This document shows, piece by piece, positions 1 to 64,000 of a stretch of DNA of 64,000 bases (positions are counted from its first letter, which is position 1; the number at the start of each line of letters is the position of its first letter). The DNA is taken from NCBI GenBank assembly GCA_963802935.1, contig CAWDKO010000009.1, positions 45,297 to 109,296 on the forward strand, read 5' to 3'. Below the pieces are notes generated by a model. That model was not told the origin of the DNA. It made no database searches and saw nothing but the letters and a program-made list of their open reading frames with translations. The position numbers and the translations under genes were made by a program. The stretch comes from an uncultured Solirubrobacterales bacterium (GTDB lineage Bacteria > Actinomycetota > Thermoleophilia > Solirubrobacterales > 70-9).

Positions 1-2229
1 ATGAGCCAGGGAAAGCCGAGCTACGACGCGGGGCGGATCGAGGCTGCCAGGCAGGCGGTGTGGGAGGCGCGAGGTGACAATCAGGCGCCGCGGCCGGCCG
101 ACGGCCAGGCCCGGGCCTACGTCAAGCCATCGAGCCCCTTCACCTCCGGCAACCTGCACATGGGCCACGTTCGCGACTACTCGATCGGCGATGCCTACGC
201 CCGCTTCCGCCGCGCTCGCGGCGACGCCGTCCTGCTCGGATTCGGTTTCGATGCCTTCGGCCTCCCCGCCGAGCTCGCCGCGATCGAGCGCCAGGAGCCG
301 CCCGCGGACTGGGTCGCGCAGTGCGGCGAGCGCATGCTGGGCCAGATGAAGCGGCTCGGCTTCTCCTTTGACTACGACCGCGTCTTCTACAGCTCCGACG
401 AGGGCCAGTACCGCTGGTCGCAGTGGCTCTTCCTCACCCTGCTGGAGGCCGGTCTGGTCTACCGCGAGGACGCCACCGTCGACTGGTGCGACACCTGTCA
501 GACGACCCTGGCCTCGATCCAGGTCGAGGACGGTCGCTGCTGGCGCTGCCACAACGAGGTGCGACTGATCCGGCGGCCAACCTGGTTCCTGCGGATCACG
601 CCCTATCTGGAGGAGAACGACCGCAACACCGAGCAGCTGCAGAACTGGGACGACCTCTCGCTCTCCACCCAGCGCTACATCCTCGGCCGCAGCGACGGGG
701 TGGAGGTGGATCTCGCCGCCGCCGGCCGCTCGCTGACTGTCTTCAGCCCCCACCCGCAAGCGCTCGCGCAGGCGCGCTTCGTCCTGCTCTCGCCCCGCCA
801 CCCAGAGGTCGAGGCCTGGGCCGGGGCCCCGGAGGTGCGCGAGGAGCTGGAGCGGATGCGCTCCGGTGGCTGGGAGCGCAGCGCCCGCGACGCCCGCTCG
901 GTGCCGATCGTCGATACCGGTGCCTCGATCGCGGGGCCGGGGGACGGAGAGCTGCCGGTCTTCGTCTCGCCCTTGGTCGACGCTCGCTACGGCCCGACGG
1001 CCGCCCTCGGCATCCCGGCGGTCGACGAGGCCGACGCGGAGCTCGGTCGCCGCATGGAGCGCGTGCCGGGCGCGGCAGAGGGTGAGGAGCCGGACGAGGA
1101 GCCGGCGCCGGTCGCCGGCGTCCGCGAGACCAAGCGCTACCGCGCCAACGACTTCTCGATCTCGCGCCAGCGCTCCTGGGGTACCCCGATCCCCGTCATC
1201 CACTGCGATGCCTGCGGAGCCGTGCCGGTGCCCGCGGCCGACCTGCCGGTGGTCCTCCCACGCGACATCGCCCCGACCGGCGAGGGCAACCCGCTCGCCG
1301 AGCGGCCCGACTTCGTCGACGTCGAGTGCCCCCGGTGCGGTGCCGGCGCCAAGCGGGAGACCGACACCCTCGACTGCCACTTCGATGCCCTCTGGCTCTG
1401 GGTGCCGGCGGCGGTGCCCCCGGCGGACCGGGACGAGCAGATGTTCACCCACCCGGACCTGCAGGAGTGGCTGCCGGCCGAGCGCCTCGTGGCCGGGGGA
1501 GACAGCGGCGGCTTCGTCTTCGACCAGCGCATCGTCACCAAGGCCCTTCGCGACATCGGGCCCTTCGGCTTCCTCGAGGACGGCGAGCCGTTTGCCGGCT
1601 GCCTCTTCCACGAGATGGTGATCGCCGAGGGGCGCAAGATGAGCAAGCACCTCGGCAACGTCGTCAACCCCGACGAGCTGGTCGAGCGCTACGGCGCCGA
1701 CACCGTGCGGCTCGCGGTCCTCTACGCGGCCGGCCCGGCCAAGACGCTCAACTGGAGCGACGGGGCGCTGCGTTTCGCCAACCGCTTCCTGCGCAACCTC
1801 TGGACCTACTCGCACGACCGCTTCGCGGCTCTCGAGAACGCCCGCCACGACGCCGAGGCCGCGGCTGACACCGAGTTCATGCGCGACCGCTTGCGCAAAT
1901 GGTGCGAGAACGGTTTGGCCAGGATCACCGACGACGTCGCCGATTTGCAGATGCACAAGGCCGTCCGCGATATCACCCGCCTCTTCGAGCGCATCCAGGA
2001 CTTCGAGAAGCGGGTGGTCAAGCGCCGCGGCCAGCTCGACCGCGCCGATGCCGAGGCACAGATCGCCGCCCTCGCCCTGCTTGCCCAGGCGCTGGCGCCC
2101 TTCGCCCCGCACACGGCCGAGGAGTTGCTGCTCGCCTCCGGGCACTTCGAGGAGTCCGCGCTTCCGGCCCCGTGGCCCGATTCGGCACCGATCCCGATCG
2201 CTGCTGGAGCTTCCGCGGCAACCCCCTGA
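1..2229 (+). CDS. leuS: leucyl-tRNA synthetase, 742 aa
   Basis: HIGH-type motif NLHMGHVRDY, KMSKS-type motif KMSKHLGN, Zn-type Cys pairs (CDTC..CWRC, CDAC..CPRC), CP1 insert present. Confidence 0.9.
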   Translation: MSQGKPSYDAGRIEAARQAVWEARGDNQAPRPADGQARAYVKPSSPFTSGNLHMGHVRDYSIGDAYARFRRARGDAVLLGFGFDAFGLPAELAAIERQEPPADWVAQCGERMLGQMKRLGFSFDYDRVFYSSDEGQYRWSQWLFLTLLEAGLVYREDATVDWCDTCQTTLASIQVEDGRCWRCHNEVRLIRRPTWFLRITPYLEENDRNTEQLQNWDDLSLSTQRYILGRSDGVEVDLAAAGRSLTVFSPHPQALAQARFVLLSPRHPEVEAWAGAPEVREELERMRSGGWERSARDARSVPIVDTGASIAGPGDGELPVFVSPLVDARYGPTAALGIPAVDEADAELGRRMERVPGAAEGEEPDEEPAPVAGVRETKRYRANDFSISRQRSWGTPIPVIHCDACGAVPVPAADLPVVLPRDIAPTGEGNPLAERPDFVDVECPRCGAGAKRETDTLDCHFDALWLWVPAAVPPADRDEQMFTHPDLQEWLPAERLVAGGDSGGFVFDQRIVTKALRDIGPFGFLEDGEPFAGCLFHEMVIAEGRKMSKHLGNVVNPDELVERYGADTVRLAVLYAAGPAKTLNWSDGALRFANRFLRNLWTYSHDRFAALENARHDAEAAADTEFMRDRLRKWCENGLARITDDVADLQMHKAVRDITRLFERIQDFEKRVVKRRGQLDRADAEAQIAALALLAQALAPFAPHTAEELLLASGHFEESALPAPWPDSAPIPIAAGASAATP

Positions 2230-2551
2230 GCCCCAGGGTGACCAAAATCTGCCCGAATAGACAAGGCACCTTGATTGTTACACGAGGTTATGTTATGAAT
2301 GGCCCTGCCGGGCGATCACCGGTGAAGGAGGCGGGGCTCTCATATGGGGAACCGCCTTGGGGTGGCAAAGGAAGGACCTAGCGTGAGCCAGGATCAAGAC
2401 CGTCATCGACGGTTCCTGGTGGCGCCTATACAGACGCCGCCCCGCCTCCCTTCATCGCTCCCACCCCGGCTGGCTGAAGGCTCGGTCGAGCTCCGGCTCG
2501 ACCGGCAATAGCCGCGACGGGCCGCCCAGGGCAAGGGGCGTTCCCGGCGTA

Positions 2552-2812
2552 TCAGCTCGAAGGGGGCCGCTCGACTTCGATCCGGCCCTTCTTCGGGTTC
2601 CAGGAGACGCCCTTGCAGAGCTCGCCGGGGGTGGTCCCGAGGGATCCCGCCAGCTTGACGATCGTCGAGAGCCGGGGCTCACGTCCGGCCCGCTCAAGGA
2701 GCGAGATCTCGGTTCTGTGCAGCTGGCACAGCTCACCCAGGGTTTCCTGGGAGATGCCGGCCTTCGTTCGGGCGCTGCGGAGGTTGGCGGCGAATCGCTC
2801 TTGGGGAGTCAT
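2552..2812 (-). CDS. XRE-family helix-turn-helix transcriptional regulator
   Basis: MTPQERFAANLRSARTKAGISQETLGELCQLHRTEISLLERAGREPRLSTIVKLA is a typical Cro/C1 HTH; start set at the internal Met of ORF 2552..2869. Confidence 0.75.
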   Translation of the reverse strand: MTPQERFAANLRSARTKAGISQETLGELCQLHRTEISLLERAGREPRLSTIVKLAGSLGTTPGELCKGVSWNPKKGRIEVERPPSS

Positions 2813-3050
2813 GGCGGGCGGGTTACTTCGAGCTGAAGACAGCAACTTTACAGACAGAAGGGTTCGCAATCAAGCACGGGATCGCGGTTCCGCTACCTTC
2901 TCGCAGGGAAGAGGAAGACGGATCACCGAATCTTTACGCAGAAAGCATTGAGCGCCACCAGCCTATGTGTTATACCCGTGCGACCATTGGACGAGTGTCG
3001 ATTCTGGCCAGCGCCCTGAGGGCGAACCAGGCGGCGGCAAAGGAGGAGTC

Positions 3051-4361
3051 ATGAGCGACGCGGTCGATCCGCATCTGGGCGGGCCGGAGGGCCCCGAACC
3101 AGCTCCTGCGCCACCGAACTCGTCTGCCGCGACTGCGGTTACCGCACGCCGCTGCTCGACACCGCCTTCAAGTGCCCCGCCTGCGGCGAGGGCCTCGACG
3201 TCGACTACGACTACGAGCGTGCCAAGGCACTTATCGCCGAGCGCGACCTTGCCGATCGGCCGCAGAACATCTGGCGCTTCGAGGAGCTGCTGCCGATCGT
3301 CTCGCAGCGCGCCCAGGCCAAAGTGGGGCTGTTCGCCGGTCAGACCCCGCTGATCCGCGCCGACCGCCTCGGGGCCGAGCTCGGGCTGAAGAACCTCTAT
3401 CTCAAGGACGACTCGACCAACCGCCCGACGCTCTCCTACAAGGACCGCGTGGTCGGGATGGCGATCGCCCGCCTCCTGGAGCTGGGTAAGGACGAGGTCG
3501 GTTGCGTCTCCACCGGCAACGTCGGCACCGCCGTCGCGGCGCTCGCCGCCAAGGCCGGCGCCACCGCTTACATCTTCTACCCCGGGAACATGGAGAAGGG
3601 GAAGGCGAAGGCCTGTCGGGCGCTCGGCGCCCAGGTCTGCCAGCTGGACGGCAACTACGACCAGGCAAATCGGGCCTGCCGTGAGCTTTCCCTCGCGAGC
3701 GGGATCCAGTTCGCGAACATCACCCTGCGCCCGTTCTATGCGGAGGGCGCGAAGACGATGGCCTTCGAGGTCGTCGAGCAGCTCGGCTGGACGGCGCCCG
3801 ACCACTTCGTGATCCCGGCGGCGGGGGGGCCTCTCCTCCCGCGTCCACAAGGGCCTCAACGAGCTCGAGGTGGTCGGCTTGGCCGAGACGGCCGCGACCA
3901 AGATCAACATCGCCCAGGCGGGCGGTTGCGGACCGATCGCCACGGCCATCCTCGAGGGCGGCGAGATCGTCCCGCAGACGCCCGACACGGCCGCCCACTC
4001 GCTTGCGATCGGCGCCCCCGGCGATGGCACCCTGGTGCTCGACGCCGTGCGCACCCGCGAGGGCTCGGCGGCGATGCCAAGCGACGAGGAGATCTTCGCC
4101 GCGATCGACCTCTTGGGGGCGACCGAGGGCATCCTCACCGAGCCCGCCGGCGGCACCACGATCGCCGCCACCGCGAGGCTTGCCGCGCAGGGCAAGTTGG
4201 GTGCGGAGGAGACCGTCGTCGCTGTGATCAGCGGCAACGGACTCAAGACCCTTCAGGAGCATCCCGACAAGCCGTGGCCGGAAATGGTCGCCTGCAACGT
4301 CGAGACGATGGGAGCGATGCTCACCGAGTTTCGCCAGGCAGCCGCCGCCGCGCTGCACTAG
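3051..4361 (+). pseudogene. thrC: threonine synthase (PLP-dependent, N-terminal Zn-ribbon type) split over three frames
   Basis: ATG 3051 with AGGAGG RBS is in frame 0. Zn ribbon CRDCGYR..CPACGEG and the PLP-Lys region LSYKDRV are in frame 2. The C-terminal half (3870..4361) is back in frame 0. The second shift is at the G7 run 3823-3829. Confidence 0.8.
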
Positions 4362-4386
4362 AGAAGCCCTTAGCCCGACCCCCTCC

Positions 4387-5946
4387 CTAAGCCCGAATCC
4401 GCGCCTCCTCGAGGTCCAGGTCGCGCTCGATCTGGCGCATCGTCACGTTGCGCAGGCGTTCGCCGCCGCGCAGTTCCAGCAGGATCTCGCGCTCGACCCC
4501 GATCAGCTCGCGCCGCAGGGCGCCGTAGTCGGCGAGGCGCTGCTCACGGGCGATCACCTCCGGATCCTCTCCTCCCAGCACCTGCTGGCACATGCGGAAG
4601 CGGGCCCGATAGAGGTCGCGCAGGCGCTGCAGCTGCGAGTTCGAGGCGCGCTCCTCGTCCTCGATCTCGTCGATCCGGTCCAGCGCCGCCTGGGCGGCCT
4701 CCATCCGCGCCACCGCCTCTTCGTCGCTCCAGCGGCGCGGCTCCTCCAGCCGCAACTTGCGGATCGCGAACGGCAGCGAGAGGCCCTGGCCGACCAGGGT
4801 GATGAGGATCAGGGCGAAGGTGATGAAGATGAGCTGGGGGCGGTCGGAGACGCTGAGCGGGACCGCCAGCGCGGCGGCGAGCGAGACGGCGCCGCGCATG
4901 CCGCTCCAGCCGACCGCGAAGCGCTCGCCGGGCGTCTCCCCGGCACTGGAGCCCATCGCGAACACGAAGGCGAGGCGGAGGCCGATCGAGGCCGCCGCGA
5001 TCGCCGCGATCGGCACCAGCAGCTCGCCGATCCCGGACGAGCTCGCCTCCAGGGAGTCGACGATCCCCGGCAGCTGCACGCCGAGCAGGACGAAGAGGGC
5101 GGTCTCGAGCGTGAAGATGAGGACGTTCCAGAAGGCGACCGCGCTGAGGCGGGTGTCGGCGTCGACCGCGCGCGGCGACTGGTAGCCGCCGTAGAGGCCG
5201 GCGACGACGGCGGCGAGGATGCCGGAGACGCCGACCTCCTCGGCGCCGATGTAGGCGCCGTAGGCGGTCAGCACGGTGAGGACGACGACCAGGCTGGCGT
5301 CGGCCTGGCGGCGGATGACGAGGATCGAGAAGGCCCCGACGAGCAGCCCGACGAGGATGCCGCCGGCGGCGACGAAAAGGAATTCCAGGGTTGCGTCTCC
5401 GAGCGCGAAGGCGCCGCCGGCGGCGACGCCGATCGCGATCCGGTAGATCACCAGCGCGGTGCCGTCGTTGATCATCGACTCGCCTTCGACCAGCAGGCGC
5501 ACCCGCTGGGGGCCGCCGATGCGGCGGAAGACGGCGATCGCGGCGACGGCGTCGGTCGGCGCCAGGATCGCTCCCAGGACCGCCGCCTCGGCCCAGCCCA
5601 GGTCGGGGACCAGGGCGTGGGCGACAAGCGCCACCAGGCCGGCGGTGAGGAAGACGAGGGCTATGGAGAGCAGGCCGAGCGGCTTCATCACCGTGCGCAG
5701 CTCACGCGGCGAGGTGCGCCAGCCGGCGGAGAAGACCAGCGGCGGCAGGAAGACGAGGAAGATCGTGTCCGGATCCAGCTCGATCTCCGGCAATCCCGGC
5801 AGGAAGGCGATCGCGAGGCCGCCGAGCACGAGCACGATCGGCGCCGGCACGTTGCCGTACTCGGCGACGCGGACCAGCAGCGTCGCCGCCAGCATCAGGA
5901 TCAGGATCGACTCGATGTGGTTCATCTGGGCATAGCATCCTGTCAA
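4387..5946 (-). CDS. Na+/H+ antiporter, CPA1 (NhaP-like) family with cytoplasmic C-terminal tail
   Basis: 519-aa ORF with about 11-12 hydrophobic segments and a sodium/hydrogen exchanger-like core; start could be the internal Met at 5925. Confidence 0.85.
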   Translation of the reverse strand: MTGCYAQMNHIESILILMLAATLLVRVAEYGNVPAPIVLVLGGLAIAFLPGLPEIELDPDTIFLVFLPPLVFSAGWRTSPRELRTVMKPLGLLSIALVFLTAGLVALVAHALVPDLGWAEAAVLGAILAPTDAVAAIAVFRRIGGPQRVRLLVEGESMINDGTALVIYRIAIGVAAGGAFALGDATLEFLFVAAGGILVGLLVGAFSILVIRRQADASLVVVLTVLTAYGAYIGAEEVGVSGILAAVVAGLYGGYQSPRAVDADTRLSAVAFWNVLIFTLETALFVLLGVQLPGIVDSLEASSSGIGELLVPIAAIAAASIGLRLAFVFAMGSSAGETPGERFAVGWSGMRGAVSLAAALAVPLSVSDRPQLIFITFALILITLVGQGLSLPFAIRKLRLEEPRRWSDEEAVARMEAAQAALDRIDEIEDEERASNSQLQRLRDLYRARFRMCQQVLGGEDPEVIAREQRLADYGALRRELIGVEREILLELRGGERLRNVTMRQIERDLDLEEARIRA

Positions 5947-6482
5947 TGGACGCGACGCTCACCCCTCCGCTCGAGGAGATCGACCACACTCGTGGTGAGC
6001 TGGGGAGACCGTTGGAGCTGGTGATGTTCGGCGATTTCCAGTGCCCCTTCTGCCTCGGCGCCCAGTCGGTGCTGCGTCGGGTGCACGAGCGACTCGGCGA
6101 GCGTCTGGTCTTCGCCTTCCGTCACCTGCCGATCCCCGAGCGCCATCCGCTGGCGCCATTGGCGGCCGAAGCCAGCGAGGCAGCCGCCGCGCAGGGACAG
6201 TTCTGGGAGTACCACGACGCCCTCTTCGCGGCCCAGCCGAAGCTCTCGCCCGAGACGATTCTGGCGGTGGGGAAGGAGCTCGGCCTCGACGCCGAGCGGA
6301 TCGCGGCGGAGCTGGACTCCGGCGCCCATCGCGAGCGCGTCGAGCGTGACCTTCGCTCAGCCGAGCAGAGCGGCGCGACCGGCACGCCGACTTTCTTCGT
6401 CAACGGCGCCCGGCTCTACGGTGCCTACGACGCGTCCTCGCTGGTCGAGGCGCTCGAGGGCGAGCAGGCAGACAGCGTCTGA
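5946..6482 (+). CDS. DsbA-family thioredoxin-fold protein
   Basis: CPFC active-site motif (FGDFQCPFC) and C-terminal GTPTFFVNG typical of DsbA/thioredoxin_4. Confidence 0.75.
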   Translation: MDATLTPPLEEIDHTRGELGRPLELVMFGDFQCPFCLGAQSVLRRVHERLGERLVFAFRHLPIPERHPLAPLAAEASEAAAAQGQFWEYHDALFAAQPKLSPETILAVGKELGLDAERIAAELDSGAHRERVERDLRSAEQSGATGTPTFFVNGARLYGAYDASSLVEALEGEQADSV

Positions 6483-6506
6483 CCCGCCTGTATACTCGCC
6501 CGCGCT

Positions 6507-7757
6507 TTGAGTCCTCAGCGAAGTTCAACTCGCAAGGGAGGCGTGGCCGCCGCCCTCGTTCTTCTCGTCCTCCTGGTCACCCCGGCGAGCGCCCTGGCGG
6601 CGAACGGCTCGATCGCGGGAACCGTCACCGCGACTGCGGGTGGCGCCCTGCTGACCGAAATCGAAGTCTGCGCCTACGAACTGGGCGAAGAAGAAATCTT
6701 CGAATGCGCTGAAACGGATTTTGACGGCACCTACTCGATCGAGGGCCTGGCGCCGGCCGATTACAAAGTCGAATTCTGGCCGCCGGCGGGCGTGAACCTC
6801 TCCCCCGAGTACTACGACAACAAGACCTCCTGGTCAGACGCGGACCTCGTCGGGGTCGCCGACGGCGCCGAAACTCCCGGCATCGATGCGGCGCTCGAGG
6901 AAGGCGGTTGGATCGAAGGCCAGGTGGTCGATGCGGGGACCAAACTCGGCCTCGAAGAGATCGTCGCCTGCGCCTTCCCGATCGACGAAACGGGCTTCGG
7001 GCGTTGCGCGGTGACCGCTGCCGACGGCAGCTACGAGATCCTCGGGCTGCGAACCGATTCCTACGAAGTCGGATTCTTCCCCTTGGAAGAAGAAGGCGAG
7101 TACCTCTCTCAGTACTACGACGGCAAGTCATTCTGGTTCGAAGCGACCCCTGTGCTCGTCACCGCCGGCGCGGGCGTGGACGAAATCGACGCCGCGCTGC
7201 AGAAAGCGGGGCGGGTCGCCGGCACCGTGACCGACGCGCTCAGCAGCGCCGGCGTCGGCTCCAGCCTGGTCTGCCTGCTCGACGCATTCGAAGGCGAAAT
7301 CTTCGAATGCGACTTCACCGGGCCGGGTGGCAAATACGAGATCGGAGAAGTGCCGGCCGGCACCTACAAGGCCTGGTTCTCTCCGGACATCCCGGAATGG
7401 GAACTCGAAGACGACTACTTCCAGCAGTTCTACAACGGCAAACCGAGCTTCGCCCAGGCCAACCCGATCGCGGTCGGGTCCGGCGCGGTCGTTTCCGGGA
7501 TCGACGCGCGCCTGGTCAGCCGCAAAGCACCGCCCTCGGCGGCGCGGCCGGTCACGCCGCCGGCGATCACGGCGCCCGTCAAACCGCGTCCGCCGATCGT
7601 GAAGCGGTGCCCCAAAGGGAAGCGAAAGGTGAAAAGGAACGGCAAAGTCCGGTGCGTGAAGAAGGGCAAGCGCAAGAAGCACGAGGGGCGCGCTGCGGGC
7701 CGGGCGAACACCGAGCGCCAGGTTGCCGGCCGGCCTCTGGTCCCACATCGGCCCTGA
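6507..7757 (+). CDS. secreted protein, 3 CarboxypepD_reg-like beta-sandwich repeats plus Pro-rich linker plus polybasic Cys-containing C-terminal tail
   Basis: Signal peptide LVLLVLLVTPASALA; three repeats of G.V....G..L....V.A......F.C..T...G.Y.I..L....Y.V.F; tail KRCPKGKRKVKRNGKVRCVKKGKRKKH. Confidence 0.6.
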   Translation: MSPQRSSTRKGGVAAALVLLVLLVTPASALAANGSIAGTVTATAGGALLTEIEVCAYELGEEEIFECAETDFDGTYSIEGLAPADYKVEFWPPAGVNLSPEYYDNKTSWSDADLVGVADGAETPGIDAALEEGGWIEGQVVDAGTKLGLEEIVACAFPIDETGFGRCAVTAADGSYEILGLRTDSYEVGFFPLEEEGEYLSQYYDGKSFWFEATPVLVTAGAGVDEIDAALQKAGRVAGTVTDALSSAGVGSSLVCLLDAFEGEIFECDFTGPGGKYEIGEVPAGTYKAWFSPDIPEWELEDDYFQQFYNGKPSFAQANPIAVGSGAVVSGIDARLVSRKAPPSAARPVTPPAITAPVKPRPPIVKRCPKGKRKVKRNGKVRCVKKGKRKKHEGRAAGRANTERQVAGRPLVPHRP

Positions 7758-7824
7758 GGGCCGCGAACCGGGCACCGCAACTGCGCTCGTGCCGGCAAAC
7801 CGGTCCAAACGAGGGGAGACTTTG

Positions 7825-9024
7825 GTGGCAAGGGTGCGCTTGGTGACGATCGCGGTGGCGCTGTGCGGGGCGTTGGGGATGGCAGTGCCTTCGCTGGCGG
7901 CTGCGGGCTCGATCTCGGGGACGGTCAGCGCGGAAGGCGGCGGCCCGATCCAGGGCGTCGAAGTGTGCACTCAGCCCGAGCCGTTCTCCTTCGAATCCCC
8001 CTGTGCCCAGACGAACGGCAGCGGCGCCTACAAAATCGACGGGCTGCCCGGGGCCTCCTACCACGTCGCCTTTTTCACCTACGTCAACGACCTCAACTAC
8101 GTCCCCGAGTCCTGGAACGACCAGCCGCTGAACCTCGCGGGTGGCGATCTCGTCCCGGTCGGCGCCACACAGGACGTGACCGGGATCGACGCCGAACTGG
8201 AGGAAGGCGGCATCATCGAAGGCAGCGCCGAAGACGGCGAAACCCACGGGTCCGCAGTCGGCGTCGAAGTCTGCGCGTCGAGCTTCTCCCCGGTCGAATC
8301 GTTCGCCTGTGGGATCACCGGCTCCGACGGCAGCTACGCGATCAACGCGCTGACGACGGGCGAATACACGGTCAGCTTCGAAGGCGGGAACAACGCCAAC
8401 TACCTGCGTCGCTGGTACGACGAAGCGGAATTCTCCTCGGGCGCGACTGAGGTGCCGCTGACCGCCGGCGACACCGTGACCGGGATCGACGCGGTGCTGC
8501 AGCCGGGCTCCCAGGTCCTCGGCCGGGTTACCGAAGCTGGGACGGGTGTCTCTCTGAAAGACGTCGAGGTCTGCGTGTATGACCCGCTGAAAGTCCCCTC
8601 GGTCGAATACGCCGGGCCCTGCGACTGGACCGACTCGGCCGGGAACTACGCGATCCGCAGCCTGCCCGCGAGCACCTACAAGGTCGTCTTCTCGCAGGAA
8701 CCCAACAGCCCGGAATTCATCCTCGACGACACCTACTTCGAGCAGTGGTGGCGGGGGGCGGCGTCGGTGAACGAGGCGACGCCGATCGCGCTTACGCCGC
8801 CGCAGGCGGCGATCGGGATCGACGCCCAGCTGGTGAACATGATCCAGAGGCCGAAACCCGACCCGATCCAGGTCTCGTTCGTCCCCCGGCCGCAGCCGCC
8901 GAAATCGCCGAAGAAGTGCAAGAAGGGCTTCCACAAGAAGAAGGTCAAAGGCAAGAAGCGCTGCGTGCGCAAGCACAAGAAACACGGCAAGCACCACCGC
9001 CAGGGCGGCAAGCGCAGCGGGTGA
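7825..9024 (+). CDS. paralogous secreted CarboxypepD_reg-like repeat protein with polybasic Cys-containing C-terminal tail
   Basis: GTG 7825 (or TTG 7822) after GAGGGGAG; signal peptide [21 protein letters not shown]; same repeat pattern; tail [25 protein letters not shown]. Confidence 0.6.
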
Positions 9025-9458
9025 GAGCCCTCGTCCAGCGCGTCAGCCAGGCGGCAGTCGACGTCGAGGGAGAGCGCGTCGCCCAGATCGGCCCCGGGAT
9101 GCTGGTCCTGCTCGGGGTCGGCGTCGGGGACGGGGAGGAGGAGGCGGACCGGCTCGCGGACAAGGTCCACGCGCTGCGCATCTTCGACGACCCCGAGGGG
9201 AAGATGAACGAGCCGCTCGGCGCGCGCGAGATCCTCTGCGTCAGCCAGTTCACCCTCTACGGGGACGCCCGCAAGGGCAACCGGCCCAGCTACGTGCAGG
9301 CGGCCCGGCCGGAGGTCGCGGAGCCGCTGTATGACCGCTTCTGCGTGCGCCTCGGCGCCAGGAAGGGCGTGTTCGGCGCTTGCATGGGGGTTGCGCTGGT
9401 CAACGACGGTCCGGTGACGCTGATGGTTGAGACCACCGCCGAGGTGCCTCAAACTTAA
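9021..9458 (+). CDS. dtd: D-aminoacyl-tRNA deacylase
   Basis: [13 protein letters not shown]...[10 protein letters not shown]...[14 protein letters not shown]...NDGPVT are Dtd hallmarks; GTG start overlaps the upstream stop. Confidence 0.9.
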
Positions 9459-9542
9459 ATATACTGATTTTTCTCACATAAACGTCCAAATATCGGGTAA
9501 AACTTCAAGGGTTGGCTGGCGTACCCAAATTCGGAGGCGTTT

Positions 9543-10418
9543 GTGCCCCTCGGACGACCCAACGATCTGCAAGCAGCATCGAGGCCCTCAAAGGGTTGGA
9601 CGATTGCCGTTGTCGCGGCCTTGCTCGCGTCTGCCGCGTTTGTTTTCGCCACTCCCTCAGCATCTGCCATCCAGCTCGAAGTGCCGGGCGTCGCGAAGCT
9701 CGAAGTGCCGGGCGTCACGGTCCCGCAGTTGCCGCCACCGGTCCCACTTCCGGTCCCAGCCCCGCCCCCAGCGGTCAAAGTGCCGGACTTGCCTGCGCCA
9801 TTGCCTTCGCCCTCCTCGCCGCCGGTACCGAAGCCCTCGGGGAGTCCGGGCGACGTCGCGAGGTCCGGCGGCGACTCGACCCCGGGTGTCAGGAGTGACA
9901 GCGGAGATGGGCACTCGACCGGCGAGGTCAGGAGTGCTGGGGTGGAAGCGCCGCGGCCGCAAGCGGTCCCCGGCAGGGAATCCGGCGTCAGCTCGGACCG
10001 CTCGGGCGGCGGAGGACGGGCTGACGGCGGGGAGTCCGCGATCAGGCCAGGGGTTGCGGTTCCTCGACGGCATCTAGTCGCCTACGTCTGGCCGGCGATT
10101 GCCCTGGGGCAGGTGGGCGAGGCTTTGGTGATGCAGCTGGCGAGATTGGGAGGCGTGACCTTCCCGACCCCCGGCATGGCCCCCTCGCTCTCGCTGCTGA
10201 CGGGGAACGCCGCGGCGAGCGGTGTCCCCGAGCCCCCGCGGCGATCCGCGACGCCGGACGCCTCGCGTCCGGCTCCGGCCAGCCCCCTCGCGCCTCATGG
10301 TGGAGGGATGGGTCTGCTCGCCGCGATGATCACCGTGCTGGCGGCGCTGGTAGGCGTGGTGGCGCTCGCCAGGCTCACGGTGGGAGAGGATCTCTTCTCA
10401 TCGCGATGGCTGCACTGA
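9543..10418 (+). CDS. hypothetical Pro-rich secreted/membrane-anchored protein
   Basis: N-terminal signal-like segment WTIAVVAALLASAAFVFATPSASA, tandem LEVPGVAK/LEVPGVT, Pro-rich centre, C-terminal TM GLLAAMITVLAALVGVVALA; preceded by an AT-rich stretch at 9459-9540. Confidence 0.45.
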   Translation: MPLGRPNDLQAASRPSKGWTIAVVAALLASAAFVFATPSASAIQLEVPGVAKLEVPGVTVPQLPPPVPLPVPAPPPAVKVPDLPAPLPSPSSPPVPKPSGSPGDVARSGGDSTPGVRSDSGDGHSTGEVRSAGVEAPRPQAVPGRESGVSSDRSGGGGRADGGESAIRPGVAVPRRHLVAYVWPAIALGQVGEALVMQLARLGGVTFPTPGMAPSLSLLTGNAAASGVPEPPRRSATPDASRPAPASPLAPHGGGMGLLAAMITVLAALVGVVALARLTVGEDLFSSRWLH

Positions 10419-10438
10419 ACCCTTAGTAGGTTCGCGCG

Positions 10439-11257
10439 ATGGAGTCAACGCCGGTGGAGGCGATCGAGGTCGAGGGGCGGCGGCTGGCTTGGCGCACCGT
10501 TGGAGAGGGATCGCCGCTGCTGCTCGTCAACGGATACGCGGCGACCAGCACGGACTGGGACCCGAGCTTCCTCTCCGGGCTGGCGGACTGCTTCGAGGTG
10601 ATCTGCCCGGACAACCGCGGCGTCGGCGAGTCGGAGTTGGGGGAGGGGGCGCTGACGATCGAGGCCATGGCGGCGGATCTCGAGGCGTTCCTCGACGGGA
10701 TGGATATCGCCCGCCTCCCGGTCGTTGGCTGGTCAATGGGTGGCTTCGTGGCGCAGAGGCTGGCCGTGCGGGCGCCCGAGCGCGTCTCCGCCTTGGCACT
10801 GCTCGCCACCGACCCCGGCGCCCCCGACTCGGTCGACGCCGATCCAGCGACCTGGGCTCGCCTGATCGATCACTCCGGCAGCGACCGCGAGCAGGCCTCG
10901 CGTTTGATCTCCCTGCTCTTTCCACCCGCTCTGGCGACGGACGTCGACCGCGAATTCGGTGAGGTCGTCGCGGCCGCCCACGCCGAGCTCTCGACCGCGA
11001 CCCTGCGCGCCCAGGAGGCGGCGATGGACGCCTGGCACCGCGAGCCGCTCCCGCATGTCGACGACGCCCCGGTTTTCCCGCCGACCCTGGTCATCCACGG
11101 CGATCTCGACCAGGTCATCCCCCCGGCCAACGCTGAGCCCCTCGCAGCCCGTTGGCCAGGTGCCCGGGTCGAGCTCTTTCCCGGCTGCGGCCACGCCCTC
11201 ATGGCCCAGGAGCCGCAGCGGATCGCGGACCTGATCCGCGATCTCGTGGCGCCCTGA
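10439..11257 (+). CDS. alpha/beta-fold hydrolase
   Basis: Nucleophile elbow GWSMGG, C-terminal GCGHALMAQEP catalytic His region. Confidence 0.8.
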   Translation: MESTPVEAIEVEGRRLAWRTVGEGSPLLLVNGYAATSTDWDPSFLSGLADCFEVICPDNRGVGESELGEGALTIEAMAADLEAFLDGMDIARLPVVGWSMGGFVAQRLAVRAPERVSALALLATDPGAPDSVDADPATWARLIDHSGSDREQASRLISLLFPPALATDVDREFGEVVAAAHAELSTATLRAQEAAMDAWHREPLPHVDDAPVFPPTLVIHGDLDQVIPPANAEPLAARWPGARVELFPGCGHALMAQEPQRIADLIRDLVAP

Positions 11258-11387
11258 GTCGACGCCGGCTCAGCGCCGGAGGAGGGACCCCGACACGCAG
11301 GTATGGTTGACGGATTCTGAGCAAGATTGGCTGCGGTTGGGAATTCACCCAACAGGGCCGGGATGTCGAGCAGAGGAGGGAACACGG

Positions 11388-11627
11388 ATGAGTAGTGGCG
11401 AGAATCGTGAAGAGCTAGAACGGGAACTCAGGTCAAAGCGCCCGGGGGCCATAGAAGCAGCGTCCGCAATGGTGAACTTGATGCTCGCCAAGACACCAGA
11501 CGGATCACCAAATTGGCAAATGACGAAAGAGGCAGCGATGGCCTTGCGGGGATTTGTGGAAGACGGGTCGCTCATGCGGCTTGTCGATGACGTCATCGCA
11601 GAAGCAGAGGAGGAAGGCGCCGAGTAG
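11388..11627 (+). CDS. small hypothetical protein (79 aa)
   Basis: ATG 11388 preceded by GGAGGGAAC; no recognisable family. Confidence 0.35.
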   Translation: MSSGENREELERELRSKRPGAIEAASAMVNLMLAKTPDGSPNWQMTKEAAMALRGFVEDGSLMRLVDDVIAEAEEEGAE

Positions 11628-11909
11628 CCTCGCCAGGCCGCATTCATCCGGGGCCCTCCTTGCTTGGGGGCCAACCACAAGCGTCTTGCCCGCAATCGGA
11701 GAAGCCGATGCCGGAGGAAGCGCTCGACCCCCCGATCCGCCGCTCGATTCCCCCGCCGGCGTGAGTCCGCGCCAGCCGGTCGTCTTCGGCGAGCGCCTGA
11801 TCGAGGCGCTGCGCAAGGGCGCGGAAGGGTCTGACCGCCCTGCCGATGGGCTCATGGCCCGCAAGCTTTGAGGGCCACGAGCCTGTAGATCCCGCTGTGA
11901 AGAAGGGGA

Positions 11910-13145
11910 TTGAGCCGACAGTTGCAAGATGCGAACCGCCTTGTTTATATTGCCTGGGTGCGCTTCGCGGGGGGCAGGACCTCGGGCATTCGGCCTTGGG
12001 CCGATCTGATGACCCGTATCCGGGCTCGCCAAGCGGAGATCGAAGCCGCGATCCTCACCCGTATCGTGGCGATCGAGGATCCCGCAGAGGTGACGGATCC
12101 AACCTATGTCGAGGGGTTGACCGCGGCGCTGGGCGCCGCGCTCGAGTATGGCTTCGCGGGAATCGAACGCAGCGAGGAGCGCACTACGCTGGTCCCGATC
12201 GCGGTGCTCGCCCAGGCTCGCCTTGCCGCACGAAACGGCGTCAGCCTCAACGCGGTGCTTCGTCGCTATCTTGCCGGCTCCACGATTGTCGCCAACTGCC
12301 TAATCGAGGAGGCCGAGTACGAGGACTGGAAAGGAGGAAAGACCCTCGGCCGGCTACTCCGCCGCCAAGCCGAGACCTTCGAGCGCCTGATCGTCGCGAT
12401 CGGCCGCGAGTACGAGCGCGCGGTCCAGGAGGATTCGCACGAGACTGCGGCTCAGCGTCGCCAGCGGCTGGTCGGGGAGCTGCTTGCGGGGAAGCGCTCC
12501 GAGGCTGCTGAGATTCGCTACGGCTTTGCGGCCTGGCATCTGGGTTTGTTCGCTGTAGGCTCTTCGGCCCTTGAGGCGATTGATGCCCTGGCGCGGTCCT
12601 TGGATGCTCATACGCTGCTTGTAGAGCAGGACGATGGGACTGTTTGGGCTTGGCTCGCTGGCGGCCGGGTGCTCGCCGGGGATTTCGAGCTCTCCCGCTA
12701 TCTCCGTCCGCACGCCCAGGTCGTACTCGCCATCGGCGAGGCCGCACCCGGGCTCGACGGCTGGCGACTCACCCATCGTCAGGCGGCAGCGGCGTTTACG
12801 ATCGCCAGGCAGGGCCAGGAGCCGCTCGTGCGCTACCGCGATGTTGCGTTGCTTGCCGCTGCGCAGCGCGATGAGCTTTTACGCGCGTCACTCGAGCAGG
12901 TCTTCCTGACGCCCCTTGTGGCTGAGCGCGACGGAGGCGCTGTGCTCCGCCTCACCCTTGAGGCCTACTTTGTCGCCGGGCGTAACGCTGCCTCGGCGGC
13001 GGCAGCGCTTGGTGTCAGCCGTCAGACAGTGAACAGCCGCCTGCGCAGCGCGGAGGAACGCCTCGGCTGCTCGCTGGAGAGCTGTGCTCCAGAGTTGCAG
13101 ACCGCCCTTCGCTTCGCTGCCCTTTCCAAACGTCAAGTCAATTGA
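11910..13145 (+). CDS. PucR/CdaR-family transcriptional regulator
   Basis: C-terminal PucR-type HTH (AGRNAASAAAALGVSRQTVNSRLRSAEERLG); true start may be ATG 12009 (MTRIRARQAE). Confidence 0.7.
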   Translation: MSRQLQDANRLVYIAWVRFAGGRTSGIRPWADLMTRIRARQAEIEAAILTRIVAIEDPAEVTDPTYVEGLTAALGAALEYGFAGIERSEERTTLVPIAVLAQARLAARNGVSLNAVLRRYLAGSTIVANCLIEEAEYEDWKGGKTLGRLLRRQAETFERLIVAIGREYERAVQEDSHETAAQRRQRLVGELLAGKRSEAAEIRYGFAAWHLGLFAVGSSALEAIDALARSLDAHTLLVEQDDGTVWAWLAGGRVLAGDFELSRYLRPHAQVVLAIGEAAPGLDGWRLTHRQAAAAFTIARQGQEPLVRYRDVALLAAAQRDELLRASLEQVFLTPLVAERDGGAVLRLTLEAYFVAGRNAASAAAALGVSRQTVNSRLRSAEERLGCSLESCAPELQTALRFAALSKRQVN

Positions 13146-13294
13146 GCACATAGGCAAGGCGCCGGACAAGATCTTGCGGCAGCATCGATAGGAGTTCCGG
13201 TTTCGGCCAATGGGAGGGCATTGTGAATGCAGTGAGGGCACGCCTTGTTGCGGGAGAAGGATCTCGCGCGTTTTTGGGCTTCAACGGGGGACGT

Positions 13295-16200
13295 ATGTGG
13301 CGGCAGTTCGCAGCGTTCGTCCTTCTCCTTGTGGCATCGACGGCCGCCTTGCCCCCAGGGCAGCCCTCGGCGGCGCCGGGTCCGTTGGCCACGTTTCCAG
13401 CGAAACGCTCCGGGCAGGAAGTGGCGGAATATGCCCGCACCTTCGACGTTTCTGCCCGGGAGGCGTCGGACACGCTGAACACACAGGAAAAAGGTGCGGG
13501 CGTCGTTGAAGTCCTTCGGCAGACGCTGGGCTCCCAATATGCAGGGATATGGTTCGACAATACGGCCGGCGAATTCGTCGTGCCTTTGGCCGCAAAAAGC
13601 GACGCAATCCGAGTTCAGCGTGCATTCAATGATCTCGGTCTAGCGCCCTCCACATTTCGTCTAGCTGACGCTCGCTTCACTTGGACGCAGCTGGAGAACA
13701 AGAAGGAACGGCTGCTCGAGCAATCCCTGTCAAAGCCTTTCCTGAACGGCGAAATCCAGGCATCGATCGACCCCAGGGCTAACCATGTCAGCGTGACGCT
13801 GTCCGGCACCGCGAATGAGGGGCGGTCAGCTGAGGTGGCAGATGCGGTGAATCAGTACGGTCCCGCAGCGGAAATCGAGAGGAAGAAGTTCAACCCCATT
13901 CCCGTGGCATGCTCTTTTGGCGACTGCGACCCGCCGCTGCGTGGGGGAGTCGCCATTACTCCCAAAAACTCGCCGGGAACCATGTGTTCGGCGGGCTTCA
14001 AGGCTCTGGGCAATGCGAACGGCAACAGATTCGTTTTGACCGCAGGCCATTGCACCTATGGAGTCTCTACATATCTCGCTCAGCCTGCTAGCAGCCCCTT
14101 TGAATCGAAAGAAATTGGACCGGTCGAAGCAACGTACACTAACGCGAGCGGCTACGACGTTGGCCTGATAAAAGCCAATGGGGGTTATTGGGATACCACG
14201 CCATGGCCGACCGAGGTGGTCTACTGGTCCCCGAAAGAATCTTATGAAGCGGTGAATCCTCATGTTGCCATTACCGCCGAAGCCTCCAGCTACATCGGAG
14301 AGTGGGCGTGTCACTCCGGCCAATCGTCGGGCACGTCGTGCGGGACGGTCAAAGAAGTCGATCTTGACCTGTCTTTTGAAACAGAAGGACGACCGCAGAT
14401 CCGTAACGACTTGAGCTTTGTGACCGGACCGGAACTCTGCATAGAAGGCGGTGACAGCGGTGGGCCGGTATTCACGGGGAACACCGCCTTGGGAATAACA
14501 TCCGCTATGGAGGGAGAACTTCCCATTCCCTGCGGGAATGGCGATTACTACAGTGAGATAACCGAAGACTCCGATCTGCTCGGTGTTCACGTCGCTTCAC
14601 GGGTCGGGGCACCTCCCTCCGCGATAACCGAAGGAGTCACATCCGTCGACTTCAGCCAGGCGACGATCAAAGGTACAGTCGATGCCAGTGGCATCCCGAC
14701 GACCTATTACTTCGAATATGGCAAAACCACCGCCTATGGCAGTGCGACCGGATCCGCAAGCGCCGGCTCGGGCTTCCTGCCCGGAACGTTCAGCAGCACC
14801 ATCGGGAGCCTCAGTCCCGGCACCAGCTACCACTACCGGATCGTCGCCACCAACTCTTCCGGCACCTCTTATGGCGCCGACCGTCAGTTCTCCACCCTGA
14901 GCCTCACCCCCAGCGAAGGGGAAGAGGACTACTCGCCCGGCCCACGCTCGACCGTCGACCCGACCAACAACTCGGTCAACGTCTTCTACCGCACCCCATC
15001 GGGCAGCCTCGGCCACCGCTGGCACGCGCCCTGGGAATCGGGCTGGGGCAGCGAGACGCTGGCGGGCTCACTGTCCTCTGAGCCCCATCTGATCGTCGAC
15101 AGGGACGGCGGTATCAACGTCTTCTACCGCACCCCCTCGGGCACCCTCGGCCACAACTGGTGGGAAGCCGGCGGCACCGGCTGGGGCTCGGAGAGCCTCG
15201 GCGGCTCGCTCGCGGCAAACGCCGAACCGCACGCGATCGTCGACTCCAACAAGGTCGTCAACGTCTTCTACCGCACCCCATCGGGCAGCCTCGGCCACCG
15301 CTGGCACGCGCCCTGGGAATCGGGCTGGGGCAGCGAGACGCTGGCGGGCTCGGTTGCCTCAGAACCGCACGCGATCGTCGACAAGGACGGCGGCATCAAC
15401 GTCTTCTACCGCACCCCCTCGGGCACCCTCGGCCACAACTGGTGGGAAGCCGGCGGCACCGGCTGGGGCTCGGAGAGCCTCGGCGGCTCGCTCGCGGCAA
15501 ACGCCGAACCGCACGCGATCGTCGAACCCAACAACTCGGTCCACGTCTTCTACCGCACCGCCTCGGGCAGCCTCGGCCACCGCTGGCACGCGCCCTGGGA
15601 ATCGGGCTGGGGCAGCGAGACGCTGGCGGGCTCACTCGACTCGAGCGCCGAACCGCACGCGATCGTCGACAAGAACGGCGGCGTCAACGTCTTCTACCGC
15701 ACCCCCTCGGGCACCCTCGGCCACAACTGGTGGGAAGTCGGCAACAACGTCTGGGGCTCGGAGGATCTCGGCGGCTCGCTCGCCTCTGAGCCGCACGCGA
15801 TCGTCGACCCGACCAACAACTCGGTCAACGTCTTCTACCGCACCCCATCGGGCAGCCTCGGCCACCGCTGGCACGCGCCCTGGGAATCGGGCTGGGGCAG
15901 CGAGACGCTGGCGGGCTCACTGTCCTCTGAGCCCCATCTGATCGTCGACAGGGACGGCGGTATCAACGTCTTCTACCGCACCCCCTCGGGCACCCTCGGC
16001 CACAACTGGTGGGAAGCCGGCGGCACCGGCTGGGGCTCGGAGAGCCTCGGTGGCTCGCTCGCACCGACCCCCCCGAGCGCCACCACCGGCGCCGCCAGCG
16101 GGGTCGGTGCAAACGAAGCCAAACTCGAAGGAACCGTGAACCCAAATGGCTCACCCACTAGCTACTACTTCGAATACGGTCCGACGACCTCTTATGGCTC

Positions 16201-16978
16201 AAAAGCGCCGGCCTCTGCGGCAGAAGCTGGCTACGGCACCGCCGCCGTCGCGGTCAGCCAGGCCTTGAGCGGTCTCTCCCCGAGCACGACCTACCACTAC
16301 CGACTGGTCGCCACTGGCCCGGAAGGCACTGCCACCGGTCAGGACAAAACCTTTGCAACCAAAGCGGCGACGGTCGCGAGCCAGCTGGCGGCGCTTCCCG
16401 TCACAGAGCCCTTTGACGGCAGCTCGGGATCGCTCGCCAACTTCGGCTCGAAATGGTCCACGCTGGGCTGGGCCGCGGGAGGCTCTCCCAAGGGCGCGGA
16501 CACCACCACGGGCTGGGGCCCGGTCAACGCCTTCTCGACCATCAACGGGGCTTACTTCAACACGTCAGTCTCCGCCGGCGGCCTGGGCTCTGCCGTGGTC
16601 GCGACCATGGCCGTCAACCCGGGCTTGACCGAACGCCACTTCTCGCTCTGGCTGAACATGTCGACCCCCGGCGGCACCAAAGCCGGCTATGAGCTGCGCT
16701 TCCAGAACACTGCTGCGAACGCCTACGAAGTCCGACTCCTCAAGTGGGTCGGCGCCAGCGAAGCCCAGCTCGCGTCCAAAACCGGCTATTCCTTCTCCAA
16801 CGGCAGCTCGTTCGCGCTCGTCGACCAGGGGGCCACTGTCTCGGCCTGGACCGACACCGGCTCTGGCTTCGCCCAACAGCTGAGCGCTGCCGACTCGGCG
16901 TTCTCGAGCGGATATGCAGGGCTCCAGGGCGCCGGGAGCACCACGCGCCTGAGGAACTTCAAGGCGGGGGGGATTTAG
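13295..16978 (+). CDS. secreted multidomain protein: alpha-lytic/streptogrisin-type S1 protease, Fn3-like, 8 Trp-rich propeller blades, Fn3-like, ConA/LamG-like C-terminal domain
   Basis: Signal peptide MWRQFAAFVLLLVASTAA; pro-region YAGIWFDNTAGEFVVP; triad LTAGHC / YDVGLI / GDSGGPV; YYFEYG..YG..Y.YR Fn3-like modules; 8 repeats NVFYRTPSG.LGH.W....GWGSE.L.GSL..EPH.IV. Confidence 0.8.
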   Translation: MWRQFAAFVLLLVASTAALPPGQPSAAPGPLATFPAKRSGQEVAEYARTFDVSAREASDTLNTQEKGAGVVEVLRQTLGSQYAGIWFDNTAGEFVVPLAAKSDAIRVQRAFNDLGLAPSTFRLADARFTWTQLENKKERLLEQSLSKPFLNGEIQASIDPRANHVSVTLSGTANEGRSAEVADAVNQYGPAAEIERKKFNPIPVACSFGDCDPPLRGGVAITPKNSPGTMCSAGFKALGNANGNRFVLTAGHCTYGVSTYLAQPASSPFESKEIGPVEATYTNASGYDVGLIKANGGYWDTTPWPTEVVYWSPKESYEAVNPHVAITAEASSYIGEWACHSGQSSGTSCGTVKEVDLDLSFETEGRPQIRNDLSFVTGPELCIEGGDSGGPVFTGNTALGITSAMEGELPIPCGNGDYYSEITEDSDLLGVHVASRVGAPPSAITEGVTSVDFSQATIKGTVDASGIPTTYYFEYGKTTAYGSATGSASAGSGFLPGTFSSTIGSLSPGTSYHYRIVATNSSGTSYGADRQFSTLSLTPSEGEEDYSPGPRSTVDPTNNSVNVFYRTPSGSLGHRWHAPWESGWGSETLAGSLSSEPHLIVDRDGGINVFYRTPSGTLGHNWWEAGGTGWGSESLGGSLAANAEPHAIVDSNKVVNVFYRTPSGSLGHRWHAPWESGWGSETLAGSVASEPHAIVDKDGGINVFYRTPSGTLGHNWWEAGGTGWGSESLGGSLAANAEPHAIVEPNNSVHVFYRTASGSLGHRWHAPWESGWGSETLAGSLDSSAEPHAIVDKNGGVNVFYRTPSGTLGHNWWEVGNNVWGSEDLGGSLASEPHAIVDPTNNSVNVFYRTPSGSLGHRWHAPWESGWGSETLAGSLSSEPHLIVDRDGGINVFYRTPSGTLGHNWWEAGGTGWGSESLGGSLAPTPPSATTGAASGVGANEAKLEGTVNPNGSPTSYYFEYGPTTSYGSKAPASAAEAGYGTAAVAVSQALSGLSPSTTYHYRLVATGPEGTATGQDKTFATKAATVASQLAALPVTEPFDGSSGSLANFGSKWSTLGWAAGGSPKGADTTTGWGPVNAFSTINGAYFNTSVSAGGLGSAVVATMAVNPGLTERHFSLWLNMSTPGGTKAGYELRFQNTAANAYEVRLLKWVGASEAQLASKTGYSFSNGSSFALVDQGATVSAWTDTGSGFAQQLSAADSAFSSGYAGLQGAGSTTRLRNFKAGGI

Positions 16979-16980
16979 GG
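14906..16980 (+). repeat. 2,075-bp direct repeat, copy 1 (3' part of the first protease gene)
   Basis: Aligns at a constant offset of 3,515 bp with 18421..20495; the translations differ at only three residues (SLSSEPHLIV vs SVASEPHAIV, DRDGG vs DRNGG). Confidence 0.9.
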
Positions 16981-17037
16981 ACATGGCTAATTTCGTCGGA
17001 CTATCGGCTGTCAACAAGCCATCGAGAGGGATCTGAG

Positions 17038-20000
17038 ATGAAAAGAGCACCGAACAACGTGGGGAGCAGCCGGTACAGGACGACGGTGGTCGGACTGGTG
17101 GCGTTGGTGGTTTCTCTCCCCTCTCTTTTTTCCTCGGCCGCGGCGTTGGCGAGTCCAAGGGCCTTTGACGTAGGCGATCTTGATGTACGCAGGGCTGAAG
17201 TACGCGAATACAAGCGCGAATTCGGAGTTTCCGAGTTGCACGCCGAAGAAAGCCTGGAAACCCAGCAGACCGGGCTTGACATGAACCTCGTCGCTCAGCT
17301 CGAATCACTGCTCGGCGCTGACTACGCGGGCGTTTGGTTCGATAATGCCACTGGGGACTTCGTCATTCCGGTGACTCCAGGGGCCGATCGTGACGCTGTT
17401 GTCCAGTCACTCTTCGCAGCGGGCCTTTCAGGGCATTTTCGCTTTACCCCAGCACAGGCAAGCTGGCGGCAGTTGCAGTCCACCCAGAACCAAATCAATG
17501 CGTCGCTGGGCGAGCAGCTTCGCCATGGCACGGTCGAGACCTCGCTCGACCCGCAGACCAATGCGGTACTGGTCAAAACCGCCGATGATATAGGATCAGC
17601 GGGCGCTGCTAGGGCCCAGAACCTTGCGCGGGGCTTTCAGGGTGAAGTCGAGCTCCGCGAGGGGACTGCAAGGGCCCTGAGCGGCCAGTTGGAGGGATGC
17701 AACGATGTCTTCTGCGGACCCTCACTCAGGGGTGGCGTACAGATCTTTGGTTCCAATGCCAAAAACTCCGAAGATTCTTGCACCGCAGGGTTTCGCGCGG
17801 TCAGTCCCACCGGTAACCGGTACCTGCTTACTGCTGGGCACTGTGTGGTGGAAATAGGGGAAGTCGAACCAGCCACGACGACTTGGTACAGCAAAAATGA
17901 CTCCCTTCAAACTTGGAAAATCGGCGACGTCGAGCAGGCAGTATCTCCGATTGATGATTGGGCGAAGATCAGTGTCAATGGGAGCGAATGGGACAAAGGC
18001 CAGTCGGCGAATGAAATCGTCTACTACGGAGAACCTATTTTCGATGCGAACGGGAAAATGATCGGCAAATCGCCTACGGTCGATTCGAACTATGCAATAA
18101 CCGGCGAATCCTCAAGTGTTAAAGGGACTTTTGTCTGTCACTCGGGAATCATGACCGGAACGACCTGTGGACAGGTGACTGCAGTTGGAGTGTCTCACAC
18201 CTGGGCGGGAAACTGGACTATCAATAACTTGAACGAAGCCGTTGGAGTCTGCAGTATCCCGGGTGACAGCGGCGGGCCCTGGTTCAGCGGACACATTGCG
18301 CTGGGCATGCACACTGGTTCGGTCGTTGAATCCAAAACATGCTCGGGCGCCCGGTTCTACACGGACATCACCAGGGCGACCAGTGCACTGGGGGTGTCGA
18401 TCGCCTCCACTGCCTTCCCAACCCCCAGCGAAGGGGAAGAGGACTACTCGCCCGGCCCACGCTCGACCGTCGACCCGACCAACAACTCGGTCAACGTCTT
18501 CTACCGCACCCCATCGGGCAGCCTCGGCCACCGCTGGCACGCGCCCTGGGAATCGGGCTGGGGCAGCGAGACGCTGGCGGGCTCGGTTGCCTCAGAACCG
18601 CACGCGATCGTCGACAGGGACGGCGGTATCAACGTCTTCTACCGCACCCCCTCGGGCACCCTCGGCCACAACTGGTGGGAAGCCGGCGGCACCGGCTGGG
18701 GCTCGGAGAGCCTCGGCGGCTCGCTCGCGGCAAACGCCGAACCGCACGCGATCGTCGACTCCAACAAGGTCGTCAACGTCTTCTACCGCACCCCATCGGG
18801 CAGCCTCGGCCACCGCTGGCACGCGCCCTGGGAATCGGGCTGGGGCAGCGAGACGCTGGCGGGCTCGGTTGCCTCAGAACCGCACGCGATCGTCGACAAG
18901 GACGGCGGCATCAACGTCTTCTACCGCACCCCCTCGGGCACCCTCGGCCACAACTGGTGGGAAGCCGGCGGCACCGGCTGGGGCTCGGAGAGCCTCGGCG
19001 GCTCGCTCGCGGCAAACGCCGAACCGCACGCGATCGTCGAACCCAACAACTCGGTCCACGTCTTCTACCGCACCGCCTCGGGCAGCCTCGGCCACCGCTG
19101 GCACGCGCCCTGGGAATCGGGCTGGGGCAGCGAGACGCTGGCGGGCTCACTCGACTCGAGCGCCGAACCGCACGCGATCGTCGACAAGAACGGCGGCGTC
19201 AACGTCTTCTACCGCACCCCCTCGGGCACCCTCGGCCACAACTGGTGGGAAGTCGGCAACAACGTCTGGGGCTCGGAGGATCTCGGCGGCTCGCTCGCCT
19301 CTGAGCCGCACGCGATCGTCGACCCGACCAACAACTCGGTCAACGTCTTCTACCGCACCCCATCGGGCAGCCTCGGCCACCGCTGGCACGCGCCCTGGGA
19401 ATCGGGCTGGGGCAGCGAGACGCTGGCGGGCTCACTGTCCTCTGAGCCCCATCTGATCGTCGACAGGAACGGCGGTATCAACGTCTTCTACCGCACCCCC
19501 TCGGGCACCCTCGGCCACAACTGGTGGGAAGCCGGCGGCACCGGCTGGGGCTCGGAGAGCCTCGGTGGCTCGCTCGCACCGACCCCCCCGAGCGCCACCA
19601 CCGGCGCCGCCAGCGGGGTCGGTGCAAACGAAGCCAAACTCGAAGGAACCGTGAACCCAAATGGCTCACCCACTAGCTACTACTTCGAATACGGTCCGAC
19701 GACCTCTTATGGCTCAAAAGCGCCGGCCTCTGCGGCAGAAGCTGGCTACGGCACCGCCGCCGTCGCGGTCAGCCAGGCCTTGAGCGGTCTCTCCCCGAGC
19801 ACGACCTACCACTACCGACTGGTCGCCACTGGCCCGGAAGGCACTGCCACCGGTCAGGACAAAACCTTTGCAACCAAAGCGGCGACGGTCGCGAGCCAGC
19901 TGGCGGCGCTTCCCGTCACAGAGCCCTTTGACGGCAGCTCGGGATCGCTCGCCAACTTCGGCTCGAAATGGTCCACGCTGGGCTGGGCCGCGGGAGGCTC

Positions 20001-20493
20001 TCCCAAGGGCGCGGACACCACCACGGGCTGGGGCCCGGTCAACGCCTTCTCGACCATCAACGGGGCTTACTTCAACACGTCAGTCTCCGCCGGCGGCCTG
20101 GGCTCTGCCGTGGTCGCGACCATGGCCGTCAACCCGGGCTTGACCGAACGCCACTTCTCGCTCTGGCTGAACATGTCGACCCCCGGCGGCACCAAAGCCG
20201 GCTATGAGCTGCGCTTCCAGAACACTGCTGCGAACGCCTACGAAGTCCGACTCCTCAAGTGGGTCGGCGCCAGCGAAGCCCAGCTCGCGTCCAAAACCGG
20301 CTATTCCTTCTCCAACGGCAGCTCGTTCGCGCTCGTCGACCAGGGGGCCACTGTCTCGGCCTGGACCGACACCGGCTCTGGCTTCGCCCAACAGCTGAGC
20401 GCTGCCGACTCGGCGTTCTCGAGCGGATATGCAGGGCTCCAGGGCGCCGGGAGCACCACGCGCCTGAGGAACTTCAAGGCGGGGGGGATTTAG
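17038..20493 (+). CDS. paralogous secreted S1 protease, 8-blade propeller, Fn3-like, ConA/LamG-like protein
   Basis: ATG 17038 after GAGAGGG; signal peptide VVGLVALVVSLPSLFSSAAALA; triad LTAGHC / DDWAKI / GDSGGPW; diverged protease half; C-terminal 690 aa nearly identical to the upstream gene. Confidence 0.8.
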   Translation: MKRAPNNVGSSRYRTTVVGLVALVVSLPSLFSSAAALASPRAFDVGDLDVRRAEVREYKREFGVSELHAEESLETQQTGLDMNLVAQLESLLGADYAGVWFDNATGDFVIPVTPGADRDAVVQSLFAAGLSGHFRFTPAQASWRQLQSTQNQINASLGEQLRHGTVETSLDPQTNAVLVKTADDIGSAGAARAQNLARGFQGEVELREGTARALSGQLEGCNDVFCGPSLRGGVQIFGSNAKNSEDSCTAGFRAVSPTGNRYLLTAGHCVVEIGEVEPATTTWYSKNDSLQTWKIGDVEQAVSPIDDWAKISVNGSEWDKGQSANEIVYYGEPIFDANGKMIGKSPTVDSNYAITGESSSVKGTFVCHSGIMTGTTCGQVTAVGVSHTWAGNWTINNLNEAVGVCSIPGDSGGPWFSGHIALGMHTGSVVESKTCSGARFYTDITRATSALGVSIASTAFPTPSEGEEDYSPGPRSTVDPTNNSVNVFYRTPSGSLGHRWHAPWESGWGSETLAGSVASEPHAIVDRDGGINVFYRTPSGTLGHNWWEAGGTGWGSESLGGSLAANAEPHAIVDSNKVVNVFYRTPSGSLGHRWHAPWESGWGSETLAGSVASEPHAIVDKDGGINVFYRTPSGTLGHNWWEAGGTGWGSESLGGSLAANAEPHAIVEPNNSVHVFYRTASGSLGHRWHAPWESGWGSETLAGSLDSSAEPHAIVDKNGGVNVFYRTPSGTLGHNWWEVGNNVWGSEDLGGSLASEPHAIVDPTNNSVNVFYRTPSGSLGHRWHAPWESGWGSETLAGSLSSEPHLIVDRNGGINVFYRTPSGTLGHNWWEAGGTGWGSESLGGSLAPTPPSATTGAASGVGANEAKLEGTVNPNGSPTSYYFEYGPTTSYGSKAPASAAEAGYGTAAVAVSQALSGLSPSTTYHYRLVATGPEGTATGQDKTFATKAATVASQLAALPVTEPFDGSSGSLANFGSKWSTLGWAAGGSPKGADTTTGWGPVNAFSTINGAYFNTSVSAGGLGSAVVATMAVNPGLTERHFSLWLNMSTPGGTKAGYELRFQNTAANAYEVRLLKWVGASEAQLASKTGYSFSNGSSFALVDQGATVSAWTDTGSGFAQQLSAADSAFSSGYAGLQGAGSTTRLRNFKAGGI

Positions 20494-20495
20494 GG
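18421..20495 (+). repeat. 2,075-bp direct repeat, copy 2 (3' part of the second protease gene)
   Basis: See copy 1; identity starts at ACCCCCAGCGAAGGGGAAGAGG and ends 2 nt after the stop codon. Confidence 0.9.
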
Positions 20496-20638
20496 CGACA
20501 GAGGCACTCCCCCAGCGACAAACGAGAGGCCGAGGGCTCGCTGCCGCGAGGGGTGTGGCCGAGGGGCAATGTTGGTTGGTTTGGATCGGCAGCGACCCGA
20601 GGGCCACAGGTACCAAGCAGGTACTAAGGGGGAATTTG

Positions 20639-20682
20639 GATGCCGGAGGAGGGACTCGAACCCCCGACACGCGGATTATGAT
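20639..20682 (-). repeat. att-type direct repeat: duplicated 3' half of tRNA-Met
   Basis: GATGCCGGAGGAGGGACTCGAACCCCCGACACGCGGATTATGAT is identical to 26490..26533 (tRNA nt 33-74 plus 2 flanking nt). Confidence 0.9.
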
Positions 20683-20858
20683 GCTGCCGCAGCGGTTGCC
20701 GGGGTTTGCGGCTGTCAGAGCCTTTTGGCGCTAGAGAGCCAATCCGGCGGGTCGGGCCTCTCCTCGTTTTCGGCTATTTCCGGGTGTCTCCTTGCCACCC
20801 CCTTGCCACCCTGCGCTTTTAGGGGCGAAAGCTCAAGCAATCTGAGAGTCTTCCGCCA

Positions 20859-21788
20859 ATGACGAGCAGGCTGACGATCTATTACGGGCAGATATGGCTA
20901 GAGCAGGCGACGCTGTTTTCCGAGTACCCACTTCGGGATGCCGTTGAAGGAGCGGGGCCGGTCAACCGCTACAACCACGATTGGCTGATCGGCAACCTCT
21001 CGGTCGACGAAGGGCGACAAATCCTTGTTGGGAAGCTGGGGTACCCGGAGACTGAACAGCGAACGCGAGAGGACTACGACCCCGCCGAGCAGGCATTTGT
21101 TGAGCAGAATGTGGAGGTGCCCGACGCGGCTTCGGCCGCGTTTGCGCTCAACTATGCATCGGGGGCGCTGGCGTTCGAAGGGACTGACCGCATCGGGCCA
21201 AGGGGCTTCGTCAACCATTTGGTCGCTCTTATGAGAACTGTGGACGAGGGCTTCAAAGGACAGCTAATCCGTATTGCCACCGAGTACCGCGAGTTCCTTG
21301 CGGCGGTGGACAAGGTCACCCGGGTTAGCTTTGAGGTGATCCCCACGAACCCCCGGGATCGCAACATTTTCAAACCGCTGGACGTGGGCATGAAGGCGGC
21401 GAATGCCTCTCGCGAGCGAGTGACCCTAGAGAACGATGAAGGACTCGTCATGCAGCCTCCTGATAGCCGGGACGAAACGACCGACAACCCCGCCATCATG
21501 GGAATAGAGATGAATGACGAGGGCTATGGCAAGGGCTACAAAATCGATGCCAAACGCCAAGGCCGGGACTATCGCTTCGACTCTGAGCAGGGCGGCGGCC
21601 TGCTTCGGGATGTAGTTGAGGGCGCACCAGAAGATGGCGAGTACCGGACGAGTGCGCTGGTCGAGCATCTTGAAGAGAAACGTCTCGATGAGGAAGGGAT
21701 CGGCGACCGCCAGTCTGAGACGGACGAGCCATCTGCGGAGGCGGGAGGGGACGAGCCGCCTGCTGAGGCCGCGCAGGGAGAGGGCTAG
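20859..21788 (+). CDS. hypothetical soluble protein, 309 aa, acidic C-terminal tail; no family recognised
   Basis: Long ORF within the island; stop is 3 nt before the start of the next ORF (operon). Confidence 0.6.
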   Translation: MTSRLTIYYGQIWLEQATLFSEYPLRDAVEGAGPVNRYNHDWLIGNLSVDEGRQILVGKLGYPETEQRTREDYDPAEQAFVEQNVEVPDAASAAFALNYASGALAFEGTDRIGPRGFVNHLVALMRTVDEGFKGQLIRIATEYREFLAAVDKVTRVSFEVIPTNPRDRNIFKPLDVGMKAANASRERVTLENDEGLVMQPPDSRDETTDNPAIMGIEMNDEGYGKGYKIDAKRQGRDYRFDSEQGGGLLRDVVEGAPEDGEYRTSALVEHLEEKRLDEEGIGDRQSETDEPSAEAGGDEPPAEAAQGEG

Positions 21789-21791
21789 CTT

Positions 21792-22385
21792 GTGGCGGTG
21801 ACTTCGCACCGCGACAAGGCTGTGACGCCGCCTGAGGAGGGCGGACAGGATTTCTACGAAGACACGCGCTTCTGGAAGGCGGCGCGCGCGTATGGATTGG
21901 ATCAGTTGATCCTGACCTGGGGCGTTGGAGTCGCGCTCGCGTGTGCAGCGGGCGTTCTGTTTCTTTTCCTCCACGGCGATCTGCCTACTAGCGGCGTCAA
22001 AGCTTTGGCCGTGTCCTACGTCAGCCTGGGGGCCGCGCTATTTGGCATCGTGCTTGCGGGGTTCGCCGTAGTCGCGGCGTTCTTTGACCGCGACTACGTT
22101 GCCAAGCTCCGTGAAGCTGGGACGCTAGGGGACTCGCTATTCGGTTTCTGGTGGGTGGCTGCAATAACGGTTCTAGCCGTGCTTGCCAGCGTTGGACTCA
22201 CTGTCGCCGCATTCGCAGGGGCATCGAAGCCAGTAATGGCTGTTGCGCTCGGGATCGCGACCACGCTATTCGTCGCCAGCCTGGGGGAGGCGCTGTCGCT
22301 CGTTGGCACCATCATGCGGCACGCTCTCTACCGGAGCGAGCTGGCGCGACGCGATGACATTCGCATTACGCAGCCAAAGCCATAG
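21792..22385 (+). CDS. hypothetical integral membrane protein, 197 aa, about 4 TM helices
   Basis: GTG 21792; hydrophobic segments GVGVALACAAGVLFLFL, ALAVSYVSLGAALFGIVLAGFAVVAAFF, FGFWWVAAITVLAVLASVGLTVAAFA, VMAVALGIATTLFVASLGEALSLVG. Confidence 0.6.
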   Translation: MAVTSHRDKAVTPPEEGGQDFYEDTRFWKAARAYGLDQLILTWGVGVALACAAGVLFLFLHGDLPTSGVKALAVSYVSLGAALFGIVLAGFAVVAAFFDRDYVAKLREAGTLGDSLFGFWWVAAITVLAVLASVGLTVAAFAGASKPVMAVALGIATTLFVASLGEALSLVGTIMRHALYRSELARRDDIRITQPKP

Positions 22386-22639
22386 GCCTCGGCTGCTCCA
22401 TCTCTATGGCCTCGTCCAAAAAGGCGGCGCTTCCCACGCCTGCGTCCATCAGATGGATGTAGGTCTTGAGGGTGAAGCCGGGATCGGCATGGCCTAGCCA
22501 AGCCTGAACCTGCTTCACGTTCCGGCCCGCCTCAAAAAGCAAGCTGGCGCAGGTGTGGCGGAACGTGTGGAAGGACACGGTTGACCGCGTTCTTCTCTTG
22601 CCCTTGACCTCCACCTCTACCTTGAACCCGGCCCCGATG
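22366..22639 (-). pseudogene. tyrosine recombinase/integrase, C-terminal fragment only
   Basis: FHTFRHTCASLL (HxxR box) and LGHADPGFTLKTYIH (catalytic Tyr box); reading frame runs into the IS3 end at 22640; no N-terminal part on the other side of the IS. Confidence 0.7.
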
Positions 22640-22668
22640 TGAGCCGGACCAGGTCCACGGAGACTTGT

Positions 22669-23577
22669 TTAGTTGGATCCAATCTTCATCTTGAGGGAGA
22701 TCAGTTGATCCCTCTGTCGAACGTATAGGCCCTCGAACTCAGCGGGTGAGACGTCGCCGAGGGATTCGTGCAGGCGCTCGTTGTTGAACCAGGAGACGTA
22801 TTCGACGACGGCCAGCTCCAGCTGCGAGCGAGAGCGCCAGACCCGGTCGGCGATCAGCTCGGTCTTGAAGGTGTCGACGAAGCTCTCGGCCATCGCGTTG
22901 TCATAGGCATCGCCGACGGCGCCGACCGAGGCGAGGACGCCGTGGTCGGTGAGCGTCTGGGTGTAGTCGGCCGAGGTGTATTGAGAGCCGCGGTTGGTGT
23001 GGGCCACGAGTTGGAAGTCGGCGCCGGGCTCGCGTTGGCCCAGTGCCATCCGCAGCGCGTCGAGCACCAGGTCGGTGCGCATGTGGGAGGCCAGCTGCCA
23101 GCCGACGACCTTGCGCGAGAAGGCGTCGATCACGAAGGAGAAGAACGAAGCGCCCTCCCAGGAGCGCAAGTAGGTGAAGTCCCCGACCCAGAGACGGTCG
23201 GGGCCTGGCGCTGTGAAGTCGCGCTGGACCAGGTCGGGGCGGCGCAGGGCCGAGGGGTCCGGTGTTGTCGTGCGCCAGGGGCGCCCACGGCGCTTGGCGC
23301 CTTGGATCCCGGCCTCTCGCATCAGCCGGGCCACCCGGCCGCGGCCGACCTCCTCGCCGGCGCGCTGCAGGGCGATCCACATCCGCCGGTAGCCGTAGGC
23401 GCAGTAGTTGGCCTCGTGGATCTCGGCGATCAGCTCGAGCAGGCGCTCGTCCTCGAGGGCGCGAGCGGAGCGCTTGTCCTTGGCGCGCTGGTAGTAGGCG
23501 GAGGCCGACACCTCCGGGGTCTTGCAGATCGGCTCGACCCCGAAGCGCTCGCGATGCTCCTCGATGTAGGAGCTCAC
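22669..23577 (-). CDS. IS3-family transposase OrfB (DDE integrase core)
   Basis: YGYRRM...PDRLWVGDFTYL...HTNRGSQYTS...YDNAMAESF... rve/DDE domain motifs. Confidence 0.85.
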   Translation of the reverse strand: MSSYIEEHRERFGVEPICKTPEVSASAYYQRAKDKRSARALEDERLLELIAEIHEANYCAYGYRRMWIALQRAGEEVGRGRVARLMREAGIQGAKRRGRPWRTTTPDPSALRRPDLVQRDFTAPGPDRLWVGDFTYLRSWEGASFFSFVIDAFSRKVVGWQLASHMRTDLVLDALRMALGQREPGADFQLVAHTNRGSQYTSADYTQTLTDHGVLASVGAVGDAYDNAMAESFVDTFKTELIADRVWRSRSQLELAVVEYVSWFNNERLHESLGDVSPAEFEGLYVRQRDQLISLKMKIGSN

Positions 23578-23876
23578 TTCGTTCGGCGTGGGTCGAGCTC
23601 GGCGGCGAAAAAGGCAGACGCCGACTTCAAGATGTCGTTGGCCCTGCGCAGCTCGCGCACCTCACCGCGTAGGGCCTTCAGCTCCTCGCGCTCGGAGCTG
23701 TCGAGCAGGTCCTTGCGTTTGCCCTCATCGGCTTCGGCCTGGCGCACCCACTTGCGCAGGGTCTCGGGGTGGATCCCGAGGTCGCGCGCTACGTGAGCGA
23801 TGGGGCGGCCGGAGTCGGCGACCATCCGGGCCCCGCGATCGAGCAGCTCATCGGGGTATTTCTTCTGTCGTGGCAT
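23574..23876 (-). CDS. IS3-family transposase OrfA (HTH)
   Basis: MPRQKKYPDELLDRGARMV...LRKWVRQAE...LRRANDILKSASAFFAAELD is typical IS3 OrfA. Confidence 0.8.
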   Translation of the reverse strand: MPRQKKYPDELLDRGARMVADSGRPIAHVARDLGIHPETLRKWVRQAEADEGKRKDLLDSSEREELKALRGEVRELRRANDILKSASAFFAAELDPRRTK

Positions 23877-24018
23877 GGCTTGGGAGTTCCCTTCTTCCAG
23901 GTAGGAATCCTGGTTTCTGGGTCTCCGTCAAACCTGGTCCGGCTCACCTTGCTGGCGGCTTTGCGCTTGGCGTCGTCGGGCATTCCACGGAGCCTAACCC
24001 CTGATCCCAGTCCCGAAG

Positions 24019-24642
24019 CTACAGGCCAAGCTCCTGCGCGTGGGCAAATGACTCTGCGAACTTCTTCGATCGGTGACTGAAATCAAGCTCTCCCATGGTG
24101 TTTCGATCAGTCCAGTAGTAGCCCTCCAGCTGGCCTACCGGCTCACCCGCAATGTCGAGCTTAAAGCTCCCGTGGTGCACCTCGCTACGCTCACGGACAG
24201 AGGCTCGCGGCGTGTTTCTGTACTGCGCGACCAACTGGTATTGCCCGCAGCCGTCATCCTCGATCGTTGCAGTGGTCGAGCATGACTTTGACTCTTTGGT
24301 AATCAGATTGGCGGTCACGCTCCAAAACGTCTGGCGGATGACCAAGTAGACCTCCGGGTCGGGGTCCCTGCGTTGGCCCGTCTCGGGGTTGATCCAGTTT
24401 GAGGCGAGTCGGCCACGCCAGGTGCCACGCAGGTCGGGCCGCTTACTAAGCCCGCGGCCAACTTTTGGAAGTCGCCATAGGAAGTGGTCGAAGGCGAGAA
24501 CGAGCAGACCGGCCACTGAACTGGCTGCTCCGATAGGGGCGAACAGTTCAGTGGTCGGCAGGCCGCGAGCCAGAAAGGCGATCAGATAGACGCCTGCAAC
24601 GACAAGGACAATGGCCTGAATGAAGACCCGGGACGGTCGCAT
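24019..24642 (-). CDS. CBASS effector, Cap15-like (N-terminal 2 TM plus beta-strand-rich C-terminal domain)
   Basis: ATG overlaps the cyclase stop (TGATG); two TM helices (VFIQAIVLVVAGVYLIAFLA, IGAASSVAGLLVLAFDHFLW) then GTWRGRL.S...IRQTFWSV...YRNTP...HHGSFKL...LEGYYWTDR pattern. Confidence 0.6.
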   Translation of the reverse strand: MRPSRVFIQAIVLVVAGVYLIAFLARGLPTTELFAPIGAASSVAGLLVLAFDHFLWRLPKVGRGLSKRPDLRGTWRGRLASNWINPETGQRRDPDPEVYLVIRQTFWSVTANLITKESKSCSTTATIEDDGCGQYQLVAQYRNTPRASVRERSEVHHGSFKLDIAGEPVGQLEGYYWTDRNTMGELDFSHRSKKFAESFAHAQELGL

Positions 24643-25562
24643 CACTCGAAGCCGACGTAGTTCCAGGCCTTTGAAGCGAAGTCGTGGGCGTCTTGGTAGC
24701 TCCAATTCTGGCCGCTCCAGAACAGGAACTTGATCGCATTCGCCTCAAGCCAATCGTCTGAGGTCACGCAGCCGTCGTTCAGCGTCTCGTTGAAGATGTG
24801 CGCAAGGGCGGCTCGAACGCGGGCTTTCCAAGTTGCGCCGTCGAATTTCGAGTTTGGCACGTTCCAGACTGAGGACTCGATCAAAAAGGAGGGAACCTCT
24901 TTGATGATGCCCTCGTCAACCATCTCGTTCTCCAAGCGCTTCAAGATGCGCACGACACGCTTGTAGCGACGCGAGGTTGCGTCGTTCTTTCTCGTGCCCT
25001 GTTCGAGGTGCTGCTTCGGGTAGTTAACGATGCGCTCGGCGGGATTCCGGTCGTTGTAGAGCCGGATGCCATCGTTATAGCCCGTGCGGCTGGTCCAGGT
25101 GCGCTCGGTAACACAGGGAACTACGTCGGCCGGCAGGCGGCCCGTGCTCTCTGCGACCCGAATCGCCTTGCTTCCACGGTCGACTTCCCCTGCACTGAAA
25201 TACGCGATGAGGGCGTGCTCGACGTCATCCTTGAAACCGGCCAGCGTGGCGTCGCCCTCATACGGCGTCACGCCGACATCGGCCATGGTCAGCCCCTCCG
25301 CCGCATGGATGAAGCGGTTCTTGAAGAACGTCGTCAACTCGACCGCGATGTCGACGTCGCTGTCGCGGACGACATTGGTGAAGTTGGGGTAAGACCCCTT
25401 CGCGTAGACCTCGAAGTCGTACTTGCTGAGCCGATCACTTGCTCGGAGGGCGTCTCCGATCGCGCGACAGGTGCGTCTGTACTTCTCTTCCTCGCTGTCG
25501 GAGGCTTTGCCTTTCCAACTCGTGAATCTGGCCTCCCAGTCACGGGCTACCTGCGTTGACAT
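24642..25562 (-). CDS. CBASS cGAS/DncV-like nucleotidyltransferase (CD-NTase, SMODS family)
   Basis: KGSYPNFTNVVRDSDVDIAV (GS...DxD), third acidic residue LPADVVPC, C-terminal SFLIESSVWNVP; ATG 25562 after GGAGA. Confidence 0.8.
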   Translation of the reverse strand: MSTQVARDWEARFTSWKGKASDSEEEKYRRTCRAIGDALRASDRLSKYDFEVYAKGSYPNFTNVVRDSDVDIAVELTTFFKNRFIHAAEGLTMADVGVTPYEGDATLAGFKDDVEHALIAYFSAGEVDRGSKAIRVAESTGRLPADVVPCVTERTWTSRTGYNDGIRLYNDRNPAERIVNYPKQHLEQGTRKNDATSRRYKRVVRILKRLENEMVDEGIIKEVPSFLIESSVWNVPNSKFDGATWKARVRAALAHIFNETLNDGCVTSDDWLEANAIKFLFWSGQNWSYQDAHDFASKAWNYVGFE

Positions 25563-25786
25563 TGATCTCCCTTCGCGCTTCCGCCCGTGACTGCCCATGC
25601 CTGCCAGCTGATAATTCCGCCGACACTCTTGTTAACTTTCAACTTCACGAGGTTCGCGTTGATTTCTAGGTTGGTACGCATCAGAACCTCTAAGGCTACG
25701 ATTTCTCAGCGGCGGAAAGATCACTCGTCACTGGCCGCAAATTGCGGCTTTCTCGGGGGCGTTTTGAATCGAGGTATCCTTTAGCC

Positions 25787-25978
25787 ATGGCGCACGCCAC
25801 CAAAGCCGACAATGCAGCTACCGAGCGTCAAGCAGCGATAGAGCGGACCCGAGGCATGTTCGCCCACCTGGCGCCCGGCGAAAGCTTGGCCGACGAGCTA
25901 ATCGCTGGTCGGCGCGCGGAAGCCCGCGCGGAAGATCGCGAGGCGGCCGACGAAGCCCGGCGCCTCCGTGGCAAGTAG
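25787..25978 (+). CDS. vapB: VapB-type antitoxin
   Basis: 63-aa ORF overlapping the PIN gene start; C-terminal LADELIAGRRAEARAEDRE resembles VapB tails. Confidence 0.55.
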   Translation: MAHATKADNAATERQAAIERTRGMFAHLAPGESLADELIAGRRAEARAEDREAADEARRLRGK

Positions 25979-26387
25979 CGAGACGCCGGCATCGGTCCTC
26001 GATGCCTCGGCGCTGCTTGCTCATCTCAATGAGGAGAAAGGCGCATCGGTTGTCCGGCGCGCCATGGCGGACGGCGCAGCTATCAGCATCGTCAATTGGA
26101 TAGAGGTCCTGTCGAAAATCGCCCAACGTGGCGAAGACCCTGAACTTGCCGCTGCCGAGATGAAGGGCGCCGGACTCATCGGCAGTGTCGTGACCATCGA
26201 GGCCGTGACCGAACAGGATTCGATCGAAATTGCCCGCTTGCGGCCCTTGACCAAGAAGCAAGGACTTTCACTCGCGGATCGCGCTTGCTTGGCCCTTGCA
26301 ATTCGTCTTGACGTTCCTACCGTGACCGGCGATCGGGACTGGCAGGCCCTTCCCGGGGTAGGCGTTGCGGTCAAGCTCATCCGCTGA
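25968..26387 (+). CDS. vapC: PIN-domain ribonuclease toxin
   Basis: VLDASALLA...NWIEV...SLADRACLALA...TGDRDW carry the conserved acidic PIN residues. Confidence 0.8.
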   Translation: MASSETPASVLDASALLAHLNEEKGASVVRRAMADGAAISIVNWIEVLSKIAQRGEDPELAAAEMKGAGLIGSVVTIEAVTEQDSIEIARLRPLTKKQGLSLADRACLALAIRLDVPTVTGDRDWQALPGVGVAVKLIR

Positions 26388-26491
26388 TGCGGTGGTTCTT
26401 AAGGCCAGACCCTTGCCACATTCCTTGCCACCCCCGTCAAATTGGAGGCCAGCGGAGGGCCGGATCGGCTGCATTCCGCGCTGCCAAGCGA

Positions 26492-26565
26492 TGCCGGAGG
26501 AGGGACTCGAACCCCCGACACGCGGATTATGATTCCGCTGCTCTAACCAGCTGAGCTACTCCGGC
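26492..26565 (-). tRNA. tRNA-Met (anticodon CAT; tRNA-Ile2/lysidine not excluded), 74 nt, CCA not encoded
   Basis: Hand-folded cloverleaf: GCCGGAG-TA-GCTC-AGCTGGTTA-GAGC-A-GCGGA-ATCATAA-TCCGC-GTGTC-GGGGG-TTCGAGT-CCCTC-CTCCGGC-A. Confidence 0.9.
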
Positions 26566-26641
26566 GGGGACGGGGATGGTAGCGGCCGTTGCTTGCAGGG
26601 GAAACGGCGCATCGGGCCCCGGTGGAAGCTAGGGTTGCGGC

Positions 26642-27598
26642 GTGAGCACCGAGGAGCTGGACAGGGCGGTACGGACGGTCGTTCGTGAGTGCATGGCCAT
26701 CTCCCCGGGCGAGGAGGTGCTGATCATCTGCAACCCGGTGACCGAAGAGGTTGGGGCGCTGATGCGGATCGAGGCCCAGGGCGACGGCGCCAGCGCGACG
26801 CTGGCGGTGATGTCGGAGCGGGAGTCCGCCGCGGCCGAGCCGCCGGACGTGGTCGCCGCGGCGATGGCCGAGGCCGACGTGGTCCTGGCGCCGACGATCC
26901 AGTCGATCTCCCACACCGATGCGCGCCGCAAAGCGAGCGAGGCGGGCGTGCGGATCGGCAGCCTTCCCGGCGTGACCGAGGACATGCTGGCACGGTTGAT
27001 GATCAGCGACCTTTCCGAGGTGCGGCGGCGCGGCTGGGCGCTCAGCGGCCTCCTCAACGGCGCCTCGGAGGTGCGCATCACCTGCCGCCACGGCAGCGAT
27101 CTGCGGCTCGGCGTCGAGGAGCGGCTCTCGATCGTCGACGCCGGGGAACTCGGCAACCGCGGCGCCTTCGGCAACCTGCCCTGCGGCGAGACCTTCATCG
27201 CTCCGGTCGAGGGGACGGCGGAGGGCACGCTCGTGGTCGACGGCTCGATCGCCGAAGTCGGCCTGCTCGATACGCCGGTCTCGCTGACCGTCCGCGAGGG
27301 CCACCTGACCGACACGACCGGCAGCGACGGCGCTGCGCTGATGAGCCTGCTCAGCGCCCATGGCCCCGACGGCACCAACGTCGCCGAGCTCGGGATCGGC
27401 ACCAACGAAGAGGCGCTGTTGACCGGCAACATCCTCGAGGACGAGAAGATCCTCGGCACCTGCCACGTCGCTTTCGGGGCCTCGGCGGCGATCGGCGGAA
27501 CCGTCCAGGTCCCCGTCCACCTCGACTGCGTGGTGCTCGAACCGACGGTCGAAATCGATGGCGAGACGGTCGTCCGCGGCGGCGACCTGCTGGTCTGA
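26642..27598 (+). CDS. M29-family (aminopeptidase T/PepS-like) metallopeptidase
   Basis: NLPCGETFIAP...ELGIGTNE...ILEDEKILGTCHVAFG motifs. Confidence 0.75.
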   Translation: MSTEELDRAVRTVVRECMAISPGEEVLIICNPVTEEVGALMRIEAQGDGASATLAVMSERESAAAEPPDVVAAAMAEADVVLAPTIQSISHTDARRKASEAGVRIGSLPGVTEDMLARLMISDLSEVRRRGWALSGLLNGASEVRITCRHGSDLRLGVEERLSIVDAGELGNRGAFGNLPCGETFIAPVEGTAEGTLVVDGSIAEVGLLDTPVSLTVREGHLTDTTGSDGAALMSLLSAHGPDGTNVAELGIGTNEEALLTGNILEDEKILGTCHVAFGASAAIGGTVQVPVHLDCVVLEPTVEIDGETVVRGGDLLV

Positions 27599-27613
27599 CG
27601 CGGGTCGACGCCG

Positions 27614-28504
27614 ATGCCCACCCTGCTCGCCGTCCCCAATGTCTCCGCGGGACGGGACCCGGCGCGGCTGGCCGGGCTGGAGGCCGCCTTCGGGCGCGGC
27701 GTTTCCCTGCTCGACCGCCATGCCGACGCCGATCACGACCGCACCGTCTTCACCTTTGCCGGCGAGCCGGGGCCGCTGACCGAGGCGCTCGTCGCTGGGG
27801 CCGAGGAGGCGCTGGAGACGATTGACATGGGCCGCTACCAGGGTGCCCACCCGGCAATCGGCGCCCTTGACGTCTGCCCGCTGGTCTGGCTCGACCCGGC
27901 CGACCGCGCGGCGGCCCGCAACGAGGCCGTTGCCGTCGCGACCCAGATCGGCGGCCTCGGAATCCCGGTCTTCCTCTACGGCGAGCTGGCGCGGGGCCCG
28001 AGCCGGGCCGAGCGCGCCTACTTCCGCAACGGCGGCCTGGCCGAGCTCTGGCTGCGGATGGAGGCCGGCGAGCTGAGCCCGGACTTCGGCCCCGGGCTGC
28101 CCCACCGCCGCGGTGGCGCCACCCTCGTCACCGCGCGACCGCCGCTCGCCGCTTTCAACATCGAGCTCGACAGCGGCGACATCGAGATCGCCCGTGCGGT
28201 CGCTGCCGGCCTGCGCGAGTCGGGCGGGGGACTGCCGGGGGTGCGGGCGATCGGGCTGGTGCTCTCCAGCGGCCGCGGCCAGGTCTCGACCAACGTCCAC
28301 GACCAGCTCTCGGTGCCGCTCGGCAAGGTCGTCGAGCGGGTGCGGGAGTTGGCGGCGCCACTCGGCGCCAGACCCGTCGAGGCTGAGCTGGTCGGGCTGG
28401 TTCCGGCCGCTGCCGTGGTCGGCTACCCGGCCGACGTGCCGATGCGCGGCTTCGACCCCGACCGGCACGTGATCGAGCGGCGGCTCGCGGCCGCGACCGA
28501 CTGA
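27614..28504 (+). CDS. glutamate formimidoyltransferase-like protein
   Basis: N-terminal AVPNVSAGRD (formiminotransferase signature VPN.SEGR) and 296-aa length. Confidence 0.75.
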   Translation: MPTLLAVPNVSAGRDPARLAGLEAAFGRGVSLLDRHADADHDRTVFTFAGEPGPLTEALVAGAEEALETIDMGRYQGAHPAIGALDVCPLVWLDPADRAAARNEAVAVATQIGGLGIPVFLYGELARGPSRAERAYFRNGGLAELWLRMEAGELSPDFGPGLPHRRGGATLVTARPPLAAFNIELDSGDIEIARAVAAGLRESGGGLPGVRAIGLVLSSGRGQVSTNVHDQLSVPLGKVVERVRELAAPLGARPVEAELVGLVPAAAVVGYPADVPMRGFDPDRHVIERRLAAATD

Positions 28505-28541
28505 GATGATCGACCCTGGGTCGATCATCTAGATTCACGAC

Positions 28542-28904
28542 ATGGCACAGACCAAGAAGAAGCGCCGCCGCAAGCGCCGCGGCACCCAGGGCGGCCGCGT
28601 CGACACCAACCCGCGCCGCTCCCGCCCTCGCACCCGCGAGGAGGCAAAAGCCCGCGCCGGCGCCAAACGCAAGCCCGCCGCAAAAGCCGACCTGCCGCCG
28701 ACCTGGCGCAGCTCGATCATCCGTGGCCTCGTCGCCGCGGTCATCTTCGCGGTGCTCCTGCTGCTGATCTTCCAGCGCCCGCTCGGCGCCGCGCTCGCGC
28801 TCGGCGCTTTCATGCTCGCCTTCTACATCCCCGCCGGCTACTTCATCGACATGACGATGTGGCGCCGGCGCGAGCGGGCCCGGATCCGCGCGCGGGAAGA
28901 GTAG
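28542..28904 (+). CDS. small membrane protein with extremely basic N-terminus
   Basis: MAQTKKKRRRKRRGTQGG... followed by two hydrophobic helices. Confidence 0.5.
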   Translation: MAQTKKKRRRKRRGTQGGRVDTNPRRSRPRTREEAKARAGAKRKPAAKADLPPTWRSSIIRGLVAAVIFAVLLLLIFQRPLGAALALGAFMLAFYIPAGYFIDMTMWRRRERARIRAREE

Positions 28905-28915
28905 GCGTCCGGCCG

Positions 28916-29557
28916 GTGAGCCTCGACGTCGAGATGCTCACGGTCGGCGCGATCGCCGAGAACTGCTTTCTGCTGCGGCGCCAGGGCTCCGACCGCGTCC
29001 TCGTCGTCGATCCCGGCGAGGAGGCGGAGCGGATCCTCGCTGCGGCCGGGGAGATGGGCAAGGTCGAGGCGATCCTGCTCACCCACTGCCACTTCGACCA
29101 CATCGGCGCGGTGGCACCGGTGGCGGCGGCGACCGGCGCTCCGGTCTACTGCCCGCAGATCGAGATCCCGCTCCTCGCCGACATCATGGCCTTCGTCCCC
29201 TGGGAGGGCTTCGGTCCCTACGAGAGCTACGACGCCGACGAGACCGTCGCCGGCGGCGAGACCTTGGAGCTCGCCGGGCTCGAGCTCGACGTCATCTTCA
29301 CCCCCGGCCACAGCCCTGGCCACGTCACCTACTCGGTCCGCGACGAGGCGGCGATCTTCTCCGGCGACGTCCTCTTCCAGGGCTCGGTCGGCCGGGTCGA
29401 TCTGCCCGGTGGCGACGGGCCGACGCTGATGGAGTCGATTCGCGGCCTGCTCGACTCCCACCCCGATGAGACCGCCGTCTACCCCGGTCACATGGGTGTG
29501 ACGACGCTGGGTGCGGAGCGCGCCTCCAACCCGTTCCTCGCCTCGCTGGTCCGGTAG
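28916..29557 (+). CDS. MBL-fold metallo-hydrolase (glyoxalase II-like)
   Basis: THCHFDHIG metal-binding motif; start GTG 28916 or ATG 28934. Confidence 0.8.
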   Translation: MSLDVEMLTVGAIAENCFLLRRQGSDRVLVVDPGEEAERILAAAGEMGKVEAILLTHCHFDHIGAVAPVAAATGAPVYCPQIEIPLLADIMAFVPWEGFGPYESYDADETVAGGETLELAGLELDVIFTPGHSPGHVTYSVRDEAAIFSGDVLFQGSVGRVDLPGGDGPTLMESIRGLLDSHPDETAVYPGHMGVTTLGAERASNPFLASLVR

Positions 29558-29594
29558 GCGGCTGGGGCGCTGTCCGACTAAGGTCGCTGCGACC

Positions 29595-30842
29595 ATGGCC
29601 AGCAAGTACCAGGCACCCCGCGGGACCTTCGACGTGCTGCCCGCCCAGGCGCGTGGGCGGGCGCGAATCGAGCGCGCCGCCGCCGCGATCTTCTCCCGCG
29701 CCGGCTACGAGCCGATCGCGACTCCGGCCTTCGAGGACACCGAGCTGTTCGAACGCGGCGTCGGCAAGTCCACCGACATCGTCCGCAAGGAGATGTTCAG
29801 CTTCGAGGACAAGGGCGGCCGCAGCCTGACGCTGCGACCCGAGGGCACGGCGCCGATCTGCCGCGCCTACGTCGAGCACGGGATGCACAAGCTGGCGCAG
29901 CCGGTCAAGCTCTCCTACCTCGGGCCGTTCTTCCGCCACGAGCGTCCCCAGGCCGGTCGCTACCGGCAGTTCCACCAGCTCGGGGCGGAGTGCATCGGCA
30001 CCGACTCGCCGCTGGCGGACGCCGAGGTGATCATGCTGCTCTCCGACCTGCTGGGCGAGCTCGGGGTGCCCGGGGTCGAGCTGCGGCTCGGCAGCCTTGG
30101 CTCGCTCGACGCGCGCCGCGTCTACCTGGAGGAGCTGAAGGCGCATCTGCACGCCCACGAGAAGGACCTCTCCGAGGACGTGCGCGAGCGGATCGACGTC
30201 AACCCGCTGCGCGCCTTCGACTCCGACGACGAGGGGACGCGGGGCGCGATGGCGAGCGCTCCCACGATCGTCGGTGCGTTGGAGGGTGAGGACGCCGAGC
30301 ATTTCGCCGAGGTGCGGCGCCTGCTCGACGCCGCCGGGATCGCCTACGCGGTCGACCCGACCCTGGTCCGCGGCCTCGACTACTACACGCGCACGATCTT
30401 CTCCTTCGTCTGCGAGGAGCTCGGGGCCCAGTCAGAGGTGGGGGGCGGGGGGCGCTACGACGGCCTGATCGAGCAGCTCGGAGGACCGGCGACGCCGGCG
30501 ATCGGCTGGGCGGCCGGGATCGAGCGCATCCTGCTCGCGCTCGGCGAAGAAGAGGAGGCGGAGTCGAGTCAACGCGTATTCATCTCCTTCGACCACGACC
30601 TTCAGCTGGAGCGCGGGTTTGCGCTGCTCAACGAGCTGCGGCACGCGGGTCTTGCGGCCGAGGTCGATCTGGCCGGACGGAGCCAGAAGGGTCAGCTCAA
30701 GCACGCCAACCGGATCGGCGCGAAGTACGTCGTCTTTCTCGAAGAAGACGGCAGCGCCCAGCTGCGCGACATGTCGAGTGGCGAGCAGCGACCGGTCGAT
30801 CCCGGCAATCTTGTCGACGAGATGACGGGAGGGGAATCGTGA
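29595..30842 (+). CDS. hisS: histidyl-tRNA synthetase
   Basis: MASKYQAPRGTFDVLP..., LRPEGTAP, FRHERPQAGRYRQFHQ, GGGRYDGL class II motifs. Confidence 0.92.
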   Translation: MASKYQAPRGTFDVLPAQARGRARIERAAAAIFSRAGYEPIATPAFEDTELFERGVGKSTDIVRKEMFSFEDKGGRSLTLRPEGTAPICRAYVEHGMHKLAQPVKLSYLGPFFRHERPQAGRYRQFHQLGAECIGTDSPLADAEVIMLLSDLLGELGVPGVELRLGSLGSLDARRVYLEELKAHLHAHEKDLSEDVRERIDVNPLRAFDSDDEGTRGAMASAPTIVGALEGEDAEHFAEVRRLLDAAGIAYAVDPTLVRGLDYYTRTIFSFVCEELGAQSEVGGGGRYDGLIEQLGGPATPAIGWAAGIERILLALGEEEEAESSQRVFISFDHDLQLERGFALLNELRHAGLAAEVDLAGRSQKGQLKHANRIGAKYVVFLEEDGSAQLRDMSSGEQRPVDPGNLVDEMTGGES

Positions 30843-32635
30843 GCGAGGCGCCGCCACTGCGGGCGAACGAGTACCGGGACACCTGGTGTGGCCAGGTGCT
30901 CGGCGACCGCGTCGACTCCGCGGTCAGGGTGGCCGGGTGGGTTCACCGCCGTCGCGACCACGGCGGTCTGATCTTCATCGACTTGCGCGACCGCACCGGC
31001 ATCGTCCAGCTCGTCTTCAACCCCGACACCTCGGGCGACTCCTTCCAGCTCGCGCATAAGCTGCGGGCCGAGGACGTGCTGAGCGCGGGTGGGACCGTGG
31101 TGCGGCGCTCTCCGGAGACCGTCAACCCGGAGCTGCCGACCGGCGAGGTCGAGCTCAAGGTCGGGAGCGCCGAGCTGCTGGCCGACGCCGAGACCCCGCC
31201 GTTCCCGATCGAGGGCTTCTCCGGCGAGGTCGGCGAGGACGCGCGCTTGCGTTACCGCTACCTCGATCTGCGCCGCGAGCAGATGCGCGAGGCGCTGCAA
31301 CTGCGCCACCGGGTTACGGCGGCGATGCGCGAGTTCCTCGACGGTGAGGGCTTCCTCGACGTCGAGACGCCGGTACTGACCCGCTCCACCCCCGAGGGCG
31401 CGCGCGACTTCCTCGTTCCCAGCCGCCAGCAGCAGGGCTCCTTCTACGCGCTGCCGCAGTCGCCGCAGCTGTTCAAGCAGCTGCTGATGGTCTCCGGCTT
31501 CGAGCGCTACTACCAGGTGGCGCGCTGCTTCCGCGACGAGGAGACGCGGGCTGACCGGCAGGCGGAGTTCACCCAGCTCGACGTCGAGATGTCCTTCGTC
31601 GACGGCGAGGACATCATCGAGGTCAACGAACGGCTGCTCGCGCACGTGTTCGAGCGGGCCGGGGGGCCGCAGATCGAGCTGCCGATGCAGCGCATGTGTT
31701 ACGACGAGGCGATGGGCCGGTTCGGTACCGACCGGCCCGACCTCCGCTTCGGGCTGGAGCTCGTCGACCTCGGCGATGCCCTGCGCGAGACCGAGTTCAA
31801 GGTCTTTCGCTCGGTGCTGGACGGGGGCGGCTCGATCCGCGGCATCAACGCCGGCCGCCGCGAGATGCCGCGCTCCGAGCTCGATGGGCTGATCTCGCGC
31901 GCCCAGGGGCTGGGGGCGAAGGGTTTGGTCTGGGCCTTCCGCGAGGGCGACGGCTGGCGCTCGCCGACCGCCAAGTTCCTCAGCGAGGGAGAGCTGACCG
32001 ACCTCAACCAGCGGCTGGGGGCCGAGGAGGGCGACCTGCTGCTGCTGGTTGCCGACCAGCGCTCCGTGACCGACGCCGTGCTCGGCCAGATGCGGCTCGA
32101 CCTGGCCGAGCGCTTCGGCCTGATCGACGAGGACGAGCACCGCCTGGTCTGGATCGTCGACTGGCCGCTGATGGAGTGGAACGCCGAGGAGAAGCGCTGG
32201 GACCCGCTGCACCACCCGTTCACCGCTCCCAAGGGCGAGTTCGACCCGGAGAACCCCGGCGCGGCGCGCGCGGTCGCCTACGACGTCGTCTGGAACGGGC
32301 AGGAGCTGGGCGGCGGCTCGATCCGCATCAACAGCGCCGAGGTCCAGGAGGCGGTGTTCGCGGCGCTCGGAATCGACGCCGAGACTGCGCAGGCGCGCTT
32401 CGGCTTCCTGCTCGAGGCCCTGCGCTACGGGGCGCCGCCCCACGGCGGCATCGCCTACGGTGTCGACCGCATCGTCCAGCGACTCAGCGGCGCCGAGACG
32501 ATCCGCGACGTGATCGCCTTCCCCAAGACCGCCTCCGGCTTCGACCTCCTGACCGGCGCCCCGGCCCCGGTCGAGGACATCCAGCTGCGCGACCTCGGCA
32601 TCGCCATCCACCAGCGAAAACTCGCCGGGCACTGA
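30839..32635 (+). CDS. aspS: aspartyl-tRNA synthetase
   Basis: GWVHRRRDHGGLIFIDLRD, FYALPQSPQ, CFRDE, GGGSIR, PPHGG motifs; 4-nt overlap with hisS. Confidence 0.92.
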   Translation: MSEAPPLRANEYRDTWCGQVLGDRVDSAVRVAGWVHRRRDHGGLIFIDLRDRTGIVQLVFNPDTSGDSFQLAHKLRAEDVLSAGGTVVRRSPETVNPELPTGEVELKVGSAELLADAETPPFPIEGFSGEVGEDARLRYRYLDLRREQMREALQLRHRVTAAMREFLDGEGFLDVETPVLTRSTPEGARDFLVPSRQQQGSFYALPQSPQLFKQLLMVSGFERYYQVARCFRDEETRADRQAEFTQLDVEMSFVDGEDIIEVNERLLAHVFERAGGPQIELPMQRMCYDEAMGRFGTDRPDLRFGLELVDLGDALRETEFKVFRSVLDGGGSIRGINAGRREMPRSELDGLISRAQGLGAKGLVWAFREGDGWRSPTAKFLSEGELTDLNQRLGAEEGDLLLLVADQRSVTDAVLGQMRLDLAERFGLIDEDEHRLVWIVDWPLMEWNAEEKRWDPLHHPFTAPKGEFDPENPGAARAVAYDVVWNGQELGGGSIRINSAEVQEAVFAALGIDAETAQARFGFLLEALRYGAPPHGGIAYGVDRIVQRLSGAETIRDVIAFPKTASGFDLLTGAPAPVEDIQLRDLGIAIHQRKLAGH

Positions 32636-32636
32636 G

Positions 32637-32933
32637 ATGGGGCTCCGGGACTGGCTTCCACGCAAGTGGCGCTCGGGTCCCGGTCCCGGCCAGACGCCGG
32701 TCTACGTCGACGACCCCAGCTTCGACAGCTGGGAGGTCGTGCGGGACTTCGGCGACCTGCGGACGGCGAGGGCCTGGCACCAAGCGCTGGTCGAGGCTGG
32801 GATCGAGGCCGCCCTCACTGCCGATTGGCCGCTCGACCGCTTCGGCCGCGGCGAAATCGCCCTGCGGGTTCCGGCGGACAGCTGGAGCGAGGCCGAGCTG
32901 CATCTCTCCAACCTCGACCAGGACGACTACTGA
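32637..32933 (+). CDS. small hypothetical protein (98 aa), DUF2007-like
   Basis: ORF immediately after aspS; pattern ...A..W...L...GI.A resembles a putative signal-transducing fold; weak. Confidence 0.4.
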   Translation: MGLRDWLPRKWRSGPGPGQTPVYVDDPSFDSWEVVRDFGDLRTARAWHQALVEAGIEAALTADWPLDRFGRGEIALRVPADSWSEAELHLSNLDQDDY

Positions 32934-33209
32934 GCGACGCCCAGGCCCGTCCCGCCGAGCGGCGGCCCGTCCATGCATCAACGCGCCCCGCTGTTTACAG
33001 GCCGCCGGCCGGTGGTACGGTTGAACCGAGGCTCGAGCCCGTGCGAGAGCCGTCTCACCGTTTGACCCAACACAAACGGCGCGGGAGCCGAGAGTCTTCG
33101 GGCCCCTTGGGGTCAGGAGCAGGCACCCACCTTCACTTGAAGGGATCAAAGCCAGAGGCGGCAACGGCGGGCTGGGGCCTCTTTTGCGTTTCTCGGGGGG
33201 CGAGTTCGG

Positions 33210-33256
33210 TCGAACCCAGCCTTTTTGTTCCCATGGAGCAAAAAGGCTGGGTTCGA
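33210..33256. other. perfect 18-bp stem / 11-nt loop hairpin
   Basis: TCGAACCCAGCCTTTTTG-ttcccatggag-CAAAAAGGCTGGGTTCGA, 19 nt upstream of the ATG at 33275. Confidence 0.8.
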
Positions 33257-33274
33257 ATCGAGCGGGACAGGAAA

Positions 33275-34174
33275 ATGACCGAGCTCGCGCGGGGGCAACA
33301 TGGTGTCGTGACCCGTGGGCAACTGCTGGGGCTGGGATTTGGAGGTACCGCGATCGCCGGCAGGGTGCGACGCGGGCTTTTGCAGGCGATCCACCCGGGC
33401 GTCTACGTGCTCGGCGGTTCCGAGCCGACCGCGAATGCACGACGCCGGGCGGCAATCTTGGCCTGCGGTCCGGGGGCGGTGCTCAGCCATCGTTCGGCCG
33501 CGCGAGCCTGGGGCATCTACCCCTACGAGCCTGAACGCATCGAAGTGAGCCGGCCGGCGGCGGGCGGGACGAAGCACGGCTCAATCGTCCTCCATCAGGC
33601 CCGCCTGCTGGAGGACGAACTGAGTGATGTCCGCGGCATTCCGGTCACCTCCTTGTTTCGAACGGTCTTCGATCTCGCCGCCGTGGTGTCGAAGCGGGAA
33701 GTGGAACGGGCCTTCCACGAGACCGAGGTGCGGCAGCTGACGGATCGAGTTTCGCTGCCCCAGCTCCTGACTCGTCACCCCGGCAGGCGGGGGGCGGGGA
33801 CGGTCCGGGAGATCCTCGCCGGCGGCGAGCCTGCCGGATTCACCCAGAACGACTTCGAGGAGATGTTCGTCGCGTTCCTCGATGCCAACGATCTGCCTCG
33901 GCCCAGGTTCAACGCGACCCTGCCGATTCGCGGGCGTCTGCTGCGTCCCGATTGCATGTGGCCCGCGGAGCGGCTGATCGCCGAGCTCGACGGGCGAGCA
34001 GTGCACGGGACGGAACGGGCCTTCGAGAATGATCGCCGGCGGGACCGGATCCTGCTCGTCGACGGGTGGCGCTCGACACACATCACCTGGCTGCAACTGC
34101 GCGACGAACCAGGCGCGATCGCCGCGGACCTGTGGGAGTTGCTGCGCGGCTCGGGTTCGCCTCCTACCCTGTAG
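33275..34174 (+). CDS. AbiEi_4-like N-terminal domain plus DUF559 (Vsr-like endonuclease fold) protein
   Basis: MTELARGQHGVVTRGQLLGLG...RRGLLQAIHPGVYVLG (AbiEi-type wHTH) and C-terminal RPDCMWPAERLIAELDGRAVH...D..RD..L...GW. Confidence 0.65.
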   Translation: MTELARGQHGVVTRGQLLGLGFGGTAIAGRVRRGLLQAIHPGVYVLGGSEPTANARRRAAILACGPGAVLSHRSAARAWGIYPYEPERIEVSRPAAGGTKHGSIVLHQARLLEDELSDVRGIPVTSLFRTVFDLAAVVSKREVERAFHETEVRQLTDRVSLPQLLTRHPGRRGAGTVREILAGGEPAGFTQNDFEEMFVAFLDANDLPRPRFNATLPIRGRLLRPDCMWPAERLIAELDGRAVHGTERAFENDRRRDRILLVDGWRSTHITWLQLRDEPGAIAADLWELLRGSGSPPTL

Positions 34175-34176
34175 GG

Positions 34177-35733
34177 ATGGATCGGGAGCTGCTCGAGAGC
34201 TATCTGAGCGACGAGAGCCGGCGCGGAGCACCGGCCGAGGGCGCCTTCACGGGCGCCGCCGGTGGCGCCGCCTGCGGCGACCTGGCACGGATCTCACTCG
34301 TCGTCGCGGATCAGCGAATCGCTTCGGTCACCTTTGACGCCGAGGGATGCGGCGCGACCAAGGCGGCGACGGCGGCTGTGGCGGAGATGGTCGACGGGGC
34401 GCCCGTTTTGGAGGCGGCGGCAATCGACATCGACGTCGTTGATGTCGCGATCGGCGGCCTCACCCCCGCGAAGCGCCATGCGGCGGTTCTTGCCGCAGAT
34501 GCCCTGCACCGTGCCCTCGCCTCGGCTGCGGCTTCGACCTCGTGCCTGGCACTCCCTCCGGTGGCGACCTCCGGCGAATCGCCTGGCTTCACGGGAGGAC
34601 GGGAGCCGGACGCACCTGCAGATGACGGGCGCCGGCCCCCGTCCTCCTCTCGCCGCCCGGTCCCCTCCCCCCAGCGCGTCGCCGTCGCCATGTCCGGCGG
34701 CGTCGACAGCGCCGTCGCGGCACTGCTCGAGCGCGAGCGCGGGGCAGAGGTGGTCGCTGTCACGGTCAAGCTTTGGGCCGACCCGGAGACGGACGGCGCC
34801 AAGGCCTGCTGCTCGCCGGAGGCGGTGCTCGGTGCCCGCGGACTTGCCCACTCGCTCGGCATCCCGCACTTCACCCTCGACCTCGAGGAGGAATTCCGCC
34901 GCCGCGTCGTCGGCCGCTTCATCGACGGTTACACGGCCGGCAGCACTCCCAACCCCTGCGTCCTCTGCAACGGCGAGGTGCGGATCGCGGCGATGGTCGA
35001 CTTGGCCGAGCGACTCGGTGCCGATCGCCTCGTCACCGGTCACTACGCCCGCATCGTCGAGGACGACGACGGTCCGCTGCTGGCCGGCGCCGCCGACGAG
35101 GCCAAGGACCAGAGCTACATGCTGGCGGCGCTGCCGACCGCGCTGCTGGGTCGGCTCTCCTTCCCGCTCACCGAGCTGACCAAGCCCGAGGTGCGGGAGA
35201 TCGCCGCCCGCCACGGCCTCCCGGTCGCGCGCAAGGCCGAGAGCCAGGACCTCTGCTTCCTCGCCGGCCAGGGCAAGCGCGTCTTCCTGCGCCGCCACGG
35301 CGGCCTCCGCGACCGCGAGGGCGCCGTGCTCGACCGCGCCGGCCGGCCCGTCGGCCGCCACCGCGGCCATCACAACTTCACCGTCGGCCAGCGCCGCGGC
35401 ATCGGCGTCTCCGCGTCCGAGCCGCTCTACGTGCTCGCGACCGACGCCACGGCGAACACGGTCACCGTCGGCACCCGCGCCGACCTGGAAACCCGCCGCA
35501 TCCATATTCGCGACGCCGTCCTGCACCGCGACGGCGCCCGCGTCGACTCGGTCCGCCTCCGCTACCACTCCCGCGCCCTGCCGGCCTCCGTCGGTGCCGC
35601 GGGCGCCGGTCGCCACGACGCCCTCGAGGTCGAGCTGGGCGAGGAGTTCCTCGGCGCGTCCCCGGGCCAGACGGCGGTGCTGATGACCGGCGAGACGATC
35701 GTCGGCCACGGCACGATCGTCACCGCGACCTGA
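34177..35733 (+). CDS. mnmA: fusion protein: IscU/NifU-like N-terminal domain plus tRNA 2-thiouridine(34) synthase MnmA
   Basis: N-terminus GAACGDLARISL...DAEGCGATKAA (IscU-like Cys motifs); then VAVAMSGGVDSAVAA PP-loop, NPCVLCN, DQSYML MnmA motifs. Confidence 0.85.
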   Translation: MDRELLESYLSDESRRGAPAEGAFTGAAGGAACGDLARISLVVADQRIASVTFDAEGCGATKAATAAVAEMVDGAPVLEAAAIDIDVVDVAIGGLTPAKRHAAVLAADALHRALASAAASTSCLALPPVATSGESPGFTGGREPDAPADDGRRPPSSSRRPVPSPQRVAVAMSGGVDSAVAALLERERGAEVVAVTVKLWADPETDGAKACCSPEAVLGARGLAHSLGIPHFTLDLEEEFRRRVVGRFIDGYTAGSTPNPCVLCNGEVRIAAMVDLAERLGADRLVTGHYARIVEDDDGPLLAGAADEAKDQSYMLAALPTALLGRLSFPLTELTKPEVREIAARHGLPVARKAESQDLCFLAGQGKRVFLRRHGGLRDREGAVLDRAGRPVGRHRGHHNFTVGQRRGIGVSASEPLYVLATDATANTVTVGTRADLETRRIHIRDAVLHRDGARVDSVRLRYHSRALPASVGAAGAGRHDALEVELGEEFLGASPGQTAVLMTGETIVGHGTIVTAT

Positions 35734-35788
35734 CCGGGCCGACCGGCCCCCGCGGCTTTCCCGCCCGCGAATATTTAGGCTCTCTCAG

Positions 35789-38435
35789 ATGAAGGCACAG
35801 GAGATCCGCGACACCTATCTCTCCTTCTTCGCGGAGCGGGGCCACAGGATCGTCCCCTCAGCCTCGCTGGTTCCATCGGTGCACGACCCCTCCGTGCTGC
35901 TTACGACGGCCGGCATGCAGCCGTTCAAGTCCTACTTCCTCGGCCGCGAGAAGCCCCCCGCGCCGCGCCTCGCCGACGTGCAGAAATGCTTTCGCACCAC
36001 CGACATCGAGGAGGTCGGCAAAACCGCCCGCCACATGACCTTCTTCGAGATGCTCGGCAACTGGAGCTTCGGGGACTACTTCAAGGCGGAGTCGATCCCC
36101 TGGGGTTGGGAGCTCTCGACGCAGGGATTTGGGATGGACCCGGAGCGAATCTGGGTCACGGTCTTCGGCGGCGATGAGGAGCTCGGCCTCGGGCCCGACG
36201 AGGAGGCGATCGCACTCTGGGGCGCGATTGGCGTTCCCGACGAGCGGATCGTCCGGCTCGGCCGCGAGGACAACTTCTGGCAGGCCGGCCCGACCGGCCC
36301 CTGTGGCCCCTGCTCGGAGCTCTACCTCGACCGCGGTGAGACCTTCGGGGCTGCCGGCGAGCGCCCCGGCGACGATAGCGACCGTTTCCTCGAGTTCTGG
36401 AACCACGTCTTCATGAGCTACGACCTGGCCGCGGACGGCAGCCTCACCGGGCTGCCGATGCGCAACATCGACACCGGCATGGGCCTGGACCGGATGGCAG
36501 CGGTCCTCCAGGACGTGCCCTCGGTCTTCGAGACCGACCACGTGCGGCCGCTGGTCGACCTCGCCGAGGAGCTCTCCGGCCGCCGCTACGACGAGGGCGG
36601 CGCGGTGACGCGGGCGATGCGGATCGTCGCCGACCACGCCCGCGGCGCCACCTTCCTGATCGCCGACGGCGTCGTCCCCTCCAACGAGGACCGCGGCTAC
36701 ATCCTGCGCCGGATCATGCGGCGGGCGATCCAGCAGGGCCGCACGCTGGGCCTGGAGGCGCCCTGGCTGGGCCGCTTCGCCGAGCGCACCATCGAGCTGA
36801 TGGGGAGCACGTATCCGGAGCTGGGAGCCGAGCGCGAGATGATCGCGCGCTGGGTCGGCGACGAGGAGGAGAGCTTCGGCCGCACCCTCGAGCGCGGCAG
36901 CGAGCTGTTGGAGCAGCTGGTGGTCGGAGCGAAGGAGGTGGGCACCTCCTGGATCGATGCCGCCGACGCCTTCAAGCTGCACGACACCTACGGCTTCCCC
37001 TACGACCTGACCAAGGAGCTGCTGGCGGAGCAGGGGCTCTCGGTCGACGACGGCGGCTTCGAGGAGCTGATGGAGGAGCAGCGCCAGCGCGCCCGCACGG
37101 GCGCCGCCACCGCGCACGGGTCCGAGAACACGCACGAGCGCGTCGCCGCCTTCGCCGCCGCTGCGCCGCCGACCCGCTTTGTCGGCTACGAGACGCTGCG
37201 CGCGACCACGGGGCTCGCCGCGGTCGCGGGCGACGACGGCCGCGCGCTGGTCAAGCTCGAGGAGAGCCCTTTCTACGCCGAGGGCGGTGGTCAGGTCGCC
37301 GACTCCGGTGTGCTGCGCTGGGGCGAGGCGGAGGCACGCGTGCTCGACGTCTATCGAGTTGGCGAAGACCAGGCGCTGGAGATCGAGACCGATGGCAGGG
37401 AGATCGAACCCGATGTAGCTGTCGAGGCTGAAGTCGACCACAGGGCGCGCTACGCGACGATGCGCAACCACACCGCGACCCACCTCCTCCACGCCGCCCT
37501 GCGTGAGCGGCTCGGGACTCACGTGCGCCAGGCGGGCTCGGCGGTCCGGCCCGACAAGCTGCGCTTCGACTTCACCCACGGACAGGCACTCAGCCCCGAG
37601 GAGCTGCGCGCCGTCGAGGACCGCGTCAACGAGTGGGTCAAGGAGAGCCGGCCGGTGCGCTGGCTCAACATGGACCGGGCGGAGGCGGAGCGAGCTCGGC
37701 GCGATGGCGCTGTTCGGCGAGAAATACGGCGAGTGGGTGCGGGTGGTCGAGGTCGACGGCGTCTCCCGCGAGCTCTGCGGCGGCACCCATGTGGCCAATA
37801 CCGGCGAGGTCGGCATCTTCAAGATCTCCTCCGAGGGCTCCAGCGCCGCCAACGTGCGCCGGGTCGAGGCGATCACCGGTCCTGCCGCGATTGACTTTTT
37901 CCGCGAGCGCGAGTCGCAGTTGCGCGAGGCGGGGGAGCTGCTCGGCAACCCGCAGGACCCGCTCGGCGGCGCGCGGCGCGCGGCGGAGAAGCTGAAGGAG
38001 GCCGGGGCCGGCGAGCAGAAAGCCGCGGCGGAGGCACTCGGCCAGGAGGCGAACGACCTGGCCGCTGCCGCGGTCGACCTGTCGTACGCGGATGACCCCG
38101 GACGGTTCGCGCTGGTGGCGGCGAAAGCATCGAGCGCGAGCGACTCGAAGCAGCTGCTTGACCTCGCCAACCGCGTGCAGTCCAAGCTCGGCGGCCCCGC
38201 CGTGGTCGTCCTCGGCGGCGCTTTCGGCGCGAAAGCAGGCCTCGTCGCCCTGGTTTCCAGGGATCTGGTGGAGCGCGGTCTCTCCGCCGCCGATCTGATC
38301 CGCGAGGCGGCGCCGATCATCGGTGGTGGCGGCGGCGGTCGCGACCACATGGCGCAGGCCGGTGGCCGCGACCCCTCCAAGCTCGACGAGTCGCTGGCTG
38401 CTGCCCGCGCCGCGATCGAGCGGGAGCTCGGCTAG
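35789..38435 (+). pseudogene. alaS: alanyl-tRNA synthetase interrupted by one frameshift near 37690-37700
   Basis: Frame 2 ORF (35789..) carries the catalytic domain and HTATHLLH. Frame 0 ORF continues with GAMALFGEKYGEWVRVV..CGGTHV and the DHHA1 GGGGGRDHMAQAGG. Removing one base in GAGCGAGCTCGGC restores ...AEAERLGAMALF. Confidence 0.85.
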
Positions 38436-38444
38436 GCCTGGCCT

Positions 38445-38870
38445 GTGCGCGTGCTGGCCCTCGATCACGGCACCGCCCGCATCGGCTGCGCGATCTCCGA
38501 CCCGACCGGCACCTTGGCGACGCCGCTGCCGGTGATCGAGCCGCCGGAGGCGAAGCTGGTGGCTGAGATAGTCGCCGAGCACGGCGTCGAGCGGGTGGTG
38601 ATCGGGTTACCGCTGCACCTCAGCGGGGAGGAAGGGAGCCAGGCGGCGCTCGCGCGCAACTTCGGCGCCGAACTCGAAGCCATGCTCTCGATTCCCGTGG
38701 AGACCTACGACGAGCGCCTGACGACGCGGATGGCGGAGATGAGCCGCCGCGCCGGCGCCACCTCCGCGCCGGACTCGCTGGCGGCCGCGCACCTCTTGGA
38801 GGCTTATCTGGCGGGTGCGGCGGCGGTCGAAGAAGCCACGCCGAGGACGGCGGAGCCGGGCGATGAGTGA
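38445..38870 (+). CDS. ruvX: Holliday junction resolvase-like RuvX (YqgF)
   Basis: VLALDHGTARIGCAISD...VIGLPL...G motifs. Confidence 0.85.
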   Translation: MRVLALDHGTARIGCAISDPTGTLATPLPVIEPPEAKLVAEIVAEHGVERVVIGLPLHLSGEEGSQAALARNFGAELEAMLSIPVETYDERLTTRMAEMSRRAGATSAPDSLAAAHLLEAYLAGAAAVEEATPRTAEPGDE

Positions 38871-40288
38871 CGACTGGCTCGGCGGCGACCCGTTCGCCAG
38901 CCCCGACGATCCGGCCGCGCGCGAGCGCGAGCAGCGCCGGCGCGAGCGCGAAGAGCGGCGCCGTGGGCGCGAGGAGCGGCAGGCGAAAAAGGAGGAGGCT
39001 GCGGGGGGAGGTCCGGGGGATGGCTCGCCGTCGCAACAGCGGGGAGGCTCCGTCGAGCCATCCCCCGGATCTCCGCACGAACCGCCTGCTGCCGCGGAGT
39101 CGCTCTCGCGCACGTCCGAGGAGGAGTTCTGGGACGAGGCCCCGGAGCCGTCTGCCGCTGCGCCGCCGCTCGACGACGATGCTGCGTTCATGCGCAGCAA
39201 CGGCCGCGAGCCGCGCCGGCCGAGCGGCAGCGGCATGCTCGGCGCGCTGCGGCGCCATCCCTTCCGCATCTTCGCGGCGATCGCCGTCCTCTTTGTGCTC
39301 TGGTTCCTCTTCGCCCTCTTCCAACCCCTCCACGGCGACGGCTCCGGCAAGGTCGCGGTGACGATCCCGAAGGGCGCCAGCGTCAGCGAAGTTGGCGACC
39401 TGCTCGGCGAGAAAGGGGTGATCGACAGCTCGACCCTGTTCCAGATCCGGGTCACGATCGCCGGCAAGCGTTCCGAGCTCTACCCGGGCCGCTACACCCT
39501 GGCCGAGGGGATGTCCTACGGCGCCGCGATCGATGCCCTCTCTCAGCCACCGATCAAACGCACGGTCGCGGTCACGATCCCCGAGGGGTACAGTCGCGCC
39601 CAGGCGGCGCAGCTGGTCGAGGAACTCGGCCTCAAAGGCGACTACACCGAGGAGACGATCCGCTCGCGCTACCTCAACCCGGCCAAATACGGCGCCGAGG
39701 ACGCCGCCAACCTCGAGGGCTTCCTTTTCCCCGACACCTTCGAAATGAAGCCGAACGCGCCCGCGGCCGACCTGGTTCAGCTGCAGCTGGAGGATTTCAA
39801 GCGGCGCATCAAGGGCGTCGACATGGGCTACGCGCGCTCGAAGAACCTGACGGTCTACGACGTGCTGATCATCGCCTCGCTGGTCGAGGACGAGGCGGGG
39901 ATCCCGAGCCAGCGCAAGCAGGTCGCCGCGGTCGTCTACAACCGCCTGCGGGAGGAGATCCCGCTGGGGATCGACGCGACGATCCGCTTCGCGGTCGGCA
40001 ACTACACCCAGCCGCTGACCGAATCCGAGCTCGCGGTCGACTCGCCCTACAACACCCGCCTCAACTCCGGGCTGCCGCCCGGGCCGATCAACAGCCCCGG
40101 CCTCGAGGCGATCGAGGCCGCCGCGCACCCCGCCAGGAGCGACTACCTCTATTACGTGAACGAACCGGGGCACCTGCGGCAAGCTCGCTTTCTCGAAGAA
40201 CAACGCCGAATTCGAAGCCGATGTCGCTCGCTACAACGCGGCGCGCGAAGCGGCCGGCGGCAACGAGCCGGACACCTGCGGGGAGTAG
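38863..40288 (+). pseudogene. mltG: endolytic murein transglycosylase MltG (YceG-like) with low-complexity N-terminus; frameshift near 40167-40171
   Basis: TM FRIFAAIAVLFVLWFLFALF, YceG core (IIASLVEDEAG, YNTRLNSGLPPGPINSPG). After YLYYVNEPG the correct continuation TCGKLAFSKNNAEFEADVARYN..* is in the +1 frame and ends at TAG 40286. The track ORF instead reads through into aroE. Confidence 0.75.
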
Positions 40289-40290
40289 CG

Positions 40291-41136
40291 ATGCGGCGGC
40301 TGGCGGTCCTCGGTCACCCGGTCGCCCACTCGCGCTCGCCGGCGATGCAGAACGCCGGCCTGGCGGAGCTGGGCCTGGGAGGGGAGTGGCGCTACGAGGC
40401 GATCGATGTCGCCCCGGAGGCGTTCGCCGCGCGCGTGCACGCGATGCCGGGCGAGGGCTTCGTCGGCGCCAACGTCACCGTCCCCCACAAGGGGGCGGCG
40501 CTCGCCGTGGCCGACCTGCCGACCGAGATCGCCAGGGAGATCGGCGCCGCCAACACGCTGGCCTTCGCGGGAGGGCGGATCCACGCCCACAACACCGACG
40601 CGGGTGGCCTGATCGCCGCCCTCCCCGCCGACCCGCGCGGCCGCCGCGCCCTGGTTCTGGGTGCCGGCGGCGCCGCCCGGGCGGCCGCCTGGGCACTCGG
40701 CGCCGCGGGCGCGGGAGTCGACATCTGGAACCGCACCCCCGCCCGGGCGGAGGCGATCCGGATCGAGATGGCCACGGCCGAGGGCGAGTTCCGGATCGAG
40801 GTCCAGACGGTCCCGGGGGAGGCGCAGGCCGCCGCCACCGAGCTGGACCAGGGCGCCTACGAGCTGATCGTCAACACCACCGCCGTCGGACTGCACGGCG
40901 AGGACCCCTTCGAGCACCTGCCGCTGAGACGGGACGGGTTCGGCCCTGGTCAGGTGGCGGTCGACATGGTTTACGGGAACACGCCTTCGACGCTGCTGGC
41001 TGCTGCTGCTGCCGCCGGCGCAACGGTCGTCGACGGCATCGAGGTCCTCGTCCAGCAGGGCGCGCTCTCGCTGCAGCTCTGGACCGGCCGGGAGGCGCCG
41101 ATCGATGCGATGCGCGCCGCCGCCTACGAAAGTTGA
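40291..41136 (+). CDS. aroE: shikimate dehydrogenase
   Basis: LAVLGHPVAHSRSPAMQNA, GANVTVPHK, NTD, LGAGGAARA motifs. Confidence 0.85.
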   Translation: MRRLAVLGHPVAHSRSPAMQNAGLAELGLGGEWRYEAIDVAPEAFAARVHAMPGEGFVGANVTVPHKGAALAVADLPTEIAREIGAANTLAFAGGRIHAHNTDAGGLIAALPADPRGRRALVLGAGGAARAAAWALGAAGAGVDIWNRTPARAEAIRIEMATAEGEFRIEVQTVPGEAQAAATELDQGAYELIVNTTAVGLHGEDPFEHLPLRRDGFGPGQVAVDMVYGNTPSTLLAAAAAAGATVVDGIEVLVQQGALSLQLWTGREAPIDAMRAAAYES

Positions 41137-41195
41137 CGACTTTTACCCCCTATGGGGGGTCAACTCGTCAACTCTTGCCGTATAGCCTTGCTCGC

Positions 41196-42365
41196 GTGAC
41201 GACGTTCCGTTTCACCACTGCGGGGGAGTCGCACGGGCCCGGGCTCGTGGCGATCGTCGAGGGCGTGCCCGCCGGTCTCGAGCTCGACCGCGAGGCGCTC
41301 GACCGCGATATGGCGCGGCGCCAGCTCGGGCACGGCCGCGGCGGCCGCATGCGGATCGAGACCGACACTGCGGAGATCCGCTCCGGCCTGCGCCACGGCC
41401 GCACTCTCGGCAGTCCGATCGCGGTCCTCGTCGCCAACCGTGACTACGCCAACTGGGAGGAGCGCATGAACCCCTGGCCGGTCGAGGGGTTCGAGCCCGA
41501 CGAGGTCCACTTGCCCCGCCCGGGCCACGCCGACCTGGTCGGAGCCCAGAAGTACGGTCACACGGACATCCGCAACGTGCTCGAGCGCGCCAGCGCCCGC
41601 GAGACCGCCGCCCGCGTGGCCGCCGGCACGATCGCCCGCGGTTTCCTCACCGCGCTCGGGGTGGAGGTCCACAGCCACGTGACCCAGATCGCCTCGGTCA
41701 AGGCCGCCGAGCGCGACGACCTCGCCCCGGCCGATTTCGCCGGCGTCGACGACGACCCCGTGCGCTGCCTGGACCCGGACGCGAGCAAGGCGATGGTCGA
41801 GGAGATCAACCGCCTGCGCAAGGCCAACGAGAGCCTCGGCGGCACCTTCGAGGTGCGGGTCTTCGGGCTCGTTCCCGGGCTTGGTTCGCACATCTCTTGG
41901 GAAGATCGCCTCGACGGGCGCCTCGCCGGCGCCGTCGCCTCGATCCAGTCGGTCAAGGGCGTCTCGATCGGCGAGGCCTGGGACGTCGCCGGCCGCCCCG
42001 GCTCGGAGGCCCACGACGAGATCTTCTGGTCCGAGAAGGACGGCTACTTTCGCGAAACCAACCACGCCGGCGGGCTTGAGGGCGGGATGACCAACGGCCA
42101 GCCGCTCTCGGTGCGAGCGGCGATCAAGCCGATCTCGACCCTGACCAAGCCGCTGCGCTCGGTCGACACCGAGACCAAGCAGCCGGCGCAGGCGCTGCGC
42201 GAGCGCACCGACTCGACCGTGGTCCCGGCGGCCGCGGTAGTTGGCGAGGCGATGGTGGCGTTGACGCTGGCCCGCTGCTACCGCGAGAAGTTCGGCGGCG
42301 ACCACATCGACGACGTGCTCGCTGCGATCGCCGCCTACAAGCAGCGCATCGACTTCAGAGGGTGA
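41196..42365 (+). CDS. aroC: chorismate synthase
   Basis: FRFTTAGESHGPGLVAIVEG, RPGHAD, SARETA motifs; GTG 41196. Confidence 0.92.
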   Translation: MTTFRFTTAGESHGPGLVAIVEGVPAGLELDREALDRDMARRQLGHGRGGRMRIETDTAEIRSGLRHGRTLGSPIAVLVANRDYANWEERMNPWPVEGFEPDEVHLPRPGHADLVGAQKYGHTDIRNVLERASARETAARVAAGTIARGFLTALGVEVHSHVTQIASVKAAERDDLAPADFAGVDDDPVRCLDPDASKAMVEEINRLRKANESLGGTFEVRVFGLVPGLGSHISWEDRLDGRLAGAVASIQSVKGVSIGEAWDVAGRPGSEAHDEIFWSEKDGYFRETNHAGGLEGGMTNGQPLSVRAAIKPISTLTKPLRSVDTETKQPAQALRERTDSTVVPAAAVVGEAMVALTLARCYREKFGGDHIDDVLAAIAAYKQRIDFRG

Positions 42366-43900
42366 GCCAGGTGAGGCCGGCGCTGGTCTTCATCGGCTTC
42401 ATGGGCGCGGGCAAGAGCACCGCGCTGGACGCTGCGCGCCAAGCCGGTCTGGAGACGACGGAGATCGACGAGCTGATGGAGCGCGAGCTGGGGATGCCGA
42501 TTCGCGAGGCTTTCGAGCGCGACGGCGAGGAGGCGTTCCGCGCGCGCGAGGCAGAGGTCGTCGGCTCGCTGCTCGAGAACGCCGACGGCGGCGCGATCGC
42601 GCTCGGCGGCGGCAGCGTGCTCTCGGAGCGGATCCGCACCGCCCTCGATCGCCACGTCGTCGTCTGGCTCCGGGTCGACGCGCACGAGGCCTGGAAGCGG
42701 ATCGCCGGCAGCGACCGCCCGCTGGCAACCAGCGCCGAGGACGTGGAGCGGCTGCTCTCCAGGCGCGAACCGCTCTACGCGGAGCTGGCCGACGCGATCG
42801 TGCCGATGGGGGAGCGGGCGATGGTCTACCGCGCGATGCCGTCGCTCCAAGCCCTTCCCGATCTTCCGGCTGGGACCAGGCTGCTCTGGGCCGCGAGCAG
42901 CTCCGGTGAGTACCCGGTGCTGGTCGGGCGTGACCTGCTCGGCGCGGGATGGTGGCCCCTGGAGGGACGGCGCTTCTGCGTGACCCACCCGAGCGTGGCG
43001 CCGCTCTACGCCAACCGCATCGGTCCGCTGGTCGAGAGCGTCGAGGTCGAGCCGGGGGAGGCGTCGAAGTCGATGAGCGAGGCCGAGGACGTGCTGCGAG
43101 CCCTCGCCCGCGCCGGGATGACCCGCGAAGACCACCTGGTCGCGCTCGGCGGCGGCGTCGTCGGCGACCTCGCCGGCCTCTGTGCACACCTCTACCAGCG
43201 CGGCGTGCCGATCGTCCACCTGCCGACCACCCTGGTCTCCCAGGTCGACTCGGCCTACGGCGGCAAGACCGGCGTCGACCTGCCCGAGGGGAAGAACTAC
43301 GCCGGTGCGTACCACCTGCCGGCGGCTGTGATCGCCGACACGGGGACGCTGGCGACGCTCCCGCCCGAGGAGCTCGCGGCTGGCTTCGTCGAGGCGCTGA
43401 AGACCGGGCTGCTGGCCGGTGGGGCGCTGTGGGAGCGGGTGCGCGCGATCGAGGCGCTCGACGCGGGCGATCTCGACGACGTGGTCTTCGCCTGCGCCCG
43501 CTACAAGTGCGACGTGGTTGCCGCCGACGAGCGCGACGGCGGGCTCCGCCACGTCCTCAATCTCGGCCACACGGTCGGTCACGCAATCGAGGCCGCGACC
43601 GGCTACGAGCGTTACCGCCACGGTGAGGCGATCGGCCTCGGGCTGCTCGCCGCGCTGCGGCTCTCGGAGGCGCCGGAGCTGCGGGCGGAAACCGAAGAGA
43701 TCCTCGTCCGCCACGGTCTGCCCGTCCGCCTCGACCCCTCGGTAGTGCTCGACACCGTCATCGACGCCCTCCGGCGCGACAAGAAGCGCACCGCCGAGGG
43801 CGTTGGCTTCGTCCTCCTCTCCGAGCTCGGCCGGCCCCGGGTCGGGCAGCTGGTCGACCCGGCCAGGATTCGCGCCGCCGTGGAAGAGTTGTATCCATGA
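42362..43900 (+). CDS. aroKB: bifunctional shikimate kinase / 3-dehydroquinate synthase (single 512-aa ORF)
   Basis: N-terminal P-loop FIGFMGAGKST (AroK); C-terminal GGGVVGDLAG, LNLGHTVGHAIE (AroB). Confidence 0.88.
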   Translation: MSQVRPALVFIGFMGAGKSTALDAARQAGLETTEIDELMERELGMPIREAFERDGEEAFRAREAEVVGSLLENADGGAIALGGGSVLSERIRTALDRHVVVWLRVDAHEAWKRIAGSDRPLATSAEDVERLLSRREPLYAELADAIVPMGERAMVYRAMPSLQALPDLPAGTRLLWAASSSGEYPVLVGRDLLGAGWWPLEGRRFCVTHPSVAPLYANRIGPLVESVEVEPGEASKSMSEAEDVLRALARAGMTREDHLVALGGGVVGDLAGLCAHLYQRGVPIVHLPTTLVSQVDSAYGGKTGVDLPEGKNYAGAYHLPAAVIADTGTLATLPPEELAAGFVEALKTGLLAGGALWERVRAIEALDAGDLDDVVFACARYKCDVVAADERDGGLRHVLNLGHTVGHAIEAATGYERYRHGEAIGLGLLAALRLSEAPELRAETEEILVRHGLPVRLDPSVVLDTVIDALRRDKKRTAEGVGFVLLSELGRPRVGQLVDPARIRAAVEELYP

Positions 43901-44352
43901 GCACCACCCGCAACCGCGTCGCCGTGCTGCACGGCGTCAACTTCGACATCCTCGAGCGCCGCGATCCTGAGTTCTACGGCGGCAAGTCGCTGAGCGAGCT
44001 GGAGCACGAGGTCGAGGGCTGGGCGCGGGGGCTCGGCCTCGAACCGATCTTCTTCCAGACCAACCACGAGGGTGAGTTCGTCGAGTACCTGCACCGGCTG
44101 CCGGAGCTGGCCGACGCCGCCCTGGTCAACGCCGGCGCCTGGACCCACTACAGCCGCGCGATCGCCGACGCGCTCGACGTTGCTCGGCTGCCCGCGGTCG
44201 AGGTCCATCTCTCCGACGTCGAGAATCGCGACGGCTGGCGGCGGGACTCGGTTTTCGACGGTCTCGTCGTGGCGAAGATCTCCGGCAAAGGCGCTGCCGG
44301 CTATCGCGAGGCTCTGGGGTTGCTGGCTCGCGAGCTCGCCGCCGCCTCCTGA
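43897..44352 (+). CDS. aroQ: type II 3-dehydroquinate dehydratase
   Basis: VAVLHGVNFDILERRDPEFYG...FFQTNHEGE...NAGAWTHYS...EVHLSDV. Confidence 0.9.
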   Translation: MSTTRNRVAVLHGVNFDILERRDPEFYGGKSLSELEHEVEGWARGLGLEPIFFQTNHEGEFVEYLHRLPELADAALVNAGAWTHYSRAIADALDVARLPAVEVHLSDVENRDGWRRDSVFDGLVVAKISGKGAAGYREALGLLARELAAAS

Positions 44353-45410
44353 TGCGCGACCGCAGCGACCGCCTGGAGCAGCTGCTCGGCGAGCGCGAGC
44401 TGGAGCGGATGCTGGTCACCGACCTGACCAACGTCCGCTACCTCACGGGCTTCACCGGTACCAACGGTGCCTGCATCTGTGGTCCGGGAGTGCGCCTGTT
44501 TCTCACCGACTTCCGCTACACCGAGCGCGCTGCGGCCGAGGTCGAAGGTTGGGAGCCGGTCACCGTGGCCAAGGACTGGTTGGGTGGGATCGCCGAGCGG
44601 CTCGACGGCAAATTCGGCTTCGAGGACGATCAGATGTCGGTGCGGACGCTGGAGAAACTGAAGGAGAAACTGGCGGATGGCGCCGAGCCGGTCGCGGCGG
44701 GGGGGACGGTCGAGCGCTTGCGCCAGGTCAAGGACGACGAGGAGCTGGCGGCGATCGCCGCCGCCTCGGAGCTGACCGACGAAGTCTGGCGCTGGACGCT
44801 TGAACGTGGCCTGGCCGGGCGCCGCGAGCGCGAGGTCGCCCTGGCGGCCGAAGCGCGGATCCGCGAGCTCGGCGCCGAGCCGTCCTTCCCGGCGATCGTC
44901 GCTGCGGGCCCGAACGGCGCCCTGCCGCACGCTGAGCCGGGCGCGCGCGAAATCGGTCGCGGCGAGCTGGTCGTCTTCGATATGGGCGCGAAGCTCGACG
45001 GCTACTGCTCGGATGGCACCCGTACCTTCGCCTCCGGCGACCCAGGGGATGCCGCCCGCGAGGTCTACGAGGTGGTGCAGCGGGCGCAGGCGGCTGCGCT
45101 CGACGCGATCGCGGTCGGTACCAAGGGCGAGGCGGTCGACGCCGCCGCTCGCGAGGTCATCGACCAAGCCGGCCACGGCGAGCGTTTCGGCCACGCGCTC
45201 GGCCACGGAGTCGGGCTCGAGGTCCATGAGGGGCCGCGTCTCGCCCAGCGCTCCGACGACGTGCTCGAGCCGGGGGAGGTGGTGACGGTGGAGCCGGGCG
45301 TCTACCTGCCCGGCCAGCTCGGGGTGAGGATCGAGGATCTCGTCGTCGTCACCGCAGACGGTCACCGCAATCTCAGCGGTCTGCCCAAAGAGCTGCAGCT
45401 GGTCGACTGA
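44352..45410 (+). CDS. M24B-family Xaa-Pro aminopeptidase
   Basis: DMGAKLDGYCSD, HGVGLEVHEGP, VTVEPGVY motifs. Confidence 0.85.
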   Translation: MRDRSDRLEQLLGERELERMLVTDLTNVRYLTGFTGTNGACICGPGVRLFLTDFRYTERAAAEVEGWEPVTVAKDWLGGIAERLDGKFGFEDDQMSVRTLEKLKEKLADGAEPVAAGGTVERLRQVKDDEELAAIAAASELTDEVWRWTLERGLAGRREREVALAAEARIRELGAEPSFPAIVAAGPNGALPHAEPGAREIGRGELVVFDMGAKLDGYCSDGTRTFASGDPGDAAREVYEVVQRAQAAALDAIAVGTKGEAVDAAAREVIDQAGHGERFGHALGHGVGLEVHEGPRLAQRSDDVLEPGEVVTVEPGVYLPGQLGVRIEDLVVVTADGHRNLSGLPKELQLVD

Positions 45411-45448
45411 AATTCAAGGCCAGATCTGGCAACGCCGATGAGCGGGGC

Positions 45449-46540
45449 ATGCTCTGGACTTCCCAGACCCTGGTCGCGCGGCCGGTGAGCCCGCGATCGC
45501 GCCGACGCCCTGCGGCCGAGACGCTGGTCTCGATCCACGAGGAGGCGAGGCGTGAGCGTCTACTCGACATGGAGACGCGGGTGCGGCGCTACCGCACGGC
45601 GTGCTTCGCGATCCTCGCTGTCTCGATCGCTCTAGGAGGATCGTCGGATGTCGGCTGGTGGTGGGTGGTGCCGATGGCGGCCGGCCTTGCCGGCTTCGCC
45701 GTTGCTGATCGCTTCATGCGGGCCAGCCAGCATCCCGCGATCTGGGTGGCGGGGGCATGGGCCGCGCTGCCCGCCTTGCTGGCTGCCGCTGCCCTGCTGA
45801 CGGGCGGTGCCACCAGCCCGGTCCTGGTCTGGTTCGCGCTGCCCGCCGTGACCCTCGGCTTCCGCTTCGAGCCGCGCGGGATGGTGCTCGGCACCACCTA
45901 CGTGATCGCGATGTTCCTGGCCTGCACGGTTGTCCCCGACCCTGCGGCGGCGCTGGAGCACCGCCAGGCGCTGATTGCCATTGCCGCCCTGATCCTCAGC
46001 ACCGTGATCCTTACCGGGGCCCTGGTCGAGTCGGAGCAGGCGCACCGGCGACGCTCGACGCTCGATCCGCTTACCGGCCTCTTCAACCGCAACGCTCTGG
46101 AGCAGCGGCTCTCGGAGCTGAACGGCCAGCCCTGCGACCTCGACGAGGGTCTCTCGCACGCCCTGCTGCTCTGCGACCTCGACCACTTCAAGCGCGTCAA
46201 CGACCAGCTCGGGCATGCCGCCGGCGACGCGGTCCTGCAGGACGTCGCCTACACGATGCGGTCGGCGCTGCAGGCGGGCGACACTATCTACCGCGTGGGC
46301 GGCGAGGAGATCCTGGTGATCCTCCCCGGTGCCGGTCGCGAGGACGCGATCGAGATCGCCGAGCGGTTGCGCCAGGAGGTCCACGACCGCCGCCCGGTCG
46401 GCGTGCCGGTCACGGTCAGCATCGGCGTCGCCGTCTCCGAACCGGACCGGGTCGACACCGACGACCTCGTCGCCCGCGCCGACGCCGCGCTCTACGCCGC
46501 CAAGGCCAGCGGCCGCGACACGGTTTTCGTCGACAGCTAG
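45449..46540 (+). CDS. membrane-anchored diguanylate cyclase (GGDEF domain, GGEEI variant)
   Basis: About 5 N-terminal TM segments, DPLTGLFNR, DLDHFKRVND, RVGGEEILVILPG; start may be the internal Met (METRVRRY). Confidence 0.8.
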   Translation: MLWTSQTLVARPVSPRSRRRPAAETLVSIHEEARRERLLDMETRVRRYRTACFAILAVSIALGGSSDVGWWWVVPMAAGLAGFAVADRFMRASQHPAIWVAGAWAALPALLAAAALLTGGATSPVLVWFALPAVTLGFRFEPRGMVLGTTYVIAMFLACTVVPDPAAALEHRQALIAIAALILSTVILTGALVESEQAHRRRSTLDPLTGLFNRNALEQRLSELNGQPCDLDEGLSHALLLCDLDHFKRVNDQLGHAAGDAVLQDVAYTMRSALQAGDTIYRVGGEEILVILPGAGREDAIEIAERLRQEVHDRRPVGVPVTVSIGVAVSEPDRVDTDDLVARADAALYAAKASGRDTVFVDS

Positions 46541-46641
46541 GGCGAGTCCCACAAGGGGTTCGAACAACAGAAGCTCACGGGAGACGCTCGGTGACTGTCC
46601 CACGGGGACGGTCTGGTCATGTCGTCTTCAGCCCAGCTTCC

Positions 46642-46767
46642 GAGGGGCGGAGGGCTGGTGGGGTCTCCGAACGTTTTGTGCCGCTGGCCGAGTAGGGACG
46701 TCGGACGGCTCGTCCGCGATACAGCCAGTCAGGCAAGTGAGGAGACCCCACCAGCCCTCCGCCCCTC
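46642..46767 (+). repeat. structured intergenic repeat, copy A (27-bp closing helix around a conserved core)
   Basis: Arms 46642-46668 / 46741-46767 are perfectly complementary; cores GAACGTTTTGTGCCGCTGGCCG and CAGCCAGTCAGGCAAGTGA. Confidence 0.85.
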
Positions 46768-47824
46768 AGCGGCTCAGGTCGACGTCGGCGGTCAGCCGCG
46801 TGGCGAATGCCGCGAGCAGTTCGACCGCCGCCTCGACGTCGCGCAGGTCGACCATCTCCACCGGCGAGTGCATGTAGCGGAGTGGGATCGAGACGAGACC
46901 GGTCGGGATGCCCGAGCGGGAGATCTGCAGCACGTCGGCGTCGGTACTGGTGCCGCGGCCGCTGGCGCTGATCGAGTGCTCGATCCCCTCGGCCTCTGCA
47001 GTCTCAACCAGCAGCTCGAAGACCTTGGGGGAGAGGGTGGAGCCGCGACCGATCGCCGGCCCGGAGCCAAGTGGGTGGGTGCCGATCTCCTTCTCGTCGA
47101 CCCCGGGCGCGTCGGTTGCGTGGGTGACGTCGACGGCGATCGCGATATCTGGACGGATCTCGAAGGCGGCGGTGCGGGCCCCGAAGAGGCCGATCTCCTC
47201 CTGTACGGCGGCAACAGCGGCGAAGGATCCTTCGAGGTCCCCGCCCTGGTGGGCACGCCGCAGGCTCTCCAGGGCCACGTAGGCGCCGAGGCGGTTGTCC
47301 ATCGCCCGGGAGACGAGGCGATCGCCGACGAGGGGCACCGGCTCGGCAGCGATCACGACGGGGTCTCCGACCCGGATCAGCTCCGCCGCCTCGCCGCGGT
47401 CGCCGGCCCCGATGTCGATATGCAGGCCCTTCAGCTCGACGACCTTCTTACGCTGGTCGGGCTCGAGCAGATGGATCGGCTTGCGGCCGACCACGCCTGG
47501 CACCAGCCCCTCTTTGCCGCGGATCTCTACCCGCTGACCGACCAGGATCTGGGGGTCCCAGCCGCCGACCGGCGCAAACCAGAGGAACCCCTTCTCGTCG
47601 ATATGGGTGACGACCAACCCGATCTCGTCGATGTGTCCGACCACCGCCAGCAGCGGGGCGCCGTCGCCGACGCGGGCTATGGAGGAGCCGATGCCGTCGC
47701 TGCTGACCTCGGCAAAGGAGGCGGCGTCGCGCCAGATCGTCGCCGCGGGGCCCTCGTACCCAGAGGGCGCGCCGGCGCGCAGAAGTTCGTCGAGCAATGG
47801 AGGTGTCTGGCTCAAGGTTCGCAA
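46766..47824 (-). CDS. M42-family aminopeptidase (FrvX/cellulase-like)
   Basis: GHIDEIGLVVTHIDEKGFL, AMDNRLG, EEIGLFGA motifs. Confidence 0.85.
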   Translation of the reverse strand: MRTLSQTPPLLDELLRAGAPSGYEGPAATIWRDAASFAEVSSDGIGSSIARVGDGAPLLAVVGHIDEIGLVVTHIDEKGFLWFAPVGGWDPQILVGQRVEIRGKEGLVPGVVGRKPIHLLEPDQRKKVVELKGLHIDIGAGDRGEAAELIRVGDPVVIAAEPVPLVGDRLVSRAMDNRLGAYVALESLRRAHQGGDLEGSFAAVAAVQEEIGLFGARTAAFEIRPDIAIAVDVTHATDAPGVDEKEIGTHPLGSGPAIGRGSTLSPKVFELLVETAEAEGIEHSISASGRGTSTDADVLQISRSGIPTGLVSIPLRYMHSPVEMVDLRDVEAAVELLAAFATRLTADVDLSR

Positions 47825-47844
47825 GTATTACGAAGCGGTCGCCC

Positions 47845-49041
47845 TCAGTGAGCCGCGGCGGCCGCTTCGTGCCGCAGTTCCTCCCGGCCCGGCCCGTAGC
47901 CGCGGTGCTCGTAGGCGATCAGCGCCCAGATCAGGACGACGACGATCGCAACGCTGATCCAGGCCGGCATCGCGGTCGCGACCGGAACCAGGATCAGCAG
48001 GACGATCGCCAGACCCAGCCGCCGTCGGTTGATCGTGTGGACGTGGCGGTAGCGAAAGGCGACCAGGCCCAGTAGGTAGGCGGCGGTTCCGCCGAAGAGG
48101 GCGAAGGCGGGGACGCTGTGGAGGTGTTCGTCGTGGTGGCCGATCGCGACCTTGAGGCCGAGGGCGACGAGGACGATTCCCGCGACCAAGGCGAGATGGA
48201 TGTAGGAGTAGGAGTCGCGGGCGAGCTCGTTCTGGACTTTGCCGGGCTCGGCTTCACTGAGGCGGCGGGCAGAGATCAGGGCAACCACGTCAAAGTAAAA
48301 CCACCACTGCGCCGCTGCCAGAGCGACGCCGAGTACCGCGACGACGCCGATGCCAAGGTCGAGGGCGCCGGAGGCGCCGATCCCGATCGCGACGATTGAC
48401 TCGCCGAGGGCGATGATCACGATCAGGCCGTGACGCTCGGCAAAGTGTCCGGGAACGAGACGCCAGCCCTCGCTGCCGAAGAAGTAGGGGCCGGCCATGT
48501 CGAGGAAGAGGGCGAGCGCCCAGAGTGCGCCCTGGGCGAGCCCGTCGAAGAGCGAAGCGGTGGCGAGCAGGCCGACGGCGACCGCGGTGCTGACCGCCAG
48601 CCCCAGCACCGAGTGGCGGAGGGCGTCGTCGTCGGGGCTGGCGAGCATGAAGAGAGCTATGTGGGAGACGCGGAAGGCGCCGTAGGCGAGGGCGAAGACG
48701 AGGCCGAGCCCGTCGAAGGCCTCGGGCACGCAGAGCGCCACGATCAGCAGCGCCGCCATCGCCGCGAAGATCACCAGCCGTACCGCGCCCTCCTCGGGGT
48801 CGATGACGCTGGTCAGCCACGCGTATCCGACCCAGGCCCACCAGAGCACGCCCAGCACCAGCAGCCCCTGCGCGAGGCCGGACCAGGTCGGGTGGTCGGC
48901 CATCAGCGCCGTGCACTGGGTCAGCGCGAGGACGAAGACGAGGTCGAAGAACAGCTCCAGCGGCGTCACCCGCTCGCCCTCGCGCCGGGTCGCGGCGAGG
49001 CGGGGGCTGCGCGGCTGAGAGGCGGCGGGCACGGCGCCCAT
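47845..49041 (-). CDS. LtrA-family (low temperature requirement A) membrane protein
   Basis: RVTPLELFFDLVFVLALTQ N-terminal signature, about 10 TM segments. Confidence 0.75.
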   Translation of the reverse strand: MGAVPAASQPRSPRLAATRREGERVTPLELFFDLVFVLALTQCTALMADHPTWSGLAQGLLVLGVLWWAWVGYAWLTSVIDPEEGAVRLVIFAAMAALLIVALCVPEAFDGLGLVFALAYGAFRVSHIALFMLASPDDDALRHSVLGLAVSTAVAVGLLATASLFDGLAQGALWALALFLDMAGPYFFGSEGWRLVPGHFAERHGLIVIIALGESIVAIGIGASGALDLGIGVVAVLGVALAAAQWWFYFDVVALISARRLSEAEPGKVQNELARDSYSYIHLALVAGIVLVALGLKVAIGHHDEHLHSVPAFALFGGTAAYLLGLVAFRYRHVHTINRRRLGLAIVLLILVPVATAMPAWISVAIVVVLIWALIAYEHRGYGPGREELRHEAAAAAH

Positions 49042-49085
49042 CCTTGCAACTCGCCCGCGCGGCGCGGTCGAATACGGTTCACCCG

Positions 49086-49895
49086 ATGAGCGTGGCCGTA
49101 GTCACGGGGGCATCGACCGGGATCGGCGCGGCGACGGCGATCCGGCTCGCGCGCGAGCCCGGCATGGAGCTCGTCCTCGTCGCCCGCCGCGAGGAGCTTC
49201 TGCACGACCTCGCCGCCTCGCTCCCTTGCAAAGCGACCTACCTGGCGGTCGATCTCACCGACGAGAGCGCGCCCGAGCACGTGCGCGCCCACGTCGAAGC
49301 CAACCACGACGGCCTCGACCTTCTCGTCAACAACGCCGGCGCCTCCTGGCGCGGCGGCTTCGCCGAGAGCGGCTACGCCAACGTCCAGCGCCACATGGAG
49401 CTCAATTTCGACGCCGTGGTTCGCCTCACGGAGGCTTTGCTGCCGTTGCTGCGGGGCTCGGCTCCGAGCGCGATCGTCAACGTCGCCAGCACCGCTGGGC
49501 GCGTCGCCCGCGCCCGCACCGGGGCCTACTCGGCCAGCAAGTTCGCGCTGATCGGGTGGACCGACGCGCTGTATGCCGAGGAGCTCGCGCACGGCGTCCA
49601 CGTCGGCATGGTGCTGCCCGGCTTCGTCGCCACCGAGGGCTTCCCGGCCACCGAGCTGCGGGAGAAAGCGCTCACCCGCTGGATCGTCTCGAAGCCCGAG
49701 AAGGTCGCCGAGGCGATTTACGAAGTCGGCCCGGGTGGCAAGGCCGAGCGCTACGTGCCGCGGCCATACGCGTTGGCTGCGGTCGCGCGGATCCTGCTTC
49801 CCCGCCTCACGCGCCGCGTCCTCTCTGGCGGCGCTGCCGCGGACCTGACCACCAGCACCGGGGGCGAAGGCCCCGGTGCCGCAGCTTCTCCCTGA
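49086..49895 (+). CDS. SDR-family oxidoreductase
   Basis: VVTGASTGIGAA, NNAG, YSASK motifs. Confidence 0.85.
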   Translation: MSVAVVTGASTGIGAATAIRLAREPGMELVLVARREELLHDLAASLPCKATYLAVDLTDESAPEHVRAHVEANHDGLDLLVNNAGASWRGGFAESGYANVQRHMELNFDAVVRLTEALLPLLRGSAPSAIVNVASTAGRVARARTGAYSASKFALIGWTDALYAEELAHGVHVGMVLPGFVATEGFPATELREKALTRWIVSKPEKVAEAIYEVGPGGKAERYVPRPYALAAVARILLPRLTRRVLSGGAAADLTTSTGGEGPGAAASP

Positions 49896-49949
49896 TGGCC
49901 CCCTGGGCGCTACGCTGTTTTCGGTAGTGCTACCGGGAGACAGGCGGCG

Positions 49950-51716
49950 ATGAGCGGGATCGCGATAGCAGCTGTGGCAATCGCCTTCGTGGCTCTGCTG
50001 GCCCTGGCCGGCTTCTTCAGGGCGCGCGAGCAGAAGGCGAGCCGGCGTGTCCAACTCCTCGGTGAGATCGCCCGCGTCGCCGACGGTGGGCGCTCGCTGC
50101 CAGAGACCCTGGAGGCGATCACGGCGATCGTCGTCCCGGAGCTGGGGGACTTCTGCATGATCGACGTGATCGAGGACGACCGGGTGCACCGCGCCGCCGT
50201 GGCCGTGGTCGGCCCCGGAGCGGGGGATCTCGAAACAGGCCTGGCCTCGCGCCCGCCGCTGCTGCAGGAGGCGATGGCGGACGCTGCCTCGACGGGTCGG
50301 CTCGAGCCCCGCCTGTTCGAGTACCTCGCGGACACCGACCTGCGCAGCTTCGCGGCCGACGAGGAGGACTTCGAGTTCCTGCGCAGCGTCGGCGGCCGCT
50401 CCGCGGTCGTGGTCGAGCTGCGGGCACGGGGCAGGCCGACGGGGATGTTGACGATCGGGATCCGTCAATCGCGTCCCCGCTTCCACCAGGACGATGCCGA
50501 TTTCGCCGGCGTCCTCGGGGGCCGGGTCGCCCTCGCACTCGACAACGCCGGCCTCTTCTCCGACCTCGAGCGCAGCGAGCGCGAACGGGCCGAGATCGCA
50601 GAGACGCTCCAGCGCGGCCTGCTGCCACCGCCGCTGCCGCACATCCCGGGCTGGGAGGTCGCGGCGATGTACCGGCCGGCCGGGGCCGAGAACGAGATCG
50701 GCGGCGACTTCTACGACGCCTTCCAGATTGCCGATGGCTGGATGGTCGTGATCGGCGACGTCACCGGCAGAGGGGCAAAGGCGGCCTCCGTCACCGCCCA
50801 CGCCCGCTACACCCTTCGCGCCGCGGCCGCGCTCACCGGGGACCCTGTGGTGGCGCTGGAAACCCTCAACAGCGAGCTGCTGGCGCGCCACGGCGCGACC
50901 CTCTGCAGCGTTGCCGCGATGGCGATCGACGAAGATGCATCGCGGCCGGTGCGCCTCGCGGTCGCCGGCCACCCGGCGCCCCTGCTGGTCGACGACGCTG
51001 GGGTGGTCGAGGTGACGGCCTCGGCGCCGGTGCTCGGCGCCTTTCCCGACGTCACCTGGGGGGTCGAACACACCGAGGTGCGTCCGGGGCAGCAGCTCGT
51101 CGTCGTCACCGACGGGGTCACCGACGCGCAGGGCCCCGAGGGGCGCTTCGGCGAGAGCCGGCTCCACGCCGAGATCACGGGACTCAGCAGCCCGGCGATC
51201 ACCACCCAGAAACTGGAGGGCGCGCTGCTCGAGTTCACCGCCGGGAACCTCAACGACGACGCCGCGATCATTGCCGTCGGGCCGGCTTCGGGGGCCGAGG
51301 AGCCGGCTCGGGAGATGGACCGGGCGCTGGTCGAGCGACTCTTCGAAGCCTTCAATCGCCGCGATGCGAGTGAGATCGCGGTCGTCTGTGACGAGGAGAT
51401 GGACTTCTTCCCGGTCGGCACCGCCGAGGCTGTGGGTCGCACCGCGCCCTATATCGGGCCGGCGGGGCTGCGCGAGTACCTCGACGACGTCGAAAAGGTC
51501 TGGGAAGAGCTGCGGATCTCCCCGAAGCTGGTCGAGCGCCGCGGCGACTCGCTGCTCGTCCGCGGCCGGGTCTATGCCCGCAGCCGCGAACTGGGGATCC
51601 GCGACATGCCGATCGCCTGGATCTGGGACGTCTCCGAAGGCCGCTTCGTCCGCGGCGAGGTCTTCATCGATCCCGAGCGGGCGGTGCTCCGGCTCGCGGC
51701 CTCCTCCGATCTCTAG
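49950..51716 (+). CDS. GAF-domain PP2C/SpoIIE-type phosphatase with C-terminal SnoaL/NTF2-like domain
   Basis: N-terminal TM, GAF-like region, GGDFYDAF...VIGDVTGRGAKAA...VTDGVTDA (SpoIIE), C-terminal LVERLFEAFNRRD. Confidence 0.8.
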   Translation: MSGIAIAAVAIAFVALLALAGFFRAREQKASRRVQLLGEIARVADGGRSLPETLEAITAIVVPELGDFCMIDVIEDDRVHRAAVAVVGPGAGDLETGLASRPPLLQEAMADAASTGRLEPRLFEYLADTDLRSFAADEEDFEFLRSVGGRSAVVVELRARGRPTGMLTIGIRQSRPRFHQDDADFAGVLGGRVALALDNAGLFSDLERSERERAEIAETLQRGLLPPPLPHIPGWEVAAMYRPAGAENEIGGDFYDAFQIADGWMVVIGDVTGRGAKAASVTAHARYTLRAAAALTGDPVVALETLNSELLARHGATLCSVAAMAIDEDASRPVRLAVAGHPAPLLVDDAGVVEVTASAPVLGAFPDVTWGVEHTEVRPGQQLVVVTDGVTDAQGPEGRFGESRLHAEITGLSSPAITTQKLEGALLEFTAGNLNDDAAIIAVGPASGAEEPAREMDRALVERLFEAFNRRDASEIAVVCDEEMDFFPVGTAEAVGRTAPYIGPAGLREYLDDVEKVWEELRISPKLVERRGDSLLVRGRVYARSRELGIRDMPIAWIWDVSEGRFVRGEVFIDPERAVLRLAASSDL

Positions 51717-52567
51717 AGGTGCCGGCGCAGGAAGGCCAGCTCGTCGGCGACCACGGCCTCGAACTCCGGGCCGTCGTAGATGTCGAAATGATCGACGCCG
51801 GGATAGGTGCGCAGCTCGCCGAGCGGGGCGCGGCGGGCGGCGGCGATCGCCGGCCCGGGCTTGGCGACCCGGTCGGCCTCGCCGACGCAGAGCAGCCAGG
51901 GGCAGTGGAGCCCGGCGGCGAGGCCGCTGGGGCGAAAGGGACGGCCGAGCAGCCAGCGCGATGAGACCCGGTTGCGCCAGCGCGAGTCCTCGCCGCCCGC
52001 GACCACGTGACGCCAGCCGGACTCCCCACCGGGCGCATTGATGAACGCCGCCTCGTCGGGGCCGCCCACCGCCGGCAGGTGCCTGCCCCGGACTGCCGCA
52101 GTCAGCATCCGTGCCGTAACCAGAGGTGAGGAGCGGTGCGCCTGGCGCACCATGTCGAGGAAGGGCACTTGGCTGATCGCCGCCGCCACGCCCGGGTCGC
52201 CGGCCGCAGCCGCGAGCGCGTTGCCGCCGCCCATCGAGGAGCCGAACGTCGCTACTCGTTTGGTGTCGATGCCCGGCAGCGAGCGAGCGAAGGCGATCGC
52301 CACCCGCCAGTCGTCGAGCTGGCGCCGCGGATCGAACAGGTCCTTCTCGCCACCGCTGTCGCCGAAGCCGCGATGATCGAAGACCATGGCCGCGATTCCG
52401 GCCGCCGCGAAGCGCTCCGCGAACGGACCCAGCCCGTCGCGCCGCGTCCCCGACAGCCCGTGCGCCATGACCACGATCGGGCTCGCGGTCCCGCCTCCGC
52501 TCGCCGGGTAGAGCCAGGCGGCACAGGCGTCCCCGCCCGAGTCGAACTCGAGGTCGATGCGATCCAT
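51713..52567 (-). CDS. alpha/beta-fold hydrolase
   Basis: HGLSG, nucleophile elbow FGSSMGG, C-terminal GVDHFD. Confidence 0.75.
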   Translation of the reverse strand: MDRIDLEFDSGGDACAAWLYPASGGGTASPIVVMAHGLSGTRRDGLGPFAERFAAAGIAAMVFDHRGFGDSGGEKDLFDPRRQLDDWRVAIAFARSLPGIDTKRVATFGSSMGGGNALAAAAGDPGVAAAISQVPFLDMVRQAHRSSPLVTARMLTAAVRGRHLPAVGGPDEAAFINAPGGESGWRHVVAGGEDSRWRNRVSSRWLLGRPFRPSGLAAGLHCPWLLCVGEADRVAKPGPAIAAARRAPLGELRTYPGVDHFDIYDGPEFEAVVADELAFLRRHL

Positions 52568-52640
52568 GCCCTACCAACGTCGCAGATGCTCGCAACGTGA
52601 GATCCGCGCTCGCACTCAAGGGGGTCTAGGATTCGCCGCC

Positions 52641-53201
52641 GTGATCAGCACCAACCAGTTCAAAAACGGCACCCATATCGAGATCGACGGGAAGATCTGG
52701 AAGATCATCGAGTTCCAGCACGTCAAGCCGGGCAAGGGCGGCGCCTTCGTGCGGACCAAACTGCGGCGGATCGAGGACGGCTCGGTGATCGACAAAACCT
52801 TCCGGGCGGGGGAGAAGTTCCGGCCGGTGAGGACCGAATCGAAGAAGATGCAGTACCTCTACGACTCCGGCGAGGCGGCGGTTTTCATGGACAGTCGCGA
52901 CTACGAGCAGATCGAAATCCCCAGCGACGTGCTCGGCGACTCGATGCAGTGGGTGCTGCCCAACGCCGAGGTCGAGATCCTCTTCGTCGACGAGCAGCCA
53001 TCCGACCTGCAGCTCCCGAGCGCGATCGACATGAGGGTGACCCAGACCGACCCCGGCGTCAAAGGCGACACCGCCTCCGGCGGTGGCAACAAGCCGGCGA
53101 CGCTGGAGTCCGGCGTTGTGGTGCAGGTGCCGCTCTTCATCGAGGAGGGCGAATCCGTGAGGGTCGACACGCGCAGCGGCGAGTACGTCTCCCGCGCCTG
53201 A
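52641..53201 (+). CDS. efp: elongation factor P
   Basis: ISTNQFKNGTHIEIDGKIWKIIEFQHVKPGKGGAFVRTKLR...; GTG 52641. Confidence 0.92.
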   Translation: MISTNQFKNGTHIEIDGKIWKIIEFQHVKPGKGGAFVRTKLRRIEDGSVIDKTFRAGEKFRPVRTESKKMQYLYDSGEAAVFMDSRDYEQIEIPSDVLGDSMQWVLPNAEVEILFVDEQPSDLQLPSAIDMRVTQTDPGVKGDTASGGGNKPATLESGVVVQVPLFIEEGESVRVDTRSGEYVSRA

Positions 53202-53235
53202 GAAGGATCAGCGAAACTCGCCGAGCGGGGCAGAA

Positions 53236-53348
53236 GCGGGGGCCGGTGGGGCCTCCTCACTTGCCTGACTGGCTGCATCGCCGCAGGCCATCCGACGTCC
53301 CTGTGCGGCCAGCGGCACAAAACGTTCGGAGGCCCCACCGGCCCCCGC
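53236..53348 (-). repeat. structured intergenic repeat, copy B (inverted orientation, 21-bp closing helix)
   Basis: Arms 53236-53256 / 53328-53348 are perfectly complementary; the reverse complement contains the same two conserved cores. Confidence 0.85.
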
Positions 53349-53405
53349 CTCTGGGAAGCTGAGCAGAAGACGGCAGCCGTGATTCGAAGCGCCTATGGGC
53401 TCGGC

Positions 53406-53523
53406 GGGTGGATGTCGGCTGCCCCTCTGAACGTTTTGTGCCGCTGGCCGAGAGCTCCTTTTCGGACGAGCGGCGGCAATACAGCCAGGCAGGCAAGTGA
53501 AGAGGGGCAGCCGACATCCACCC
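53406..53523 (+). repeat. structured intergenic repeat, copy C (22-bp closing helix)
   Basis: Arms 53406-53427 / 53502-53523 are perfectly complementary; cores GAACGTTTTGTGCCGCTGGCCG and CAGCCAGGCAGGCAAGTGA. Confidence 0.85.
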
Positions 53524-53573
53524 GACGCGAGCTCCTCGCTAGGCCCGTCCACCAAAACCGGGAGAATGGGCCG

Positions 53574-53948
53574 ATGCGCCGCTCCGACCAACGCCGCGAC
53601 GCCGTTTTCGCCAGCTACCAGCGCGACGTCACCGGGCGCCCGCTGGCGGAGCTGATCGCCGACGCGCGACCGCTGACCCGGGAGCTGGCGGAGGGCGTCG
53701 ACGAGGAGCGCGAAGAGCTCGACCAGACGATCGCCGAATACGCCAAGGGCTGGACGGTCGACCGGATCGCGCCGCTGGACCTGAACGTGATGCGGGTGGC
53801 GCTGTACGAGATCGAGCACGGGGTCCCGCACGAGGTCGCGATCGACGAGGCAGTCGAGATCGCGAAGGAGTACTGCGGGGCCGATGCGCCCAAGTTCATC
53901 AACGGCATCCTCGGCGCGATCGTGCGCGAGCGGGAGCCGGCGCAATGA
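53574..53948 (+). CDS. nusB: transcription antitermination factor NusB
   Basis: RRDAVFASYQ...LDLNVMRVALYEI...VAIDEAVEIAKEYCG...FINGILG. Confidence 0.88.
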   Translation: MRRSDQRRDAVFASYQRDVTGRPLAELIADARPLTRELAEGVDEEREELDQTIAEYAKGWTVDRIAPLDLNVMRVALYEIEHGVPHEVAIDEAVEIAKEYCGADAPKFINGILGAIVREREPAQ

Positions 53949-54118
53949 GCCGGTTGCGCGAGATCGCCGAACGGCTGGGCCGGATCTCGGCCGAACTGGA
54001 GAGCGAGGAGACGGGCGACGAGCGGGCGGCCCAGCTGGCGACCGAGGCCGCCGACCTCTCGGCCGAGGCAGTCGAGGAGGCGAACCGCCAGGCGCGTGAG
54101 GGGGCGGGCGCCGAGTGA
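53945..54118 (+). CDS. small helical acidic protein (57 aa), possibly XseB-like
   Basis: ATGA overlap with the nusB stop and TGA overlapping the ispA start; sits where xseB lies in nusB-xseAB-ispA-dxs clusters, but no xseA is present; below the track length cutoff. Confidence 0.3.
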   Translation: MSRLREIAERLGRISAELESEETGDERAAQLATEAADLSAEAVEEANRQAREGAGAE

Positions 54119-54996
54119 GCGGCGCCCCTGCGTCGACCTACCCCGAGGATCTGCGCTCGCTCGTCGAGGCGGAGCTCGACCGGCTCGGGTTCTCCGCTGC
54201 TGCCCCCACCGCGGGCCTGGAGGAGGCGATGCGCTACTCGCTGCTGGCCGGCGGCAAGCGCGTCCGCCCGGTGCTGGCGCTCGCCACCGCGCGCGCCCTC
54301 GGAACCAACCCGGAGCGCTTCCTGCCGGTCGCCTGCGCGATCGAGCTGATCCACACCTACTCCCTGATCCACGACGACCTGCCGGCGATGGACGACGACG
54401 AGCTGCGCCGCGGCCTGCCGACCTCGCACGTCAAGTTCGGCGAGGACGTGGCGATCCTCGCCGGCGACGGCCTCTTCGCCGAGGCGGTTCGTCTCTTCTG
54501 CGAGCAGCCCGGCGACCCGGCGCGGGTGCTGGCGGCGATGCGCGAGCTGGCGGCCGCCACGGGTGCGCAGGGCATGGTCGGGGGCCAGTACGTCGACGTC
54601 GTCGGGGCCGAGGACGACGCTGCTGGGCTGCGGGCCCTGCATGCGCTGAAGACGGGCCGATTGATCGCCGCGAGCGTCGGCGTCGTACTCGTACTTGAGG
54701 GTCTGGGCGAAAGTGAGACAATGCCCTATCGCCGTTTTGCCGACGAGCTGGGCGTCCTTTTCCAGATCGTCGACGACATCCTCGACGTGACCGAGAGCGA
54801 CGAGCAGCTCGGCAAGCCACATGGAAGCGACGAGCGACATGGCAAACTCACCTACGTCAGCCTCTTCGGGCTCGAGCGAGCTTGCGAGCTGGCCGCCGAG
54901 TCCCACGCCCAGGCGGCAGCGGCGCTGTCCGAGGCGGCCGGAGATACGAACGACCTGAGACGCGTGGCCGACTACATCTTCACGAGGAACGAATGA
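54115..54996 (+). CDS. ispA: polyprenyl (farnesyl/geranylgeranyl) diphosphate synthase
   Basis: FARM LIHDDLPAMDDDELRRG and SARM FQIVDDILD. Confidence 0.88.
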   Translation: MSGAPASTYPEDLRSLVEAELDRLGFSAAAPTAGLEEAMRYSLLAGGKRVRPVLALATARALGTNPERFLPVACAIELIHTYSLIHDDLPAMDDDELRRGLPTSHVKFGEDVAILAGDGLFAEAVRLFCEQPGDPARVLAAMRELAAATGAQGMVGGQYVDVVGAEDDAAGLRALHALKTGRLIAASVGVVLVLEGLGESETMPYRRFADELGVLFQIVDDILDVTESDEQLGKPHGSDERHGKLTYVSLFGLERACELAAESHAQAAAALSEAAGDTNDLRRVADYIFTRNE

Positions 54997-57026
54997 GCGA
55001 AAAGCCCCCCACCCAGGGCAAAGAGGACGACAAAGCCGAGGCGCTATTGGCCGAGATCGACGGGCCGGCCGACCTGCACGAGCTCGACGACGAGCAGCTG
55101 GCGCGGGTCGCGCAGGAGATGCGCACATACGTCATCGACACGATCGGCGAGATCGGCGGGCATTTCGGAGCCAACCTCGGCACCTGCGAGCTCGCTGTCG
55201 CGCTGCACAGCTTGCTCGACTCCCCCCGCGACAAGGTCCTCTGGGACGTCGGCCACCAGTCCTATCCGCACAAGATCCTCACCGGTCGCCGCGACCGGCT
55301 GTCGACGATCCGCCAGTACGAGGGCCTGGCGCCGTTCTGCTCGATCCCCGAGTCCGAGCACGACGTCATGGGCGCCGGCCACGCCTCGACCTCGATCGGC
55401 TACGCGGTCGGCCTCAAGGAGGCGATGCGCAAGGGGATCGGCGAGGACGGTCGCGTCGCCGCGGTGATCGGCGACGGCGCCCTCACCGGCGGGGTCGCCT
55501 ACGAGGCGCTGCACGCCGCCGGCGGCCTGCAAACGCCGGTCGTGATCGTCCTCAACGACAACGGGATGTCGATCTCGCCCAACGTCGGCGCCCTCTCGCG
55601 CTACTTCAACCGGATCCGCCTCAACCCGCGCCTCTTCCACGCCCGCGAGGGCGTCGAGGACCGGCTGACCAAGCTGCCGCTGGGGCTGGGGCGGCGGATC
55701 GAGCGACTCGGGCCGGAGATCAAGTCGGCGATCAAGGCCTACTGGGCGCCCGGCCTCTTCTTCGAGGAGCTCGACCTCGCCTACATGGGCGTGATCGACG
55801 GCCACGACGTGCACGCGCTGCGCGAGGCCCTGCAAGAGGCCTTCGAGGCGGAACGGCCGGTCGTCGTCCACATCCACACCGTCAAGGGCAAGGGCTTCGC
55901 GCCGGCCGAAGAGGGCGGCCTCGAGTCGATGGAGAAATGGCACGCCGCCAAGCCCAACTCGATCGTCAACGGGAAGCCGGCGGCGGCGAAGCCGGTCCCG
56001 GTCACGGAAACCGACTCGCCGGAGGGGATCGAGCGGCTGGAGAAGCCGCCCGCGGCCGGCTCGCCGCCCCAGTACACGCAGGTCTTCGCCGACGCGATCG
56101 TCGCCGAGGCGGAGCGCGACGAGCGGGTGATCGGGATCACCGCGGCGATGGCGGGAGGGACGGGCCTGCAGAAGCTCGCCGACGAGCGCCCCGAGCAGTA
56201 CTACGACGTCGGCATCGCCGAGCAGAACGCGGTCCTGCTCGCCTCCGGCCTGGCGCTGCAGGGCGCGAAGCCGGTCTGCGCGATCTACTCGACCTTCCTC
56301 CAGCGCGCCTTCGACCAGATCGTCCACGACGTCTGCCTGCAGGAGCTCGACGTGACCTTCGCGATGGACCGGGCGGGCCTGGTCGGCGACGACGGCCCGA
56401 CCCACCACGGTGCCTTCGACGTCTCCTACTTCCGGCCGATCCCCAACGTCGTCCTGATGGCGCCGCGCGACGAGGCGATGCTGGTCCACATGCTGCACAC
56501 GGCGATCGGCCACGACGGGCCGGCGGCGCTGCGTTATCCGCGCGGTGCGGCGGAGGGGGTGGAGCTGCCGGCGCGGCCGCAGCTCGTCCCGATCGGGACC
56601 GGCGAGATCCTCGCCGAAGGTGAGCGCGTCGCCCTGCTCGGCTATGGCTACGGCGTCACGGTGGCGCAGGACGCGGCGGCGATCCTCGCCGGCCACGGGC
56701 TCAACGCGACCGTCGCCGATGCTCGCTTCGCAAAGCCGCTCGACGCCGAGCTGACCGAGCGCATGGCTCGCGAGCACGACCTGGTGGTGACGATCGAGGA
56801 GAACGTTCTGCCCGGCGGTTTCGGCTCGGCGGTCCTGGAGCACCTCGAGGACGCCTTCGTCGAGGAGCCGGGGGAGAGGGCGCGGGTGCTCCGCGTCGGC
56901 CTGCCCGACCGCTACGTCACCCATGGCAAGCCGGCCCTGCTGCGCGCCGAGGCCGGGCTCACCGGCGAGGCGGTGGCAGAGCGCGTGCTCGCCGCGCTGC
57001 CCTCGGCTCAGCCCGTTTTGGGCTAG
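54993..57026 (+). CDS. dxs: 1-deoxy-D-xylulose-5-phosphate synthase
   Basis: GGHFGANLG, DVGHQSYPHKILTGR, GDGALTGG, DRAGLVGDDGPTHHG motifs; ATGA overlap with ispA. Confidence 0.93.
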   Translation: MSEKPPTQGKEDDKAEALLAEIDGPADLHELDDEQLARVAQEMRTYVIDTIGEIGGHFGANLGTCELAVALHSLLDSPRDKVLWDVGHQSYPHKILTGRRDRLSTIRQYEGLAPFCSIPESEHDVMGAGHASTSIGYAVGLKEAMRKGIGEDGRVAAVIGDGALTGGVAYEALHAAGGLQTPVVIVLNDNGMSISPNVGALSRYFNRIRLNPRLFHAREGVEDRLTKLPLGLGRRIERLGPEIKSAIKAYWAPGLFFEELDLAYMGVIDGHDVHALREALQEAFEAERPVVVHIHTVKGKGFAPAEEGGLESMEKWHAAKPNSIVNGKPAAAKPVPVTETDSPEGIERLEKPPAAGSPPQYTQVFADAIVAEAERDERVIGITAAMAGGTGLQKLADERPEQYYDVGIAEQNAVLLASGLALQGAKPVCAIYSTFLQRAFDQIVHDVCLQELDVTFAMDRAGLVGDDGPTHHGAFDVSYFRPIPNVVLMAPRDEAMLVHMLHTAIGHDGPAALRYPRGAAEGVELPARPQLVPIGTGEILAEGERVALLGYGYGVTVAQDAAAILAGHGLNATVADARFAKPLDAELTERMAREHDLVVTIEENVLPGGFGSAVLEHLEDAFVEEPGERARVLRVGLPDRYVTHGKPALLRAEAGLTGEAVAERVLAALPSAQPVLG

Positions 57027-57056
57027 TCAGGAACAAGCTCGTATCTAATAAGTATT

Positions 57057-57090
57057 GACGATTGATCCAATCGTCTCAATCGACTAGATT
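57057..57090 (+). promoter_or_regulatory. candidate promoter with overlapping palindromic operator
   Basis: AT-rich patch after dxs; TTGATC (57062-67), 17 nt, TAGATT (57085-90); inverted repeat GACGATTG-atc-CAATCGTC at 57057-57075. Confidence 0.3.
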
Positions 57091-57137
57091 GCCCGCGAGT
57101 CTCTCCGGTGGTGAGGAGGCGCAAAGCCAACCGGCTC

Positions 57138-57181
57138 CGCTTCTGGGGATCACCATAGGGAGGAGAGATGCGTATCTCTAT
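57138..57181 (+). repeat. partial third copy of the 66-nt repeat family (3' part plus mini-ORF start)
   Basis: CGCTTCTGGGGATCACCATAGGGAGGAGAGATGCGTATCTCTAT vs 63803-63849 CGCTTCTGGGGTTACTACAGGGAGGAGAGATATGTATCTCTAT. Confidence 0.6.
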
Positions 57182-57307
57182 GTGTCGGCCCGTCGGGGGA
57201 ATCGGGCCACTCGCGACCGGCCGCCAAGTGCGGTCGGTTTCGCGCGGTGCGGCGAGGGGCTGCGGGCGGGCGCCCCTGGGCCGGGCTATGTTGTCGCTGT
57301 GGGCGAG

Positions 57308-58090
57308 ATGCAGAGCGAGAAGGGGCGGCGGTTCCGGGCGCTGCACGAGGGCGACCCGTTCCTGATCCCGAACCCGTGGGACGCGGGCTCGGCGAGATTG
57401 CTGGAGTCGCTCGGCTTCGAGGCCCTTGCCAGCAGCAGCGCCGCGCTCGCGTTCAGCCTCGGTGGGAAAGACGGCGAGGCGACGCTCGAGCAGGTCGTCG
57501 ACCACACGCGCGCTCTCGACCGGGCAACCGGGCTGCCGCTCTCGGTCGACCTGGAGAACGGATACGGGGCCGAGCCCGAGGACGCGGCGAGGGCGATCGA
57601 GCTGGCGGCTGCGGCCGGCGCGGTCGGGGGCTCGATCGAGGACTACGACCCGGCGGGGAGGCTCTACGGCGCCGGGCACGCCACGGAGCGCGTCGCCGCT
57701 GCGGCCGAGGCGGCCGGTCGGCTCGATTTCCCGTTCACCTTCACCGCGCGGGCGGAGAACCACATCCGCGGCAACCCCGACCTCGATGACACGATCGCGC
57801 GCCTGCAGGCCTACGAGGCCGCTGGTGCCGACGTGCTCTACGCGCCCGGTCTCGGCAGCGGCGGGGAGATCCGCGCGGTCCGCGAGGCAACCGGCCTGCC
57901 GCTGAACGTGCTCGCGTTCCGCGGGCTCGAGATGGGGGAGATCGTCGAGGCCGGGGCGCAGCGGATCAGCGTCGGCAGCGGCCTCGCCTGGACCGCCTAC
58001 GAATCGATGGCCGCGGCCGCGGAGGCGATGCGCGACCGGGGTGATTTCGCGGGCCTGCTGGCACCGACCCGGGTTGCAAAGCTCCCCTGA
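57308..58090 (+). CDS. isocitrate lyase/PEP mutase-family enzyme (2-methylisocitrate lyase-like)
   Basis: FRALHEGDPFLIPNPWDAGSARLLE, DLENGYG, SIEDY motifs. Confidence 0.8.
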   Translation: MQSEKGRRFRALHEGDPFLIPNPWDAGSARLLESLGFEALASSSAALAFSLGGKDGEATLEQVVDHTRALDRATGLPLSVDLENGYGAEPEDAARAIELAAAAGAVGGSIEDYDPAGRLYGAGHATERVAAAAEAAGRLDFPFTFTARAENHIRGNPDLDDTIARLQAYEAAGADVLYAPGLGSGGEIRAVREATGLPLNVLAFRGLEMGEIVEAGAQRISVGSGLAWTAYESMAAAAEAMRDRGDFAGLLAPTRVAKLP

Positions 58091-58108
58091 GGGGTAGCGT
58101 AGGCCCAG

Positions 58109-58393
58109 ATGAAGATCCTCTTCGCCCCGTTCAGCATCGCCGCCGGGCTGCTCGCCGGCTTCGCCGCCCAGAAGGTTTTCGAGCGCCTCTGGGCCGTGAT
58201 CGACGACGAGGACCCGCCCGAGCCGGACAACCGCGAAGCGCCGGTGGTGAAACTGCTGCTGGCGCTGGCGGTCGAGGGAGCGATCTTCCGCCTCGTCAAA
58301 GGCTTCACCGACCGCGGCGCCCGCTCGGGCTTCGCCGCTCTCACCGGCCGCTGGCCCGGTGACGACCCGGCCCGAGAAGAGGCTGCGAGCTAG
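58109..58393 (+). CDS. DUF4235-like small membrane-associated protein
   Basis: MKILFAPFSIAAGLLAGFAAQKVFERLW... pattern. Confidence 0.55.
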   Translation: MKILFAPFSIAAGLLAGFAAQKVFERLWAVIDDEDPPEPDNREAPVVKLLLALAVEGAIFRLVKGFTDRGARSGFAALTGRWPGDDPAREEAAS

Positions 58394-58900
58394 GCAGGGC
58401 CATCCTGGGGCCCCGTGCAGACGCGGGCGAGGCTCCTCCCACGGCCCGATGTCCCAGTAGCGCCGGGCCGCCCCTGAAGTGGATGGCAGCACCCAGACAG
58501 TGGCACCGCCGATCTGCTCCTCCTGGGGGCCGAATTCCACCGGCCGTTCCAGCGCGCCCTGGGCGGCGTTCTTGCCGTTGAAGGCCAGGTAGGCGGGTTC
58601 GACCGCGGCGATCCGCGCCTGCAGCTGGTCGACGTCGAACTCGGCCGTGCCGACCTCGGCGTCGGAGCCGTAGCGGACCTTGCAGAGGTCGGTCAGGCCG
58701 ATCCCGAAATCCAGCAGCCGTTTGTATTCGGACGGCGCCAGCTGCGCCGGCGTCAGGCCGGTGGCGAAGAGGGTGCGCCAGAAGGCGTTGCCAGGGCCGG
58801 CGTAGTAGGCCTTCGCCCTCGCCGAGGCGGTGCCGGCGGCGGTCCCACAGAAGACCACCTGCAGACCCGGCCGCAGCGTGTCGGGCAGCACCTCGTTCAT
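58390..58900 (-). pseudogene. mug: G/U mismatch-specific uracil-DNA glycosylase (Mug/TDG family), probable frameshift near its 3' end
   Basis: VVFCGTAAGTASA...YYAGPGNAFW...GIGLTDL...FNGKNAA...VLPSTSGAA motifs. In-frame reading has no stop for 625 codons (antisense to two good genes). A 1-nt shift near 58426-58438 gives ...PWEELARVCTGPQDGPA* ending at the CTAG shared with the convergent gene. Confidence 0.65.
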
Positions 58901-59625
58901 CCGCGGTGGACCTCGGTGGCGCTGGCCTGGTCGCGGGGGCGGACGACGATCTCATCGATGTTCACGTGCGAGGGTTGCGTGATCGCCCAGCGGATGCACT
59001 CGGCGACGTCCTCGGCCCGCAGCGGCTTCATCCCGTCGTAGACCCGGCCGGCGGCCTGCTCGTCGCCGCCGAAGCGCACGAGTGAAAACTCCGTCTCGAC
59101 CATCCCCGGCGCTATATCCGTCACCCGCACCGGCTGCCCCAGCAGCTCCAGCCGCAGCGCTCGCAGCAGGGAGCGCTGGGCGTGCTTCGCCGCCGTGTAC
59201 CCGGCGCCGCCGCGGTAGGACTCGAAGGCGGCGATGCTGGTGATGCCGACTACGTGCCCGTCTCCCGAGGCAACGAGCGCCGGTAGGAGCGCCCGCGTCA
59301 TCCGCATCGTGCCGAGCACGTTGGCCTCGTACATCTGCTGCCACTGCTCTTCGTCGGATTCGCCGACCGGAGCCAGCCCCAGCGCGCCGCCGGCGTTGTT
59401 GACGAGCACGTCGCAGTGGGGCAGGTCGGCGACGAACTCCCGCACCGACTCCTGGTCGGTCACGTCGAGGACGCTCGCCCGGCCTCCGGTCTCGGCGGCC
59501 AGGTCCTCGAGTCGCTCCCTGCGCCGGGCTCCGAGCACCACCTCGAACCCTTCGGCGGCCAGGGCCCTGGCGGCAGCCGCGCCGATTCCGCTCGAGGCTC
59601 CGGTGATGACCGCGATCCGCGTCAT
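58897..59625 (-). CDS. SDR-family oxidoreductase
   Basis: VITGASSGIGAA, NNAG, YTAAK motifs. Confidence 0.88.
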   Translation of the reverse strand: MTRIAVITGASSGIGAAAARALAAEGFEVVLGARRRERLEDLAAETGGRASVLDVTDQESVREFVADLPHCDVLVNNAGGALGLAPVGESDEEQWQQMYEANVLGTMRMTRALLPALVASGDGHVVGITSIAAFESYRGGAGYTAAKHAQRSLLRALRLELLGQPVRVTDIAPGMVETEFSLVRFGGDEQAAGRVYDGMKPLRAEDVAECIRWAITQPSHVNIDEIVVRPRDQASATEVHRG

Positions 59626-59671
59626 GCACCCACCTTAGGAAGAACTCGGCGCGACCGTATACTCGCCCGCC

Positions 59672-60061
59672 GTGGAGGCCTCAGCTCAGCCGGAGCCGAT
59701 CAACGAAGAGGGATTCGCCGCCTTCTCGGCGCGCACGGGCGATGGCACCCCGGTGGTGATGCTGAACCTCCTCGCCTTCCGGCCCGAGGGCGGCAAAGAG
59801 CGCTACCTGGAGTACGGCGCCGCCGTCGCGCCGCTGCTCGAGAAGGCCGGCGGCCGCATCGTCTGGGCTGGCGAGCCGGCGCCGGCCCTGCTCGGCGAGG
59901 CGTCCTGGGACCTCGTCGCCCTGGTCGAATACCCGACCTGCCAGGCCTTCCTCGAGATGATCGGTTCGCCCGAGTACCGGGCGATCGCCCACCTCCGCAC
60001 CGAGGCCCTGAACAAGGGCGAGCTGCACCCGATGGACCCGGCAGAGGAACTGCCGGCCTAG
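59672..60061 (+). CDS. DUF1330-family protein
   Basis: VVMLNLLAFRPEGG...YLEYG...ALVEYPT.QAFLEM..SPEY pattern. Confidence 0.7.
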   Translation: MEASAQPEPINEEGFAAFSARTGDGTPVVMLNLLAFRPEGGKERYLEYGAAVAPLLEKAGGRIVWAGEPAPALLGEASWDLVALVEYPTCQAFLEMIGSPEYRAIAHLRTEALNKGELHPMDPAEELPA

Positions 60062-60065
60062 TTCC

Positions 60066-60596
60066 CTATGGGGCCGGCGCGGCCTGCCCGCGCCCACGCA
60101 GCCGCATTGCCAGGCCCGCGAGCAGGTAGACGATCGCCACCGCCAGGAGGATGAACTTGCAGGCGGCGAAGATCGTCGCCAGGAGGGGGAAGGCGGAGCC
60201 GGCCCCGTCGAGCGTCAGCAAGAGACAGATGTTCTCCAGCGCGTCGAAGGCCGCGACGAGCGCGCCGAAGGAGACGACGACCCCGCCGACCCTGGTCAGG
60301 CGACGCCAGCCCCGAGCCCCGGCGAGATCGCGCGTCGCCGCCAGGGCGAGGGTGAGGAAGGTCCCGTAGGCGAGCAGGAACCCGAAGTCGATCCAAAGCG
60401 ACTCGCGCGCCGCGTCCTGCCCCTCCTCACCCCATTCGGCGAGGATCTCGTCGGCGCGATCCTGGCCGCCGGTGAGCTCGAAGGGAACGATCCCCGGGCC
60501 GCCGGTGTCCTGCATCCGCTCATCTGCCGGCGACATCGCCAGCAGCAATGCAAGCGTCGCGATCGCCGATGCGATCAGTCCCCTGCGGCGCGTCAT
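60066..60596 (-). CDS. hypothetical integral membrane protein (176 aa)
   Basis: 4-5 hydrophobic segments; convergent with the DUF1330 gene. Confidence 0.5.
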   Translation of the reverse strand: MTRRRGLIASAIATLALLLAMSPADERMQDTGGPGIVPFELTGGQDRADEILAEWGEEGQDAARESLWIDFGFLLAYGTFLTLALAATRDLAGARGWRRLTRVGGVVVSFGALVAAFDALENICLLLTLDGAGSAFPLLATIFAACKFILLAVAIVYLLAGLAMRLRGRGQAAPAP

Positions 60597-60656
60597 GCGG
60601 GAACTATCTCGAATGAAGCGATTGTCAGCGCTGCACGCGAGCGAAGTGCCTGAGCC

Positions 60657-60839
60657 TCAGACCGGTGGTTGGTTGCGAGCCGGGAGGCGCTCGTTGAGCA
60701 GCCTGTAGATGGCCAGGGATGCATGAACATTCGCCTTGGCCAAGGCCTCATCTGACGCTGGCCCCCGGAGTGCCCTCCAGGCTTCCGTTGCATGCTCTTC
60801 GTGGGTCTTCCTCGTAGGGCCCTTCTCTTTGCCGAACAT
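60657..60839 (-). CDS. small hypothetical protein (60 aa)
   Basis: ATG preceded by GGAGAG at about 9 nt; no family recognised. Confidence 0.3.
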   Translation of the reverse strand: MFGKEKGPTRKTHEEHATEAWRALRGPASDEALAKANVHASLAIYRLLNERLPARNQPPV

Positions 60840-61007
60840 CAGCTCGTTCTCTCCTCGTCATCGGGTGACTTTGGGAACTGGAACTCATGCGACTGCGGGG
60901 CCGCCTGCCCGACCGTTCACGGTCAAGCCGGCAGCCTACCCATCTGTGCTCGCATGGGAAGAAGGCCCTCTAGCGCTGGGGGTTGACACCTTCTGGCTTA
61001 TCTGGCG

Positions 61008-61073
61008 CCCCACAACAGAAAACGCCCCGCCGGGGAGGCGGGGCGTTTTCTGGGGTTACTACAGGGAGGAGAG
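61008..61073 (+). repeat. 66-nt direct repeat, copy 1 (bidirectional terminator-like hairpin plus GGGAGGAGAG)
   Basis: CCCCACAACAGAAAACGCCCCGCCGGGGAGGCGGGGCGTTTTCTGGGGTTACTACAGGGAGGAGAG. Confidence 0.85.
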
Positions 61074-61166
61074 GACTCCGACCCGCCACTCGCAGAGCCA
61101 AATTTGGCTTGGTTAAGCCATCTTCGTCCGGCTGAGTCCGGTAGTAACCGGCTGATTTCGTGTCGC

Positions 61167-61200
61167 ACTGGCGCACAACTGGCGCACGAGATTCGATAAT
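61167..61200 (+). promoter_or_regulatory. tandem decamer ACTGGCGCAC x2 followed by GATAAT (-10-like)
   Basis: ACTGGCGCAC-A-ACTGGCGCAC at 61167-61187, GATAAT at 61195-61200, 40 nt upstream of ORF 61240. Confidence 0.3.
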
Positions 61201-61239
61201 TGGGGGCGGTCGGAGGATGCCTCGAAGGGGTCTCTTGGC

Positions 61240-61533
61240 TTGACCGAAAGGTATCGCGCTGATCACGCGATGGGTGGGTCGGACGGCGCAGCTATCCTCG
61301 TTGGGATGCCTTTAATTTCGCGGATGAGATCTGGACGGGTTCGCCGGCTCGAAGAGCAGATGCGGGCGATGGATTCGAAGATCGACGCGATGGCGGAGAC
61401 CTTCGAGTCGCGCCGCGCTGATGACGAGGCCGCCGCCATCGCCGCGGAGCGCATTCGTAGCGGCGCCGCCGATCACACGGAAGATGGCGCCGAGGCGCTG
61501 GCGAGTCTCGGCATCACACTTCCCAAGGGATGA
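61240..61533 (+). CDS. hypothetical small protein, antitoxin-position partner
   Basis: ATGA overlap with the downstream RelE/ParE-like ORF; start uncertain (TTG 61240, ATG 61270 or 61306). Confidence 0.4.
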   Translation: MTERYRADHAMGGSDGAAILVGMPLISRMRSGRVRRLEEQMRAMDSKIDAMAETFESRRADDEAAAIAAERIRSGAADHTEDGAEALASLGITLPKG

Positions 61534-61922
61534 GCGTCGACGCAGCCGGCGGGGTGCCCGTCACCTTTGCAGCGGGTGTCCTCGATGACGTGCGTGAACT
61601 TACGGCGATCTCCTCAGGAGACGATCGGGAGTATGCGGCTGAGGCGGAGGCCCTGAAACAGCGCATCGCGGAGCTGCTGGTCGAGTGCAAAGGCAACCCA
61701 TTCCTCGGCGAGCTGATGGGGCCAGGTCTGCACCCCGAGCTGGCCAACTGCCGTCGCGTCCGATTCGACATTCCTTCTTACTCCGGGAAGCCCCGGTTCC
61801 GGCTGATCTACCGCAATGAGCCGGCTGATGGTGCCCCCGCCGAATGCCGCTGGGTGACGGTGGCGCCTCGCGCCGGCCTCCGCGCCCACCGAAAGGCGCG
61901 ACAGCGTTTGCGATCCGAGTGA
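61530..61922 (+). CDS. RelE/ParE-superfamily toxin-like protein
   Basis: ...NPFLGELMGPGL...CRRVRFD...GKPRFRLIYR......WVTVAPRAGLRAHRKA matches the RelE/ParE pattern (nP..G..l.....R.......yRiiY......v.v..R...Y). Confidence 0.5.
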   Translation: MSVDAAGGVPVTFAAGVLDDVRELTAISSGDDREYAAEAEALKQRIAELLVECKGNPFLGELMGPGLHPELANCRRVRFDIPSYSGKPRFRLIYRNEPADGAPAECRWVTVAPRAGLRAHRKARQRLRSE

Positions 61923-62032
61923 CGCAATCACCCGCAGGGCAGCCGCTCTACCGGCTGAGGCCGAGCGGAGCGCGCGCCTTGACGGCGAGCGGACCGTAGC
62001 GCCCGCTCGCCCCTCGCGTAAGGTAAGCAGCG

Positions 62033-62602
62033 ATGCCGCCGGAGGAATTCTTCAAGGGCTCGACCCGTTCCGGACGCGCGCTCGTTCTCTACTACGAGCA
62101 CACGGCCTTCGATACGTTCGTAGACGAGACGGGCGAGCCGTTCGACAACCCGTCTGAGGCGAAGATCACCGGCACTCTTGATGGCGCTCCGATCGACGTG
62201 GAGGCCGTCAACTGGTCCTCTGACGGCACCGCGACCGTGCGCAGCGATCTCGGGACGTTCACGGCAACGAACACGGAGTACCCGGAAGATCATTCGGAGG
62301 CGCTGCGCCGCTACTTGGAGCACCGGCCGTTTGAGGGCTATGAGGTTGTGATCGTGGACAAGACTCCAATGGGGCAGGAGGCCGCCTACACAGTGACTAT
62401 TACGAACGGTCGTCTCACCGAGCGCGCGGAATTTCGGCTCTCACCACAGGTGATGCGGACGCTGGCGCGCGGAGCCCAAGCGCCGACCGACGACCAGGTC
62501 CGCCATGAGATTGCCGAGCAGGTGCGTCACGACCAATGGACGAAGATCAAAGGGCGCGCCGAGAACGCGACGACGATCATGTGGCTTGCACACCCAAGCT
62601 AG
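62033..62602 (+). CDS. hypothetical protein (189 aa)
   Basis: ORF with a lower-GC look than the backbone; no family recognised. Confidence 0.45.
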   Translation: MPPEEFFKGSTRSGRALVLYYEHTAFDTFVDETGEPFDNPSEAKITGTLDGAPIDVEAVNWSSDGTATVRSDLGTFTATNTEYPEDHSEALRRYLEHRPFEGYEVVIVDKTPMGQEAAYTVTITNGRLTERAEFRLSPQVMRTLARGAQAPTDDQVRHEIAEQVRHDQWTKIKGRAENATTIMWLAHPS

Positions 62603-62617
62603 TCCGCCGATCCAAAG

Positions 62618-63589
62618 TTGGGTGCGCAGCGTGTCGAAGCAGCCGCGAAGGAAGCTAGGCTCGGCGTCGTGTCTTACAGCACCACCGCATACCAACTGCT
62701 CATTTCTGCTCCGGGTGATCTTCCGGAGGAGGACATCCGAGCGGTCTTCGATGCCGTCGCTCGCTGGAACGTCCTCTACGGGCGCCCACAGAGCGCAACC
62801 GTTGTCCCCACCCACTGGAGTCATCATTCGGCGGCCGAGCATGGCACCAGGCCCCAAGCCTCTCTAAATAAGCAGCTTGTCGAAGACGCAGACATCCTTA
62901 TCGCGCTGTTCTGGCATCGGCTTGGCTCTCCAACTGGCGAAGCTGAGTCAGGTACGGTTGAGGAGATTGAGGAGGCCAGCGGTCACGGGGCATACGTCGG
63001 TGTTCTCAGGTGCACTCGCGCCATCTCCCCTACTGACCTCGACGGTGGTCAGGCCAGTCGTCTCAAGGATTTTTTGGATGGGGCTCGTTCCAGTTCGCTG
63101 ATCTTCGACTACGAGGATGCCGTCGCTCTCCGCGAGCGGGTCGACACTTTGCTTACGACCTCCGTTACGGTGCTGAGGACTCGTGCGGAGGCGCAGGCAG
63201 CCGCGACGGTAGACCCCGAAGCCGAAGAAGCGACCCACGTCGCTCCAGCGGGAGGCGCGGAGGTGTGGCCGCGGATTGAGCGAAGCGAGAGCGTTCGGAC
63301 TGACGCTAAAGGGAGGGTCAAGACCGAAAATCGCTGGGAGCTCGTGCTCTCGAACACCGGGGATGAGCCAGCGAAAAACGTCAAGTACCGCCTAGAGGCC
63401 GACAGTCCTGATGACAATCTCCCGCTCGAGTTGAGCGAAGCCAGCGAGCTTGCGGTGTTGGCCCCGGGCGGGGACGCAGCATACGTGTTGATCATGCACA
63501 TGGGTGTCGCTGATCAAGCTCAGTGCATCGTCAACTGGGAGGACTCCAGGGGCGAGCGGGAGAGTGTGGCCACGCTGCGCTTTTTCTGA
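62618..63589 (+). CDS. hypothetical two-domain protein: N-terminal DUF4062/NDT-TIR-like Rossmannoid pattern, C-terminal beta-rich domain
   Basis: LLISAPGDLPEEDIRAV...DADILIALFWHRLGSPTGEAESGTVEEIEEA resembles the DUF4062-type motif (FIS...D...ER....DI.IGI...RYGS....S.TE.E...A); start TTG 62618 or GTG 62669. Confidence 0.5.
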   Translation: MGAQRVEAAAKEARLGVVSYSTTAYQLLISAPGDLPEEDIRAVFDAVARWNVLYGRPQSATVVPTHWSHHSAAEHGTRPQASLNKQLVEDADILIALFWHRLGSPTGEAESGTVEEIEEASGHGAYVGVLRCTRAISPTDLDGGQASRLKDFLDGARSSSLIFDYEDAVALRERVDTLLTTSVTVLRTRAEAQAAATVDPEAEEATHVAPAGGAEVWPRIERSESVRTDAKGRVKTENRWELVLSNTGDEPAKNVKYRLEADSPDDNLPLELSEASELAVLAPGGDAAYVLIMHMGVADQAQCIVNWEDSRGERESVATLRFF

Positions 63590-63765
63590 GCGCCTGCTGC
63601 CCGGTAGCTACGACGACCCCCGGGCGCGCATGGACGCCTTCCTGGCGACTGGCGAACGTTTGCCCGCTGGCTGATGACTGGCCTACTGGCGCGCAGCAGT
63701 CCGATGCGCCGATGATTGCGGGGCTCGGCGGTCAGCCGAAAGCCGCGCAAACGGCTCTAGAAAGC

Positions 63766-63830
63766 CCCCACAACAGAAAACGCCCCTCCGGGGAGGAGGG
63801 GCGCTTCTGGGGTTACTACAGGGAGGAGAG
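63766..63830 (+). repeat. 66-nt direct repeat, copy 2
   Basis: CCCCACAACAGAAAACGCCCCTCCGGGGAGGAGGGGCGCTTCTGGGGTTACTACAGGGAGGAGAG; the stem change G>T is compensated by C>A. Confidence 0.85.
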
Positions 63831-64000
63831 ATATGTATCTCTATATATGTGGATCGGTGGGAGGTGGGTGAGCCCTGTTTGTGCCGCGGGCGCCGATGTG
63901 GGAAGCATCGGGGCCATATGACGGCGCAAGACTCGACCTAAAAGTTTTGGTGCTTCCTACGTCGGCACCTCCACTCGAATCCTTGAACAGCGTACGAACA

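Follow-up and report, generated by a model that had tools for sequence, protein, structure and literature searches.

Why would two adjacent genes encode secreted proteases with very different catalytic heads and almost the same long tail, and what might such a pair do? The genes in question, A and B, are neighbors in an uncultured soil Solirubrobacterales actinobacterium and lie within a 64-kb stretch of DNA that was analyzed as a whole, here called the window (Table 1). A sequence-only reading of this stretch had taken them for a tandem pair beside a PucR regulator, each with a signal peptide, an alpha-lytic-type pro-region, and a complete S1 protease domain, with diverged heads and homogenized tails. 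The open reading frames, the PDB and Pfam matches, the catalytic triads, and the identities given below bear out these points. Protein A is identical to database protein P0001, and protein B was found by database look-up to be P0131. Gene A has a ribosome-binding site (GGGGGA) 4 nt upstream of its ATG, its stop codon is separated by 59 nt from the start of B, and a terminator scan found no terminator-like site between the two. No further paralogues were found within the 64-kb window. The placement in Solirubrobacterales was derived from AlaRS; a scan of genome contigs with the head of A yielded only a Parvibaculaceae locus, at 29% identity.

Table 1. Features of the A-B locus, numbered by position in the window
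Feature	Position	Strand	Basis or remark
PucR/CdaR-type transcriptional regulator	11910..13145	+	Pfam HTH_30, GGDEF_2
Candidate conserved cis element, GCACAT-N7-GCGCC	13146..13163	+	Regulator-protease spacer
Gene A, 1227-aa pre-pro S1 protease with putative binding tail	13295..16978	+	ORF and translation
Gene A signal peptide (~aa 1-28) and alpha-lytic-type pro-region (to ~aa 213)	13295..13924	+	Read from sequence
Gene A S1 (streptogrisin-type, S1E) protease domain	13925..14629	+	Pfam Trypsin, E 5.6e-10; PDB matches; motifs
Additional Fn3-like module of gene A (aa 446-540), following the protease and preceding the propeller	14630..14914	+	Weak sub-cut-off Pfam fn3 matches
Tail copy 1 (linker, propeller, Fn3-like, ConA-like, stop codon)	14906..16980	+	Near-identical 2.07-kb segment
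Gene A eight-bladed PLL/DUF346-type beta-propeller, aa 541-925	14915..16069	+	Blade parsing, AF2, Foldseek, tandem repeat finder
Gene A second Fn3-like module, aa 926-1022	16070..16360	+	Sub-cut-off match to Pfam Pur_ac_phosph_N (E 1.5e-5)
Gene A C-terminal ConA-like beta-sandwich, 205 aa, aa 1023-1227	16361..16975	+	AF2, Foldseek
Gene B, 1151-aa pre-pro S1 protease, tail as in A	17038..20493	+	ORF and translation
Gene B signal peptide, pro-region, and S1 protease domain	17038..18429	+	PDB matches; motifs
Tail copy 2 (propeller, Fn3-like, ConA-like)	18421..20495	+	Matches copy 1 at 3515-nt offset
Gene B propeller	18430..19584	+	Within tail copy 2
Gene B Fn3-like module	19585..19875	+	Within tail copy 2
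Gene B ConA-like domain	19876..20490	+	Within tail copy 2

At the N terminus of both proteins, a basic n-region leads into a hydrophobic segment of 15 to 17 amino acids, and the signal peptides were called from this pattern by eye, without a predictor. The pre-pro region of A aligns throughout with that of B at 34% amino acid identity, and residues 59 to 190 of B match the alpha-lytic pro-region structure 2pro in a search of PDB sequences (E = 1.8e-4); the Pfam prodomain model gave no match in A or B at an E value of ≤0.1. The catalytic triad is intact and in the order His, Asp, Ser (H252/D288/S388 in A and H268/D307/S411 in B), with the motifs TAGHC, D, and GDSGGP present in both heads. Among PDB sequences, the head of A matches 2sfa (E = 2e-7), SGPA, and SGPB, and that of B matches 2sfa (E = 3.7e-12), SGPB, the Glu-specific protease, and alpha-lytic protease. 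The Pfam Trypsin model at an E value of ≤0.1 reports A only and not B. The two heads are S1E (streptogrisin/alpha-lytic) serine proteases, with activity predicted from sequence. In pre-pro organization, in disulfide pattern, and in having TAGHC and GDSGGP, they agree with the streptogrisins and alpha-lytic protease (MEROPS S1E), which are also the closest solved structures. Unlike A and B, the classical S1E enzymes are about 185 to 200 amino acids long when mature and have no tail or a single small one, and their identity to the heads in the window is low. Streptogrisin C carries a C-terminal chitin-binding domain. The heads of A and B are 34% identical to each other, whereas the closest head to that of A is P0022 (47%) and the closest to that of B is P0084 (41.5%).

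Set against this divergence, the tails are 99.47% identical at the DNA level over 2073 nt, with 11 mismatches and 0 gaps, and the identity spans the region from the linker to 2 nt past the stop codon. Ten of the 11 mismatches fall in one 21-nt patch (15070 to 15090), which matches other blades of the same array. Since the near-identity is one of DNA and runs from linker to stop codon, it indicates that the shared tail was homogenized by gene conversion between the two neighboring genes, as judged from their sequences. Assembly could in principle produce the same picture, if an assembler or polisher had homogenized two distinct paralogue tails or duplicated one. The window is part of a metagenome-derived contig, the A and B proteins are on record from a single 285,653-bp contig only, and the open reading frame for AlaRS in the window is shorter than its relatives and may point to indel errors. 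We nevertheless regard such an artifact as very improbable: the copies do differ, ten clustered differences forming an in-frame patch that yields sensible blade variants and one further substitution standing apart; both reading frames are open throughout the 2 kb; and the boundaries of the tails fall where homology stops, the pattern that gene conversion would leave. In another tandem arrangement, the triplet of locus L010, P0066 and P0069 are 59% identical in their heads and 51% identical in their tails, so no tail homogenization is seen there.

The first part of the tail consists of eight Trp-rich repeats in which two subtypes alternate. At the DNA level the tandem unit is 282 nt, or two blades, present in 3.9 copies at 89 to 90% identity according to the tandem repeat finder. 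The repeats match Pfam family PF03984 (DUF346) above the cut-off in both proteins (A, E = 2.8e-16; B, E = 6.4e-20), PF26607 (Beta-prop_PLL) is present in the precomputed Pfam domain list, and a search of PDB sequences returned PHL and PLL5 (E of about 1e-19 to 3e-19; 26 to 30% identity). In an AF2 model (pLDDT, 91.3; pTM, 0.89), 32 strands make up 8 blades of 4, and the N-terminal strand PRSTVD stands in for the missing last strand of blade 8. The best Foldseek matches of this model are PHL and PLL-PLL5 (E of about 1e-22), on which it superposes with a TM score of 0.70 (query normalized) to 0.78 (target normalized). The repeats are thus blades of the PLL/PHL family that are modeled as an eight-bladed propeller. 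This agrees with their earlier description as DUF346/PLL-type blades of two alternating subtypes; the length of 46 to 49 amino acids given there has to be corrected to a measured 46 to 48. Blade number varies among homologues, being 8 in the nine closest long ones and about 7 in short relatives of about 700 amino acids.

The Photorhabdus lectins PLL, PLL2 to PLL5, and PHL are stand-alone, seven-bladed proteins of about 370 amino acids with fucose or O-methylated sugars as ligands (PMC5584973, PMC6943638). The window propeller belongs to the same blade sequence family and shares the four-stranded, W-motif blades; it differs in having eight blades arranged as four two-blade units, in being built into a protease, and in its sugar sites. 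In alignments, every one of the eight blades has Pro/Ala, Gly, and a gap where PHL has the fucose-site residues Thr, Trp, and Trp (T194, W199, and W214), and the galactose-site Arg and Glu are replaced by Ile/Val and Asn/His in the window blades. With these side chains replaced, the PHL ligand cannot be assumed for the window propeller, whose ligand may be something other than a sugar.

An Fn3-like module follows the propeller in both A and B, as the sequence-only reading had it, although that reading overlooked an extra module in A, which lies between protease and propeller and is without a counterpart in B. The extra module shares 47% identity with the second Fn3-like module of A and 50 to 66% with modules of homologues; the second module is 50 to 64% identical to those of homologues for which fn3 and PF16656 appear in the precomputed Pfam lists. 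All Pfam matches of the Fn3-like modules themselves (fn3, Pur_ac_phosph_N, and PhoD_N) are below the curated cut-offs. A propeller serving as a substrate gate, in the manner of prolyl oligopeptidase or tricorn, was considered and rejected, because a linker and, in A, a whole Fn3 module separate it from the protease.

For the C-terminal domain, a jelly roll of about 200 amino acids with a ConA-like fold had been proposed, and modeling supports it. The AF2 model (pLDDT, 95.7; pTM, 0.92) has 15 strands of at least 3 residues and gave 218 PDB matches in Foldseek at an E value of ≤1e-3. Among the matches listed, CBM66 ranks first (E = 5e-7; TM score, 0.65 query normalized and 0.79 target normalized), followed by L-type lectins, galectins, GH16, and LNS domains. 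CBM66 binds fructans (levan) and is attached to a glycoside hydrolase. The modeled domain resembles CBM66 of Bacillus subtilis SacC (PDB 4azz, 4b1l, and 4b1m) in its ConA-like beta-sandwich and in size; identity is 17 to 19%, and the similarity goes undetected by sequence or profile searches. No match was obtained to PDB sequences with the single sequence or a 23-sequence profile, nor to Pfam for any of the 23 family members, and a sequence link to LamG_3 was rejected after hhalign against the LamG_3 domain of P0013 gave nothing. We therefore confidently place the domain, on the strength of its model, in the ConA-like fold and outside existing sequence families. An exhaustive profile search recovered 755 representative clusters of this family, which often occurs as several copies in very large secreted proteins and is also found after S8 subtilases. 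The ConA-like fold is also known in protein-binding domains.

How widespread is the combination? The S1 head is common to 95 of the 120 listed homologues, in which it is combined with tails of the PLL propeller, NHL, FG-GAP, ricin, or LamG type; P0084, P0089, P0095, and P0099 carry PF00652 or PF14200 in precomputed Pfam. The NHL and FG-GAP alternatives are general interaction scaffolds. An S1 head occurs with a PLL propeller in 32 of the 120, and the exact domain order occurs in 8, besides B. The architecture recurs in Solirubrobacterales metagenomes, and the family is numerous and variable within this one order. At one locus, L004, the eight-bladed propeller is also joined to two proteins with clan GH-A-like N-terminal catalytic motifs, which share a cluster with a regulator and a protease. 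Searches of Pfam, NCBIfam, and PDB with the single sequences and a two-sequence profile gave only nonsignificant clan GH-A matches at the two catalytic motifs (E = 0.009 to 1), and we regard these neighbors as putative glycoside hydrolases. A broader but doubtful interpretation is that Solirubrobacterales possess a toolkit in which a few heads (S1, S8, and GH-like) are recombined with swappable tails, that the window catches one such exchange almost in the act, in the 2.07-kb tail common to two heads of 34% identity, and that the propeller and the ConA-like domain are new types of lectin or CBM with ligands of their own. The tail cassettes of this toolkit would be the PLL propeller, NHL, FG-GAP, ricin, and the ConA-like family, which has no Pfam model.

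We found no paper describing this particular protease-propeller-Fn3-ConA combination, and the literature search returned nothing relevant on DUF346 with a protease, on Solirubrobacterales proteases, or on streptogrisin C. The architecture had been called unusual; its recurrence in homologues and the precedent for joining protease and lectin do not fully bear this out. Protease I of Rarobacter faecitabidus is a serine protease of family S1 that lyses yeast and bears a mannose-binding CBM13 at its C terminus (Shimoi et al. 1992, cited in PMC1458353). According to PMC1458353, this module is common to protease I and the glucanases of C. cellulans, and its loss reduces the lysis of living yeast. 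Like protease I, A and B are actinobacterial chymotrypsin-fold serine proteases, secreted, with a noncatalytic C-terminal lectin-type module. In the Rarobacter lytic system the module type is shared with glycanases, and ricin-type tails occur in some relatives of the window proteins. In contrast to protease I, neither A nor B contains a ricin/CBM13 module detectable with Pfam, and the tail, of about 700 amino acids, comprises the eight-bladed PLL-type propeller with Fn3-like and ConA-like domains. What is new is the domain combination; a protease tethered to a lectin-like module is an already known kind of enzyme.

We judge it somewhat better than an even chance that A and B are extracellular proteases tethered by their tail to a polymeric, probably glycan-bearing substrate, and that the pair operates as follows. 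Both proteins would be exported by Sec, as their signal peptides suggest, and the N-terminal pro-region would fold the protease and then be removed, as happens in alpha-lytic protease. The mature enzyme, of about 900 to 1000 amino acids, would still be joined to the noncatalytic propeller, Fn3-like spacer, and ConA-like tail. This tail would act as a multivalent targeting module that gathers the protease at a substrate that is insoluble and most probably carries glycans; microbial or fungal cell wall, glycoprotein-rich necromass, and matrix polymer are candidates. With heads that share 34% identity and each have their nearest relatives among heads joined to other tails, the pair would bring two cleavage preferences to one address. 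That two specificities are delivered to one target is a reasonable inference, predicted from the domain anatomy. Homology-dependent gene conversion between the neighbors would keep the shared tail identical.

Carbohydrate binding by the two tail modules, proposed at the outset, agrees with their lectin or CBM fold and family likeness; it is not favored by the replaced PHL site residues or by the C-terminal domain having no sequence link to a CBM or lectin. As the PHL fucose- and galactose-site residues are not conserved, we infer such binding only from the resemblance of fold and family. The replacement of those residues and the missing link of the ConA-like domain to any CBM, together with sister proteins that carry NHL and FG-GAP propellers, would also fit a protein-directed exosite, in which both tail domains bring in proteins, as substrates or partners, in place of glycans and set the substrate range of the protease. 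We consider this unlikely, given that the closest sequence or structure relatives of both domains are lectins or CBMs, that ricin-type tails occur in the family, and that the blades are rich in Trp (24 in 382 amino acids). Aromatic-rich surfaces are typical of carbohydrate sites.

A tail that binds glycans might instead hold the proteases on the producer's own cell-wall glycopolymers, displaying them for surface feeding or envelope maturation instead of directing them to foreign material. Actinobacteria have no outer membrane to hold back exoenzymes, and the multivalent repeat modules and the number and variability of the family within one order are compatible with such self-anchoring. No LPXTG motif or C-terminal membrane anchor was found in A or B, so any surface retention would be noncovalent; sortase anchoring was rejected on the LPXTG result. 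Self-anchoring appears improbable to us, however, because the joining of the propeller to a putative glycoside hydrolase and of S1 heads to ricin-type modules resembles the use of substrate-targeting CBMs, and because Pfam detected no known cell-wall-binding domain (SLH, LysM, or CWB) in either protein.

The regulator upstream of gene A has a C-terminal HTH_30 domain (PF13556; E = 2.5e-12; 46.9 bits against a cut-off of 27) and a GGDEF-like middle domain (GGDEF_2; E = 7.7e-6; 26.6 bits against a cut-off of 24.5); its start codon is uncertain because the alignments with homologues begin at about residues 23 to 43. It is 40 to 48% identical over its full length to the regulators immediately 5' of the protease homologues in L004, L008, and L009. 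A PucR-type regulator lies immediately 5' and in the same orientation in 4 of 8 loci, nonsyntenic ones included, and the regulators of those loci are 40 to 52% identical. The candidate element GCACAT-N7-GCGCC has its sole match in the 64-kb window (0.08 expected) in the regulator-protease spacer, the pattern having been derived post hoc from the very spacers in which it was scored. Among the loci compared, its other matches fall only in the corresponding spacers at L008 and L009; it was not found in L004, and aligning the L004 spacer pairwise with that of the window revealed no convincing conservation. The PucR-type regulator probably controls the A-B pair.

These findings do not overturn current understanding. 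If the tails bind glycans, they would extend the PLL lectins, described so far as stand-alone, seven-bladed proteins of insect pathogens, to eight-bladed modules inside enzymes of soil actinobacteria. They would likewise define a sizeable ConA-like family without a Pfam model, with its 755 representative clusters, and provide a clear natural case of targeting modules being shuffled and homogenized between neighboring enzyme genes. On the practical side, two proteases with one address could serve as lytic reagents. Thermoleophilia are numerous in soils and have received little study, and their exoenzymes bear on the turnover of microbial necromass and possibly on the lysis of other microbes.

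The two long, co-oriented open reading frames (ORFs) described in the sequence-only reading are present in the window as genes A and B, which encode large S1-type proteases with different heads (signal peptide, pro-region, and protease) and a common binding tail (linker, propeller, Fn3-like domain, and ConA-like domain). A scan of the intergenic stretch between them found no terminator-like site. The N terminus of each product has a short basic stretch followed by a hydrophobic run of 15 to 17 amino acids (aa), read as a putative Sec signal peptide. In PDB sequence searches, head A matched 2sfa, SGPA, and SGPB (E values, 2e-7 to 1e-5), and head B matched 2sfa (E value, 3.7e-12), SGPB, Glu-specific protease, and alpha-lytic protease. 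Residues 59 to 190 of B matched 2pro, a structure of the alpha-lytic pro-region (E value, 1.8e-4), and A is alignable with B throughout the pro-region. The catalytic residues are in place in both A (H252, D288, and S388) and B (H268, D307, and S411).

Features of the window and of locus L004, a locus of homologous genes in another genome
Feature	Coordinates	Strand	Remarks
Two adjacent ORFs	6507-7757, 7723-9024	+	Repeated CarboxypepD_reg, SdrD_B-like domains
PucR-type regulator	11910-13145	+	Pfam domains
Gene A	13295-16978	+	1227 aa; GGGGGA ribosome-binding site before ATG
Gene B	17038-20493	+	1151 aa; start 59 nt after gene A stop
IS3-type transposase	22669-23577	-	Inside 5.85-kb segment
Cap15/2TM effector of type I CBASS pair	24019-24705	-	E 1e-64
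Oligonucleotide cyclase of type I CBASS pair	24642-25598	-	PADLOC E 1e-93
tRNA-Met	26492-26565	-	
Alanyl-tRNA synthetase (AlaRS) ORF	35789-37894		701 aa; relatives about 875-880 aa
PLL-propeller proteins of about 720 aa	L004:251-2434, L004:2849-4984		Signal peptide, N-terminal domain, eight blades

The combination of diverged heads and homogenized tails that had been noted from the sequence holds. Heads A and B share 34% amino acid identity over 465 aa, and they are not recent duplicates of each other, since each is nearer to a head found elsewhere: A to that of the homologue P0022 (47%) and B to that of P0084 (41.5%), which has ricin-type tails. The tails, in contrast, are the same from 14906 to 16980 and from 18421 to 20495 except for 11 mismatches, with no gaps. 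Identity sets in at the linker TPSEGEEDY, which in each protein immediately follows the last head module that is not homologous, and runs to 2 nt beyond the stop codon. Ten of the 11 mismatches lie in a single 21-nt patch of blade 1, where A resembles its own blade 7 and B its own blade 3; the remaining difference lies elsewhere. Such a pattern is expected of recent homology-limited gene conversion between related tails, together with conversion within the array. That the near-identity is an assembly artefact is unlikely, and is the least likely of the rival explanations considered here; tail conversion between A and B, like the anatomy and family relationships of the proteins, we regard as established. 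In the protein collection the two products form single-member clusters, both from one contig of 285,653 bp. The G+C content is 0.58 to 0.61 in the protease heads (13000 to 15000 and 17000 to 18000), versus 0.67 to 0.70 in the tails and 0.70 to 0.73 in the surrounding genome.

After the head come eight repeats of 46 to 48 aa, of the two alternating types ...SLGHRWHAPWESGWGSETLAGS... and ...TLGHNWWEAGGTGWGSESLGGS..., and at the DNA level the array consists of 3.9 copies of a 282-nt two-blade unit (89 to 90% identity), with blades 89% identical within parity versus 70% across parity. The repeats match Pfam DUF346 above threshold and the Photorhabdus beta-propeller lectins PHL, PLL, and PLL2-5 at E values of about 1e-19. 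An AF2 model of the propeller from nine sequences (pLDDT, 91.3; pTM, 0.89) has 32 strands in eight four-stranded blades, and PRSTVD, ahead of blade 1, takes the place of the last strand missing from blade 8, which fits the usual propeller closure. The top Foldseek matches of this model are PHL and PLL structures (E value, about 1e-22; 26 to 30% identity; TM, 0.70 query-normalized and 0.78 target-normalized). Whereas the PLL family has been described as seven-bladed (PMC5584973, PMC6943638), both the repeat count and the model give eight blades here; eight are also found in the nine closest long homologues, and about seven in short relatives of about 700 aa. The homologue P0007 has about 12 blade matches. 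A survey of repetitive propellers recorded a single case of two-blade-unit amplification (PMC9218822), and the arrays of A, B, and the homologue P0012 look like further ones.

The propeller is therefore a member of the PLL/PHL fold and sequence family, the part of its earlier reading as a putative carbohydrate-binding propeller that stands; the sugar sites of PHL are not conserved in it. PHL binds fucose through Thr and two Trp (T194, W199, and W214) and galactose through Arg, Glu, and two other Trp (PMC5584973). The PHL numbering was reconstructed from a HMMER alignment and verified on 29 residues named in that paper, and the PHL blades were then aligned to those of the window. In this alignment, each of the eight blades has Pro/Ala, Gly, and a gap in place of the fucose-site residues, and the galactose-site Arg and Glu are replaced by Ile/Val and Asn/His; retention is limited to the tryptophans of HxW and GW. 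Hence, PHL gives no basis for inferring the ligand of the A/B propeller. One rival to substrate tethering is that the tail acts as a protein-directed exosite, and another is that it anchors the proteases on the producer's own wall.

The YYFEYG...YHYR Fn3-like modules, two in A (aa 446 to 540 and 926 to 1022) and one in B, score under the cut-offs of Pfam fn3 and Pur_ac_phosph_N, so that this assignment rests on family resemblance. The C-terminal 205 aa had no Pfam or PDB sequence match, even with a 23-sequence profile. Their AF2 model (pLDDT, 95.7; pTM, 0.92) matches ConA-like sandwiches, in agreement with the jelly roll predicted earlier; its closest fold is CBM66 (E value, 5e-7; TM, 0.65 query-normalized and 0.79 target-normalized), followed by Emp46p/VIP36/ERGIC-53, galectins, and GH16. 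An exhaustive profile search placed 755 representative clusters in this domain family (239 at E<=1e-30). Multiple copies, as many as eight, are present in many of the 150 proteins listed, and protein lengths run to 3437 aa; partners in a sample of 10 were S8 subtilase, FG-GAP, NHL, and Fn3. No profile similarity was detected between this domain and the LamG_3 domain at the same position of the homologue P0013. Another homologue, P0002, has two ConA-like copies in tandem.

The architecture recurs across homologues, of which 120 were listed, nearly all metagenomic and the named ones from Solirubrobacterales. The same head occurs in 95 of these, head and PLL propeller together in 32, the C-terminal domain in 18, and the full domain order in 8 (P0001 to P0004 and P0006 to P0009, P0001 being gene A itself; 41 to 54% identity). 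Alternative tails among those listed are NHL, FG-GAP, ricin, and LamG_3, and the C-terminal end of P0009 consists of FG-GAP/VCBS-like GDWNxDGxDT repeats. At source, the homologues bear no more specific name than "S1 family peptidase" or "hypothetical protein," and we found no paper on this particular domain combination.

A co-oriented regulator lies just upstream of the protease gene in four of eight loci compared (the window, L004, L008, and L009) and is absent from the other four (L001, L003, L005, and L007). The upstream regulators are 40 to 52% identical over their full length and lie 106 to 257 nt from the protease gene. Some of these loci are non-syntenic. The PucR-type regulator of the window is not incidental; we consider its recurrence beside protease genes established, and it presumably controls A and B. 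The pattern GCACAT-N7-GCGCC, a candidate motif derived post hoc, has a single match in the window (13146 to 13163; 0.08 expected), one in L008, and one in L009. All three matches fall in the regulator-protease spacer; L004 has none. In L004, the regulator and protease genes are preceded by genes for two proteins with the same eight-blade propeller and followed by one for a small ricin-domain protein. The N-terminal domain of the two propeller proteins has the motifs WEVWNEPN and INELGWP, reminiscent of the acid/base motif and the nucleophile motif in hydrolases of clan GH-A; database matches to hydrolases were not significant (E values: GH53, 0.009; GH39, 0.06; GH17, 0.2 to 0.7; PslG, 0.96). 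Related genomes share the layout lysA-hom-thrC-thrB ... Tricorn_N/Cupin_2 ... gltB, and the thrB-gltB interval holds one to three S1-PLL genes in L003, L004, L008, and L010, the last with a tandem triplet; the regulator is found in some of these loci and missing in others. The locus appears variable, and the variation in gene number points to rapid turnover.

About 145 nt past the gene B stop begins a 5.85-kb low-GC segment, which looks like an integrated element, between exact 44-nt direct repeats (20639 to 20682 and 26490 to 26533) equal to the 3' half of tRNA-Met; the IS3-type transposase gene and the type I CBASS pair both lie within this segment. The AlaRS ORF is 89 to 94% identical to the AlaRS of Solirubrobacterales metagenome-assembled genomes, which places the source organism among the uncultured members of this order (Thermoleophilia, Actinomycetota); because the ORF is short and its relatives cover only 91% of it, there may be a frameshift or an indel from assembly close to its 3' end. 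The two adjacent ORFs upstream of the regulator probably encode further secreted or surface repeat proteins.

The observation in the sequence-only reading is confirmed overall and its interpretation in part. Lectin- or CBM-tethered secreted serine proteases are already known as a kind of enzyme, on which A and B are variations; of modest novelty are the very recent tail homogenization between two divergent heads, the eight-bladed PLL-type propeller apparently amplified from a two-blade unit, and a domain family of considerable size, ConA-like as modeled, that Pfam does not cover. We infer that A and B are secreted and that their pro-regions are removed, and likewise carbohydrate binding by the tail and the nature of the target. 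A characterized parallel is provided by Rarobacter protease I and the C. cellulans glucanases, which have in common a mannose-binding CBM13 without which living yeast is not lysed efficiently (PMC1458353). In the best-supported reading, A and B would be a pair of extracellular S1E proteases dependent on the pro-region, which the multivalent tail may hold on an insoluble substrate.

Follow-up and report, generated by a model that had tools for sequence, protein, structure and literature searches.

A coupled gene pair at the end of a tRNA-Met island

The window, that is, the whole stretch of 64,000 nucleotides analysed from an uncultured Solirubrobacterales bacterium, harbors two genes, here termed A and B, at one end of an island bordering on a tRNA-Met gene (Table 1). 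The original prediction had described them as two coupled ORFs, and their coordinates, including the 3-nt gap that separates them, were confirmed exactly. A Shine-Dalgarno-like sequence, GGGAGAGGG, is located inside the 3' end of A and suggests that translation of B is coupled to that of A. Comparison with related loci revealed that B directly follows A in all 10 independent close loci, and that both genes, when measured against three homologues, exhibit a dN/dS of 0.065–0.081 at a dS of 1.0–2.6, reflecting strong purifying selection. The intergenic region upstream of A falls within a 79% DNA match to one homologous locus, L007. A sigma-70 consensus was not found upstream of A, a result that is uninformative here because the scan does not cover actinobacterial promoters.

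Table 1. Positions of the gene pair and of the surrounding features within the window.
Feature	Position	Strand	Description
Distal att repeat	20639-20690	-	Displaced tRNA-Met 3' half; marks the island end beside A
Intergenic region upstream of A	20691-20858	+	168 nt; presumed promoter (inferred)
Gene A	20859-21788	+	ATG start, 309 aa, stop TAG at 21786-21788; putative sensor, DUF4747 family by profile comparison
Shine-Dalgarno-like GGGAGAGGG for B	21776-21784	+	Inside A 3' end; read from the sequence
Gene B	21792-22385	+	GTG start, 197 aa, four transmembrane helices; putative membrane effector
Tyrosine integrase C-terminal remnant	22366-22647	-	Pfam Phage_integrase, E 1.7e-10; converges on B and overlaps B 3' end
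IS3-family insertion sequence	22640-23946	-	rve and HTH_Tnp_1 domains; truncates the integrase; context, not part of the module
Type I CBASS	24019-25598	-	CD-NTase (24642-25598) and Cap15 2TM effector (24019-24705); neighbor, not part of the module
Candidate VapBC pair	25742-25978, 25968-26387	+	PIN-like reading from a sequence motif only
Intact tRNA-Met, integration target	26492-26565	-	ARAGORN; proximal att repeat (26490-26541) formed by its 3' half

The tRNA-Met island, likewise part of the original prediction, proved to be real. Besides the intact tRNA-Met gene, a repeat search identified a 52-nt direct repeat with 94% identity between its two copies, which delimit an island of 5.85 kb, with the pair lying 169 nt inside the distal copy. 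The same att repeat, perfect over 53 nt, bounds a homologous 10.85-kb element in L007. The integrase remnant that converges on B shares 87% identity with residues 294–372 of its L007 counterpart, an intact integrase of 392 aa, and the homology of the window to L007 ends at position 22638. The IS3-family element carries the terminal inverted repeats TGAGCCGGACCAGGT and ACCTGGTCCGGCTCA. Beyond this insertion, which took the place of the element's former interior, lie the CBASS genes, as identified by PADLOC (cyclase, E 1.2e-93; 2TM effector, E 1.3e-64) and Pfam (Cap15_CD_rec, E 8e-21). The integrase remnant, the IS and CBASS named in the original prediction were thus recovered, whereas its VapBC was not, the candidate pair having no match in PADLOC or among PDB sequences. 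PADLOC had no match for A or B either.

Profile comparisons place A in the DUF4747 family

The physicochemical profile of A agrees with the predicted soluble protein having an acidic tail. A lacks hydrophobic segments (19-residue Kyte-Doolittle maximum of 0.9), carries a net charge of -28 and has a pI of 4.45, or 4.66 without the tail; this tail, an acidic stretch of ~30 residues, is disordered in the model (pLDDT <50 at residues 279–284 and 289–309). The claim that A cannot be assigned to any family did not hold. Precomputed Pfam matches of the unmarked class, defined by E <= 1e-5, assign PF15931 (DUF4747; version PF15931.11) to 26 of the 28 close homologues of A, and the exact-sequence cluster of A itself, P0001, is among the carriers of this match; precomputed PF15931 matches are also present in the distant relatives of A that were looked up. 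The older PF15931.10 model did not match A or four of its homologues in hmmscan, even at E <= 10. A composition-filter artefact was rejected as the cause of this miss, as removal of the tail did not yield a match either. Still, the older model can be reached transitively, leading from the A profile via distant proteins to PF15931.10 matches: a search with the A profile retrieved 371 distant representatives at E <= 1e-3, mostly 260–300 aa in size (250–320 aa in most of the 150 relatives listed), and 10 of the 60 representatives scanned matched PF15931.10 with a best E of 8.6e-11. Aligning the A profile to the 60 distant representatives with hhalign gave an E of 3.8e-46 over 265 columns. In 65 diverse members, A among them, the N164-P165 dipeptide never varies, and conservation reaches 90% or more at G58, F95 and G222-Y223. 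According to these profile data, A is a DUF4747-family (PF15931) protein.

Profile and Foldseek searches, which had been proposed as a check on the original prediction, thus led to DUF4747 and to an RdgC-like predicted fold (see below), whereas direct scans of A and B against the family libraries of Pfam, NCBIfam, PADLOC and PHROGs returned nothing usable. The A and B profiles found no match among PDB sequences, tblastn of A against phages produced one spurious match only, and with the distant member P0097 as query, neither phages nor plasmids gave a tblastn match. As judged from these searches, the family of A is too divergent for single-sequence comparisons. Close relatives of A form a clade seen exclusively in uncultured Solirubrobacterales-like Actinobacteria, comprising 28 protein clusters, three GTDB genomes and no IMG/VR contig; for B, 48 homologous clusters were obtained. 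Loci related to A that were found with the A profile included three from GTDB, six from metagenomes and none from viral contigs.

A membrane protein that accompanies DUF4747 proteins

B is a four-helix inner-membrane protein. In line with the four hydrophobic helices and short cytoplasmic tail of the original prediction, hydropathy analysis revealed four hydrophobic segments, and the AlphaFold2 model (pLDDT 83.5) contains helices at residues 43–60, 66–96, 112–141 and 146–189. The lysine and arginine residues of B cluster at the N-terminus, in the loop between helices 2 and 3 and at the C-terminus, a distribution that points to both ends being cytoplasmic, with a predicted C-terminal tail of ~25 residues. 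In the alignment of B homologues, the motifs FFDRxY, FWWVA and MRHxLYR are conserved.

We also compared the B profile with the genes located downstream of three distant DUF4747 genes (P0097, P0088 and P0149). All three are followed by an overlapping gene, and two of these overlapping genes can be aligned with the B profile by hhalign (L021, P 7e-17; L012, P 0.0036; shuffled controls reached a maximum score of 17). Because B thus has homologues downstream of distant DUF4747 genes, the A-B pair is a single old module, whose two components, by these alignments, diverged together. The designation as a new module can thus not be maintained, the pair belonging to the known family of DUF4747 plus 4-TM proteins. 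In fold searches, the best viral matches of B and of A come from one and the same phage, Siphoviridae sp. ctylc9.

The predicted fold of A is that of RdgC

When the AlphaFold2 model of A (pLDDT 82.7) was compared to solved structures with Foldseek, the top PDB matches, extending over the whole length, were the RdgC structures 2OWL and 2OWY (E 4e-4, probability 1.0, 343 columns). According to the model, A folds like RdgC, which forms rings and binds DNA non-specifically. The two proteins are also similar in size (303 aa for RdgC) and in having an acidic pI. However, the TM-score of only 0.38, at a sequence identity of 6–9%, indicates that the domain arrangement of RdgC differs from that of the A model, and rdgC is a stand-alone chromosomal gene without a membrane partner, whereas A always occurs with B. 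At the profile level, hhalign detected no significant similarity to RdgC, with P values of 0.4–0.9 for the E. coli protein. The RexA structure 8TWQ, although present in the PDB library, was outside the top 50 Foldseek matches of A. The strong acidity of A is unusual for a DNA binder, yet RdgC itself has a pI of 5.3.

The pair occupies a cargo slot of small tRNA-integrating elements

In homologous loci, the pair sits as cargo with the att site on one side and the integrase gene on the other, in elements inserted in tRNA-Met (L007) or tRNA-Arg (L014) genes, and its neighbors encode an integrase, a relaxase, helix-turn-helix regulators and hypothetical proteins of small integrative elements. Moreover, the pair outlives the element: in the window the integrase is cut by the IS, L025 consists of the pair alone beside a tRNA-Met, and L030 contains integrase fragments. 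The original prediction had called for a test of whether homologues of the pair co-occur and are enriched next to known defence genes. Co-occurrence was seen throughout the 10 independent loci, whereas enrichment was not, as PADLOC identified only one TIR protein among 66 neighbors. What the loci have in common is a cargo position in small tRNA-integrating elements, flanked by att site and integrase, rather than a defence island, and the CBASS neighbor is specific to the window. By the same count, association with defence islands was rejected as a general trait of the family. The predicted role of a sensor and membrane effector in abortive infection accords with how the literature reads such an architecture, while the defence-island argument offered for it applies to the window only.

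Comparison with Rex-like exclusion systems

Pairs of a DUF4747 protein and a 4-TM protein are treated in published work as RexAB-like abortive infection, phage defence by such pairs has been reported for Sbash, CarolAnn and Butters, and a "DUF4747/CarolAnn prophage system" is listed among immune operons in a 2026 EMBO J paper (PMC13373217). The published link of Sbash/CarolAnn/Sejanus-type proteins to DUF4747 is a weak HHpred match. The combination of a soluble and a membrane protein is common to lambda RexAB, Sbash gp30/31, CarolAnn gp44/43 and Butters gp30/31, with RexB, gp31 and gp43 having four transmembrane helices, as B does. With the DUF4747 family, A shares the invariant NP and the near-invariant GY motif, and distant members likewise have a coupled downstream multi-TM gene that is a B homologue; a Salmonella example from the literature, 297 aa followed by 201 aa, is of the same size. 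A differs from the family in being too divergent for PF15931.10 and in exceeding typical members by ~30 aa, owing to the acidic tail.

Lambda rexA and rexB resemble the pair in that the gene of a soluble protein precedes a 4-TM gene on an integrating mobile element and in similar protein sizes (279 and 144 aa vs 309 and 197 aa). The RexA crystal structure is reported to be RdgC-like (PMC11077077), and the A model matches RdgC. In contrast to the acidic A, RexA is basic (pI 8.6), and whereas rexAB is co-transcribed with the cI repressor gene, the A-B pair is flanked by att and int and lacks a repressor in the vicinity. The models of RexA (PF15969, PADLOC PDLC02339) and RexB (PF15968, PADLOC PDLC02340) did not match A or B, while lambda RexA (E 1e-97 to 1e-110) and RexB (E 8.6e-61 to 8.5e-92) were matched as controls. 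Similarly, hhalign against profiles of four RexA and three RexB sequences was not significant (P 0.5 and 0.11, respectively).

Sbash gp30/gp31, CarolAnn gp44/gp43 and Sejanus gp46/gp45 share with the pair an actinobacterial host range, an acidic-tailed soluble protein whose gene overlaps or is coupled to a downstream 4-TM gene, and proximity to the integration cassette in a temperate element. Their soluble partners are larger (356–372 aa vs 309 aa for A), and defence has been shown experimentally for Sbash and CarolAnn. A 37-sequence gp44 profile aligned neither to the A profile (P 0.47) nor to a 152-sequence DUF4747 profile (P 0.2) in hhalign, a test that also misses the relation of gp44 to RexA (P 0.71) and is insensitive at such distance. 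None of 35 CarolAnn gp44 relatives has a precomputed PF15931 match, which places the experimentally tested systems outside the Pfam family of A. Comparisons by hhalign of the A and DUF4747 profiles with Butters gp30, and of the B profile with RexB, gp43, gp31, Sejanus gp45 and Butters gp31, were not significant, the scores of B against gp43 and gp31 lying within the shuffle range. Among viral fold matches of B (Foldseek, BFVD), Sbash gp31 ranked tenth, a suggestive position that lacks significance (E 0.95, TM 0.37/0.42). Finally, PADLOC v2.0.0 has no match for CarolAnn gp44/gp43 or Butters gp30, so that its silence on A-B is uninformative with regard to CarolAnn-type systems.

A putative exclusion module and its alternatives

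Taken together, we favor the view that A-B is probably a RexAB-like two-gene phage-exclusion (abortive-infection) module that was carried as att-int cargo by a since-decayed tRNA-Met-integrating element. As the comparisons gave no significant sequence link to the RexA/B, CarolAnn, Sbash or Butters proteins, we infer the Rex-like mechanism by analogy. Following lambda RexA/RexB and Sbash gp30/gp31, A, probably a dimer, would be inactive until an infecting phage yields a trigger, which could be a phage protein or else an intermediate consisting of DNA or of DNA and protein. Triggered A would then engage the cytoplasmic loop and tail of B, with their conserved FFDRxY and MRHxLYR motifs, and B would open or disrupt the membrane, causing membrane potential and ATP to collapse and the infection to abort. 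One may speculate that the acidic tail autoinhibits A.

A serious but less probable variant is that the core DUF4747 plus 4-TM modules form an independent family, analogous but not homologous to RexAB and CarolAnn, in which a strongly acidic sensor of RdgC fold would work with a membrane effector that evolved alongside it. The Solirubrobacterales clade would then be what survived, in domesticated form, of tRNA-integrated elements undergoing decay. If so, the trigger and the effector chemistry could differ from the Rex model. A further interpretation concerns the balance between the two proteins. An excess of RexA over RexB is said, in work of Parma et al. from 1992, to set off the response without infection. 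A and B might constitute an addiction or stabilization module of toxin-antitoxin type, with B as membrane toxin restrained by A, such that loss of the element or an imbalance of A and B kills the cell and phage defence is at most a side effect. The tight coupling of the genes and the survival of the pair beside a truncated integrase, alone in L025 and with fragments in L030 would fit, as would the proposal that changed RexA:RexB ratios affect exclusion (PMC7542560). However, a defence gene that benefits the host is equally expected to persist after decay, and the tested Sbash and CarolAnn systems gave phage-specific defence rather than a stabilization phenotype; we thus regard addiction as unlikely, although it and defence are not mutually exclusive.

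We judge it somewhat less likely still that A, as a DNA-binding protein akin to RdgC and RexA, regulates the life cycle of the element by controlling recombination, RecA activity or excision beside int and att, in the way RexA tunes the lambda CI/Cro switch, with B doing no more than anchor or modulate it. The predicted RdgC-like fold of A and the constant position of the pair between att site and integrase are compatible with such a role, and RexA acts on the lambda bistable switch without RexB and binds DNA non-specifically (PMC11077077). But a DNA regulator would not need an obligate 4-TM partner that co-diverges across distant members, purifying selection on the pair stays strong at loci whose integrase is destroyed or missing, and A is strongly acidic. 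High-GC DNA, here at 61–64%, is rich in long spurious ORFs, of which the overlapping ORFs are an example, and might in principle have produced A and B as chance frames or as decaying remnants without function. Such an origin is refuted by selection (dN/dS of 0.07–0.08 at the above dS) and by conservation, with 28 and 48 homologous clusters, confident fold models for both proteins and a gene order kept in all loci, and we attach virtually no weight to it.

Implications for the DUF4747 family

These results change the label of the locus from a new defence module to a divergent actinobacterial member of the Rex-like DUF4747 plus 4-TM family. The validated systems, CarolAnn, Sbash, Butters and lambda, lie outside the Pfam family proper, and our literature search found no experimental test of a core PF15931 pair; as apparently no core DUF4747 pair has been tested, the family should be a reasonable experimental target. 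The RdgC fold predicted for DUF4747 proteins and reported for RexA lends support, at the level of the fold, to the connection that the literature drew from weak HHpred matches. Moreover, because the membrane partner is itself conserved and has, by profile alignment, diverged together with the DUF4747 protein, a two-gene detection rule may become possible.

Two coupled genes in a tRNA-Met island

The gene pair A and B resides in a 5.85-kb island that is bounded by 52-nt direct repeats of the tRNA-Met 3' half and adjoins the intact tRNA gene, with A starting 169 nt inside the distal repeat. Both ORFs match the originally predicted positions exactly. The gap between them measures 3 nt, and judging from the sequence, a Shine-Dalgarno-like run for B (GGGAGAGGG) lies inside the end of A. 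Protein A contains no hydrophobic segment, carries a net charge of -28 (pI 4.45) and ends in an acidic stretch of ~30 residues that is disordered in the model. For B, hydropathy analysis revealed four hydrophobic segments, and AlphaFold2 yielded a confident model (pLDDT 83.5) with helices at residues 43-60, 66-96, 112-141 and 146-189. Lys and Arg residues cluster at the N-terminus, in the helix 2-3 loop and in the C-terminal tail, which predicts a cytoplasmic location for both ends of B. When A and B were compared with three homologues, dN/dS amounted to 0.065-0.081 at dS 1.0-2.6. Given these low ratios and the number of homologous protein clusters (28 for A, 48 for B), A and B are real genes under purifying selection. 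The possibility that they are chance ORFs was refuted by the selection data.

Features in and around the tRNA-Met island (window coordinates)
Feature	Position	Strand	Description
Large ORF 1	13223-16978	+	~1250 aa
Large ORF 2	16744-20493	+	~1250 aa
Direct repeat, distal copy	20639-20690		52 nt
A	20859-21788	+	ORF, ATG start, 309 aa
B	21792-22385	+	ORF, GTG start, 197 aa
IS3-family insertion sequence	~22640-23946	- (orfs)	orfA 23574-23876, orfB 22669-23577
Type I CBASS, two genes	24019-25598	-	CD-NTase (318 aa) and Cap15-type 2TM effector
Candidate VapBC	25742-26387	+	78-aa ORF, then overlapping 139-aa ORF
Direct repeat, second copy	26490-26541		52 nt
Intact tRNA-Met	26492-26565	-	ARAGORN

B is followed by a convergent integrase remnant, the IS3-family element, the type I CBASS and the candidate VapBC. 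The remnant represents the C-terminal part of a tyrosine integrase, being 87% identical to the integrase end of L007, a related contig, and the IS3-family element has terminal inverted repeats (TGAGCCGGACCAGGT / ACCTGGTCCGGCTCA). PADLOC detected the CBASS cyclase (E 1e-93) and the Cap15 2TM effector (E 1e-64), while the CD-NTase had no Pfam match at E <= 0.01. The effector has a cyclic-dinucleotide receptor domain and overlaps the CD-NTase by 64 nt. In the candidate VapBC, which had no match in PADLOC or PDB sequences, the 139-aa ORF starts VLDASALLAHL and looks PIN-like.

Two adjacent large ORFs in regions of lower GC lie immediately beyond the island boundary. Their frames overlap at 16744-16978, and in the second, a trypsin-like protease domain is accompanied by numerous DUF346 repeats with the pattern VFYRTPSGxLGHxW. 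GC content is 0.58-0.65 at 13000-15000 and 61000-64000 of the window, as compared to ~0.70 elsewhere, and further horizontal acquisitions may account for both regions.

Family and predicted fold of protein A

Direct scans of A and B against Pfam (local model PF15931.10), NCBIfam, PADLOC and PHROGs returned no match. In contrast, 26 of 28 close A homologues in a large protein database, including the exact A sequence, carry a precomputed match to PF15931 (DUF4747), which the contig listings give in the unmarked class (E <= 1e-5). This discrepancy arises because the precomputed matches relied on a different model version, PF15931.11. A profile of A1, the alignment of A's clade, retrieved 371 proteins at E <= 1e-3 from 1.84 billion representatives, mostly of 260-300 aa. 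Ten of 60 such relatives match the local PF15931.10 (best E 8.6e-11), and hhalign aligned A1 with these 60 over 265 columns (probability 100%, E 3.8e-46). All 65 diverse members compared have an NP motif, and conservation of a GY motif reaches at least 90%. The precomputed matches, profile link, hhalign alignment and shared motifs together place A, on sequence grounds, as a divergent DUF4747 protein, and the original prediction, in which it could not be assigned to any family, was overturned on this point. Its close clade is rare, occurring in three GTDB genomes, all from uncultured Actinobacteria or Solirubrobacterales, and no IMG/VR contig was found for it.

The AlphaFold2 model of A (pLDDT 82.7, pTM 0.76) had its best Foldseek matches among solved structures in RdgC (2owl and 2owy; E 4e-4 and 5e-4, probability 1.0), with an alignment spanning the whole length at TM 0.38. 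Predicted viral structures gave matches to five uncharacterised phage proteins, 277-322 aa in length, at E values between 1e-12 and 1e-8. Lambda RexA binds DNA non-specifically, and its crystal structure (8TWQ) is reported to be RdgC-like (PMC11077077). This structure was absent from the top 50 matches of A, so the link between A and RexA via an RdgC-like fold is indirect.

Co-divergence of A and B

B lies downstream of A in all 10 independent loci with a close A homologue, in line with the co-occurrence that the original prediction put forward as a check. Moreover, three distant DUF4747 genes that could be placed on contigs are each followed by an overlapping gene. The downstream partner on contig L021 matched the B profile with P 7e-17 over 157 columns, and that on L012 with P 0.0036 (score 24.9; the highest-scoring of 20 shuffles reached 17.2). 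The partner/B alignments share the motifs FAV..F.D at the end of helix 2 and F.W at the start of helix 3. The presence of B homologues downstream of distant DUF4747 genes indicates that A and B diverged together as a single module. Rather than a new module, as had been proposed, the pair belongs to an already known DUF4747 plus four-TM kind. The best viral fold match of B, A0A8S5S8H0 (probability 0.99, E 0.12), and that of A, A0A8S5S8L2, derive from one genome, Siphoviridae sp. ctylc9; Sbash gp31 ranked tenth among the viral matches of B and was not significant (E 0.95).

The pair as cargo of small integrative elements

Window positions 20639-22638 share 79% DNA identity with 9789-11783 of L007, from a Solirubrobacterales MAG, and the far flank with tRNA-Met matches as well. 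L007 harbors an intact 10.85-kb element (9785-20685) in the same tRNA-Met, bounded by perfect 53-nt repeats and ordered A, B, integrase (392 aa), small gene, TrwC relaxase and helix-turn-helix regulators. A second contig, L014, has an 11.1-kb element with perfect 44-nt tRNA-Arg repeats, starting with tRNA-Arg, A, B and integrase. According to these layouts, the pair occupies the att-int slot of small integrative, probably mobilisable elements with different integrases. The homology to L007 ends at 22638, where the IS3-family element sits in the integrase gene; by this comparison, the island is a decayed copy of a ~10.85-kb L007-type element, with IS3, CBASS and the candidate VapBC in place of its interior. 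Decay has gone further at other loci: in metagenome contigs, the pair stands alone ~550 nt from tRNA-Met (L025, 1-2243) or next to integrase fragments (L030, 3441-6592), and L004 has no integrase. The pair seems to persist longer than the element that carried it in.

When 66 proteins encoded near the pair at five homologous loci were analysed with PADLOC, most matches were generic (helix-turn-helix and helicase) and one was a TIR protein. Hence the defence-island context is not conserved. Whereas PADLOC and domain matches confirmed CBASS, IS and integrase remnant as neighbours in the window, the anticipated enrichment beside known defence genes did not extend to these loci. The TIR protein, a 246-aa fusion with a helix-turn-helix domain from an Actinobacteria MAG (L004, 16055-16795), is encoded 4.5 kb downstream of A-B and has the only clear defence-type domain among the 66 neighbours. 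In a further element with a homologous pair, ARAGORN reported a tRNA-like gene with an unassigned four-base anticodon (ggcg) adjoining a serine recombinase (L016, 17370-17445).

Comparison with Rex-like systems

Three actinobacteriophage papers report prophage-mediated phage defence involving Sbash gp30/31, CarolAnn gp44/43 and Butters gp30/31, each comprising a 4-TM protein preceded by a soluble protein whose HHpred match to DUF4747 is weak. For Butters, the main antagonist is gp30, which gp31 is proposed to modulate. These pairs are likened to lambda RexA/RexB, with a proposed mechanism in which infection activates the soluble protein and this, in turn, opens an ion channel formed by the membrane protein, leading to depolarisation, a fall in ATP and aborted infection. 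The functional guess in the original prediction, which paired a soluble with a small membrane protein in abortive infection, is thus in keeping with the literature. Furthermore, a 2026 EMBO J paper lists a "DUF4747/CarolAnn prophage system" among immune operons under CapK/CapS control (PMC13373217), and in a Salmonella genome report, a DUF4747 gene of 297 aa precedes a hypothetical gene of 201 aa.

Whereas the Pfam and PADLOC Rex models matched lambda RexA/RexB at E 1e-61 to 1e-110, they gave no match to A or B, and hhalign comparisons with lambda RexA/RexB were not significant, setting the pair outside these sequence families. Likewise, A falls outside the CarolAnn/Sbash gp44 family by sequence (hhalign P 0.2-0.47, 37-sequence profile), PF15931 was found in none of 35 gp44 relatives, and scores of B against gp43 and gp31 were within shuffle noise. 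The gp44 family and RexA are treated as homologues by the field. As hhalign without secondary structure also misses this link (P 0.71), the negatives reflect distance and not absence of relationship. Direct homology linking A-B to a system with experimental data is not demonstrated. The likeness in architecture, B topology and mobile-element setting stands, and the predicted RdgC-like fold of A may be a further shared feature.

Rex-like abortive infection or exclusion is the best-supported reading, and we consider it fairly probable. Family, predicted fold and topology, coupling, co-divergence, purifying selection and cargo position form its observed basis, from which we infer trigger, A-B contact, channel activity and defence phenotype. 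In such a system, RdgC-fold A, probably dimeric, would sense a signal specific to infection, be it DNA, DNA-protein or protein, and act on B at its conserved cytoplasmic loop and tail; B would then dissipate the membrane potential. Survival of the pair during element decay is also consistent with a toxin-antitoxin-like addiction module of the element, a role that we regard as unlikely, though it would not be exclusive of defence. A regulator of life cycle or recombination, comparable to RexA acting on the lambda switch, is quite improbable, considering the obligate, co-evolving membrane partner and the retention of the pair after integrase loss.

In contrast to the weakly related actinophage systems, the core DUF4747 family does not seem to have been tested by experiment in the literature found. 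The predicted RdgC-like fold of A supports, through RdgC, a link between DUF4747 and RexA.

Follow-up and report, generated by a model that had tools for sequence, protein, structure and literature searches.

Three short intergenic segments in a 64,000-nt window of the genome of an uncultured Solirubrobacterales bacterium (contig CAWDKO010000009.1; "the window" hereafter denotes this whole stretch) carry the same internal cores, each enclosed by a long and perfectly paired outer helix, and raise the question of what kind of element conserves the interior of a hairpin while the sequence of its stem changes. We found that these segments, named A, B and C, are members of an undescribed family of hairpin elements of ~115-150 nt that occurs only in Solirubrobacterales soil bacteria. 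The family is probably a strand-specific structured element, made as RNA and with a host function, that has also spread as a repeat.

Element A (46642-46767, plus strand) is a solo copy of the B subtype, located between two convergent genes identified by Pfam: a GGDEF gene that ends at 46540 and an M42 peptidase gene on the minus strand with its stop codon (TCA) at 46766-46768. It consists, all on the plus strand, of the 5' arm of a closing helix, P1 (46642-46668), the 5' junction GAACGTTTTG (46669-46678), the 5' strand of a second helix, P2 (TGCCGCTGGC, 46679-46688), an apical region (46689-46723), the 3' strand of P2 (46724-46735), the 3' junction AGTGA (46736-46740) and the 3' arm of P1 (46741-46767), the last 2 nt of which fall within the M42 stop codon. 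A leader of 101 nt (46541-46641, plus strand), co-inserted with A, separates it from the GGDEF stop codon (46538-46540); as read from the sequence, it shares homology with the B leader over its final ~40 nt (CACGG..CGTCTTC.GC.CAGCTTCC) and contains three AGCT-N-GGGNG motifs. Elements B (53236-53348, minus strand) and C (53406-53523, plus strand) both lie inside the efp-nusB spacer, as the left and right members of a head-to-head pair whose 5' ends are separated by 57 nt (53349-53405); on its minus strand this spacer contains AGCTTCC, the motif of the B leader. The 3' end of B faces the stop codon of efp, which ends at 53201, and the element starts 34 nt past it; C has a different P1 subtype, and 50 nt separate its 3' end from the nusB start that follows (53574). 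The original prediction had placed the elements at gene ends, with A overlapping the M42 stop codon and B just after efp, and all of this proved correct.

Exact matching recovered the 22-nt core GAACGTTTTGTGCCGCTGGCCG three times in the window, at 46669-46690 (plus), 53306-53327 (minus) and 53429-53450 (plus), and the 19-nt core three times in the same elements, against chance expectations from shuffles of 0.00 and 0.04 respectively, so that the predicted identity of the 22-nt core in the three copies and the predicted recurrence of the 19-nt core were both recovered. P1 is perfect over 27 bp in A (46642-46668 with 46741-46767), over 21 bp in B (or 26 bp with one G.T, 53231-53353) and over 24 bp in C (53405-53524), in agreement with the 21-27 bp expected. 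Minimum free energies were -93.4 (A), -82.0 (B) and -84.0 (C) kcal/mol, with z-scores against shuffles of -9.5, -6.5 and -10.3, and the opposite strands folded nearly as stably. The further claim that the helix is completely different in every copy did not stand: A and B have a common inner helix (GGGC[T/C]GGTGGGG[T/C]CTCC) with 15 of 17 positions alike and both differences compensated on the other arm, all three copies match the family-wide P1 consensus, and what is truly copy-specific is the outermost 3-10 bp only.

A scan of the whole window with the covariance model described below, with filters off, returned A, B and C only (130, 126 and 130 bits, the next match scoring 25 bits). Weak model matches at 38993-39090, 63878-63982 and 33195-33271 were rejected as unrelated hairpins. 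At the first two of these places the window contains long hairpins (39007-39075 and 63892-63966, with stems of 21 bp and ~20 bp) that have stem-only weak model scores and no family core. Near the third, a 6S RNA (33028-33182; Rfam, 51.7 bits) is directly followed by a 28-bp near-perfect hairpin with A5/T5 runs (33204-33262), which looks like a bidirectional terminator unrelated to the head-to-head family. Elsewhere in the window, two ~1.2-kb blocks (14906-16153 and 18421-19668) are 97-100% identical with internal periods of 144 nt and 282 nt, and probably represent a duplicated gene for a repeat-domain protein.

We searched for the family using an exact 19-mer from the core against one genome per species, yielding 69 loci, of which 59 were true, nearly all from Solirubrobacterales or Thermoleophilia MAGs; the other ~10 were discarded as chance matches in unrelated phyla that did not have the 3' core. 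In this exact-core scan, copy number ranged from ~40 loci in MGR_bin420 and 13 in SMAG_U14692 to one in most other genomes. A covariance model built from 69 copies then identified ~95 sense copies in the loci, from ~20 Solirubrobacterales MAGs, including partner copies with a core unlike the search word. As the loci were picked by an exact core 19-mer, the conservation of that segment is partly ascertained; the partner copies found by the model alone show the same conservation, with a compensated variant. The original prediction implied further copies with covariation outside the window, and these exist, both P1 and P2 covarying among the ~95 copies. The intergenic regions of MGR_bin420 are repeat mosaics (in the element-adjacent spacers of L011, L025, L033, L050 and L056, and in L006, L042 and L065), and this genome also has two other hairpin repeat families (GGTTGAGCTTTTC..GAAAAGCTCAACC and CCCGTGGTTCCTTTTG..CAAAAGGAACCACGGG), a short palindrome (CCGTCCCTCGGAAGCTTCCGAGGGACGG) and arrays of AAGCTTCC motifs ~20 nt apart.

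A comparison of the three copies and of a second interior type with Rfam 15 (4227 models), at the gathering threshold and at E<=10, gave no family match, in keeping with the earlier remark that the core was not recognisable from any known RNA family. Sub-threshold matches were to generic miRNA-precursor hairpins (15-40 bits, against thresholds of 60-168) and to Termite-flg (15.5 bits, against a threshold of 40). ARAGORN found no tRNA-like signal, no Y_RNA model matched and no Ro-like gene was present among the neighbours examined; searches of viral contigs and of plasmids gave no match to the family, and a literature search that included sequence strings found no description matching it.

RNAalifold predicted P1 and an inner bulged helix, P2. 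P1 is a near-perfect closing helix of 20-38 bp (consensus GGAGGGTCGGGTGCCCCTCC / GGAGGGGCACCCGACCCTCC), whose 5' extensions are always G-rich and mutually alike (GGGGNGGTT); inside it lie a nearly invariant asymmetric internal loop (5' GAACGUUUUG / 3' AGUGA), the 10-bp bulged helix P2 (UGCCGCUGGC / GCCAG-N-C-A-GGCA) and an apical region of ~40 nt with a conserved CUCGGACGG motif. Across 80 copies, 98.0% of cells were paired, compared with 83.2% in shuffles and 37-52% when the partner was slid, and changes on both sides occurred in 24 of 30 pairs, including all 20 P1 pairs; not one of 500 shuffles reached any of the observed covariation measures. In P2, U-A changed to C-G in 9 copies, G-C to A-U in 4 and C-G to G-C in 4, and two variants were seen in copies found independently of the search word, namely UGCC/GGCA to CGCC/GGCG (9 copies) and CUGGC/GCCAG to CUAGG/CCUAG or CUACG/CGUAG (4 copies). 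A column-pair scan of the apical 40 nt found no third covarying helix, and the "variable GC hairpin" once placed between the cores accordingly lacks covariation support; the region holds the conserved CTCGGACGG motif instead. Conserved internal loops inside covarying helices characterise a single strand that folds and is under selection, and the earlier argument that conserved loops with covarying stems mark a selected structure is therefore sustained. The copies have a homologous outer helix, which diverges through compensatory substitutions. In MGR_bin420, a conserved unit of 112 nt has complementary sequence of 3-10 bp on its two sides that is specific to each copy.

Four positions that flank P1 (G36, A37, G111 and A112) are each at least 90% conserved, and G36-A37 and G111-A112 could form tandem sheared pairs with a 3-nt bulge, in a k-turn-like arrangement; there are 8 extra nucleotides on the non-bulged strand beside them, unlike in a canonical k-turn. 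In L011 the conserved G-A/G-A positions are both changed to Watson-Crick partners. A sister type (L013:4304-4452, L005:3339-3486 and L005:3603-3749) has only P1 and the junction in common with the main type: its junction is GAACG(U/A)UUUG / AGUGA and its interior is wholly different (GCGGAGGNGGAG ... GACGAGGUACCG), and it also forms a head-to-head pair. That this type keeps the junction suggests that the junction is the functional module.

The two strands of the element were compared by the mismatches tolerated in its helices. In the inner 18 bp of P1, scored symmetrically over 82 copies, G.U pairs outnumber A.C pairs by 40 to 12; counted as distinct events the asymmetry is weaker, 17 to 10, the copies being related. 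P2 has 27 G.U and no A.C. With G.U so far above A.C, the strand carrying GAACGTTTTG is the better paired, which is suggestive evidence, and not a formal probability, that this is the strand that folds; it is antisense to the adjacent gene. The asymmetry points equally to an RNA of that sense and to the same DNA strand when single-stranded, and it is our sole ground for inferring transcription and its direction.

The organising unit of the family is the head-to-head pair, held in a strict orientation toward the neighbouring genes. All 30 pairs of adjacent copies within 1 kb are arranged as minus then plus, B and C forming one such pair, and 60 of the 95 copies belong to head-to-head pairs, with gaps between model hits of 28-475 nt. 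The two members differ in P1 subtype, and the spacers between them are poorly conserved across species. Of the 83 copies that do not lie at a locus end, 51 are followed within 60 nt of the 3' end by a convergent gene's stop codon (median distance 19 nt), and just one has a stop on its own strand at most 60 nt from the 5' end; this orientation rule, 51 to 1, follows from the pair architecture, in which the outward-facing ends are always 3' ends. Copies are exclusively intergenic, and the normal unit occupies a short intergenic region, mostly between convergent genes, each 3' end abutting its neighbour's stop codon. This codon is TAG in 38 of 55 cases, against a background of 44%. Insertion at the TA of stop codons was considered and rejected, since orthologues account for many of the cases and the elements lie anywhere from 0 to 56 nt from the stop.

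A promoter scan found no sigma-70-like promoter in the leaders or the spacer. B has no co-directional upstream gene, and its transcription would therefore need a promoter of its own. A terminator scan found no canonical terminator or U-tract after P1 on either strand; the lone "hit" was the 5' arm of B followed by an internal GUUUUG and was discarded. Local hairpins within each arm are 75.9% paired, compared with 75.0% in shuffles, and show no covariation. The simple REP-like terminator role first proposed for the elements is thus disfavoured by the missing U-tract, by arms that do not self-fold in a REP-like manner and by a folding strand that is antisense to the gene.

We reconstructed the history of both window loci from close relatives. 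EF-P homologues 91-95% identical were traced to their contigs, and in six relatives the efp-nusB spacer measures 17-53 nt, against 372 nt here; these short spacers end in ..AGAATG....ATG and contain no hairpin, and that of L075 (TTCGGGAGAATGGGCCG) is equal to the right flank in the window. The inserted block (approximately 53236-53558, ~323-340 nt) comprises B, the spacer, C and ~35 nt. Its left flank is GGGGCAGAA (53227-53235) and its right flank CGGGAGAA (53559-53566), and the two may represent an imperfect 8-9-bp target duplication. Paired loci in other genomes were considered as efp-nusB orthologues, which they are not. At the other locus, the stop codons of the GGDEF and M42 genes of three relatives either overlap or are separated by 6-8 nt, compared with 225 nt in the window; the same C-termini (VDS and VDLSR, each followed by the stop) are present, the block 46541-46765 is absent (L074, L079 and L080) and the empty sites contain no hairpin. 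With six empty efp-nusB sites and three empty GGDEF/M42 sites in close relatives, A and the B/C pair are insertions in this lineage, recently inserted in this genome. The earlier case against a MITE, that a MITE would have conserved termini, consequently fails, and presence or absence at orthologous sites is as seen for MITEs. No consistent direct repeat that could mark a target-site duplication was found among 25 pairs.

One pair behaves differently. It is syntenic in about 15-17 species, where it is flanked by a 299-aa gene for which Pfam gave no hit and by a zinc-ribbon ORF of 87 aa, with a GT4 glycosyltransferase and cytochrome c oxidase subunits II and I as neighbours (assigned from motifs in ORF translations, without Pfam), and the same subtype adjoins the same gene in every species. 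In ten orthologous copies of this "home" pair the core is 79% identical overall, with junction and P2 near-invariant, and P1 is 74% identical with pairing kept, while the flanks are 39% identical (saturated) and adjacent third codon positions 69%. These figures indicate vertical inheritance under purifying selection. Most of these genomes have no exact-core locus other than the pair, and a purely selfish, recently spread repeat does not explain its conservation there. In some species one member of the home pair has been lost or displaced (L053:3431-3971 and L002:3901-4375), and at these loci lower-GC DNA with small hydrophobic ORFs is inserted between the elements.

Set beside known systems, the family appears REP/BIME/REPIN-like or Correia-like in placement and pairing, and like an orphan structured RNA in what it conserves; it lacks the defining features examined, namely REP-like arms, a target duplication, a U-tract, attC boxes and a match to any Rfam model. 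Like the REP/BIME/REPIN sequences of Proteobacteria, which are mobilised by RAYT, the elements are extragenic, lineage-specific and multi-copy, form inverted units in mosaic pairs with specific linkers, fold as a long hairpin of two inverted arms around a ~70-nt spacer with pairing maintained, and sit at gene 3' ends between convergent genes. Unlike them, their arms are no REP-like palindromes, a GTAG-type terminal motif is lacking, conservation is highest in the internal loops and P2 and not in the arms, the pair is made of two complete hairpin elements and not of two REPs pairing together, and the host phylum is Actinomycetota. A RAYT-like or other cognate protein had been suggested as a partner, but none was found beside the copies in 59 loci, where no protein family or transposase-like ORF was recurrent.

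With Correia/NEMIS elements of Neisseria and ERIC of enterobacteria the family shares a 100-150-bp intergenic size, inverted ends that fold when transcribed and insertion polymorphism between related genomes; an ability to affect neighbouring transcripts, known for those elements, may be listed as a further likeness. Conserved terminal inverted repeats and a TA duplication are features of the Neisseria and enterobacterial elements, whereas here no consistent duplication is seen, the termini drift by compensation, orientation is strict and pairs are head-to-head. An autonomous parent IS was found neither in the loci nor in viral contigs or plasmids. The IS3 transposase at 22669-23577 of the window is unrelated. 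That gene (minus strand) lies, together with a gene for a Cap15 cyclic-dinucleotide-receptor protein (24019-24705, minus strand), in a ~5.9-kb island of low GC content (20639-26541, 59-62% against ~70%) bounded by a 52-nt direct repeat (94% identical) that corresponds to the 3' half of a tRNA-Met gene (26492-26565, minus strand); this is probably a defence island of the CBASS type that integrated at the tRNA.

Integron attC sites and the attP hairpin of CTX phage similarly favour structure over stem sequence, are strand-specific with conserved unpaired bases and lie directly after an ORF in a fixed orientation. However, attC conserves its outer R''/R' boxes and varies centrally, whereas here the outer part varies and the centre is conserved; the RYYYAAC/GTTRRRY outer-box pattern was not seen when the sequence was read for it, and the neighbours are syntenic housekeeping genes and not cassettes, with no integrase nearby. 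Orphan RNA motifs of the Breaker/Weinberg type have the same compensated closing helix and invariant internal-loop nucleotides, and those with k-turn-like protein-binding loops have a conserved G-A/G-A beside a helix and a 3-nt bulge on one strand; they differ from the present family in that it is multi-copy, insertion-polymorphic and paired head-to-head.

We tentatively prefer a scheme, itself still short of an even chance, in which a strand-specific structured element is organised in pairs that send RNA outward, each RNA carrying a recognition module and a P1 that acts as an insulator. The molecule that folds would be RNA of the same sequence as the GAACGUUUUG strand, made by transcription that begins at the centre of the pair and runs outward, or by read-through. 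Its internal loop, P2 and apical motif would form the module recognised by a trans-acting protein, and P1, needing pairing only, would drift in sequence by compensatory change and cap the transcript just ahead of the end of the neighbouring gene. Apart from this mechanism, the genomes themselves show one pair inherited vertically in many species under purifying selection and, in some genomes including this one, units copied into new intergenic sites. A bolder version, which we consider unlikely, would make the family a new class of bacterial structured RNA gene whose product, built on a k-turn-like platform, would serve as a guide RNA or as a scaffold for protein binding; it would be kept as a divergent gene pair at the conserved home locus and would seed dispersed copies, in the way that SINEs derive from a functional RNA gene. 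In that case the element would be a host ncRNA and also the substrate of a copying mechanism that regenerates a perfectly paired closing helix. The main rival, rather unlikely in our estimate, is a non-autonomous DNA transposon of the MITE/REPIN kind: a transposase whose gene lies elsewhere in the genome (RAYT/IS200-like or other) would recognise the two long structured ends of the pair in the form of folded single-stranded DNA, its need for a hairpin would keep the helices complementary, and solo copies would be deletion derivatives. This rival accounts for mobility and strand bias: filled and empty sites show insertion, copy number goes from one locus per genome to at least 40 in MGR_bin420, location is exclusively intergenic, the pair offers two distinct "ends" in fixed inverted orientation, and G.T tolerance on one strand also suits single-stranded DNA hairpins. 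The possible imperfect duplication of 8-9 bp at the B/C insertion would fit, as would the two inverted arms around a ~72-nt core, a REPIN geometry reportedly described by Bertels and Rainey in 2011. It leaves unexplained the absence of a consistent target-site duplication in 25 pairs and the conservation that peaks in internal loops instead of termini; the arms show no REP-like folding, the 59 loci have no recurrent transposase-like ORF and no autonomous element, viral or plasmid match turned up. The single-locus pair also speaks against it, with ~15 species in which the syntenic pair is the sole exact-core locus found and is under purifying selection.

Two further readings were considered. 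A purely cis-acting 3'-end hairpin (a terminator/insulator or mRNA stabiliser), selected only for a long GC-rich stem and with a core conserved by recent ancestry, would suit the stop codons at a median of 19 nt, the high stability of the stems on both strands and the insertion of units where the convergent stops of relatives overlap or abut, and hence have no terminator; high-GC Actinobacteria reportedly use U-less hairpins. We nevertheless consider this reading improbable, as no U-tract follows the helix and as the reading leaves the near-invariant asymmetric loops between saturated flanks, the P2 covariation and the 51-to-1 orientation unexplained, places the better-paired strand antisense to the adjacent gene and would put a harmful terminator in the efp-nusB operon. 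Least credible is the view that the outer helix is target DNA, the element inserting into the loops of pre-existing terminator hairpins as IS1397 does into REP loops. The 112-nt unit of MGR_bin420 with its 3-10 bp of copy-specific complementary flanks, and the location just after stop codons, could be read in this way, but the empty sites of A (stops overlapping or 6-8 nt apart) and of B/C (17-53 nt) have no hairpin, which contradicts such an origin for the window copies. The 5' extensions of P1, being always G-rich and mutually similar (GGGGNGGTT), are element sequence that has diverged and no random piece of the target.

For the Solirubrobacterales, Actinomycetota that abound in soil, there is almost no molecular genetics. 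In combining a well-supported covarying structure of ~95 copies, an unusual head-to-head architecture, a vertically inherited home pair and lineage-specific bursts, the family offers a tractable case of a functional structured element turned into a proliferating repeat, or the reverse, and bears on how perfectly paired yet fast-diverging helices are kept up. If an RNA, it would constitute a new orphan class with a likely protein partner; if the end of a folded-DNA transposon, it would indicate that Actinomycetota have a mobilisation system still to be characterised. These regions, which are otherwise read through by ORF callers, can be annotated with the covariance model. In the window, a mechanical ORF of 189 aa (53379-53948) runs through C into nusB, and a tblastn search with it retrieved other copies at 45-69% identity for which the repeat alone is responsible, making it an annotation trap.
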